Assembly: GCA_051530055.1 (NCBI GenBank)
Contig: CM121342.1
Location: forward strand, 2,824,797 to 2,888,796
DNA from: Neoechinorhynchus agilis
Lineage: Eukaryota; Animalia; Acanthocephala
DNA: 64,000 bases
Direction of reading: 5' to 3'
Below the pieces are notes generated by a model. It saw only the letters and a program-made list of their open reading frames with translations. It had not been told where the DNA came from and ran no database searches. Both the position numbers and the translations under genes were made by a program. Below are positions 1 through 64,000 of the stretch, piece after piece; the first letter of the stretch is position 1; every line of letters starts with the position of its first letter.

Positions 1-3000
1 TGCACGAATGGCTCGTCGATTTGACAAAATTACCAGCTCCCGTTCCAGGAAAGATCGGCATAAACGTTATTTTGCAATCGAAATGTGTAAAATCATCGGA
101 AATACTTCTCGCCTTACCCGATGCTACAAGACTGCCACTTGTGGACATTCCTCTTACACTACTCGTCGAACTTTTGGGGCCTGACCTTTTAATCCGAGTA
201 TTTACATTAATTCTACTTGAACAAAAAGTCGTGGTTCAATCAAAGGACTACAACGCTCTCACAATGTCTGTTATTGGTCTCGTCCATCTTCTATATCCGC
301 TTCAATACATGTTTCCAGTGATCCCATTACTTCCGAAATCTTTACCGTCCTCAGAACAACTTCTATTGGCGCCTACCCCTTATCTCATTGGAGTTGGAGA
401 GGGATTCTTTAACTTGGGGCAAAGTATTAAACAACTGCCTCGAGATATATGGTTTGTGGAACTTGACAATGGAAAGGTTAGTATATATTGGAGAAATTTT
501 GTGCAAGCTAAAGATTTAGTTGACTTGTCTAAGTGACCAACCAGTACCTAATCTACCGGCAGAGCAAATGGGATTCCTCAAAACGAAATTCGATTCTGTT
601 CGTTAATTTTTTCTTATTGTTATCTTGACACAAAAATTTACAGGTTTATGGACAACTGAGAGACGCAAAGGATACCGATTCGCAGACATTGGACTCTCTG
701 GATGTAGAATTGAGATCGGCTATTGTTAAACTTTATGATTCCGATAATCTTTTACTGAACATCGGCGAACACGCCCGCACACTTCGTCTTTATCCTCGTC
801 CAGTTGTCGTCTTGCAGAAAGACAATTTTCTTAAATCGCGAATATTCAAGACGGAGTTCGTGAATTGGTTGGTCCAAACTCAAGCTATTGAGTATTATGC
901 CGAGTGGCTACTTTGTCCTAATGATATGGCATTTTCAAGAATCCAAACAGGTATGTGCCACTTTCCCAAATTAGGAATCTCCTTTTTTTAATCACTTTCT
1001 GATTTTTTACATTTTCGCTTTTATAAATGTTCCGTTTTTAATAAAATTTTAGAAATTCAGAATCTTGTATTGGCAGAATTATTTCTCACGTTAGAATCAA
1101 GACTTAATTTTGGTTTTATGTATAATTTAGGATCTCAATGTACTTAAATATTTAAATCGTTGCAGTGGTACTAACGAATAGTTTTGTTGGTTTTTCAAAT
1201 GACATTTACGATCCACAATGATTCGTCTTTGAATTTATGAAAGATACTTTATAAAAATTGTTTAATATATAAGTGGTTCCGTGTAAATTTCATTTTTTGT
1301 CTCTAGGCAGTAATCTTTTACCTCGAAAATAATCCCTCGTGTCGAGTTAGCTTAAATACAAATGGATTTAGTTCATCTTCCGACAAATTAAAAAATTCGT
1401 GAATGTATTTTTTCTCTCCAAAAACACAAAATCTAAGTCATAAATTTATTTTGGTACTCTCTTCAATGTTTTCCCTGACGTTTTACTGTATGATTTCTTA
1501 TCGTCTTCGTGTCAATTAAAAAGGGAAACATTCGCGCCTCTTTACATGTGCATTGAACTGATGAAAGGGAATTATACTTCATCGGATCAATCTACTTAAT
1601 AGTTAAATTAGAAATGCGGTGTTTCCTCGCGAAATATCTCGATTCAATAAAATATTCTCTAGTTAAAGATAAAATCCATGAGTATGTGGCGGTAGGGAAC
1701 GTCGTAAATACTTGCAAACAATAATTGACTGAAGAAGTCCATTTTGATTGGACGAAATATTTCAATTAAAGTCAGTCTTTGATATATAATTTTTTCCCAC
1801 CGCCACAAATATTTTATATCTGGGAGTCACTAAGGAATTTTTTTCTAAGTAACAAACAAGGTTTATAATTGGAAATTCATCGGTATTCGCACAAGAATTT
1901 TTCGTTTTATCAATATGAGTTCGATCGAATATCTACTGCGACTGAATTTGTCTTAAATGGATGAATTCTTTTTGTCAAAAATTCAATTTGACGATATTCA
2001 GGGATCGAGCTAGGGCTCATTTTTATCTTTAAACTTTTTAGAAACTCAGGATCCAAACGAAAATTCAAAACATTTTTAACAAATGTGCGCCAGTAATAAA
2101 CATATTGTCAATGTAGGTATTGGTGATCCAAGCCAAGTTGGGGATAAACCTTATTGGTACCAAGATGAACTCATTATATTTAACTTTACTCCAGGTTTCG
2201 GAGATTGTTCTAACCTGTCCATTTATGAACGCGGCTAGTAGTCCACAAATGGACAATATAAACCAAAAGTAAAACCGCAAAGTGGATTTGATGATGATAA
2301 GACATCTTTTTCATCCAAATCACTATCTTCATCGTCACTGAGCTCTTCTTCGTATATTTCATCCGGTGGTGTAGAATTAGAACGCAATAGCGATCTCGGA
2401 GGTGGAATAAAGGAAAGGTTGGCTCGCATACCAGCGAAGATTTCTAATATGATCGCGCTTCAGACAGGTTTGATTATTTATCTTTACACAAGAATCGAAA
2501 ATTCAATTTAGATTCGCCGAATTCAATCGCAAAAAAGCTTATGACAAAAAGAAAATCTGAATTGTTAGTTTCAAGTTTGAAATCAAAAATCGCATAAAAA
2601 TCACAGTCTATATTTTTGGAGAATTCGATGTAGATTAGGGAGGCCTAATCTCTTTGGTTTTTATTGTTTAGAATAAAATTATAAGCTAATCTGTAAAAAA
2701 CGTCGATTTGATTAATTAACAACCTTGATAAAGGCTTGATAATGTGCCTAAGTATCAGACTTAGCGATCGTTTGCTGAATTTTCTGCCGAGATTTTAATT
2801 TAAACCTAATTCAAATACTACGGAAAAGTTAAAGGTCAATACTTATCGTTTTTAGGAATGATCGCCAATTTCTGCGTTCCGCGGTCACGGATGCTTTGAA
2901 CGGCCAACGTCGCCTGAATTGGTTATCTGCTCGTCGATTCGCAGACTTGTGCCGAGATGAAAACAACCGGATTTACATTACAAGGCATATAAGCGATCAG

Positions 3001-5627
3001 CTCGAAAGGTCAACAACCACTCCCAGCGGCGACATGTCAATCCAAGTACTAAATAAAAAAATAGTTTCGATAGAATCTGCAAAATATATTTTAAAGCTAA
3101 TGGAAACACTTCTTCGTTCAATTGAAGGAACATCCGGTCTTGCTAGTCTAATGCTATCGCTTGAGATAATATGTAAATATTGTTTTCAAGAAAATAATCA
3201 AAGTCGTTCAATTTTCCTCTATGAAACTCTCACCGAGCAAGCAAAAGCGATTTTATGGTCGAGTAGTAACGTTTGGGAAAGTGCTTTCTATGATTATGTT
3301 GCTTACCACTTAAGTGGATCATAGAAGCGTCTAAGTGATCCACATAAGTGAGTATGAACGTGAAATCTGCGGACTTGATCAAGAGCCACTTGAATCTATG
3401 AAAAGGTTCGAATTACTCGAAGGTGTGGACAAAAAGCTGTTGGAGAATGAGGAAGATTCTCTTCTCACCGGTCTCTTAAGCAATTTAATTTCGTTTATGG
3501 TAATGATGAGAGTGAATAAAGACGACCTCCGAAGACGAGTGAGGCGTCTTATAGGCAGGACGCGTCTCGCCTTGAATTACAGTCAACTTCTATACGACCG
3601 CTTAGATCTTCAACTCATGAACAATAATTTAACTGATGATTCGAATCCAATCTATTCCGTTGGAACTCGGCATAAAAACTCCTTAATGACGAGAATATTC
3701 GCGATTTCGGATTCTAGAAAATGCAGATTGGATTTGGCACGAGAAAGCATCCTTATTTTCTTCATTGATGATCTCGATGACTCGTCAGTATTGAGTGATC
3801 GGATATGGTATGATCATCTCGTTAGTCTCAACTTTTCAAGTATGACGAAGACAATTTCAATTTGGTGGAGATGTATCGGGAGGATGGGAAATGCTGAAAT
3901 CAAAATGAGGGATATCATTGTTAAGAAGGTTGTATGTTTTGCGTTTTGACCTCAAAATCACGAACAACGGAACTTTTAATTTTATGAAATTTAGTTTCAA
4001 GTTTAAATTATTTTCTTGATCAATAAAAATTCACCTATAATGCTATTTAGCAAATTAATCGTCCTAGTATGAATGAGGAGAGTAAAAATGGAAGTTTCGC
4101 ACAAATTAAATACCACTTCTGAGTCTTTAGGAAAGCAATTTTGACGTTTTTCACTGCATCCAACATGCTACATTTTATAGCTCATTCTAAATGAATTTTC
4201 TATCGATATTCGATCGAGTAATATGCTACTTTCATTCCACAATAGTTTTTACATTTTATGCATAAATGTTGTTCTCAAATACTGGTCACATTTCAATTTT
4301 AATTTAATTTGACATTTGTACGACCTAAAGTTTATTTATTTGCCTAGCTTTCGCCGTTTTACGGCTTCAACTGGACAAATAAATAAACTTTAGGCCGTAT
4401 TTGTCAAATTTAAATTACAATTAAGAAATGCGCATGGAAAATCAAGCAGCGATATTCACGCTATCTTGTCACATTTGATAAAACTTTTTTTCTCGCTTGT
4501 GTTAGATCGATTTTCAAAATTAATACCATGTTGTAAAAACAAGCTTTGAAACCTAAAAAGTAAGTGATTTATGAGTGAATAAAAAAATTTCGAGTCATAA
4601 GTTCTTTATGGATGCTATAGTAGTAAAATTTATTTCAGTTATACAATATAGGGTTTTCTCCACGGCTTCGTCATTAAATCTTGAACCTATGAGTGGTTGA
4701 CCTTCGACAGGTCGTCTGGCCATCGTTTTTTCTTAAATTTGCATCTTTAGAAAATAATAAATACAAATTTGGCAAATCATTAAAAAATTACTCAGCATTT
4801 TGAATAAACGTACCAAAAGTATCCAAATGTAACAGCTATTGTGAAGCGACGGCAGTATTATTTCGAGCGGTAACAAACCCGGAAATTTTGAAATCCGTCA
4901 GTTTTCAAAATCGCGAATTAGGTCTCGAAATTTCAGTTTTAATGTCTATAAAGACATCGGAAGTTTAATGCACTCAACGTTTTTCAATTGATACTTTTTA
5001 GCGAACAAAATATCCGTTTTTTAACTCTACAAATTCCATAGGGAGCGGATGTTTATCATCAGATAAGATCCGCCCTGGACGAATACCACCAACGACAGAT
5101 GAAGAACGCCAAAGCCCCGATTATTATTCGCGAAGATGTGGAGGGTTTGCAATACAAACCCGAGGACATTCTTAAAAAGACAAAATATGACATTTACGAT
5201 CTGGAGAATGGATGGGAAGGTACAATTCAATTCTGGACAAACGGAATAGACATTGAATACGGCGTTGTTCATGCGGATGAAATCAGTTATCAGGTAAATT
5301 AGCTCCTCGATTTCATTTGATCACTCATAGACCGTTCATAAAATTTAGAAAAAGTTTGTTGATATTGGTGATATCGACAAGATTAGTCAAGTCGGCGATA
5401 ATATCCTGGTTATTGCTTTCTTCGACAAAGAATGCAGTTCCACTCGAAAACTGTCTTATCGAACCGATGAAGTAATTTCGTATACTCAAAGAATTCCTCA
5501 CATATATAATTTCGATTTTAAGGTAGAGGAAATCTGTTTTACGTTTATGTCAATATGTTCAATCAACGTTACAAGAAGCCATAGTCTTAAAAGTGAGACA
5601 TACGATCATGATGAAATAAATGAATAA
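1..5627 (+). CDS. MADD: MADD / DENN-domain Rab3 GEF (aex-3-like), 5' end outside window; multi-exon
   Basis: Motifs LLEQKVVVQSKDYNALTMSV, YMFPVIPLLP, EQLLLAPTPYLIG, RTLRLYPRPVV, TQAIEYYAEW, GDKPYWY, EEDSLLTGLLSNLISFM and EEICFT match MADD. Phase-consistent exons: <1-476, 520-597, 644-950, 2117-2467, 2512-2563, 2856-~3928, 5042-5293, 5349-5471, 5523-5627 (TAA). Two internal interruptions at 2211-2260 and 3304-3354 (see findings). Confidence 0.93.
2211..2260. other. TA-flanked hairpin insert E1 in MADD exon (48 nt removed with one TA)
   Basis: TA(2211-12), perfect 9-bp inverted repeat tgtccattt/aaatggaca, TA(2259-60). Carries two in-frame TAG codons. Removal gives ...GDCSKPKVKPQ... Confidence 0.55.
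3304..3354. other. TA-flanked hairpin insert E2 in MADD exon (49 nt removed with one TA)
   Basis: TA(3304-05), cacttaagtggatca/tgatccacataagtg (14/15 inverted repeat), TA(3353-54). Removal gives WESAFYDYVAYEREICGLDQEP. Confidence 0.65.
4287..4435. mobile_element. Foldback/MITE-like hairpin in MADD intron; half copy at 14861-14930
   Basis: Arm atttaatttgacatttgtacgacctaaagtttatttatttg pairs with caaataaataaactttaggccgtatttgtcaaatttaaat. The left arm and loop recur almost identically downstream of PFK. Confidence 0.75.
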
Positions 5628-6466
5628 TATTTTGGTATTTTGGCGCAATCTCCTTCGACGAACGTTAATCGATTTTATTCACTGACGTGGTTTGCACGAT
5701 TTTTTAAAAGTATTCAACGCCACATTCATTGCGCTTACAATGTTAAAATCGTCAACGACGAAAACATAAAATTTATTCTGTTTTAAAAGGTAAGCATTAA
5801 ATCAAATGTTTTGTACTGTGGACTCGCTTCTTTTTCGTAAGTTCGTTCATTTAATATACGGGCTTAACATTGATCTAAAAGAGCCACCAAATCGATTTTG
5901 TTGGTCAAATTTTATGCATTCGACAAATGAAAATATCGAAACTCATATTCGTTATTTGACCATTTTTCATTTGTTGGTTGTTCTTCATTTTCCATCATTA
6001 AACAATTCCTATCGAAAAGAAAAAATGCGATTCTCAGCAAAGATATAAATTTCAAATGTTAAAAAATTAGCTGTTTTTCTTTGCCCACTCTAAGCTAATA
6101 ATTTCATTAAAAATTATTAATAATATGAAAGATTATTTTATAAAAATTCCTTAAAACGTTTGCTTTAAGATGTGCCATTAAATATGCAAGATTTATACTA
6201 TTATTAAATATCACAACAGTTTTAAACGAGAGAAACTAAAACCGTATTTGTAAAATTAATATAAAAAAAGACGACGTATTACTTGTCAAAATTGAAGTTA
6301 TTCGCACTAATAATTCAAAGGTGTTTACAGCAACACCTAGTTTTCATCTTAGGAAAACATCGTTTGCTTTGATTTTGAACTCAAGTTTACGAAACATCAG
6401 CGGTATAAAAAGACGTTGACATTACACCTATCTTCATCTCACCTTAGCTACGACAAGTGAACTAAA

Positions 6467-8836
6467 ATGAAGCTGAGCCTGCTGATTGGACTATACGTTG
6501 TTCTCGTTGTTGCAATCGAAAGTCGTTCGCATAATAAACGACAAGATATTGATGACACTGCAGAAATTTTGGGATCCGTTAGTGAAGGTACGATTTAAAA
6601 TTAAACATGTACTGGAATTTTGATCTTTTTGAATAAATTTAGATGCCGTGGATAAAGCAGTAAAAGATAAAGTCAAAGAAAAGGCAATGGAATCAAAAGG
6701 TTAGTTGTTGCGAAATTAGAAGGTTATTTAGAATTTTTTATCCTCATCTAATTTGTTCGATATCAAGAAAAAGAAAGTAAATTGATAAAGGAGGCAAAGG
6801 AAGATATTGAAGGTGCCGAGGAAAAACGAAAAGGTTCCTCCAAATCTTGTTTTCATAAAGCTTTGCAATGTTTAAGATTTAGAGACCGCTCAAAAGTTGG
6901 AGAAAGGGATGAAAGAGACAAACGACGATGTGGATGATAAATTAAAAGGTTATTTAGAATTTTTCCACCCCATCTAATTTATTCGATGTCAAGGAAAAGA
7001 AAGTAAATTGAAAAAGGAGGCAGAGAAAGATATCGAAGGTGCCGAGGAAAAACGAAAAGGTTTCTCCAAATCTTGTTTTCATAAAGCTTTGCAATGTTTA
7101 AGATTTAGAGACCGCTCAAAAGTTGGAGAAAGGGATGAAAGAGACAAACGACGATGTGGATGATAAATTAAAAGGTTATTTAGAATTTTTCCTCCCCGTC
7201 TAATTTATTCGATGTCAAGGAAAAGAAAGTAAATTGAAAAAGGAGGCAGAGAAAGATATCGAAGGTGCCGAGGAAAAACGAAAAGGTTTCTCCAAATCTT
7301 GTTTTCATAAAGCTTTGCAATGTTTAAGATTTAGAGACCGCTCAAAAGTTGGAGAAAGGGATGAGAGAGACAAACGACGATGTGGAAGACAAATTAAAAG
7401 GTTATTTAGAATTTTTTATCCTCATCTAATTTATTCGATATCAAGAAAAAGAAAGTAAATTGAAAAAAGAGGCAGTGGAAGATATCGAAGGTGCCGAGGA
7501 AAAACGAAAAGGTTGCTCCAAATCTTGTTTTCATAATGCTTTGCAATGTTTAAGATTTAGAGACCGCTCAAAAGTTGGAGAAAATGAAAGAGATAGACGA
7601 CGATGTGGAAGACAAATTAAAAGGTTATTTAGAATTTTTTATCCTCATCTAATTTATTCGATATCAAGAAAAAGAAAGTAAATTGAAAAAGGAGGCAGTG
7701 GAAGATATCGAAATTGCCGAGGCTCATAAATTGAAGAAAGGGCTTCGCGCGCCGGATGAAGATAGTGAAGAAGAGCTGGAAGGTAGTTATAAATTGAGAA
7801 AATGTACATAATAAAAATAATTTTAGAAAGAATTGCAGAAGTTAAAAGGCGAAGAGAACGTATTAAAGGTATACTTTTTTAAATTTAACAGTACATAAAA
7901 AGCTTAGTTTAGAAAAGCAAAGTAAATTAACGATTGAAGGCATGGAGACGGAAGGTTTGGGTTTATTTTACTTATGATTTGAAAAATATAATTTCTGAAA
8001 CAGAAGAGTTGAAAAGATTGGAGAGTGAACGAAAAGAAGCTCAACTCCGTTTAAAAGTAGCAGAAGATAAGCGAAAAATATCCATTGATGATGATTTTAC
8101 TGATATTCAAAAAGAAATCGACGAGACCAAAGAGAAAATCGAGGATCTTGAGCGTAGGGAAAAGCAGTTAAAATCGCGATTGGATAGACTTCGTTCCCAG
8201 AATTTCGATGCCGAAGTAGTAGTGATTGATGGAAAGCGATATAAACTCGTTCATAGAGAAGGAGAGAACAGCGTGGGTGACCGCAACGAACAAGCGTGTC
8301 TGAATCAGAATGAATTTTTGAAGAGATTAAAAGCCGATGTTGACGATTACAAAAGACGGAAAAGTTTTTGTGATATTGATCGGTACCGACCAAGACCTGA
8401 ATTAAACTACGATATTTCCAAGGAAGGTATGGAGCCTGTCCATCGTTATCGAGTGAACGATAGACCATACGTTACGGTGAATGGACGACCATTGAAAAAA
8501 TCGGACGGGAAGGCGGTTAGAGTGTTAAAACGACCAATGGATATTAAGATTGAACGTGAGCCGATTCACGTCATTGTTGAAACTGTCAAAGGAAGATCGG
8601 GACGTAGACCGGTTGGAAATTGTAGAGATGAGAGACTGGTAAGGTGCAAGAAAAGTGCACCAAGACCGAAGATGGCTCCACACGGGCTTGATCCGGTGAT
8701 GGACGAATATTTTATGCGGAAAACTGGACGGCAGATTAGAATGCCGAATCCGCGAAAAGAGGAAGTCGTCTTGAAAATAATTCCAAAGACGATGAAAACC
8801 GTCAGTGACCGAATAAGAGAAATTGAGCGCCACTGA
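6467..8836 (+). CDS. Secreted E/K-rich helical-repeat protein (~577 aa, 14 exons), unknown family
   Basis: Signal peptide MKLSLLIGLYVVLVVAIES. All introns are phase 1 GT-AG. Exons 6467-6587, 6643-6699, 6768-6833, 6883-6948, 6994-7059, 7109-7174, 7220-7285, 7335-7400, 7446-7511, 7561-7623, 7669-7782, 7827-7868, 7913-7954, 8004-8836 total 1734 nt with an open frame. Confidence 0.85.
6720..7720 (+). repeat. ~226-bp tandem repeat (about 4.5 units); each unit is intron-exon A-intron-exon B
   Basis: Exon starts recur at 6768/6994/7220/7446 and 6883/7109/7335/7561, a period of 226. Confidence 0.95.
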
Positions 8837-9440
8837 TGCCGCTTTTTAGTGGTTTAGAAACCAATAAATTAATAGATGGCATTGTTTGGCACCACGCACA
8901 TTTAGAGTTCATCTTAAACTTGCAAGATTCAGTGACTTCATCAAAACTGTGCTCAAATTAAATGTTTACAGATGACAGCAGCGTTAAAGTTTAGCTTAAA
9001 TCTATCAAAAAGCAATTTAACCATTGCGGATAGATCACAGTGCTCATGATTGCTTCAGAATCTACTCCTCGCGTAAGACCGCATTTTCTCACAGAAGCAC
9101 AAGCGCTGTTTCCGCACAACCATAATGTGATGAATTATTCTGCATAGGAGTTGACGAGAATTCTTTATGGTGTGAGGATAAACGTCCGGGTGGTGTAAAT
9201 GTGAGAGCAGCAACTCGTACGACTTTATCTATTCTGGTACTACTCATCTGTTCGATAAGAAAACTCATGGCGTACTCATCTTCACGCTCACCTACGTATA
9301 TTAACAACTCATATAAACCACACAAGAGCGAGAGCTAAAGATTTGTTAGACAAAAACGAAACATCAATTTACACTTTCGCTTGAGTTTTTCGATAGTTGG
9401 CATAGATACGGGAGTTGCACGATTTCTAGATAAAAGGAAA

Positions 9441-10716
9441 ATGGACAAAGAACCTGAAAAACTTGGCGAAAATATGGCAACTCCTAAAAAGAAACTCTCA
9501 TTCGATAGCCGAGCTCTACAACAGGAAAGCGAAGTAAGTGGTGTATTTTAAATTGTGTTGTTGGCGACGAAAATGGTCCAATTCTACTTTATTGACACAT
9601 TTATCCGGCAGTTTTGGTTCCTAACTAGTTGCCATCTTAACACAAAGCATACAAGGAATTTTTCAAGGCGGTTGTTCGAAATTTAGCCATTAGTGTACAT
9701 AAAAACCGAATTTGTGTGCCTCAACCATTTCCAACTTTAAGCAATTGTTGGTTAAAATAAGCGTGAGTGTTTGAGATAACGTTGGCCATTTTGTGTATTT
9801 TTAGATAGAAATATTAAGTAATGGAGAAAAATATTTCTGTAAAATTCGCTTTTACACAGGTAAAATGAGAAAAAAGTACAGCATAACAAAAAAATTAAAA
9901 ATTGATTCCAGAAAAACGAGAAAATGTGACTTGAATATTCTAAATATTTTGCTTAAATGATTTAATTTAATATAGAGGAGCTGAGTTAAACAATTTGAAT
10001 CAAATAAGAACTTGGTGGCATTTTGTTTTTTAACAATAATTAATGGAAATCTGAGACTCGCATTTTATCCCTTTGAAACGAATCAATCCGAATTAATCAC
10101 CTTTGTCGAATAGAATGAAGAAATAATGACTGATTGCAACTGTACCGAAAGGGTCGTAGAAAGTCTAAACTTTTCTAAAGAATTCGAAGACCGATTCAGA
10201 AATGAAGCTGAACGTAATCGAGAGGAATGCCAAGATATTGAAGATATGATTTTTATAGACACTATTCCTCTAGTTGAAGAACAGACACAAGTAGGAAAAG
10301 ATTTTAATGCAGTAAAAAGGGGGAGCGAGACGGTATGAGTAAGCAACTTTTTTTGCATGAAATTTTGTGGGTATTTACAACGCTTAGGATCGGGACGTCA
10401 AGTTCTGCTGATTAAATGGACAAAGAGCACACTTGTTTTTATTCTTTTCTACATTTACGAAAATTCAAGATTTAAATTTAAAAAAAAAAGAATTTTTTTT
10501 AAACTTTTTTTGAATTTAAAATCCAGGCAGCTACGGGATCAATTATTTTTAAGTGGATCTTGAATATTTGTAGCTCAAAATTTGATTCCAATGAAGAAAT
10601 TTTTCCTTTTTGCGTAAATGTTTAAATCTAAAAATCAAACTATATTAATTGTTCGGCTTTTCGTTTTACTTCGATTTTAGCCTATTCTTTTTGTAGAAAC
10701 ATTTTACAGTAATTAA
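9441..10716 (+). CDS. Putative orphan multi-exon gene, 3' end uncertain
   Basis: Three phase-0 exons with canonical sites: 9441-9533 (MDKEPEK...), 10114-10332 (NEEIMTDCNC...), 10527-10613. Possible last exon 10681-10716. No recognised domain. Confidence 0.45.
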
Positions 10717-11960
10717 ATTTGACAAAATAATGTTGATGTTTCCAAAACCGATTTGAATGTTCAATCGAAAAATCCTTACTAGTCCACAATAACAAAATAG
10801 GAACTTCATAAGGTATTTTAAACGGTGAGAATAGTCTCCTCAATATTGACGACTTCCGATTGATTTTAATTTTTTTACGGTGTAACAATTGAAATTATTA
10901 AATCCGATATTTCGACATAATCTTGTTCCTTTAACAAAATTGTCTTCGGTGGATGACCAAGCTAAGTTTTTCTTTCGCGCAAAGACAAAATAGAAGAGAT
11001 GCCGTGAATCCGCGTTTTAGGCACGATGATGGATCGCTCTTTTTGTAAAATTTTGTTCGTCTTCCAAAGCTTTAATCTCGTGTTTCCACAAAATAACGCT
11101 CTTTCCCAAGGTTTAACAGAGTACAAAGTTCGTCAGTCTTTATTGATCTTCGTGCCTTCGCTTCCTTCCGCTCGACAAAATGTGAGACTCTTGCATAAGA
11201 TAATTCATGTAATGTAGAAAATGTTTTTCATTCTTATCTACCGCCACTCGAATGTGCCGATGGATCCGCGAAGCATTTTGCCGTCTTAATAATCCAAATG
11301 ACTGTCGTAATATCGTTTATCATATCCTTTATTGGAATAATTTTCTAATATTGAATCGAAAGTGTATTTTTCTCGTTAAAAATACGTTCAAGGTTGACTT
11401 TTATGTTTTGATTTGGAATCAACGATTTTTTTCACTTTAAACAAATTTAAAATTGCAACTATTCGCATATTTGTTGAATAAATGAAGATCACACTTTGAA
11501 TTAAAATTCGTTGCGACCATCAATTGTAATTGCGATTATATCTTAAAATAAGACAATTTGATAATTTATTTGGATTTTAGGGATTCTTTAATGCAGAACG
11601 GATTTAGTTCAAAAAGTCGAATCTATTATTCGTTAAGCATTCTACTTCTAAAAGTGCTTTTTTCTCTTATTGCTTAAGCGCATCTGAAATGCTTAGAGAA
11701 ATGCAAATGTTCGACTTTTGTCTGAGAAGTGTATTCCGGTTTGGCTGAAATTTCAAAATCTTACGCTCTCCATTTATTATTTCAAGAAAATCCGGCAAAC
11801 GCAATTTCCCCTTTTAAAAACCATTTTTATTGTCTGTCGAGCTTTTAATCTCCTCTGATATCCTCTCTAGGGCACTTCTCCTCCTTCTGTTGAACCAATA
11901 AGTTCGGAGTTTAAAGTCAGGCGTTCAATTTTTCAAAGACGCATTGGCTCGATTGCTTAC

Positions 11961-14743
11961 ATGGAAGGTCATGAAGACGCTCTTAGGAGGTTGATCGTTT
12001 CGAACAAGTACGAAGGCCACTCGCTTGGTGTATTCACGAGTGGAGGCGATGCTCAAGGTTTGTGAGTGAGACTCTTTTTCATCGCGGGGTTTAAGATATG
12101 ACCGAACAATCACTGAATCGCCACGATGCATCGTTCTCCAAGAACGTCCGGGCCTATAAAGGTCGCTATATCAAACGTGTGATCGGAGTATTCACAAGTG
12201 GAGGAGATGCACAAGGTGTGATGCTCTGCTCTTACAATATCTAACCAATTGCTTTGGTAAAGTTCTTTTGAAATTTTATTACGCTTTTTGTGTTTAGGGA
12301 TGAACTCTGCGTTGCGAGCAATCGCTCGCATGGGTATTTATCTCGGATGTAAAGTCTATTTTATCCACGAGGGTTACGAAGGAATGGTTGATGGAAGCGA
12401 TCAGCATTTCACTTTGGCTCAATGGGGTGATGTTAGTGGGATTATTGGTCTTGGTGGAACTAAAATAGGTTCTGCAAGATCAACTCGGTTTCGAACGAGA
12501 GAAGGACGTCTTTTGGCTGCTCATAATCTCATCAAACGAGGAATATCGAACATTGTTTGCATTGGAGGAGACGGCAGTTTGACTGGAGCTTACACATTTC
12601 GTGAAGAATGGCCTGATCTTCTTGCTGAGCTTCTAAGTAAAAATGAAATTAATAAAGAAGAAGCGGAAACTTGTCGATGTCTCAAGGTCGTCGGTCTGGT
12701 TGGTTCGATAGATAATGATTTCTGTGGAACTGATATGACAATCGGTGCTGATTCTGCTCTTCATCGAATATTCGAAGCTATGAACGCGATCTCGACGACG
12801 GGATCAAGTCATATGCGTTGTTTTGTCCTTGAAGTAATGGGGAGACGGTGTGGATATCTTGCATTGATGACCGCTATTGGATCTGACGCTGATTGGTTGT
12901 TTATTCCTGAAGCTCCGGCTGCTGATAACTGGCAAGAGGCGATGTGTGCCAAGCTATTGGTCACTCGAGAGATGGGGCAGCGTTTAAACATAATCATCGT
13001 GGCTGAAGGAGCCACTGATATGAAAGGTCAGCCAATCACGTCTAATATGATAAAGGATATTGTGGTTTCACGATGTGGATTCGACACACGAGTAACTGTT
13101 CTTGGTCATGTCCAACGAGGAGGAGACATATCGGCGTTTGATCGCATCTTGGCAACGAGAATGGGAGCAGAGGCCGTCATTGCTTTAGCGCAAAGGTGAT
13201 CGTAGAGTTTTAGGGGTCTACCGTTTGGAACCGAAAATAGAAACACAATCATTAATAGAGAAATTTCAATCTCATGCGAAGCCCGTGATTTTAAAGAGGT
13301 TGTTTGCATTTGAGCTATGTCGACTTTTTCTCTCAAACCATCTATTTCAATTTGATCAGAGCGTTTTTATAAGACGAATTCACGTTCACCATTGCCATAA
13401 TGGAATCATCAGATGAATCAGCACCGGTGATAATCTCATTAGCAGGAAACCAAGCGGTCAGAGTTCCTCTGACGGTATGTGTTGAGAAGACCAAAGCAGC
13501 TGCAAAAGCCATGGATGATCATAACTATGAACGAGCAGTTCTTCTCCGGGGTCACACGTTCCAGCGGAACTTGAACACTTACTTGGAACTGAGTAAACTG
13601 CATCCCAAATTGGTTGAACTTCCCAAACATGTATTCACGATCGGCGTTTTGAACATCGGTGCCCCGGCATGTGGAGTAAACGCAGCAGTTCGATCGATTG
13701 TGAGACACGTACTTTGGAAAGGTCATCGTGTCCTTTTGGTATATGATGGATGGGTCGGATTCTTAAATGGAACTGTAAAAGAAGCCGAGTGGATGAATGT
13801 GCATGGATGGAGTGGTGTAGGCGGATCAAAACTAGGAACTCAAAAGGTTGACGCAAAACACGCAGGTCTTGAAGATATCGCAAACCAAATCAAGAAATTT
13901 AAAATCAATGCATTAATAATCGTCGGCGGTTTTGAAGGATATTTAAGTGTTATCCAATTGTATGAGAACCGAGCTCTTCATCCAGAATTCTGTATTCCGG
14001 TTCTATTGGTCCCGGCGACGATCAGTAACAATATTCCCGGAACGGATTTCTCAGTAGGCACGGACACGGCACTTAATGAGATCATTGTGACTTGTGACAA
14101 GATGAAACAATCTGCTCAGGGAAGCAAACGGCGAATTTTTATTGTTGAAACAATGGGTGGAAACTGTGGATATTTGGCTACATTGGCTGGTTTGGCTTCT
14201 GGAGCTGATCAAGCTTATATTAAAGAGGAACCTTACAATATTTTTGATATCGTCTCAGACGCCGATCATCTAAAGAAGAAAATGCTGAGTGATATGAAAC
14301 GCGGAATCGTACTAAGAAGTGAACTATCGAATCCAAATTTTAATACTGATTTTATTCTCCGGCTCTTTCAGGAACATGGTCGTGGAACGTTTAGTGCTCG
14401 CGCTAACATCCTCGGACATGCGCAACAAGGAGGTTGCCCTTCTCCATTTGACAGATCATTTGCTTTTCGATTGGGCGCTAAAGCCTCCAATATCGTCCTG
14501 GAAATGCTTAATAACAATAAAGACGATCAGGGACGTGCCGTCGTGACTGATCCATGTAGTTGCGGTGTTGTTGGGCTTACCAAACGAACTATTGACGTCA
14601 CGCCGGTTGAAGTTCTTAAGGAATGTACCGATTTCAATCTTAGACTTTCTTATGATCCATGGTGGCTGAAACTCAGACCTCTTCTAAGAATATTAGCCAA
14701 GCATGAAAGCGTCTATGTAGCCGATATTAACGAGAGTGGTTAA
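11961..14743 (+). CDS. PFK: ATP-dependent 6-phosphofructokinase, eukaryotic two-domain type (~776/783 aa)
   Basis: [91 protein letters not shown]. Exon 1a 11961-12057 or 1b 12098-12215, then 12298-13187 and 13400-14743. Confidence 0.97.
12098..12215 (+). CDS. PFK: Alternative first exon 1b of PFK ([10 protein letters not shown]...[12 protein letters not shown])
   Basis: Own ATG, open frame, phase-1 donor gtgtga. Duplicates the TSGGDAQ motif of exon 1a with only third-position differences. Confidence 0.8.
13186..13399. other. TA-flanked insert E3 with terminal inverted repeats in PFK (212 nt removed with one TA)
   Basis: TA(13186-87), gcaaaggtgatcgt / acgttcaccattgc (12/14 inverted repeat), TA(13398-99). 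Removal gives [33 protein letters not shown]. Confidence 0.7.
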
Positions 14744-15239
14744 ACATTTAGTTCACCACTACTTGAATAAAATGATTAGAAATTTAATAGTACATGGTAA
14801 CGATAAATACTAATCGGTATAATAGAGTGAATCAATGCTTGATTTTCTAGGCGCATGTCTTAATTTGACATTTGTACGACCTAGAGTTTATTTATTTGCC
14901 TAGCTTTCGCCGTTTTACGGCTTCAACTGGGCGATCTAAAATGTGCGAGATGGGGAGACAAACATTTCAACTTCGATTGAGGTTACTGATTCGTGATTTT
15001 TTATATATATATCTGTATACTTTGATTTATCATAAAGTGTAGATCGAATGGCTGTAAAGCTTTATTCGTAAAACACAATTTCATATAACATATTCGATTG
15101 ATCCAAAGATACATGGGTCCAATTCTTTTTAAGTAACAAATAAACGTGTTATTATTATAACTTAAAGAGTATATAAAACGATTTATTCCCGTCACACTAT
15201 TTTCAATACTTTTTTCGCTGTCATTTTAAATTTTTAAAA

Positions 15240-16960
15240 ACGTTCAGATAATAGCGGAGGAACATCTTTATAATTCGTTGACTCGGGGATCCGGCATTCC
15301 TCTTCTCAGAATAGCAAAGTTGATTCTCTGATGATAAAACTGGTTGCTTGCACGGGGCTAAAAATTCTGTGGTGCTTGATCCGACGGCATTATAAAATGT
15401 AGATCGACGGATCGAGGCATTCGTATTTATCCTTTTTTCGATGCTCTTTTCGCCACTTTACCGGCTCCTGAAACTGTAAGGGACAAATTGCTCTTAGCAA
15501 TCATATTCGGCCAAGCGAAGAGGAAACGGCTTCGTTGCCACGGAGCTGTTGATGCGCCGTCTGGTCTTTTCTCGTCATCTCTGCTTAAACCAACCGGATC
15601 GAAGAGAGATGGAATTCAGTTGTCAATGCCTTATTAGAATATTCACCGTGATATAATGACTTTTAGGGCAAGAATCCATGGATTCTTGTGCTGTTCCCGT
15701 CTTGGCACCGCACTGGCATGTCGCAGTGATTGAAGAAGCCACGCCGAAGCGTAGTACTCAAGCGAAAACAAAGGAGCAGCCATCCATTTTAACACCAATC
15801 GAGGCTTATGGCAAAGCGTTAAAAAATTAATGGACCATTTGGTTGCGGCTGCGAGTAAGTTTGCTCGTTATTTGGTTTCGTCACAAAAACCAAGAAGGTT
15901 TCGGAATTCCTTCTCAAACCAAGGGTCTGACTAACGTTTTTTGTATTGATGTATCCGTTAGGACAGGCATTTCGAGTTCTTTATTCCATTTTTCTAATGC
16001 GATTCTGTAAGATTAGTCGTTAATTCCTTATCAATCGGATAAGAATGCTGGTAAAATTAGAGAGGTCAAGCGGTTTGTTCGGGACAACGGTGAGCCAAAG
16101 GCTGGGATTAAATAGCCAGAAGCGACTAAAGGCTGTATCGAAGCTCATTGATATTAAGTACGAACATAAGAGTGCCGAGTGGATCACCTTCTCGAGAAAC
16201 TATCACAGCGTCGCCAAATATCAAGTTGCTATTGTAACACACCGCGACGGATGGTGATAATATCGGGAACTCTTTTTCAATGCAGTTGATAAACGCATTG
16301 CTGCTGATCGAATTGAAGGTATTCGCGAAGTGTAGTTTTGCTGCGGCGGAAGGACACTCAGGGCCATGTACAGCAAAATACCTTGCAGTATAGAGGAGTG
16401 CCTCAACTTCTCCAGGAACACTAGAACCGAGTTGAAATGGTAAGAACTTGTCGATTATTAAAGGAGATGCGATTTTGCGGGCAATCTAGGCAGCTAATCG
16501 GTTTTAAATACAACCAATTTCAATGGGCCTGATCCCGCCGTCTTTTCTTTCTAAACGCAATCGATTTCGCTCCGGCACGATTTATTGCTGAACAACGTGC
16601 GCGTGAGCTGACCAAGTTATTTTATCAAGCAACCGTCGGCTGTACCACTCGACTTGATGGCAAGGTTTCGAAGATGGGAGGGGCTCAAGCCGCCCATTCC
16701 GCCCGAAGAAGACGATGGGAAAGTGTGAAGTGCCGATAGTATTACAGATTCCGAGGTGTAGGATTCCAAGTCAGCGACCGCCTAGAAGCGTCAAGAACTT
16801 GGTTGGAAGGTCAAAGACCTCCTTGGGAGCATTTCGATAATTTGAAGAGCTTATCATTCAACGCAAGCAGTCGTCACCATACTTCAGCTGTTTAGACGCC
16901 TTATTTTGCATTTAAGCGCCTCCGTCTTCCAGGCGTTTGGTTCGATAACCCTTGGAACAT
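15240..16960 (-). mobile_element. Degenerate CRE-clade non-LTR retrotransposon (RT region and 3' tail)
   Basis: Minus-strand translation with stops: KDGGIRPIEIG...FQLGSSVPGEVEA...LHFANTFNSIS...EGDPLGTLMF, matching RT motifs GGIRPIAVG, DFxNAFNS and QGDPLG. The 3' segment recurs at ~44030-44220. Confidence 0.75.
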
Positions 16961-17886
16961 AATTTAGCATTTTACAAATCAATGAACAGTTAATTTAGGA
17001 TCAATAAAAATTTAACCGAGTTTACGCCACAATCTGCGTCCGGTAGTTCGAATTTGTCGAGTAAGAAAAAGTGCATTCATTCACTATTTTGTTTTTTAAG
17101 GCAGGGGCCGTTATAAAACTTGGCACGTTTCACTCATTGTTCCGAAGATTAATGATAGCGGACAATTGTCCAGAAAAGTAATTAGTTTAAAATAAGAATT
17201 GCCTCAAGGATTCGCGAAAATTCACTGTTCCTTAATTGTGAGACGAAGGAAAAAAATCTAACCTATTATTTTTTGGTTGGTGAAAAAACAAAGGGCCCCA
17301 TCTTTAATACCCTGCTAAAGTATAAAATCAAACATTCAATTTTCACTTTGCTAAAATGTCGAAAGGTATTCGTTATTTTTGTGTCAAATTGTAAAATCTC
17401 CCACGATTGTTGTTTATGAAAAAGGACGAGTTCCGTTGATATTTTGAACTATTGTGATATTTAATTGATTCCGATTTTTTTATTCCCCAAAGGATATCAT
17501 TGATTAACTAGAAAAAATTATAGTAAGCGAACATTCGACCTAAATGGGTCATTCACGCTTACTAGCATTCACGCTAGATTTTGTAGTCTACGTTTTGAGT
17601 AACATTAGGCAAACTACCGTCACGGACTTTGAGACTTTCCCTTAATGTCACTTCATTCGAACATCAAAATTCCTAACGGCCTTTTAATATGGGCTTCGTT
17701 CTTTTATTGGATTCTTAAAGAATATGCGAGGAGTGCATTCAAATTAGATCTATAAAAAGTCCACTATCGCGGTCTTTAGAGCGATATCGAAGTAAAAATC
17801 ACAATAATTAGATGAGGATTGAACTACTTTAAAACCCAAACCAAGACATTTTGTTTGATGATTGAGAAAATGGAAATTGATTCTAT

Positions 17887-18040
17887 ATTAATTCCTAATA
17901 TTTCGTCCGTCTCGTCGGACTTCTTGAGGTCTAAGAGGTACACATGGCTCTATTAGGCTAAAACTAAAAATAAAGCCACCTTGACCTAGTTTTTAGACCT
18001 GAAGAAGTCCGACGAGACGGACGAAATATTAAGAATTAAT
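17887..18040. mobile_element. MITE-like hairpin with ~48-bp terminal inverted repeats; partial copy at ~40235-40290
   Basis: attaattcctaatatttcgtccgtctcgtcggacttcttgaggtctaa pairs with ttagacctgaagaagtccgacgagacggacgaaatattaagaattaat. Confidence 0.8.
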
Positions 18041-18228
18041 CAATGACGGAAATCGCAATCTCTGTCATTGTTTTACTGTATAAAAATCAATAAAAAATTA
18101 ATCCCGAATTAGTTCGTTAATGGTTTTTCAAACTTAAATTCTAATACTTTGTCTAAAAACCCTAAAAATTCAAAAAGATGTTATCCATCAATGTTTTGAT
18201 GAGGGCGAAAGATGAATAAAAGTAATTT

Positions 18229-19470
18229 ATGTCTTGGATTACTATGTTATTGTCTTCGGACGAAAAGAGACTTTCCTTTCTTATAGTTTCGCCACCTCGC
18301 CGGATTTACTAATCTATATTTCCGCGATATTTCACCTCTCGGATAATTCTCCGGCATTTCGTCTCAAGGTTTGTGATGGCTATTTAGAAAAACTTAAAAG
18401 CAATCACAAGCCTTGAGAAGAAATGTCGGAGAATTATCCGAGAGGTGAAATATCTGGGAAATAAATCAAGGAATCCGGGGGTTGGCGAAACTAAGAAAAT
18501 GAAAAAGTATGTCTTGGATTATTGTTTTCGGACGAAAATAGACTTTCTTTTTTGGTAGTTTCGCCACCTCGCCGGATTTACTAATCTATATTTCCCCGAT
18601 ATTTCACCTCTCGGAACATTCTCCGGCATTTCCTCTCAAGGTTTGTGATGGCTATTTAGAAAAACTTAAAAGCAATCACAAGCCTTGAGAAGAAATGTCG
18701 GAGAATTATCCGAGAGGTGAAATATCTGGGAAATAAATCAAGGAATCCGGGGATTGGCGAAACTAAGAAAATGAAAAAGTATGTCTTGGATTATTGTTTT
18801 CGGACGAAAAGAGACTTTCCTTTCTTATAGTTTCGCCACCCCGCCGGATTTGCTAATCTACATTTCTCCGATAATTCACCTCTCGGATAATTCTCCGACA
18901 TTTCTTCTCAAGGTTTGTGATGGCTATTTAGAAAAACTTAAAAGCAATCACAAACCTTGAGAAGAAATGTCGGAGAATTATCCGAGAGGTGAAATATCGG
19001 GGAAATAAATCAAGGAATCCGGGGGTTGGCGAAACTAAGAAAATGAAAAAGTATGTCTTGGATTATTGTTTTCGGACGAAAAGAGACTTTCTTTTTTGGT
19101 AGTTTCGCCACCTCGCCGGATTTACTAATCTATATTTCCCCGATAATTCACCTCTCGGATAATTCTCCGACATTTCTTCTCAAGGTTTGTGATGGCTATT
19201 TAGAAAAACTTAAAAGCAATCACAAGCCTTGAGAAGAAATGTCGGAGAATTATCCGAGAGGTGAAATATCTGGGAAATAAATCAAGGAATCCGGGGTTGG
19301 CGAAACTAAGAAAATGAAAAAGTATGTCTTGGATTATTGTTTTCGGACGAAAAGAAACTTTCTTTTTTGGTAGTTTCGCCACCTCGCCGGATTTACTAAT
19401 CTACATTTCTCCGATAATTCTCCGACATTTCTTCTCAAGGTTTGTGATTGCTTTTAGGTTTTTCTAAATA
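18229..19470. repeat. Tandem array of ~272-bp foldback units (about 4.6 copies)
   Basis: Unit starts at 18229, 18509, 18781, 19053, 19324. Each unit contains a ~60-bp near-perfect stem around a ~25-nt loop. Confidence 0.92.
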
Positions 19471-19651
19471 GCAATAACAAACTTCTCCAGAATGGTCAGC
19501 GAAAGTTAGCGACCTCAGTTTTGAAATTTATAATCGAATGATTCTCAATAGTGTTGCGATCACGTCATATTTCGGAAAGAATAAATGAGCGTTCTTATGA
19601 ACAAATCTTCGACATTTCCCATTGATCATTGAATCGTCTTTTTTTAAGACA

Positions 19652-20397
19652 ATGAAGACGACTCAGGCGCTTCAACGGCATCACGTTCGTCGAAACCAGT
19701 TTGGATCCGAGGAAGAGGCTTCAAAAGACGTTTCACAGGACGAAATTTCCAAACTGAGCCGCATCCAATCGAACGCAGTGCCTAAATTTGATTGGAATCG
19801 AGAGAATCAGAAGTTGAAACTGCAAAGTGAGGAATTAGAAATTCTAGAGGTCGATGCAAAAGCAGCTCGGCGTTGTAATGTGATCCGAGGGATGATCGAT
19901 GAGATGACATCTATGCCATATATGACTCCAGATTTAGAAGAGCCGATATCCATCTCAGAAGTAAACATGTCGATTTTGAAGAAAGTTATGATGTGGTGCA
20001 ATTATCATCGAGACGATCGGACTGCTGAGTCTCAATCTTTAGATCACGACGACCAATCAACAGCCAAGATGCTTAAATTAACCAATGATACTACTGCGTG
20101 GGATGTGGAGTTCTTCAAAGTGGACCAAGCAACTCTTCTTGAAATTATAGCTGCTGCTAATTTCCTCGATATTCCCGATCTTCTTGATAAAGCCTGTCGT
20201 GTCGTAGCTGACATGATCAAAGGAAAATCACCCGAGGAAATCAGACGAACATTCAACATCCAAAATGATTTCACTCAAAGTGAGGAAAATCAGGTCTGAT
20301 CACTCTGGCGTTCAAATGTTCTCAATATTGTATTTAGATCCGTATGGAAAACAGTTGGTGTGATTTCACAAACAGGATGGACACTGAAAAACGCTGA
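19652..20397 (+). CDS. SKP1: Skp1-like SCF adaptor with N-terminal extension
   Basis: ILKKVMMWCNYH, WDVEFFKVDQATLLEIIAAANFLDIPDLLDKACRVVADMIKGKSPEEIRRTFNIQNDFT. A 44-nt intron at 20294-20337 supplies the terminal IRMENSWCDF... exon. Confidence 0.92.
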
Positions 20398-21925
20398 GAT
20401 TTTCAACAAAAATATGAAGAATCATTTCACTTTATGATCTAATCGCGGCTTCTAACATTTAATGCTGACTCTCACCATAGCAAATAAAGTCATGCAACAA
20501 ACTCTGCAAACTGGCCCCGTTTTTATGAGTATTTATAAAAGAAATGCATTTTAAAAAGGAATACGTAATTTTAAAAAATGAAATGGAAACTACTTAATGA
20601 TCACTTAAAGATTTTCATCCTTTTGCGCCCAAGTTTTTTGTAGTGCTTTTTCGTTTTCTGTCAATATTGTTCATCACCTTAAATGTTAATACGCTTTTGA
20701 ATTAGCTGTTGATTTGCTATAAATAAATTTTTATGTGGTGTAAATTTGATTTGTATACAAAGATGAGTTGGAATGAATGTTATTAAATATATAATCTTAA
20801 CCGCAGCCCAAAAATTGGTTCAATTAGAACGACAGGACGCCTTTCTGGAAAGGCTGCATTTTGGAGTCAAACTTTTGACAGTTAGATAAGCGCTGAGTAC
20901 ATTTGTTCAAAACACGAAGATTATTCGAAATATACATTCTCATTTCACCTAAATAATTTACTTTGTGAATGAGAATTCGTACTTTAAAAGCTATTTTTCG
21001 TTGATTCATTATGAGCGGGAGATTTTGCTTTGTTCAAAAATTTTGCTTGTAGGATTTATACTTAATCTGTAACTAAGAGAATTAACAGGCGGAAATTCGG
21101 AACGTGTGCTTTTTCTATGGGTAAAAGAAATTAAATTCGAGATATTAAAATTGTTCATGTTTAACAGCAATTCTTAATTTCTAAAGTTAAATTATTTCAT
21201 TTGAAACAATTTCTTCACTTGAAGTTTGTCTTAAATTTATTATTCATTGAGTCATTCAAAGACAGCATTATGCGACATTCGGAAAATTTCTACGAGATTC
21301 CAAGGAGCAGAATTTATACTTTAATCATGTCGAGAAAATCCATCGGGATGGTAAATTTTGACTTGTGGTGAATATACTCGCCCGGTTAAAAATAATTTTA
21401 TTATACTGAAATATTTCGAAAGAGGAAATCTCGCCTTCTCAATCATCTAAAAAGGTTTTTGGTTATTGCCATTTCTATGTTTTATCTAATAGGCTCAAGT
21501 TGAGAGGTTTGCCACTTCCAAGGTTTGGGGACAGAATGATTTTAACCGGAATTATCTTCGCCATAAGTCAAAATTTATACTTTTATAACTAAGAACGTTT
21601 GTATTTGTTTTAATCGTGCACTTAGAACTCGTATCTTTTTATTTAATTTCATTGCTTACTTTTAACACTAAAAAATTACACCAATGTTATTCTATTGATA
21701 ATTCGTGAGCTTAAATGATTATGTATGAATAACACTACGTTGCTAAATGGTGTTTCGATCAGCCACTTTAATTGTTTCTTTATAGGAATGTTTTCAAAAT
21801 TGTAAAAGGATTGAAATATCCAAATGCATTAGATCGACTGCTGGTTTCAGAATACCAGATAATTTTTTGTATAAAGTGCCGAAATAAAAGCAACCAATCA
21901 AAAAATATGACCGTTAACAATTTAT

Positions 21926-24925
21926 CTATTGCTTACGACTCAAAAGATCACAATACTCTTGAACACTCATCGTTGCGTTGTACATTGATCCTGGCAACAA
22001 TAAACCTATTTTATTAATAGGCAATTCGAGGATCAGATGAAGATTATGAAAGTCTTTTAACTAACCAGCAAATGCTGCATTGACGAGATTCGCGAATACC
22101 GCACATCCAAGCGACCTTATGGCATTTTTTTGAATCGTATTGGCTCGTTTAGGGGCCAATGCTATAAGAACTGAACATAAAAGACCTAAGGAGGCGATGT
22201 TGGCGAATCCGCATAATGCGTAGACCATTATTTTGAAAGATCGTTCCTAAAGGAAATTTGTTTAGGAATACGTTCTGTGTGCCTTACGTCGAATATCATT
22301 GGTTGATCTCCTCTATAAGTGCTTCGATTACAAACGTAACCGTAAAAGGTTCCTCCAGCGATCATGCTATCTTTATGCTTTTTAATCTTTCCTAGATCGA
22401 TAAATGCGAGAAACTATAGGATGGCATTGCAAATCAATGGAAATTATGTTTGCTTGTACCTCATTCATTACAGTTTTTGTACCGAATAACTGTCCGGCTA
22501 CAACGCAATCTTGTCGGTCGATCCCGATCAGCCACATGAATGGGTAAAACACATAACCGAGAAGCACCTTTGAATCAGCGGAAAATTAGAAATTGTGAAA
22601 GTTGCTCTTCAAAAATACTTCATAAAGTGCAGTTGCTAATGTTATTTTCAGAAAATCAGGATTAGCGTAACGATGAATTAATGTAACTTTGAAATTGAAC
22701 CCAAAAATGAAACTAATTTCAACTTACACTGAAAGTGAGGTTTTTAGCAATCACAAGATTGAAAAACCATCCAACAAACTGATCAATTAGATGCAATATA
22801 GACGTTGAAACGATTAGCGTCGCAATTATAGATCCACAGATTTTTAACGAAGCCACTGAACCGCTGAGTATCGATTTTATTATTGACGAGTCATCGTCGC
22901 TGAAATATCAAGGAAGTTAATTTGGTGTTTGAAAATTGGAAAAATACCAAAGACGGTATGTCTTGACGATCTCTTTTGTTGCTCTGCTTACATGGATCTC
23001 TGGATGGGAAATTTTTGATATTAGATAGCTGATAGGCGCCACTAATACGCAAGCTCCCAAAAGCTCTTCAAGTGGAACCTTAAACAGGAGAGGTATAATA
23101 AATGAGGATTTAAATGCATTTAAGAACTTACATTTAGTTTTGTATAAGCTACCAAGATGGAACCGGCCACGGATGCCATACCAGCAGACATTAAAACGGT
23201 TAATTCAGACGCCGTCATTTGCTCCAAAAATGGTTTGACTGCAAGTGGTACTTCTGTCTAGTTGTTTAGATTTTGAAAGCAAATATAGTTAATCGGGGAT
23301 GGTTGAACGCTGAATAGCAGTGATCGTTGATAAACAAAATATGTATGAGGCGTATGAATAATAATAAAAACGAAATTATTTAATATTTAACCTTAAAGTT
23401 TTATAAATTTTATTTACAAAGTTTAAAATAACCGCTCTTGAGCACTAAATATCGATAGGAATTTTTATGAATTTTTAAAAGATGTTTATCTCTATTCTTT
23501 ATAGATAAAAACCGCTAATCAGCCACTTGAAGCTGCTTAGTGTCAAAACTCAATTTCTGTCAGGATGAATCTGAGGAACAAGAAATTTGATTTCATAAGT
23601 ATGTATTTCTTTTTAGGATTGAACTTGCTCATTACGCGAAGGCCATTCATACCATTCCAAGTAAAGTATTCGCTGCTATCGAAATTGATTCAGTTGGACT
23701 AGCACCGATCAGGTTATCAAGAATCATAGACAAAAAATTGATAAACATTTGCATAAGTCCCAAATGGTAGCAAAGATTGATTATACCAGCTAGGAATATT
23801 ATTGAACTTGTTATCTAAAAAATCCAGTGATTTTGTCCAGCAGTTTCTCGTCATAAAAACGTACTTCGATCGCCATTGAATTCCATCCGGCATTATCAGG
23901 CAGCAAGTATGATGAATTTACTAGAGTGAAATTTACTGGAAACTTGTAGAGCGATCCATAAACTGCAGCCATTCCATGGTCGGTTGAACTCAAGAATAGC
24001 TTGACCTTATCGCTCAAATATTTAATGATAAATTGACCTGTTGACGTCTTCAGAATAACCAGAGAAATCGCAACTTCGAAAACCAATGAAGATGTCACTA
24101 TTTTCCAATTGACCTTCAAGCTAATCGTTTAATAGAAGAAAGTTTCAATATCTTACCATAAAAGGTGTTTTTGAGCTGACAAAGACAATTCCAAGCATTA
24201 CGATAATTCCAAGAAAACCCTGATACCAATTATGGCTCCTTTCACGTGCCATAAAAAATATAAGAGCCATCAGAATGCCAACACTTGCTGCCACCCTTGT
24301 CCATCTTAGCAATTAGGGAGTATAATTTGAAAATAAGATCTAAGACTCACCTGACGACGAAGTTAAATCTTTTTTTATTTTTACTTTTGTCAAATTTTGG
24401 TTTAACGCGGCGAAACAGTTTATTTAGGATATCTAACTTTAATATAAGAATTATCAATATGATGATAGTCATAATAAATAGATCTAAACGTTAGAATAAA
24501 CCAAAACATGTTATATTATTAAGCAAATACCTTTTCCTTGCGAATGTCCAAATGACTCCGACATGGCGAACCCGAAATAAACTAAATAGGCTACCGCCAG
24601 GAGCCACTTAAAGGCATTCTTTAAGTGACGCTAAACATCATCCAAAAATAACGGAAAAAATATTTCTCCAGCGCGTTTAGAACCTTTATAGGCGATTTCT
24701 TTACTTTTTCCTTATATCCATTGAAGTAAAGTGCCATCTTCTCAATAAATTTATTATGTTTATGTGGCAATCTTTCAAAAGCAATTCCATCGTCGTCTTC
24801 ATAAATGTCAAGTTCCATTTCGAAATTGTAAGACCCTCTTACGTTATCCGTTTCGAGTTGGAGACTAAATACACTTTTTATTTTCTGAGAATAAAATAGT
24901 TAAAAAAATCGCCTAACCTTTCCAT
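21926..24925 (-). CDS. SLC28: Concentrative nucleoside transporter (SLC28/CNT family), multi-exon
   Basis: Spliced minus-strand exons give VNWKIV, YHLGLMQ, GASPTESISIAAN, TEVPLAVKPFL, SAGMASVAGS, YVFYPFMWLIGI, VMNE, YALCGFANIASLG, all with canonical GT-AG introns. The start at 24925 is tentative. Confidence 0.92.
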
Positions 24926-25564
24926 GAGTAAAACCAAAATTTTCTTGTAAAAACTAGTGCACGCCGACCAAGACGACTTTTTGATTATATTTATCCGAGC
25001 ATGTCAACACAAGGTCTTCATATTTAAGTCTATGTGGATTGTAGATGACTTTTAAAGCACGACCTACGTCGTTTCGAAAATGTTGTAATAGTTACGCTCA
25101 AAAAATATAAAATATTTCGCGATCTAACGCCTAATTTAAGCATACATTTGAGGACAATAACGATCAAAAATCAATATGTCGATAAAAAAAGTTAATATTC
25201 TAGAACCGTCGGTAAAAATAAAACTGCGAAAATAAATTAGCATGTCTACAACAAACCATGATTAGAACTTTCAAATAAAAATTTTCGGTACAATATAAAG
25301 ACTTAGTGCGCAAAGCCGAGTTGAATCATTGCATTGATATTAGTGAAAAGCTGCAAATATAGCATTTTATTCAACGTATAATTTCAATTATTTAAAAATT
25401 TCGTGTTCCCGCAAGATAATTTGCTCGAAATTTCAACCTTTGGCAGATGATCAATAAAGAAAACACGCATTGATTTTAAATACCGCAAGTGAAAATTTAA
25501 TTGCTCAACAATGAAGTGAGAAAAATTCTCGGTGGATTTATTTATAACTTTTAAAAACGCTCAT

Positions 25565-25680
25565 TACAATCACCACCGTCCGCAAAATCTTAGCTTCTCT
25601 CCTTCCTCGGCTGTCGTTATCACGCTTGCAGCATTGCCTCGTTGTACTGCGAGCGAGAAGCTTAAGTCCACATTCATCGT
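25565..25680 (-). mobile_element. Short duplicate of the 3' end of the CRE-like element at 26150-27200
   Basis: caccaccgtccgcaaaatcttagcttctctccttcctcg occurs at both ~25570 and ~26193. Confidence 0.7.
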
Positions 25681-25894
25681 TTTTTTACGGCGAGCAGCAT
25701 TTAGGCGATAGTAAACACTTCAAAACTTAGGACGAATTCGGTCGGTCGAAATTAGAAATAAAACTTTAAGCTACTTCACCAAAATCTTGGAAAAAATGAC
25801 ATTAATTCGGTGACGTATTTACCTAGGAAGTTTCGTTTTCTCGTAAAAGAACGAGGTCACAACACGATTTTTTGTAAAAAGGTAGACGAACTCA

Positions 25895-26150
25895 CATATT
25901 TAAAAACTTACAAGCAGTAAGTATTGGCGCGCAACCAAAGCCCAATGACGACCGAAGATGCGATTGCATCTCAGAGGGCACATTGAAAAATGAAAAATAA
26001 TCGGTGGGGAAGGTTTTACACGAGGCACCCATTGATTGGAAGGTTCATGGTTCCTCTTCTTTTTTCAATAATGAAACTTAGAATTCAATTGGGATTTCAT
26101 TGAAGGTGGGATTTTACCTTTAAAAAGATTAAGAACATTTTCATATATTA
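25895..26150 (+). repeat. Dispersed repeat family (non-autonomous element)
   Basis: Core gaccgaagatgcgattgcatctcagagggcaca recurs at ~39590-39850 (-), ~40040-40170 (+), ~47530-47860 (-) and ~49508-49620 (+). A related segment lies at ~27225-27370. Confidence 0.75.
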
Positions 26151-27200
26151 AACTTTTATTTGTAGAACTTAATAAAGTACAAAACGCGCAATCACCACCG
26201 TCCGCAAAATCTTAGCTTCTCTCCTTCCTCGACCGTCGCTATCGCGCTTGCAGCATTGCCTCGTTGTGCTGCCAGCGAGATATTTTGTCGAAGGAATACA
26301 CCTGCTCGTGCGTCGCCGGTCGTTTCTCTCAATTTCTTCGAGAGATCTTGGAGCAGAGTGAGTGCCGAGCTGCCAAGCGATCCATACGTCTCTACTCCGA
26401 AGGGGACAAAATAGTGGGCTCCTGGTTAGGCTGTATCTCCAGCTTTTTCGAGAGTAGGGAATGTTGCTTACTGCGAAAGTGTCCACAATCGTTGCCTCCC
26501 AGAGAAGGCATTTGCCCTCCCGCCACGGAAAGACCGAAATTCCGTCTGGTCGACGACCGTCTAGTCAACAAAGATGGGCGGGTTCAAAGATGTTGGGGAA
26601 GTTCGCCGTTCTCAACGCCCGAGAAATTACGCTTTTGATCTCAGAATGGCATTAGAACCTTTCTCCTGACTTTCGGCAAACGGGGCCGTGTCGCCCGAAA
26701 GCACCAACCAAAGACCCACATCGACAGCGATGTCGTGTGCATATCGAGAGACCAAGTCTTAAGGACACTGCGATCCTCGTTACCTCGTCCGTGAGAAGAG
26801 TTCTCACAGATGCCAGAGGAACAGCTTCCAACCACGCCCCAGATTCTCGTGTCGAAACTGCCAACAATCTAGCTCGGACGACCCCATCGCGAGAACCTGA
26901 AAGTAGAGAGCTGTGAGCTCTCGCGACGAGAGGCCTGCCCCAGATCGACTGTCTGATGCCATTCACGGGAACATGGTTAGCGCCTATCTGCTGGCGCCAT
27001 TCCTCAACCGCCACCACAAAGTCTTGGTCAAGACAAAACTTTTCCCCCGGAATTATCTTCGCTATCGGTTGACTCCCTTCATACGATCCAAGAAAGGCTG
27101 GCAAACCAAATTCTACTAGCGCCCGAATGCCCAATACCCCAGATGACACAAGCAATGAAGCTTGTCGCTACGCCTCATCTGAGAGCTGGACATTTAAAAA
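26150..27200 (-). mobile_element. CRE-clade non-LTR retrotransposon 3' part (Zn knuckle and restriction-like endonuclease), degenerate
   Basis: RARLLAVSTRESGAWLEAVP, IAVSLRLGLSIC...CRCG...HGPVC, RRPDG...WEATIVDT, with internal stops. Confidence 0.85.
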
Positions 27201-27512
27201 ACGCTCGAGACAAGCCCTCGATCAGAATCTTGGATTCGATTCAATAAAAGATCGGTGCTGTACGGGCGGTTGCCGGGGATGACATTATTTGTCTTTTTAA
27301 GATAGGAGAAAAGTTAAACTCTCCCATCGATGGATTAGCTTAAAACCCGGCGGAAATCAAGTTTGTTTTAAAGCCCTCGATTTTCTCGTTCTTTACTGAC
27401 CAAAAAAAGAACGCTCCTTGTCGAATGCGTTTCAACTTTAAACTATAAATTCGTGTTCTTTTTAAAAACCTCCATTTTCGTTAAAAGTTTCCTAAAAAAC
27501 AATAATTGAAAA

Positions 27513-28466
27513 ATGCCCAAAAGATCAACTCTATATTTTTATGCTTTGGACTACCGTCGGGGTATTGGTTGTGATATGACAATAAAGGAAGCCATCGATT
27601 GTTCATGTGGACAATTTAAGAGTCTTAGTGTCGAAGAACGAGCGAAATACGAAGCGAAAGCGAATAAGTGGCGCGAGGAGAACCATCGTTGAAACCCAGA
27701 TATCAATTTTATGGGTCAACAAATAGAACAAGCAATTGATTTTGTAGATCAGGCAATAAGTCTTCAAGAGATGAATGCGAACATATGTGAGAGTCTTATT
27801 GATTATATAATGGACGGCGATGATATTGATTTGTTTTTGATTTTGTATCTATTTTTTATTACACAGCCTCAAACATCCACAAAAAATAATTAACACAAAT
27901 GCACCGTTCTTCCTTTTTTATAGTTGTTGGTCGAGACCAATCGAGGCAGCGAATAAAGCTGAGTGTCGGATTGATCAAATTTCTCAGTATTGCCTCTGAA
28001 TAATATGAAAACCATGCGCAATTAATTGCAATACTACATAGCGCAAAAGTCCAATATTATACGGGTAAACATGTCGCTGCCGAGTTTGCATTGTGCAAAA
28101 TTGGTTCAAAAGGCAAATACGAGTGTTCAATTATTGATCCGGGTAAGATTCCGACTGGATGTTTAGCGGGCACAAAAGAGTCCGAAGAGGTCCATCACAT
28201 TCCAGCTGATATGAGCGAGCTTAGAGAATTGAAAGGAACAGGAAACTACGAAAATTATGTTGGTTCATTTGAGGGTCGAGTTCATCAAGGTGAACCTCCT
28301 GATTTTAAAACAGTACCGAGAGTGCCCTTAAAAACGCTGATAATATATTGTTCACACCTTGGAAGATAACCGATACATCACCGAGGACTATGAAGCTATC
28401 CTCGATTTTGAGGGGCGCTGGCACGTGTACACAAAGCAACCACAACAACAAATATATGTTTAAAGG
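27513..28466 (+). pseudogene. mael: maelstrom-like gene (HMG box and partial MAEL domain), disrupted
   Basis: MPKRSTLYFYALDY...MTIKEAIDCSCGQFKSLSVEERAKYE resembles the Mael HMG box. HVAAEFALCKIG...SIIDPGKIPTGC...VHHIP resembles the MAEL domain. There is an in-frame TGA at ~27690 and at least one frameshift. Confidence 0.65.
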
Positions 28467-29039
28467 TTAATGTAGTTTGTTGTTTGCAAACTTACAAATA
28501 ATACATTAACATTTTTTTGGACACGTGTATTGTTATTGAACGTTTTTCCTCAAATATTTGATTTATTGGAAATATTTCACAAGGTAACCTCGCCTCATCA
28601 TTCATTGTTTGTAAGTTTTATCAACTGGACCCGGATTATTTTCACCAAAAGTATACTTTGATTATCCCGAAGGATTTTCTATCGATTGTATACATTAATG
28701 TTTCGATCGTTTTCATTTTAAGGCATTATATCGTACTCTTTTGATTGTGAGGTCAAAACAGAAGATTTTTGGTTGGACAATAGCAAAGTGCATATAATGC
28801 ATTCAATGGAGTCGTCATTAAAAGATGATTATACGAAATAAACGACATTCTTGTTCACAGATTTAATAAAAATAATCCAAAGTTCACTTCATCGCCCACA
28901 AGTCTACCATTAATGCGTAACCATTTTGGCAGTAATCCGTGAAGAGTGACTCCATCCGCCATGGCAATTAATTGGATTAAATGCTATATGAAGTTCAATA
29001 TTTTAAATCTCAAAGATAATAATATAATAACACTTTTAT

Positions 29040-29770
29040 TGGATACAAAGAAAGGTTTAGGAGGACCCATGTACCTTTGGGTCCTCCTCCGTTAATGTGG
29101 GAATATGCAGTCGAGGAATGCCCGTTTGGGAGGTAATATCTGGTCGGAGGGATGTCTATTCGAGTAGGAACTATCGAGTCGAGGATGATCGTTCGGGTGA
29201 GGATGCGTCCGTTCGATTAAGAATATCCGGTCGGGTTGGAAGGCCCGTTCTTGTGGTAATTGGTGTTTATTGTTTGCAGGAGCGCTTGTGAGGTTGGTCT
29301 TTCCTCAGAATCATTTCAGGTTCTGATATTCGTTCGAAGATTGGGCAGCATGGAAAAAAGCGCGTAGATATAGTGAGGTGCGCGGTTGAGGGAGGGTGAA
29401 ACGAATTAGGATGACGAGTGTTGTGCTCGTGTGAAAAGGGAGCGATATGTGGAAGAAATTGTAGTGGTAGGGTCGAGAGGCGTTTTCATTATGGTCGAGT
29501 GAAGGGATTCCTAAATGTCGGAGGCGTTTGAAGGGATAAATCTTAAAGGTGTTGAGTTTGAGAGAGAGAGTGAAATGTGCGAGTTCTATTTCAAATTTGA
29601 TTGAAATTGGATACCCAGAATTCTTAGTAAGGTTGCTCGTAGGATGTCATTTAGAAGCTCAGGGGATGATGTGGGGTTGGGGGAGGGAGAGGGGATCATT
29701 TCGAAGCATTTAGAGAAATTAAGGTAGAGTTTGTGATTGGTGCAGAATCGTAGCTGCACATTCACCCTAT
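29040..29770 (-). mobile_element. 3' end of a CR1/L2-like LINE
   Basis: Minus-strand LRILGIQFQSNLK (late RT motif), C-rich tail and terminal hairpin gaggaccca...tgggtcctc. Confidence 0.55.
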
Positions 29771-29829
29771 AATTACAAATTATCGCAACTGATCGCAGGG
29801 TTTCTGAAAACATGCCCACCGGAGTCAAA

Positions 29830-31120
29830 CAACGTGGTCATATCTGGAGTAGATTTTATCAATCGGCTAAACAGGAAGTCAATTTATGATTCGTGCATTA
29901 TGATCTCAGCGGATGTAGTATCCCTCCTCACAAGAATACCAGTGGAAGATGCCATTGAACTTGCTATCCCACTACTAATGGAGAGTAGCAGTCAATGGAA
30001 TCTGTCAGCTGCCAACTGGCGAAAGTTCTCTTTTGCACGAAATTCTCTCATTTCGAATTTGAAGGACAGAACTTCGATCAGGTTGATGGCCTAGCAATGG
30101 GAAGTCCACTTTCTCCGGTCCTAGCTGAGCTGTATATGAGACACTGGGAAGACTCAAATCTATCTAAACTGACAGGGATACAATTTTGGTGTCGTTATGT
30201 GGATGACACCTTTATCATATTAGACCAAAACGATTGCACCGTTACTCGACTACAACAGGAGCTAAATGAAAGAGATCCCAACATACAATGGACATGTGAA
30301 AGGGAGGATTGTGGAGTTTTACCATTTTTGGATATGAAAGTTAGTAGGAACCAGGATTGTACATTCTCAACTGCGGTCTACATCAAACATGGTGTGTCAT
30401 CTCAAATAGTACCTTGGGTTTCAGCCGCGTAAATATAAGATATCGAGAGTTCGATCACTGGTTAACCGAGCATACAGACATTGCTCGAATGCGTATTACC
30501 TAAATGATGAACTAGATCGATTATGGAATGTGTTCAAAAAAGCAGGCTATCCAAGAAAACTATTATTATGGACATGGAAAAATGTCCAGCAAACTATCCG
30601 ACGGCCACCCACAAAAGATCGGGATATCGTTCCTTCAACGAATGCAGACACCCGATATATTGAAGTTCCATATATTAACGAGAATTGGAACTGTTATATT
30701 GAAACCTTGGTCAAACGACTCGATGGGAAGAAGGAGTGTGTTCTATATTGCAAGAAGAGACAGACAATGTACAGCATGTTGCAACCTAAAAGAACAGTTG
30801 ATGGTGCAACAGAGTGTGTTTATAAAATCCCCTGCAGGGATTGTGATCAATCGTATGTAGGACGAACAATCTCAAGAGGCGTCTAGTTGAACACCGGAGA
30901 GCTGTCTCCAAACAAATGGATACGAAGTCCGCGATTGTACATCATACGATTGAGAGTGGACACCAAATCGATTTTGGAGCAACTGAGGTTCTCGCAGAGT
31001 GTAGAAACCGACGGGATAGAACGACGATGGAGGCGATGTTTATCCAAAGGGCGATAACACACTCCACATACGCGTTCCGCTAGATATCGTTCCAAAAGGA
31101 CATAGGATTTGCGACTGATA
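29830..31120 (+). mobile_element. Penelope-like retroelement (RT and GIY-YIG), frameshifted
   Basis: SADVVSLLTRIP, GLAMGSPLSPVLAELYM, RYVDDTF, LPFLDM, CVYKIPCRDCDQSYVGRT. Confidence 0.92.
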
Positions 31121-31409
31121 CATTTTGGATAATCTGAAGAAGGCCTACGCTAAGGCCGAAAATTCACAATAAAATTCAATTTCTCAGTTCTTATTTTCTT
31201 CACTATATTTTATCAACAATGTTAAATATATATTCGAGTTCAGGGTTTTTAAGTGATTTTTATGCGCTTCCCTAGCCCACATCATTGGGCTGTGTTCCCA
31301 AGAAAAAATTATCAGCCGTGAAAATGGCCGCACTTAGACCTTAAAAAATAGAATATTGTAACAGTATTGTTTATTTTATCGGTTGATTTCAGAAGCGTTT
31401 TTTTTAATT

Positions 31410-32135
31410 TCGTCATTGAAAAGCTGATAAAATCAACCAATGAGCGTACGAGCGGTTTGCTCCGCTTTTATCTACATTTCTAGTTGTATAATCAAGAAAC
31501 TTGCGTGCTGCGAATTATTTTATCGTCAATAGAGATGTTCAGCAGTACAGTTTAAAGCAATCATTACGTTTATTTTATTCTTTGGCTGATGTTACGGCAA
31601 AATGGACGGATAAATCTGTTTTTTTATTGAAAGTTTCATAGTCGCGAATGAATTTTGATTCAAAGTAAGATCGATCAGTGGAAGATCACATTATTGTCCA
31701 TTGCTAAGAAAAAGATTTCGGTCGTTTTTTGACTTTATAGAAAATTGTTCACAAATCTATCGACCTTATTTTTTAAAGAAATAAGATAGGTCGACGAAAA
31801 GCGATGTTGTATTTAAATGTATAAATTTCCCTGGTGATGAATCGTACTTGTTTAATATCATTCAATTTTAATCAAGGTCCTCTTAAATACAATGGGTTTT
31901 TGTCGTTATTGGACTTTCCACCGTTGTCGAAAATTAACTGTTAGTAAACTTTTCAAACTTTCAACGGTTGCTTTCTTCTCAAAAATATGAATTTTCGACG
32001 TATTAACCTTCTTTTTTTCGAAACCTATTATTAGTCGTCGTATGCACTTTTGAAAAACTTTGGAATCGTTTTTAGAATCTAATAACCAAGAATTAGGCGT
32101 TTACTTTTTGGCTCCTAATTTTTTTGCCAGTTTAA
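31410..32135 (+). repeat. ~730-bp block duplicated in direct orientation at ~36085-36790
   Basis: attgaaaagctgataaaatcaaccaatgagc... through ...tttagaatctaataacca is co-linear in both places with scattered substitutions. Confidence 0.9.
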
Positions 32136-32559
32136 ACCTTAAAACAATTAAGTTCTTTACGTAACATTCAGGCGGATTGCATTTGGCTAATTTCAAAGCG
32201 AGAATCGATGTTTTATTCGTTGAATGCCGAATAAGTTTAAAGCGTAAATACTTACCGCTATGCCAAATTCGACATTTTGGGTTTTATGGACCTTTTCTTC
32301 CCATTTCCACCAGCAAATAAAATAGCACAACAGTGCAATATTCTTCGTCCGTTTAACGATCCAAAATTAATAGTGAAATCTTTTAGTTTATCAATGCTGC
32401 ACTTGGAGACGCCGAACTCTTTAATTTTTTCCCAAAGATATTGAATCGCCAGTTGAGCTTTTCATCTCGATTGCTTCGGTTCCTAGTGAAGATCCTACTT
32501 TCATTCGCGATTCCATTCCAGGTACTGATTCACCGGACGACACGATCGGATAATTTTCA

Positions 32560-33080
32560 GGTTCTGAATAAAGTTTACAATTTTAACAACAATAGACATA
32601 ACATTTTGCAGGTTATCGTCTTTAAGTTTTTATACAAAGCTTGCTGGTGAATAATACAATGATAAGCTCGGAAAATCGTAATTGGCTACCAGCAACACAA
32701 TCTGGCCTTTTCTCCGTCCAACCATTATTGACCGATAAGAACTTTCTCATATAGTTATCATTGCTTAATAAAAATTCCTTCGGTGTCTTTTATATATATC
32801 GTTGCCGGCCAGCAATTGTTTTTTAAATTTATGTTTCAAGTAAATTCCAAACCAAATTACGAGTTTTTCTGTGTCGATGAATTCCTTTAATCGAAAAGCA
32901 ACTGCTCAATTATGTTCCGCGATACAATATCAAAAGGTAATGCTACGGCCCGATGAAATAGCTGAATATTTGAGCCCGCCACCATTCGAGCTCTCACATT
33001 TTTTTTGCTCAGTTGGTTGATTAAAACTCTGAATTTTGTTTTCTGAGAGCGCATTAACCAGCTAGACCTAAAGATCAAAC
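32560..33080 (-). mobile_element. hAT (Buster/SPIN-like) transposase fragment
   Basis: MVGRRKG, HCIIHQQAL and VMSIVVKIVNFI, with frameshifts. Confidence 0.75.
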
Positions 33081-33637
33081 AAATACAAAAAAAAGATCAT
33101 ATTCATAGGATTACGAAAAATCAAGAATTTTGCGAAAAATAGAACTAAAAAAGATTTGAAAAACTTAAAAATCCGTTAGCTCTGCGGCAATTTTAAATCA
33201 GTCCGCAAGTAAATAACACTGGTCAACTGCATGGATTAGAATTTTTTATTGCCGTGGATAATGGAACTTCAGAAGATTGAGATTATGAGAGATGTATTAA
33301 ACGATTATTTAGAAGTATAAATGGCCACTGAAAATTCTCTAAATAAGCTTTAAGTAATGAATTTCGTACAAATGAAGTCGATTTACTCTAGACTTTCATT
33401 ATGTTAAGCGTAAAGATTAATATTTGCTGCATAAATAAGCTTGGTTCAAAGTAAATACATGCCAAGATGTCTGCTTTTACTTACCGAATTTTAATAAAAA
33501 TCGAGGCACGGTTCCAATGCCCACTTCACTTTCAATAGAATTATAAGTAAAACTTTATAATTTTTTTAAAACAAAAGCACAAATAAAGCATTTATAACGT
33601 TTTTTGTAATAAGACCATAATCGTCGGCTTTTCAACA

Positions 33638-35362
33638 TTATCTTCTATCGTAAAAGCTCCGTGATTTACTGAAGTTTCTATTTCGGCTCTGTTCCGTGTC
33701 GCGATTGTAGTAAACGTCTTGTCGGCCTTCCTGGTAATTCCATGCTCGATATTCTCGCTCGTACATTCGATCGTCGCGATTTGAATGCTGCCGGTTCATC
33801 GGGAACTGCCTCATGTTATAATGTTGTTGTCTCGTTGTAGAGTCCTGCCAACGTGACCTTCGTTCGTCATTGTCCCTTGAGTTATAATTTACTCTACCAT
33901 CTTGCCGATGTCTATTATTATTATCGTTTTGTCGATAATTCGAGTATTGATTTCTAGAACGAACTTGATCCAGCGGTCTTTGGGTTTGAAATCTCGGTCG
34001 TGAGGATTCACCTCGCTCGCCAAATCGATCGGCAATGAATTGATTGCGACTAGCGTTCGGTGGCTGAAGTGTTCTGCTTCTTGGAGTATCTAATCGTTCC
34101 GTCTCATTTTGGACATCCCTCCTTTGTTGGCTTTGTGAATCTCGACAATGCGCCGACGGTGGCCTGTGTTCAGCAGATTCATGAGAAACATCGGTTTGCT
34201 GGTTAGCCGGAATTCGCCGTTCATTTTGGTTCGATTTTGATCGATGAGCCGTATTTTTGTCATCATTTACAGTCTGTGTATCAACGGCATTATCAATTTG
34301 AGGATTGGATTTTTTGTTGCATTCGCTTCGGCTCGGTTCAGTGTTGCGATTGTAGTAAACTTCTTGTCGGCCCTCCTGGTAATTCCGTGCTCGATAATCT
34401 CGCTCGAGCATTCGATCGTCGTAATTTGAATGCTGCCGGTTCATCGGAAACTGCCTCTGGTTATAATGTTGTTGTCTCGTTACAGAGTCCTGCCAACGGG
34501 ACCTCCGTTCACCATTGTCCCTTGAGTTATAATTTAATCTACTATCTTGCTGATGTCTGTTATTGTGGTTTTGTCGATAATTTGAGTATTGATTTCTAGA
34601 ATCAACTTGATCATGCGGTCTCTGGGTCTGAAATCTCGGTCCGGATGATTCACTTCGCTCGCCCAATTGATCGGCCAAGAATTGATTGCGATTCGAGTTC
34701 GGTCGATGAACTGTACTGCTTCTTGGAGTATCTGATCGCTCCGTCTCATTTTTGGCATCCCTCCTTTGTTGGGTTTGAAAATCTCGACAATGCGCCGGCG
34801 GCGGCCTGTGTCCAGCAAATTCATGAGAAATATTAGTTTTTTGTTTGGCCGAAATTTCGTCTTCAATTTGGTTACATTTTGATCGATGAACCATATTATT
34901 GTTATCATTTGAAGTCTGTGTATCCGGGGCATTATCGATTTGAGAGTTGCATTTTTTGTTGCGTTCGCAGTCACTGCAATATTCGGACTCATCGGACCCA
35001 TCGTTGCACTCAACACAAACATCAACTGCCGTAGTTACAGGACTATCGTTTTCGTGTTCCTTGGTATCTTGTACATCATTACTTCCATCAATTAGACAAT
35101 TTATATTTCGCTCAATATCGCGATTTCGGTCAGAATAAAGTCCCAGCTCTCTCTCCGTGTCGGAAGGAATTATTGTGTTAGCTGAACTTATTCTTACACC
35201 ATTCGAATCGTTTCCTTTTGCTGATTTCTCGGAGCTCTCATTAATGATTTCTGGTTGACCAACGAGCTCCTGCGTCCACGTACCATCTGGTAATTGGTAA
35301 CTTGGGATGTGAAATGTGCCGGTTTCTGGATCGAACACTACTTCAGGTAATCTATTTGACAT
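33638..35362 (-). CDS. 574-aa intronless R/Q/N/D/S-rich low-complexity protein with a ~214-aa internal duplication
   Basis: Long open frame in AT-rich DNA, starting with ATG. The repeat offset is 642 nt (ggcattatc at 34286 and 34928) and keeps the frame despite divergence. Confidence 0.75.
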   Translation of the reverse strand: MSNRLPEVVFDPETGTFHIPSYQLPDGTWTQELVGQPEIINESSEKSAKGNDSNGVRISSANTIIPSDTERELGLYSDRNRDIERNINCLIDGSNDVQDTKEHENDSPVTTAVDVCVECNDGSDESEYCSDCERNKKCNSQIDNAPDTQTSNDNNNMVHRSKCNQIEDEISAKQKTNISHEFAGHRPPPAHCRDFQTQQRRDAKNETERSDTPRSSTVHRPNSNRNQFLADQLGERSESSGPRFQTQRPHDQVDSRNQYSNYRQNHNNRHQQDSRLNYNSRDNGERRSRWQDSVTRQQHYNQRQFPMNRQHSNYDDRMLERDYRARNYQEGRQEVYYNRNTEPSRSECNKKSNPQIDNAVDTQTVNDDKNTAHRSKSNQNERRIPANQQTDVSHESAEHRPPSAHCRDSQSQQRRDVQNETERLDTPRSRTLQPPNASRNQFIADRFGERGESSRPRFQTQRPLDQVRSRNQYSNYRQNDNNNRHRQDGRVNYNSRDNDERRSRWQDSTTRQQHYNMRQFPMNRQHSNRDDRMYEREYRAWNYQEGRQDVYYNRDTEQSRNRNFSKSRSFYDRR

Positions 35363-36802
35363 TCTAAAAATGGAATGTTATTAAATAACCGGTCATTGTA
35401 TAAGTAAACTCTTTCAGCAGCGATGAGAAAAATTTGTGAAATTAAGTGATTGTATCCCTTAATTAATTTTTTCTATAGTGCTTTTGTGGGAAAATGCGCT
35501 ATTTACGGAAACGTAATTAAAACCTTAATCAAGCTAAATAAAGTAAATTTTAAAAAGCAGGAGTTTCGTTCAAGTTAAATTCTATTGTTTCTAAGACCAA
35601 TTTTCGGTCATTGATTTATTTCTAAATAATTAAAACAAACTTTTTGGCATCACTTATGTCAATTTTTTCTATAGAGAACGAATTTCTATACATGAAGTTG
35701 CAGCCTTCAGGGCACTACCAAAAACGCGATTAAAGTAAAAAGATAAAATGCGGAAATTTTAGCACTTGAAATAATTTTTGTCGTGCTCGTTTTATCAAAA
35801 TTGTTTTCCTGTATGTCGATAACATTACTTACGTTTTCAGTATTTCACGTAATTTCAAATAGTTGATTGTTCTCTTGATATTGTATAAAATTTAAATAGT
35901 TTCCTGAGTAGTTGCAGTAATTTGATGTAGTAGATATAATAATTTTTATCAAGAGATTTCAGAAGTTCGTTTTTGAGTGATAGCAGTAACTTATTGAAAA
36001 CTCTCTCGATAGAAGCTGCGTTGAGTTTTTATCTGCTGTGAAAAGAGCGATGCAGGTCAAATGCTAAATGGGCGTTTTTTGCATTTCGTTATTGAAAAGC
36101 TGATAAAATCAACCAATGAGCGCACGAGCGGTTTGCTTCGCTTTTATCTACATTTCTATTTGTATAATCAAGAAACTTGCGTGCTGCTAATTATTTTATC
36201 GTCAATGGAGATGTTCAGCAGTACAGTTTAAAGCAATCATTACGTTTATTTTATTATTTGGCTGATGTTACGGCAAAAAAAGACTAATAAATCTATTTTT
36301 TATTGAAAGTTTCATAGTCGCGAATGAATTTTGATTCAAAGTAAGATCGATCAGTGGAGGATCACATTATCGTCGCTTGCTAAGAAAAGGACTTTGGTCA
36401 TTTTTTTACTTTATAGAAAATTCTTCACAAATCAATCGACCGTATTTTTTAAAGAAATAATATGGGTCGACTAAAAGCGGTGTTATATTTAAATGTATAA
36501 ATTTCCCCAGTGATGAATCGTACTTGTTTAATATCATTCAATTTTAATCAAGGTCCTCTTAAATACAATGGGTTTTTGCCGTTAGCGGACTTTCCACCGT
36601 TGTCGAAAATTAACTGTTAGTAAACTTTTCAAACTTTCAACGCTTGTTTTCTTCTCGAAAATATGAATTTTGGACGTATTATCCTTTTTTTATTTTCTAA
36701 ACCTATTGTTGGTCGTAATTCGGAATGGTTTTTAGAATCTAATAACCAAAAAATAAGCGTTTATTTTTTGGCTTAATTTTTTTTGTCAGTTTAAGAGACA
36801 AT

Positions 36803-37690
36803 TGTTTTAAAGTCCGCTTGTTTTTATCCGCATCCAATAGATTTCCACGATTGGAATCCGATCAACTTTAAACAGCTGGCCTAGAACCAATATGGACAAG
36901 AGAATCCAAATGTTTAATCAAAACAAAGCATTGCGATAGCTGTAATCGGTGTTGACGCAGAGCGATTTCTGCCCAGTGCTCTGAATGTTAAAGTGAAGAA
37001 ACTCAATGAAGCGCGAGTAGAAGCCAGTGGATCTGGCACCGGTTTAAACTGAAACAGCAACAGGCTTGGAGTCTTTGGGGTTCCAGTTGGGGCAGAAGAG
37101 CGCGCCGAAAAAAATGAAAAGGCATTCGTTGTCGAAAATTTGCGTCGGAAACGGAATTGCAGGGTCGGTAGTTTTTGTTATTGATCTGGCAATGTAAAAT
37201 AAAACTACGATCATAAATTGATGACTAAGGCTGAATGTTGATTATTACCATCATAAAGTCGAAGATATGAATCCGTCACATTCAATAATGTTTTGTTCAG
37301 AAAACGCAAAGTGCTCAGAAAAATGCCCAATGAACTACTATTATTATTAAAACTCACGCCTCATACAACTGAACTACTAAGGATGTACGTAATGTATGAC
37401 CAAAACAGGGGCTTTATTGGACAAACACACACACCAAACACCACCGGGGCGCGTGCTATACGGTAGCAAAAGCGCGGTGATGACGCGGGGACGACGGCAC
37501 CAACAGTATCAATTAATCAATATCACAATCTTCCCCCTTCGCTCTTAGTTTGCTGGGGATCCGACAGGACCTCCTAACTTCCAGTACTGAGTCGGAAGCT
37601 TTGGATGAAGGGATCCGGGTGGCGTAGACCAAGAGAGTCCTTGACGACCCGCCACCATGTTGAGTTGCCACCTGGTAAAATTTTATAGGA
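36803..37690 (-). mobile_element. Ty3/gypsy 3' LTR with polypurine tract and short internal tail; inverted copy of 48740-49505
   Basis: On the minus strand, PPT gagcgaagggggaagat precedes TGTGATA at 37527. The shared block ends in ...TAAAACA at 36803, giving an LTR of ~725 bp. A shorter 144-bp TG..CA boundary at 37384 is also possible. Confidence 0.75.
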
Positions 37691-39560
37691 AAGGAAGTTT
37701 TCTGGGCGATAAGTATTTTGTTAGTAAGTGATTTTGTAAACGGGGAGAGTCTGGGGAGTTATTGCGATGGGCTCGCCTTTGTAGAAGTTTCAGAATGGGG
37801 GGTTATCCATGGTGGGTCGCGAGTGGAGATCCTGATGAATTTCTTGGGAATTGCCGAAGCCAATGAATTTTCTATGATTGAGGTTAGCGTGGACATGGCC
37901 AAGGAAAGGTGGATGAGTAGGCGTCGATATTTGTGAACACTTTGTCGAGGTGAGCATCTAGACGAGTTGGGAAGTCAATAAGTTGACGCAACTAGGAGAA
38001 GGGTAAAAGGGGAAATAGATTATTGAAGTCTCCTGCAATTAAGAAATGTTGCGAATTTGTGGAGTTTATGAGCTCCATCATGGAGTCAACTTGGAGAGTG
38101 AGGCCGGAGCTCGACAAAAGCCAGCAATGGTGAAATGGACTACGATGAATTCTAAATCGGGGTTTTGAAGAGAGACTATGAGAGATAAAGATTAAGGTGG
38201 CGATTGCCGTACATTAATTGAGACCCCTCCTGGACGGTCCTCGCGGTATTTATGGAAGGAAGTGTACCCGGGAAGGAGGGCTGAATCGATGTTGAAGGAT
38301 GTAAGCTACGTTTCTGTTAAGATGATTACGTTGGCTTTGTAGGTAGGTGAAATGAGTGAAATTTCATCTAGTTTAGGGAAGGAGGCTACGAGTATTCGAG
38401 TAGAAAACGGTGGGGAAGGGAATTTTGGACTTCGCGAAATCGGAGGCGGATATCAGGGAGATCGGGGTTGTATTGTTCGTTGCGTTTGGTGGGCTAAGGG
38501 AGGAATCGTTACGTTATGCCGACAATGAACGATTGATTATCCCAAAGAGAGAAGTCCGGGGGCGACTCAAAAATTTGAGTTGGGATGAGTGAATCTTAAT
38601 GATAGAAATGAGTTTAGGGTTGAGACTTTGTATGGATCAGCTGCGGTTGGGGTACAGCGCTAATTATTTACTTGATTCGGGAAAAAAGAGTATTTAGTGT
38701 AGAACGTATGGGAGATTGACCTTTGTGGTTATTCGGGCGCCAGTGGTGTTGCACGCAATCAAAGAAACTGCGAAGTCGCTTATTCTTCGTTTTTTTGGGA
38801 TGGGAAAGATGTTCGTGGATTTTTTCTAGGAGTGAAGGGTTACATTGGAAGATGAATTCTGGATTGAGTTTGGAGGGCATGTGGAAAGATTTTGTGATGC
38901 GTTCTTATGTGAATAGATACGAAAAGAAAATTGAGGAGTTTGTATCTCCTGTTAAGAAAGAGGGAGGCTACGAATGGTGAAATAAAAGTTACTTTGAGGA
39001 GACGTGGTCTCGGGTTAAAGGAATTTTTGGGTGGACGGCGCATAACTGTTAATGGGGGAGGAATAGTGGAGTGAATGTCGGGGAAAAGGAGTTGACCGGT
39101 TCGAAGGATTTGGTGGCGGTTTTGTGCATCAGCGGGGGGGCTTCCGGCATACCAGAAATAAATATGGTGCGATTTCTATCCTCGATGAAGGAGTGCATGA
39201 TGCGAAGGGTCGAATTCAGAGCAACGGGGGATGATGGCCGAGGTGGAGGAGTATCATTACCGAAATGAATCGAATGGTTGATTGATTTTGGTGGAGCTCC
39301 TCCTTTTGCTTTTGTTTCTACTCGTTCAGGTGTTGCTTGGACTTTTTGCTCGACCGTAGCTTTCATAGTAATTAATTCAGCTGGATCGTTTCCTTTTTTC
39401 CTATCGTTACCTTTTATCCCAATCACATTATCATACTCATCCACAGTAAGATTAGAATCATTTTAAGACTTTTTTTGTGGCACTAATGGATTTTCATTGA
39501 CAACATCTAATTTAGTAACAAATGCGGAGTCATAAGGGTTGGCTTCTATTTAACTTCAGT
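37690..39560 (-). mobile_element. 5' part of a CR1/L2-like LINE (ORF1 and APE endonuclease), degenerate
   Basis: ORF1-like RNRTIFISGMPE and PRLLKVTF; APE-like NVIILTET region followed by LIAGDFN (cttaattgcaggagacttcaat). Confidence 0.7.
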
Positions 39561-40890
39561 CCGCAGTTTATCAATAAATCGAATCAATTTTAAAACCCAA
39601 ACGCCCAAAACCAAATTTAACGAAAATCCTTCTAATTAAAAACGATTCCCGTGATGCGCTTTGGCTTCATCCAACGGAAAAAAACGGGCATTTCGATCCG
39701 AATGATTTCATTGTGTCCGAATTTAACAACGATTAAAAGCCTTCCACCGATTATCTTTCATTTTTTAATGTGCCCTCTGAGATGCAATCGCATCTTCCGT
39801 CGTCATTGGGCTTTAGCTAATCGCCAATACTTACTGCTTGTAAGTTTTCTACAATTTAAGCTGGAGTAACGCCAAAGGAAAAAAAACTCGTCTTGTGTTC
39901 TCAACGAAACTTTCTGAAAAGGTGCGTCACCGAATTGATGGCATTTTTGCCGAAAGAGACTACGGTGAAGTAGCTTAGAGTTTTATTTCTAAAGTCCAAG
40001 AACTATTTTCGAATTGGTCCTTATTTTTAACAGTTAGTATTGGCGAGTAGCCAAAGGTCCATGGAGACCGAAGATGCGGTTGTATCTCAGAGGACAAAGT
40101 TATAATAATGAAAGATAATTAAACTCTGTCGTCTTTGGGATCAGCTTAAAACACGGCGGAAATCAAACTGTTGCAAAGAAGTTGTTCATTTATTTGTGTT
40201 CTTTGGTGATGAGAATAATAGATATTGATTTATTAATTCTCAATAAATCGTCCGTCTCGTCAGACTTCTTCAGGTCAAAAAAGTATGTCAGGGTGCGTAA
40301 ATGTAGAAAATAAGCTTATTTTCATTACTTTATACTCCAGTTTTTCAGGAAAATCATCAAGTATCGTGGTCTACTAGAGATGGCTATCGGGGGTTAATCA
40401 ATAGATAGGAAAAACTGAACGGTCCTTAAGTCAAAGTTCGCAACGCACTGAATTATTTCGCCGAAGCACTTCTTATATCTCGGACGGTTAAGAAGGAGAA
40501 AGTGTTTCTTTGGACCATGAGCGAAAGTTCTGGACATCAGCTCGACAAAGCTCAAGAGCTGCCTAAGAGGCGGGACGAACTTTCCACGCTTCGATGTCGC
40601 TAATTTAACGCACACTTCACAACTCCTTATGCTTTTTGTAGAATCCTGCGAAAGACGGCGAAGGCTCGGAAATAAAGATTTTTCTTTCTGTCATTACAAC
40701 ATCCTACTCAAATGTAAATTAAAAAACTTGATAAATAATGGGCTTTAAAGTGCGTGTGTAAATAAGAACAACGTTTCGTCTATATCGACGCATTGTAACG
40801 AGGAAGCATTCGAAATCTCGGTGAATTTTAGGAGCAACGCACTTCACCAAATTAAAAACCAAAACTCCTTATTGTCCTTTTTTTGAAAAT

Positions 40891-41646
40891 CTATTTCTTT
40901 CCAACAACTGCTTCGGATTCACTTTTCTTCTTCTTAGCCGCACTACCGCCTGCATCACTTCTGTGCGATTCCTTTCGCTTTCGTTCCTCCTTGGCTAACA
41001 ACGACAACTTTTCCCTATAAGAATTTCTCGCAGTAATAGCAGCCTTCCGGTGTTTCAGTCGTGTGGCTCTCTTGGCTCGTTTCCTCTGAAGACGGACACT
41101 AGTGATTAAGCGCTGAATTTTTGGAAATCTCTTGAACTCCTTTCGACCTTCCTTTGGTTTCAGCGGCTTGGCGATAACATATCGTCTAACGTCTTCTTCT
41201 TTGGTCAAATTAAATAGTTTTCGGATTTTGCTCGCTCGTTTAGGACCAAGTTTACGTGGAACTAAACGATCAGTTAAGCCAGGAATCTCCGCAGCTCCTT
41301 TTTTAACAATAACGCAGGCCAAAACACAAAGGTTCATATCGACAACGCATCCCCTCACAGATTTACGCCTTCTCTCACCATCTTTCCTGGGTCTATAACA
41401 TTTGTGACGTTTATCAAGCAAAAGACGAACCCGCTGATTGGTCATCACACCCTGCATCATCGGGAATCCTTGTTTGTCGTTGCCTCCTGTAATCTTCAAA
41501 ACGTAACCTTTCCATTCTTCCCCAAGAGATCCGGCATCAACTTCTTGCGAAATCTTTTTATCCATGAAAGGACGCAACCGAGTCCAATCATCCACTTCCA
41601 ACAATTTTTGAGCACCTGTAGCAGGAAAAGCAATATTTAACTTCAT
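40891..41646 (-). CDS. RPS6: 40S ribosomal protein S6 (eS6), intronless
   Basis: [72 protein letters not shown]. Confidence 0.98.
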
Positions 41647-41702
41647 GGCGTCAAGCTACCGGGACTTACACAAAACGCTTTCCTGTGTCGACAATGCGAA
41701 TA

Positions 41703-43946
41703 TGAAAAACGCAGAGGCACGAAAGAAATCTCTACGTAGGAATCAATGACGTCACTCGAGAATTTGAACTTTTGTTTCGTTTCTTAATTGTTAACTGCGT
41801 TGAGTGTTCAAATGAATGAGACGCCTTTACAAATAATTCATAGCGTCCACTGTGAAAACGCAGAGGCACGAAAGAAATCTCTACGTAGGAATCAATGACG
41901 TCATTCGAGAATTTGTGAACTTTTGTTTCGTTTCTTAATTGTTAACTGCGTTGAGTGTTCAAATGAATGAGACGCCTTTACAAATAATTCATAGCGTCCA
42001 CTGTGAAAACTCAGAGGCACGAAAGAAATCTCTACGTAGGAATCAATAACGTCATTCGAGAATTTGTGAACTTTTGTTTCGTTTCTTAATTGTTAACTGC
42101 GTTGAGTGTTCAAACGAATGAGACGCCTTTACAAATAATTCATAGCGTCCACTGTGAAAACGCAGAGGCACGAAAGAAATCTCTACGTAGGAATCAATGA
42201 CGTCATTCGAGAATTTGTGAACTTTTGTTTCGCTTCTTAATTGTTAACTGCGTTGAGTGTTCAAACGAATGAGACGCCTTTACAAATAATTCATAGCGTC
42301 CACTGTGAAAACTCAGAGGCACGAAAGAAATCTCTACGTAGGAATCAATGACGTCATTCGAGAATTTGTGAACTTTTGTTTCGTTTCTTAATTGTTAACT
42401 GCGTTGAGTGTTCAAATGAATGAGACGCCTTTACAAATAATTCATAGCGTCCACTGTGAAAACCAGAGGCACGAAAGTCTCTACGTAAATACGTCATTCG
42501 AAATTTGTGAACTTTGTTTCGTTTCTTAATTGTTAACTGCGTTGAGTGTTAAAACGAATGAGACGCCTTTACAAATAATTCATAGCGTCCACTGTGAAAA
42601 CGCAGAGGCACGAAAGAAATCTCTACGTAGGAATCAATGACGTCATTCGAGAATTTGTGAACTTTTGTTTCGCTTCTTAATTGTTAACTGCGTTGAGTGT
42701 TAAAACGAATGAGACGCCTTTACAAATAATTCATAGCGTCCACTGTGAAAACGCAGAGGCACGAAAGAAATCTCTACGTAGGAATCAATGACGTCATTCG
42801 AGAATTTGTGAACTTTTGTTTCGTTTCTTAATTGTTAACTGCGTTGAGTGTTCAAATGAATGAGACGCCTTTACAAATAATTCATAGCGTCCACTGTGAA
42901 AACTCAGAGGCACGAAAGAAATCTCTACGTAGGAATCAATGACGTCATTCGAGAATTTGTGAACTTTTGTTTCGTTTCTTAATTGTTAACTGCGTTGAGT
43001 GTTCAAATGAATGAGACGCCTTTACAAATAATTCATAGCGTCCACTGTGAAAACTCAGAGGCACGAAAGAAATCTCTACGTAGGAATCAATGACGTCATT
43101 CGAGAATTTGTGAACTTTTGTTTCGTTTCTTAATTGTTAACTGCGTTGAGTGTTCAAATGAATGAGACGCCTTTACAAATAATTCATAGCGTCCACTGTG
43201 AAAACGCAGAGGCACGAAAGAAATCTCTACGTAGGAATCAATGACGTCATTCGAGAATTTGTGAACTTTTGTTTCGTTTCTTAATTGTTAACTGCGTTGA
43301 GTGTTCAAATGAATGAGACGCCTTTACAAATAATTCATAGCGTCCACTGTGAACGCAGAGGCACGAAAGAAATCTCTACGTAGGAATCAATGACGTCATT
43401 CGAGAATTTGTGAACTTTTGTTTCGTTTCTTAATTGTTAACTGCGTTGAGTGTTCAAATGAATGAGACGCCTTTACAAATAATTCATAGCGTCCACTGTG
43501 AAAACGCAGAGGCACGAAAGAAATCTCTACGTAGGAATCAATGACGTCATTCGAGAATTTGTGAACTTTTGTTTCGTTTCTTAATTGTTAACTGCGTTGA
43601 GTGTTCAAACGAATGAGACGCCTTTACAAATAATTCATAGCGTCCACTGTGAAAACGCAGAGGCACGAAAGAAATCTCTACGTAGGAATCAATAACGTCA
43701 TTCGGGAATTTGTGAACTTTTGTTTCGTTTCTTAATTGTTAACTGCGTTGAGTGTTCAAATTAATGAGACGCCTTTACAAATAATTCATAGCGTCCACTG
43801 TGAAAACGCAGAGGCACGAAAGAAATCTCTACGTAAGAATCAATAACGTCATTCGGGAATTTGTGAACTTTTGTTTCGTTTCTTTATTGTTAACTGCGTT
43901 GAGTGTTCAAATTAATGAGACGCCTTTACAAATAATTCATAGCGTC
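41703..43946. repeat. 150-bp tandem repeat, 15 copies, immediately upstream of RPS6
   Basis: Unit gtgaaaacgcagaggcacgaaagaaatctctacgtaggaatcaatgacgtcattcgag...catagcgtccact. Most units contain TGACGTCA. Confidence 0.97.
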
Positions 43947-44317
43947 GACGTTGAAAGCGTCGGAATAAAAGTTTGAAGATTGAACTGTCCATATTGGTTG
44001 TTTTAAGGCGTTCGCCATAAAACAACCAATTTTCAGAACGTTTGGATAATAACGGAGGAGCGTCTTTATAATTCGTTGACTTGAGGATCCGGCATTCCCC
44101 TTCTCAGAATAGCAAAGTTGATTCTCTGATGATAAAACTGGTTGGCTGCACGGTGCTATCCGACGGCACCAATCGTCTCAATGGCGAAAGGTTTTTAAAA
44201 TGTTGATTGACGGATCGATTCAATAGGAAATACATTCCACGATTAATTGCTTAAAAGATTTTAAATTTAACGCATATATTTTTTATTTACAAAATTACTG
44301 TGAATATATTTAATTTT

Positions 44318-45913
44318 TTAAAAACTCAATATTTCATCAATCAGCGTATGCACAGATCGAGCGCTGCATGTCCCGGCAATCGTCTAAAAGAAAAGGTATG
44401 ATAAAGTTTATCGAAGCGGAAAGCCCAATAAAGTTGAATATGCTTACTGTCGTTTTAATTTTATACATTTATGCGAAGAAAAAACTTTTAATGATCACAT
44501 TGAAAAAAATGGAACTTTTATCCAACAAATTTAAATATTAGAGGAAAAAACGTTCTGAGTTCATAAAATCGTCTGACTGAGAAAAGTTGAATGTTAACCT
44601 ACGCTTAAAACATTTACCAAATTTTACCTTTTAATCCTTTTTTTTTGTAAAAAGAATAGTTATGGCGGCTTTTTGCTAATTATGCAAATTTAGCGCAAGA
44701 TAATTTAGATTTAAGCTTCGTATCTTACCTCCTCAGTCCAATCATCCGAAGTGTCGCAATATAAACCGCCCGAAAAATTAAATGTTCCAGTAATTCCACA
44801 AAGATCCACACTCGGAATAATTAACCCTTCATCTCTCCATTTTGGTCGGACGAATCCCGGAATATCTATCTATTCACAAAAATAAGCAATATATCCATGT
44901 GTTTCTTTGCTCACCTGATTTAGTGCCCTAACTAAATCGAATTTGACGTTTTGGATATCTTTTCTAAGTGCAAGTATCTCCGAATCGCGATATGCTAGTG
45001 CAGTTCTTAAAAATTTAACTTCCTCGTTATGAAAATCGATTGGCTTAGAAATTTGTTTTTTCAATTGTTTATTCTCTAGCTCAAGTAGTTTAATTTTACG
45101 CCCGGTGCTTTGGGTAGTGGTTTGAATTATCAACTGATGGCCAATCGTCAACAATTTTGTATTCATCAATTTTAGACGTAAACATTCTTTTATTGCAAAT
45201 TTTCTTAATTCAAGGCTTTTAAATATTGAAAAAAAGTTCTTAATTTTAGATGGGTACGAGTATTTTTATTTACTTTTAGGATCATATTGAAAAAACATGT
45301 TAATCCTAAGAAGCCCAATGTTAACGAAGAAAATTTGCTATTCTGCCTTTGCCAATTTATTTTTAATTTTCTCCAATGTTCCCTGACATTAATCTTTAAA
45401 AAGGTTCACTATTTTAAAAACTCACCTCAAGTTCCTCGATTCTCTGTCGTCTAAGATTTACAACTACACTTGACTTGATTGCCTTCATAAGCCATACTAA
45501 GGGCTCATCCTTCTGTTTGAGAAACTTCCTTCCATTCCTTTGAACACATTTTATAGCTTCTAACCTCATCTTTAAAGAAATGTGGCATTACTCTATACGA
45601 TCAGTAGTGTTACCTTTGCGAGTTGAAACCGTTGTTGTGCCATTTGAAATCGGGCTAAAGATTGCAGTGATGTGATCGTGCGTATAGTTTTGCAGCTATG
45701 AACACAGAGGTAGGAATCAAGACTGAATCGGACGGGAGTCTGGGTAACGCCTTTTATACTGAACCAAAACTTGCTCCACTTATTACTCGTTAAAATATTA
45801 TCGGAACTGCCATTTGACCACTGACGACCATTTACTTGTGACAAAATAACAACACTGTCGTTAGGAAACGGCAGGTTTATTGATTGACAGTGATTTCGAT
45901 TTTTACTGAACAT
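44318..45913 (-). CDS. Putative multi-exon coiled-coil gene, model uncertain
   Basis: Canonical phase-0 junctions link ...RIEELE|GTLEKIK..., ...RALNQ|IDIPGF...WTEE|TIAGTC...LSF*. One TAG/TAA interruption coincides with the inverted-repeat insert at 45192-45341. The 5' exons are ambiguous. Confidence 0.4.
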
Positions 45914-47869
45914 TAAGAAATTGTTTGATTATAGTTTGCACCTTGACATACTTTCGAACATCTCTCTTTCTTAAATAAGGAGGGCAATTCACGCCGGGCG
46001 CTGAAACATTTTACAATGAAAACCAAATGTTTTAGAGGAAGAACTAAGAGAAACATTTTACAGTGAAAACCGAGTGTTTTAGAGGAAGAACTAAGACAAA
46101 GTACTTTGAGGCATGTAGAACTAACGCAAGTAATTGAGTGGTAAATTAAAGAACATTTTGGTGCACTCTGTATTTGAGGGGTCGTTCTAAGATAATGTGA
46201 ATGCCAAAGCAAAAATAGACAATTTTTTAAGAACAATCCATTTAATCTTAAAAAGAAAGTCTGTTTGAATATTGAACTATTCTGATGCTTGGTTAAATCA
46301 GATTGTTGTTAGCACGTCGTAAAAACACTTGCGATTGTGCCAAAATATCGGATTTAAATAAAATTCTTTTATTTTTTACGCCATAAGCAAGCATAAAAAA
46401 TATATTTAATGATTTGTTATTCAGAAAGCCCCATTCGGTATAGTAATAAGTAAATTTAAAAGAAAATATTGGTATGTTGGAAATGTGGTGATCATAATAC
46501 CCCGGATAAAACATATTTTATTGAATTGACGAGGAACCTTCGCATCATCAGCCATAGCTTCTATACTTTCCGCTACTGAAATATTTCAACATGTTTTTTT
46601 TGGCAGGCAAGATTGTAATCACCACAACTACAACTTTTGTGTTTGTTGATATGATGTGAAAATGCTTCGGCGATTGGGTCTTATTTTAAAAGGAAGTATC
46701 GAAATGAGTGTTTACACGACCTTTTAAAACGTTTAGACACCTAGAGGTGATTTTTGAGGCACGTCAACCAAGACGGTTTTGGTTTAAATGAACTTCTAGA
46801 AAACACGCTGACGCATAATTGCAATAATTTTTCCATAGTCGCTCTTCGTCGTTAAACAAGTGAAAAATTTCGCAAAGTAGTCATTGTATGATTTTTTATT
46901 TTAAATTTGTAAAAAATGTCAGCATTGAATCGATATTCTCTAAACGGTTGTCTCTGAAAAACCATAAGTTTCAGCACCGTGAAAGGCGAAATGATTCATT
47001 TTTGGAGAAAGGAATTCATATTTAGGACGACTGAAATGTCTAGAGAACATAACCTCTGAACAATGCACTGTTTAACTTTGATTGTTTTTGTCGGACAACA
47101 TTTTGATCACAAAGATGAATTCGACTGCGCTTTTTACTCGTAGACTTGTCATTTAATTGAATTAAACATCGCTGGTATTTAAAAAAGTTGTATCGAAATG
47201 TTTTGCTAAAAATGATGCTTTCATAAAATGCTGGTCTCGTCTTTCTAGCGAAGTTTTTGTTATTAAATATGCGCTTTAGGAAATCGTTTCCTTAACCTTT
47301 TTAACGGTAAATTTTGTCTGTTAGGACGTGATTAATCGCATATTCTTGAAAAAAATTTTCTCTATTTAAAACAAACAGCTCGAACAAGCACTTTATGGCC
47401 GGTGCCTAATTTAAACAGAGTTCCGTTTTTCGTATGATTCCTACATTGCAGAAAATTTTCACAGGAGCTACCATGTTCAATCCCTAGATAAACAACGATA
47501 AATATGAACGCATTTCTCATTTCTTAAAAAGACAAATAATGTCATCCCCGGCAACCGTACGTATAGCAACGATCTTTTATTCAATCGAATCCATGATTCT
47601 GATCACCACAAAAATGTTCTTAATCTTTTTAAAAGTGAAATCCCACCTTCAATAAAATCGAATTGAATTCTGAGGTATAAAATGGAACGTTTTTTTATTA
47701 AAAAACGAAGAGGAACCATGAACCTTCCAATCAATGGGTGCTTGTGTAAAACCTTCCCATTCGATTATCTTTCATTTTTCAATGTGCCCTCTGAGATGCA
47801 ATCGCATATTCGGTCATCATTGGGCTTTGGCTAATCGCCAATACTTACTGTTTGTAAGTTTTTAAATAT

Positions 47870-49505
47870 AGAGAAAGAGGCTTATGCTCTCGTCGAGGCG
47901 GTAAAGCACTGGAAATACTACCTAGCTATTCGCTCATCTACAATTATCACCGACCAGAGGTCTGTCTCTTTCATGATGGATCAAGATCACGCAAAAAAAT
48001 CAGGAATGAGAGGATTCTGCGATTGAAACTAGAGTTATCCAATTACTCATATATTCTCAGGTATAGTCGGACGGGAGAACTTGGCCGCTGACGTTCTGTC
48101 CCGTGACTCTTGTGTTCGGTCGAGAACAAATCTGAACTTACTCATCTACTTAAGTTACATCGAAGACTTGGTGACCCTGGAATCACACGAATGCAACATT
48201 ATGTCAAACAGAACAATATTCCTTACTCCATAGAAGACATTCGGAAGCTCAGTGCTGCTTGCGTTGTCTGCTGTCAGATCAAGCCTCGATTTTTTAAACC
48301 ACAAGGGATGTATCTGATAAAGGCGACCCGACCTCTTGAAAGAATATCAATAGATTTCAAGGGAGCAGTGGATGAGTACTCCAGATTTCCAATGGCGTTT
48401 GCCTATCGCGGCTGTTCAGCTAATACGGTAAAAGTTTGTCTTTCCAGGATATTCTCGATTTTCGGATGCCCTGAATATATCCATTCTGATCTAGGGTCGT
48501 CCTTAACATGTCTGCGCGAATGGCTGAATGCTCGGCAAATTGGTTTGAGTCATACAACCGCCTACCACCCTCAAGGTTACGGACAATGTGAGCGTCTAAA
48601 TTGAGTCATTTGGAAAGCGATAGAATTGGTGCTTTCCGATAGAAATATTCCTTTGTCCGAGGTGCTTCACGAAGCGCTGGGAAAAATACGGATGTTACTC
48701 TGTACTATCACAGGAACGACACCGCATTAACGGATGATGAGGCCTGTCGGATCCCCAGCAAACTAAGAGCGAAGGGGGAAGATTGTGATATTGATTAATT
48801 GATACTGTTGGTGCCGTCGTCCCCGCGTCATCACCGCGCTTTTGCTACCGTATAGCACGCGCCCCGGTGGTGTTTGGTGTGTGTTTTTGTCCAATAAAGC
48901 CCCTGTTTTGGTCATACATTACGTACATCCTTAGTAGTTCAGTTGTATGAGGCGTGAGTTTTAATAATAATAGTAGTTCATTGGGCATTTTTCTGAGCAC
49001 TTTGCGTTTTCTGAACAAAACATTATTGAATGTGACGGATTCATATCTTCGACTTTATGATGGTAATAATCAACATTCAGCCTTAGTCATCAATTTATGA
49101 TCGTAGTTTTATTTTACATTGCCAGATCAATAACAAAAACTATCGACCCTGCAATTCCGTTTCCGACGCAAATTTTCGACAACGAATGCCTTTTCATTTT
49201 TTTCGGCGCGCTCTTCTGCCCCAACTGGAACCCCAAAGACTCCAAGCCTGTTGCTGTTTCAGTTTAAACCGGTGCCAGATCCACTGGCTTCTACTCGCGC
49301 TTCATTGAGTTTCTTCACTTTAACATTCAGAGCACTGGGCAGAAATCGCTTTGCGTCAACACCGATTACAGCTATCGCAATGCTTTGTTTTAATTAAACA
49401 TTTGGATTCTCTTGTCCATATCGGTTCTAGGCCAGCTGTTTAAAGTTGATCGGATTCCAATCGTGGAAATCTATTGGATGCGGATAAAAACAAGCGGACT
49501 TTAAA
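47870..49505 (+). mobile_element. Ty3/gypsy LTR retrotransposon 3' portion (RNase H, integrase, PPT, LTR), degenerate
   Basis: EKEAYALVEAVKHWKYYL, ITDQRS, NLAADVLSR, ISIDFKG, IHSDLG, YHPQGYGQCERLN. PPT followed by TGTGATA at 48784. Confidence 0.9.
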
Positions 49506-49739
49506 AATGACGACCGAAGATGCGATTGCATCTCAGAGGGCACATTGAAAAATGAAAGATAATTGAAGTCTCCTATCGTTGGGATTAGCTTAAAACAAAG
49601 GGGAAATCTAGTTTCTTAGTCTTTTTTAATTTATCTTAATGTTCTTGTCCTTTACTGACTGGAATAAATTTGGACGCTCCTAAAGGTCGCGAAGATTGTA
49701 ATACATTTGGCGAGTAATTTGAGCGATGCCTCCACCACC

Positions 49740-59110
<9,371 letters not shown>

Positions 59111-59539
59111 CCCATGAAGAATATCCTTCAATTTGAACAGAATGTAATCCACGAGATGCCGACGTGTCGTTATTCTTGATACCGAATAGTCAGAATCGAA
59201 CTTTCTCGACCGGATATTCCAACCCAACCGCGCCCTCAAATCCACTCCAAAATCAACAATAGCATTCTTTTAACAGCTCTGAACACTGCTGAACGTGAGC
59301 GGGTGTGTTTGAGGCATAAACTGATCAAAGTTTAATAGTGTTCAATTCTTGTTAAGTAACAAATAAACGTGTTATTATTATACTTATTATATTCTAATAG
59401 ACTAGGGATTTAATCTTTATTGTTTTAAACCTTGGCTTGATCGTCGAATCTCTTTTATTCGTCAATCACAAAACCTACGAGACTTTCTTACATCGACGCT
59501 CTTTCTACCCCTCGTTTCGCTTTCTCACATAAAATTTCC

Positions 59540-60150
59540 CACCATCGTTGTCTCTCGCAAATATGCCTCTACTAGTCGATAACCTTCACAAGGACGACCA
59601 CGACACTAGGGTGGAAAACAAAGAAAAATGGAAGGCTAAGCACGACCAAGGCTCAAAATGGATGGAGTTCGAGAAGGACGTGCAGGTGTGGTGCAAAACG
59701 CAACATGATCGACGATGGTGTTCAGGGCGAGTGGAGAATCGAAATGGTCCCGTCTCCTATTAAGTTAGGACCGAAAGAGGGATAGGGAGAAAACACGCCG
59801 ATCACCTGAGACCAGCAGTAGCCATAGCAGAGGCAGGGGAATTGCCGCACGGCGAACAAACGCCCAATGAGCCCATCAATGATGAACCAACGAATGAGAC
59901 GGAAAGGGGATCCAATGTCACGGGTCCATTGCGAAGGAGTGCGAGAATACGACGTCGACCTGAGTGGTTAAACGATTAAGACACCTCCGGTCTCAATTAA
60001 GGAGAGGAGAAATGTTATATAGTGAGCCATCGTGACACGCACTGCGCCTCCGATCGTTAATGACCAAACGATGTTTGGGGGTGTGTGCGTTTGTTTTTGG
60101 TTTTTGCAGTTGGTCAGGTTTTGAAAAAACGTTAATAAAACTTATCATGA
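59540..60150 (+). mobile_element. Ty3/gypsy integrase C-terminal tail, PPT and LTR start
   Basis: GPVSY*V...RKHADHLR...LRRSARIRRRPEWL, then ggagaggagaaa followed by TGTTATA at 60013, and AATAAA. The LTR 3' end is not determined. Confidence 0.7.
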
Positions 60151-60269
60151 AGAGTGAAGATACTTCAGCACGATATCAGGAGGATCCAGAATTTGTGTCA
60201 CTTAAGAAAGGAGAAGCGGAACAATAATCGTTCAAGGAATCGATTGGGGGGATAAACCATTCTGAAGAT

Positions 60270-60780
60270 AAAAATATATCAGTGAAAAGTTCACTAGTGC
60301 CGTTTTTTAAAGTTGCTGCTACGATCGAGAATGGATGTCCGGAATGTCCACGGAGAAGCGAGCCTACACTTAAACGAACACTGACGAGAACTGGACATCA
60401 TGAACCGCCGGAAACAAGTCCAGCGTCGGGCCCAGGGAAATCAGTGGACACAAATAACCGATAAGATTCGATTTACACTCGAAGATTCGTGGTCCAAGAG
60501 ATAATGAGCGAACTATGTTTGCCCGATGACTATCGAGGGATCATCTACATCGAGAAAACTGACCTGCCCTTTTGAGTCAATGTTCGCAATGCACTGAATC
60601 CGGACGCAAAATCATGAGCAGCGGCGGAGAAAACAATCGAAGCGAGTTAGATATGTGGCCAAGAACCCCATGGAACTATCGTCGAAGCACTTCTTATGTC
60701 CCGGATAATTACAAAGGGGAAGGTGTTTCTTCAGACAATGAGCGAGATAGAGCGTTCTGGGCATCAGTTCGGTAAAGCCC
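60270..60780 (+). mobile_element. Possible degenerate non-LTR RT N-terminal fragment
   Basis: GPREISG and PRTPWNYRRST resemble the GPDGI and DPxNYRPI motifs; many stops. Confidence 0.35.
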
Positions 60781-61560
60781 AAAAACTGCTCAAGAGACGA
60801 AGCGAATTTTCGACTTCGATGTCGCTAATTTAACGCACACTTCACAACTCTATACGCTTTTTGTAGATTCCTGAGAAAGACGGCGAAAGCTCTGAAATAA
60901 AGATTTTTCCTTTTGTCATTACAGCAGCCCTCTCCCAAGTGTCTATTTTCGAAAACAAAACCTAATCAATCATGCAGCTCGAAAATCAAGTAGTATTTCA
61001 CACGAAATAAGTTATTTGTAACAAAACCGTGTTTTTTATCTTAAACTTAGCTTCTGTAAGTGTGTGAATTTGGGCTCTGCTTTTCTAGGATAATATCAGA
61101 TAAAGATTCCGATAAAAGCGGACTATAGATCAGTGATGGAGCGGACTATCAACTATCTGAGACGGAATATCAACATGTCGATTAATGAGGTACCGGAGTA
61201 TATAATTAGACTTATTGTTTAAGTCTTAACACGCTTATTTTCTAATGGCAGATATATTTAAATTGGGCTTCAAGAAGAAGCATTCCGAGAAAAATTTCCA
61301 GCGCTCGATCCATGTGTCCATTAATTAATTGTTAATGTGTGTAAGCGGAATTTAAATAAATAAATACATCGTTCGCAAAACAATACATTCATAAATCGCA
61401 GCGCGTAAACATAAAAATGTTAAACGTTTAAACGAAAAAAGTATTGGAATTCTACAACTTATTGTCTTTCAATATCTGATGCTATTTTATAAGAAACATC
61501 ACAGTAGCTCAAATTTAGTTCATTCTTTTATTTACTTAAATTACATGAATCTGTGAATCT

Positions 61561-61911
61561 TCAATGCTTAGGCTTCTTGCGGTTACGTCTCGAACCCTTC
61601 CGTTTATGTACTGGGAATAAATCCTTTTCCCCGGCAAAATATTCAAATTCATCGACACCAAAATTGTACAGCGCGGGCTCCGCAGTGAAATCCACATTTC
61701 CATCCTTTGAACCTCTGCATTTCTTCTCGCAGGCTCGGTAGCATGCTTCGAAATTTTCTGTAGTTCGATCAACTTTATTCCACGTTAAGTACCTGTCGTG
61801 ACATTTACCAGCACAAAAGCACTTGTCCTGAGCGTATGACTCAAGAATGGCGATGCTGAAGACGATGGCGATGATCAGCATGAGGTGTTGAAGGGTTATG
61901 AACGCTGACAT
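61561..61911 (-). CDS. Secreted six-cysteine peptide precursor, copy 1 (116 aa)
   Basis: Hydrophobic signal peptide, C-x-C-x3-C-x19-C-x3-C-x3-C, acidic spacer and basic tail. Intact ORF conserved across three tandem paralogues. Confidence 0.8.
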   Translation of the reverse strand: MSAFITLQHLMLIIAIVFSIAILESYAQDKCFCAGKCHDRYLTWNKVDRTTENFEACYRACEKKCRGSKDGNVDFTAEPALYNFGVDEFEYFAGEKDLFPVHKRKGSRRNRKKPKH

Positions 61912-62515
61912 TGGGAGGAAGGTTGGCTAGCCGAAGGGTTTCCTTCTTATTCAGCTTACATTTTTTAACAATAGTAGTCGTGGTAACTAAAAAATTTCGG
62001 TAATCTAACTTTTATTCTGATTGGCTAACGTATATCTTGCTGGCATAATCAATATTTTGGTTAATTCCTTCCGCAACACTAAATCTGTGCTATGAGAAAA
62101 TAATTGTTCAAGTAATATTTGGAAATTTGAGCGACAGTTTATAACTGTCAAACGAATTTTTGTGTTTCTCGGTGCATGAATGAACGTAAAAATGAACCGA
62201 AAAATGAATACTGTCTTCAAATGGTTGCAATGATTAATTTGGTTTCAAATTGCTTACTAAATTCACACAATCGAGTTTTTTACTTTGAATAAACATAATG
62301 GATGTCACATTTTATGTTTTTACCGTTGGTAAATCTTTATATTAGTTAAACAAATCGCACTAACATTAAAAGATTTAATATTAAAAGTAAAAAAAGCGTT
62401 GGAAATCTAGAGCATATTGAGGATGAATCCTAAATGCTATTTTCTCCCAAACATTAAGTGGCTAAAATTTAGATCATTCTTTTATTCAGTTAAAATTATA
62501 CAAATCTGTGGATCT

Positions 62516-62866
62516 TCAATGCTTAGGCTTCTTGCGGTTACGTCTCGAACCCTTCCGTTTATGTACTGGGAATAAATCCTTTTCTCCGGCAAAATACTCA
62601 AATTCATCGACACCAAAATTGTACAGCGCGGGCTCCGCAGTGAAATCCACATTTCCATCCTTTGAACCTCTGCATTTCTTCTCGCAGGCTCGGTAGCATG
62701 CTTCGAAAGTTTCTCTGGTTTGATCGACCCTTTGCCAAGTTATGTATTTTTCGTGGCACTTTCCGATGCAATGACAGCGGTCTTCGAAGGATGATACAAA
62801 GGTGCAGAGACCGAGAACAACGGCGATGATGAGCATGAGGTGTTGAAGGGTTATGAACGCTGACAT
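62516..62866 (-). CDS. Secreted six-cysteine peptide precursor, copy 2 (116 aa)
   Basis: Same Cys spacing. C-terminal half identical in protein to copy 1. Unit period ~955 bp. Confidence 0.8.
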   Translation of the reverse strand: MSAFITLQHLMLIIAVVLGLCTFVSSFEDRCHCIGKCHEKYITWQRVDQTRETFEACYRACEKKCRGSKDGNVDFTAEPALYNFGVDEFEYFAGEKDLFPVHKRKGSRRNRKKPKH

Positions 62867-63470
62867 TGGGAGGAAGGTTGGCTAGCCGAAGGGTTTCCTT
62901 CCTATTCAGCTTACATTTTTTAACAATAGTAGCCGTGGTAACTAAAAATTTTCGGTAGCTTAATTTTTATTCTGATTGGCTAACGCATATTTTACTGGCA
63001 TAATCAATATTTGTGTTAATTCCTTCCGCAACACTAAATCTGTACCATGAGAAAATAATTGTTCAAGTAATATTTGGAAATTTGAGCGACAGTTTATAAC
63101 TGTCAAACGAATTTTTGTGTTCCTCGGTTCATGAATGAACGTACAGATGAACCGAAAAATGAATACTGTCTTCAAATGGTTGCAATGATTAATTTGGTTT
63201 CAAATCGCTTACTAAATTCACACAATCGAGTTTTTTAACTTATAATAAACATAATGGATGTCAAATTTTATGTTTTACCGTTGGTAAATCTTTATATTAG
63301 TTAAACAAATCGCACTAACATTAAAAGATTTAATATTAAAAGTAAAAAAAGTGTTGGAAATCTAGAGCATATTGAGGATGAATCCCTAATGCTATTTTCT
63401 CCCAAACATTAAGTAGCTAAAATTTAGATCATTCTTTTATTCAGTTAAAATTACACGGATCTGTGGATCT

Positions 63471-63782
63471 TTAATGCTTCTTGCCGTGGTGCCGTGAACC
63501 CTTTTCTCCGGGTAAATATTCGATTTCGTCGACATTGAAGTAATACAGCTCTGGCTCAGCCGTGAAATCTACATTCCCATCCTTTGAATCTTTGCACTTA
63601 ATCGCACAGGCCTGTTTGCATGCATCGATATTTTTTGGAGTTTGGTCAATTTTATTCCACTTTTTTGACCTTTCCTGACATTTGGCAGCACACGAGCATT
63701 TGTCTTGAGCGTATGACTCAAGAATGGCGATGCTGAAGACGATGGCGATGATAAGAAAGAGGTTGCTCCTGAACGCTGACAT
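63471..63782 (-). CDS. Secreted six-cysteine peptide precursor, copy 3 (103 aa)
   Basis: Same Cys spacing and conserved W. In-frame deletions relative to copies 1 and 2. Confidence 0.8.
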   Translation of the reverse strand: MSAFRSNLFLIIAIVFSIAILESYAQDKCSCAAKCQERSKKWNKIDQTPKNIDACKQACAIKCKDSKDGNVDFTAEPELYYFNVDEIEYLPGEKGSRHHGKKH

Positions 63783-64000
63783 TGGGAGGAAGGTTGGCTA
63801 GCTGAAGGGTTATCTTCCTATTCAGCTTACATTTTTTAACAATAGTAGCCATAGTTACTCAGAACTTTTCTTAAATCTAACTTTTATTCTGATTGGCTAA
63901 CGCATATTTTTTGGGTTTTTTGTTTGATTAGGCATAGGCAATAAGCCATATTTTTTATCGTTTGGTGTAAGATGAGGTTTTTACAACACGCGGCGAGCCA

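Follow-up and report, generated by a model that had tools for sequence, protein, structure and literature searches.

Three TA-bounded inverted-repeat inserts break coding exons in the window, the stretch of 64,000 nucleotides analysed here: two lie in the gene for MADD and one in that for PFK. Judged from their sequence, they look like TA-duplicating mini-MITE insertions into exons, bearing terminal inverted repeats (TIRs). The reading that we favour, with a probability of roughly 0.38, is that all three are exonic mini-MITEs, each of which would be removed precisely from the pre-mRNA as a non-GT/AG intron. We rank it above splicing at cryptic GT-AG sites, followed by broken alleles and, much lower, by an excision from DNA resembling that of IESs. 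In total, ~84 kb of one chromosome were examined, from the unannotated assembly GCA_051530055.1 of what is probably a syndermatan, acanthocephalan-like animal.

Anatomy of the three inserts

1..5627, + strand: MADD (MAP-kinase activating death domain / DENN) gene; Pfam DENN and Death_MADD, tblastn to MADD orthologues
2211..2258, + strand: insert 1, in MADD, 48 nt including one TA; second TA at 2259-2260
3304..3352, + strand: insert 2, in MADD, 49 nt including one TA; second TA at 3353-3354
11940..14743, + strand: PFK, ATP-dependent 6-phosphofructokinase of the eukaryotic double-domain type; PDB matches with E = 1e-155 and 1e-181, orthologue search
13186..13397, + strand: insert 3, in PFK, 212 nt including one TA; second TA at 13398-13399

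The start of MADD lies outside the window, ~960 nt upstream; the remainder of the gene is intact. PFK has two alternative 5′ coding exons and is intact except for insert 3. The ORFs that flank the inserts (303 + 447 aa in PFK, 142 + 204 aa in MADD) carry no other lesion. Automatic gene calls in the database stop at each insert, those for MADD ending at stops within inserts 1 and 2.

In insert 1, the first TA (2211-2212) is followed by the arms TGTCCATTT (2216-2224) and AAATGGACA (2247-2255). The frame is unchanged across this insert, the loop holds two in-frame TAG stops and removal of 48 nt closes the ORF. Insert 2 is a near-perfect foldback: its arms (3307-3321 and 3336-3350) match at 14 of 15 bases and the stem is closed at its base by pairing of the two TAs (3304-3305 and 3353-3354). 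It shifts the frame by +1, which removal of 49 nt restores. The TIRs of insert 3, with its first TA at 13186-13187, are imperfect (GCAAAGGTGATCGT, 13190-13203, and ACGTTCACCATTGC, 13382-13395; 12/14 matching) and its interior is not palindromic; here, removal of 212 nt restores the PFK frame.

A 2-bp TA duplication flanks the insert at 3/3 sites, and the register of the orthologues gave independent evidence of the boundaries for sites 2 and 3. All three inserts showed TIRs with at least 12/14 complementary bases no more than 3 nt from each TA (P ~1e-4 each, from shuffled inserts with the boundaries held fixed), while none of 265-317 other equally spaced TA..TA pairs in the window had TIRs of this quality. 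RNA folding gave -13.4 kcal/mol (z = -2.9) for insert 1 and -22.3 kcal/mol (z = -7.2) for insert 2. For insert 3, z was ~0 overall and only the termini pair in the centroid fold. Predicted stems begin 0-4 nt from the T/A...T/A junctions.

The end dinucleotides at sites 1, 2 and 3 read TA..TA, TA..AG and TA..CA in register 0, AA..AT, AC..GT and AG..AT in the T/A...T/A register, and AC..TA, CC..TA and GC..TA in the third. The termini are non-GT/AG in every register that the TA allows, except that site 2 ends in AG at its 3′ side when read in register 0. Two observations count against the favoured reading: no common terminal motif or end dinucleotides were found among the three inserts in any register, and no polypyrimidine tract was seen by eye ahead of the 3′ ends at sites 1 and 2.

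Most of these features had been proposed in a preliminary description of this DNA. The succession of a TA, an inverted repeat and a second TA was recovered at the same three positions, the host genes were indeed otherwise intact, and the inserts were again unrelated in sequence and non-GT-AG in the T/A register. Its claim that all three are hairpins held for sites 1 and 2 but not for site 3.

In-silico TA-to-TA removal recreates conserved protein at two sites

Removal of insert 2 gives ...FYDYVA-Y-EREICG..., which aligns without gaps to 5/5 MADD orthologues, and removal of insert 3 gives ...AVIAL/MESSDES..., whose flanking residues are adjacent in 118/118 PFK orthologues. The PFK junction is also gapless against the structure chains of rabbit PFKM and yeast PFK (PDB). 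Insert 1 sits in an unconserved MADD linker, where homology has no bearing on its exact boundaries. Deleting an insert with one TA restored the frame at all three sites, as expected, and at sites 2 and 3 the protein of the orthologues as well. At these two sites, as far as the alignments tell, exact TA-to-TA removal is the sole operation that would recreate the orthologous register.

Since exact removal restores conserved protein, the animal probably removes the inserts, most likely from RNA; removal seems needed because three null insertions within 11 kb, in two single-copy essential genes, were judged unlikely. The favoured reading would involve three independent insertions, two in MADD and one in PFK, of tiny TA-targeting TIR elements, mini-MITEs or foldbacks in the style of Tc1/mariner-Stowaway, with the TA target duplicated each time. 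Pairing of the inverted-repeat termini would hold the exon ends side by side, and the insert would be excised from the pre-mRNA exactly at the duplicated TA, so that the host genes would stay functional. The product would be a transposon-derived non-GT/AG ‘hairpin’ intron beside ordinary GT-AG splicing. Here we infer the removal itself, its RNA level, the junction at the TA and an origin by transposition rather than repair.

Canonical splicing and cryptic GT-AG sites

In MADD and PFK, as had been described before, and likewise in the gene at 6.4-8.8 kb, all introns inspected had GT...AG ends (read by eye, several trial coordinates being 1-2 nt off). The spliceosome thus gives no sign of a Fritillaria-like global shift, which counts against the favoured reading. 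The highest-ranked of the alternatives, which we nevertheless consider unlikely, is that the same exonic mini-MITEs are removed by the normal spliceosome at nearby cryptic GT-AG sites with small protein changes, each insertion having created an ordinary short intron. MITE-type elements are known to be spliced from transcripts via cryptic sites, as in the maize Ds/dSpm alleles. The introns would span 2195-2269 at site 1 (75 nt, 9 codons lost) and 3298-3352 at site 2 (55 nt, Val-Ala lost), while two introns and a 44-nt micro-exon would add ~26 residues at site 3.

In-frame, stop-free GT-AG paths do exist, four at site 1 and two at site 2, and PFK offers 26 two-intron combinations; the 55 nt of the site 2 path also fit the size of other short local introns (~50-68 nt). 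By inspection, the neighbouring tandem-exon gene appears to use the donors GTTGCT (~7511) and GTTTCT (~7070), and AAG acceptors occur there too. Splice donors thus look degenerate in this genome, which keeps cryptic canonical splicing plausible for the two MADD sites. However, at least one in-frame GT-AG path also arose in shuffled inserts, with P = 1.0 for site 1 and P = 0.73 for site 2; since paths arise as often by chance, these canonical alternatives weigh little. The path at site 2 would moreover remove Val-Ala, the final two codons before the insert, which is found in 4/5 aligned MADD orthologues (Leu-Ala in the fifth), and its best 3′ AG is preceded by G (GAG) and buried in a -21 kcal/mol stem. 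In PFK, there were zero single-intron solutions, and the ~26 residues added by two introns would be non-homologous, at a point gapless from yeast to mammals. On either side, codon conservation in the exons moreover extends as far as the TA, which again argues against cryptic sites. An ordinary U2-type GT-AG intron is hence possible at site 1, costs conserved residues at site 2 and has no single solution at site 3, in line with the earlier view that canonical explanations are the poorer ones.

Regional transposons and the possibility of broken alleles

4300..4417, strand unassigned: palindromic MITE, 118 nt, with TA-starting termini, inside a MADD intron
20931..20981, strand unassigned: additional TA-flanked hairpin, 49-nt TA-to-TA spacing, fold z = -3.1

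TA-flanked hairpins of 30-80 nt formed 13 clusters in 77 kb against 2.3 in dinucleotide shuffles, a ~5-fold enrichment. The hairpin at 20931..20981 has the architecture of inserts 1 and 2 and lies outside the listed ORFs, ~630 nt downstream of the stop of the SKP1 ORF (20299). A partial copy of the MITE at 4300..4417 (71 nt, 98.6% identical) was found at 14860-14930, downstream of PFK; with this second copy, the genome is seen to harbour a family of TA-ended palindromic non-autonomous elements. Of autonomous elements or transposases, only RT and integrase fragments were seen in the window. A poly-C run of 130 nt occupies 52291-52420.

Stowaway/Tc1-mariner-type MITEs are usually 80-500 bp long, with many copies per family. 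The inserts resemble them in their TA target-site duplication, TIRs, non-coding nature and insertion into genes, but no second copy of any insert was found in the 77 kb searched (~0.5% of one chromosome), which counts against the favoured reading. The interiors of inserts 1 and 2, 46-47 nt, are below the size of any MITEs known to us.

The region is rich in transposons and satellites, and copies there are 99-99.8% identical. With very young transposon copies nearby, at 99.7% identity, recent and not yet purged insertions are conceivable, again to the detriment of the favoured reading. The inserts might then simply stay, as young gene-breaking transposons on the assembled haplotype, heterozygous or in a decaying copy, function being provided by an insert-free allele or paralogue outside the assembly or the data searched. 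We hold this to be unlikely too, and place it after cryptic splicing. It agrees with the recent transposition around the genes, with the gene calls cut off at each insert, with a view limited to one haplotype of one region and with the perfect preservation of the flanking codons, as expected of very recent events. Yet three independent insertions, unrelated in sequence, would have had to hit two adjacent essential genes, both apparently single-copy and free of other lesions, within a span of 11 kb; for a sexual animal, such a load of null alleles is implausibly high. Nor can the insertions be brand new, given TIRs that show imperfections already. Intact paralogues had been named in the preliminary description as a finding that would speak against removal. 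For PFK this check was run: no paralogue above 55% and up to 100% identity was present in the protein collection that contains the proteins of the assembly, where PFK forms a cluster with a single member. Among the matches of a search with the C-part of PFK, no transcript-derived PFK protein of the host species was found.

Improbable alternatives: excision from DNA, artefact and translational bypassing

In Paramecium, PiggyMac removes IESs from the DNA of a separate somatic nucleus, and the IES ends follow the consensus TAYAGYNR. By analogy, the inserts could be germline elements, marked out by nothing more than two TAs and a terminal hairpin, and cut precisely from somatic DNA at the TA by a domesticated transposase and end-joining, which we regard as improbable. 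The likeness is real in several respects: a TA at both ends, an ORF restored in silico with one TA left behind, and short inserts (48, 49 and 212 nt) without sequence in common, as IESs are mostly tens of bp and unrelated in sequence. No other system known to us marks intragenic inserts by nothing but a TA. However, the ends read TAACCTGT/TATATTGT, TACCACTT/TACTCACT and TAGCGCAA/TATGGCAA, and 0/6 fit the Paramecium consensus. Animals lack nuclear dimorphism, and in an assembly from bulk animals one would expect mainly DNA of the soma, free of inserts. In addition, no piggyBac-like gene was found among the ORFs scanned against Pfam, which cover part of the region. No animal is known to us in which DNA is eliminated precisely from within genes; if true, this would be the first programmed elimination of such an intragenic kind in a metazoan.

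Assembly or sequencing artefacts producing spurious small palindromes are the least probable of the alternatives, by our estimate very improbable. The poly-C run represents at least one odd assembly stretch, but artefacts would not combine a TA duplication, imperfect TIRs and a unique loop at each of three sites, and no platform error known to us produces unique foldbacks of 48-212 nt.

Programmed translational bypassing (T4 gene 60, mitochondrial byps) was rejected as a candidate. It needs matching take-off and landing codons and a gap of ~50 nt; by inspection, the codons are synonymous at site 2 (TAC/TAT) but not at site 1 (TCT/TAT) or site 3 (TTA/ATA), where the gap is 212 nt.

Comparison with known non-canonical introns

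Precedent for the favoured reading, a precise removal as non-GT/AG introns, comes from MITE-derived non-GT/AG introns with TIRs and target-site duplications in Fritillaria, Amoebophrya and euglenids. In Fritillaria borealis and other Fritillariidae, non-canonical introns derive from MITEs (bioRxiv 10.1101/2025.08.15.670264; review PMC11282704); in F. borealis, ~95% of introns are non-canonical, they form repeat families with a duplication-derived exon motif TAC, and U2AF is duplicated (bioRxiv 10.1101/2025.08.15.670264; PMC11282704). As there, the host is an animal, and inserts in coding sequence with TIRs and duplications at exon borders occupy lineage-specific positions and have non-GT-AG ends; AG..AT, the T/A register of site 3, is one of the two commonest Fritillaria classes. 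Here, in contrast, GT-AG introns prevail and TA is the repeat. Each insert is a single copy in the sequence seen, without relation to the other two; two are foldbacks of only 48-49 nt, and splicing is putative for all three. The host falls with Syndermata rather than tunicates.

Euglenid nonconventional introns have variable borders and terminal pairing and are released as circular RNA, once conventional splicing has taken place, through an unknown mechanism (PMC11282704, PMC3935182, PMC12501133). The inserts share with them pyrimidine/purine borders (T/A here), complementary termini that juxtapose the ends, duplication-like repeats at the junctions, the absence of a polypyrimidine tract and the presence of conventional GT-AG introns alongside. 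They differ by the absence of the CAG/CTG stems typical of euglenids at +4..+6 / -8..-6 and by a host that is an animal and not a protist. A euglenid-style, structure-defined RNA excision, independent of splice-site dinucleotides, would be one form of the favoured removal; taken by itself we find it doubtful, more so than cryptic splicing or broken alleles.

The introner elements of Amoebophrya, where >60% of introns are non-canonical and U1 snRNA was not detected (PMC7789003), likewise form hairpins with inverted repeats at their ends (8-20 nt in Amoebophrya), lack consistent terminal dinucleotides and have short direct repeats spanning the exon/intron borders. These repeats are variable and of 3-5 nt, against TA here, and the host is a dinoflagellate.

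If confirmed, the removal of these inserts would constitute a new variant of transposon-derived non-canonical introns.

Structure of the three inserts

Frame breaks were confirmed at all three positions named in the preliminary description, two in MADD and one in PFK, the gene for ATP-dependent 6-phosphofructokinase:

2211-2260: site 1, MADD, insert of 48 nt
3304-3354: site 2, MADD, insert of 49 nt
13186-13399: site 3, PFK, insert of 212 nt

At site 1 the reading frame is identical on either side, the loop holds two in-frame TAG stops, and the ORF closes once 48 nt are taken out. At site 2 the frame shift is +1 and 49 nt must be removed, while at site 3 the frame requires removal of 212 nt. 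Each insert begins with TA and is directly followed by a second TA, with a terminal inverted repeat (TIR) of at least 12 of 14 bases located at most 3 nt from each TA. The TIR score at these fixed boundaries had P ~1e-4 against shuffled inserts, and none of the 265-317 TA..TA pairs of the same spacing elsewhere in the window reached it.

RNA folding identified true hairpins at site 1 (-13.4 kcal/mol, z = -2.9) and site 2 (-22.3 kcal/mol, z = -7.2), the stem base of the latter being the pairing of its two TAs. The shared hairpin architecture first ascribed to all three inserts holds for these two but not for insert 3 as a whole, whose overall stability is ordinary (z ~0) and of which only the termini are paired, in both MFE and centroid structures. 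Insert 3 is a TIR element and not a hairpin: a slight correction to an observation otherwise confirmed and sharpened.

TA-flanked hairpins of 30-80 nt were enriched in the 77 kb examined, with 13 clusters versus 2.3 in dinucleotide shuffles. One of them (20931-20981) lies in non-coding DNA and has the same 49-nt spacing as site 2. The perfect hairpin TAACCAAAAAATAAGCGTTTATTTTTTGGCTTA, 33 nt long and flanked by TA, has three copies (one at 36743-36775 and two upstream of the window, at 5.4 and 11.1 kb), all inside large repeated segments; it has the look of a terminator-like motif or of an element end.

A fourth candidate, on the minus strand at ~24,630 in the gene for a concentrative nucleoside transporter, was rejected: its apparent 23-nt frame break and CACTTAAAG/CTTTAAGTG hairpin are best read as part of an ordinary 77-nt GT-AG intron with borders ...CCTATAAAG/GTTCTA...CCTTTAAG/TGGCTC. 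The hairpin, 9 bp and perfect, is located in the first coding exon region (24531-24816, minus) and its right arm overlaps the acceptor. The split of this gene into two database calls is likewise an ordinary intron (...NTLLGM/TEVPLAVKPF...). These readings were made by eye against the expected transporter sequence and not by computed alignment.

Nature of the inserts

Duplication of TA together with TIRs is the signature of Tc1/mariner-Stowaway-style elements. With a TA at either end, boundaries set by independent means, and TIRs, the inserts would by signature be TA-duplicating cut-and-paste elements of this style. Their family membership is unproven, since there is neither a further copy of any insert within 77 kb nor a terminal motif common to the three. 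We know of no MITEs as small as the interiors of inserts 1 and 2 (46-47 nt). Such elements do exist in this genome, as illustrated by a different palindromic, TA-ended MITE of 118 nt in a MADD intron (4300-4417) and its partial copy, 98.6% identical, downstream of PFK. Templated snap-back repair was also considered as an origin of the hairpins; comparison of inserts with their flanks by eye gave no convincing match.

Register of the interrupted proteins and canonical alternatives

The protein pieces preceding (N-piece) and following (C-piece) an insert were searched separately. The PFK N-piece ends in ...AVIAL, its Leu aligning to L324 of rabbit muscle PFK, and the Met of the C-piece aligns to L325. 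The counterparts of these two residues are adjacent in 118 of 118 orthologues and likewise in the yeast PFK chains. At MADD site 2, a single residue separates the N-piece end ...FYDYVA from the C-piece start EREICG in all five full-length orthologues. It corresponds to the Tyr codon made by the retained TA, and exact TA-to-TA deletion thus gives a gapless ancestral protein. Site 1 sits after the conserved GDKPYWY motif, beyond which three tested orthologues gave no further alignment. Precise removal, as originally proposed, therefore has homology support at sites 2 and 3, site 1 being beyond the reach of alignment.

We enumerated all GT-AG paths at most 30 nt from each site that leave the frame open.

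In-frame GT-AG paths, and probability of at least one with a shuffled insert
Site 1: four single paths, including 2195-2269; P = 1.0
Site 2: two single paths, including 3298-3352; P = 0.73
Site 3: no single path, 26 two-intron combinations; P = 0.79

The canonical alternatives suggested in the preliminary description for sites 1 and 2 are among these paths. As shuffled inserts provide such paths as readily, those at sites 1 and 2 are uninformative. Use of cryptic GT-AG sites around the inserts by the normal spliceosome is nevertheless kept as a serious rival, if a rather improbable one, because donors here look weak (by inspection, GTTGCT and GTTTCT are apparently used in a neighbouring gene) and a 55-nt intron, as in the site 2 path, is of typical size. 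However, path 3298-3352 removes a Val-Ala kept in four of five aligned orthologues (Leu-Ala in the fifth), and its acceptor, GAG, lies within a -21 kcal/mol stem. The two-intron PFK paths would add ~26 foreign residues where the alignment is gapless from yeast to mammals.

Integrity of MADD and PFK

Outside the insert, the PFK ORFs of 303 and 447 codons are unbroken and could be aligned over their full length with solved structures of PFK; in MADD, too, the exons are clean outside the inserts. The assembly's own gene calls end at stops inside inserts 1 and 2 and resume after inserts 2 and 3, which is predictor behaviour and not biology. An insert-free PFK paralogue, which the preliminary description had named as speaking against removal, was looked for in the protein collection, this assembly's calls included. 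No other PFK of 55%-100% identity was present: the C-part matched a single entry at 100%, the call made from this genome itself, followed at 55% by the next-ranked entry, and the C-part cluster has one member. Thus no insert-free paralogue was seen.

The inserts could instead be insertion alleles that are never removed. Very young transposon copies nearby, among them two inverted copies of 5.65 kb that are 99.75% identical, make recent insertions possible. Against this, a sexual animal could hardly sustain the load of three unrelated nulls lying within 11 kb in two neighbouring essential genes, each apparently single-copy. We consider such alleles unlikely, and this load is the main reason to think that the inserts are removed.

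Candidate removal mechanisms

A removal step acting on RNA or on DNA is what we infer. Ranked first, with a probability of about 0.38, is RNA-level removal, in which the inserts would be cut exactly at the TA pair, possibly assisted by pairing of their termini. This has precedents in the MITE-derived non-GT/AG introns of Fritillariidae (bioRxiv 10.1101/2025.08.15.670264; PMC11282704), in Amoebophrya introner elements with inverted repeats of 8-20 nt and short direct repeats (PMC7789003), and in euglenid nonconventional introns with pyrimidine/purine borders and end-pairing stems (PMC11282704, PMC3935182, PMC12501133). No comparable inserts in rotifers or acanthocephalans were found in the literature searched. 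Cryptic GT-AG splicing comes second and unremoved alleles third. Excision from DNA in the manner of internal eliminated sequences (IES) is improbable, since the insert ends do not fit the consensus of Paramecium and the DNA in a bulk assembly would be mostly somatic. An artefact, ranked last, seems very improbable.

Gene fission with separately translated pieces was judged unlikely: PFK would be split inside its N-half fold and MADD would lose a conserved YEREICGLDQEPLE stretch, although the PFK C-part does begin with ATG immediately after the TA. Translational bypassing was rejected as an account of the frame breaks, as were stop-codon reassignment (sites 2 and 3 require frameshifts) and introns of U12 type (their motifs were not seen).

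Host and genomic context

The window is eukaryotic and AT-rich (GC 32-44%), with short introns of ~50-70 nt. Exact-protein look-up placed it on the 16.4-Mb chromosome CM121342.1 of GCA_051530055.1. In the RPS6 tree it clusters with the acanthocephalan Pomphorhynchus laevis and one other sequence (support 98/95), and the best named RPS6 matches are Pomphorhynchus and Brachionus (69%). On this basis the host is treated as syndermatan (rotifer/acanthocephalan lineage), long branches being a caveat. A chromosome walk by exact-protein look-ups added 19.7 kb upstream, gene-poor, with NDUFB8 and an intact MADD N-terminus; no further split conserved genes were found along it. An Rfam search across the whole window gave no match.

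Gene content and other features of the region
Window: MADD (Pfam DENN and Death_MADD), a coiled-coil gene with tandem exons, PFK, SKP1 and, on the minus strand, the nucleoside transporter (CNT); many transposon fragments and satellites
40891-41646, minus: RPS6, intronless
6460-8836: gene with signal-peptide-like start, a 226-nt unit repeated 4.5 times in tandem (per unit, two short exons rich in Lys/Glu plus two introns, ~50-65 nt) and a unique 300-aa C-terminal ORF at its 3′ end without Pfam match
11940-12300: two alternative PFK 5′ coding exons (~11950-12057 and ~12130-12215), both ending in one 11-residue motif and then a GT donor, apparent common acceptor 12298; suggestive of exon duplicates used in a mutually exclusive way or of alternative starts
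18247-19420: tandem array just upstream of SKP1, 272-nt period, 4.3 copies; each unit forms a long palindrome, with 71-nt arms that are 87-93% complementary and a spacer of 5 nt
31936-37585: 5.65-kb segment encoding a repetitive 574-aa ORF without Pfam match, repeated inverted (99.75% identical) 6.3-11.9 kb upstream of the window; the copies bracket the MADD-PFK-SKP1-CNT cluster, and both flanks share several more repeat pieces (RT, integrase fragments), 98-99.7% identical
41706-43946: tandem array directly upstream of RPS6, 15 copies of a 151-nt unit, 97% matches
49753-59109: 9.4-kb satellite, ~74 copies of a 125-126-nt unit
52291-52420: pure 130-C run inside this satellite, which may be an assembly oddity
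61561-63782, minus: three tandem paralogues for small, probably secreted Cys-rich proteins (103-116 aa) with near-identical C-terminal halves, no Pfam match and no recorded gene call

Implications

Gene predictors split genes carrying such inserts, as the database calls do here, so annotation would under-call intact genes in this genome and its relatives. Should they turn out to be null alleles from which nothing is removed, all that is left of the finding would be a stretch with much recent MITE activity. Transcripts confirming that the inserts are removed at the TA pair would add a second, independent animal lineage to the fritillariid tunicates as one that neutralises exonic transposons as non-GT/AG introns, here in a genome still splicing mostly GT-AG. 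It would catch an early stage, in which structure-defined inserts begin to be tolerated by the spliceosome or by some other activity, and would offer a tractable case for the old question of how new introns originate.
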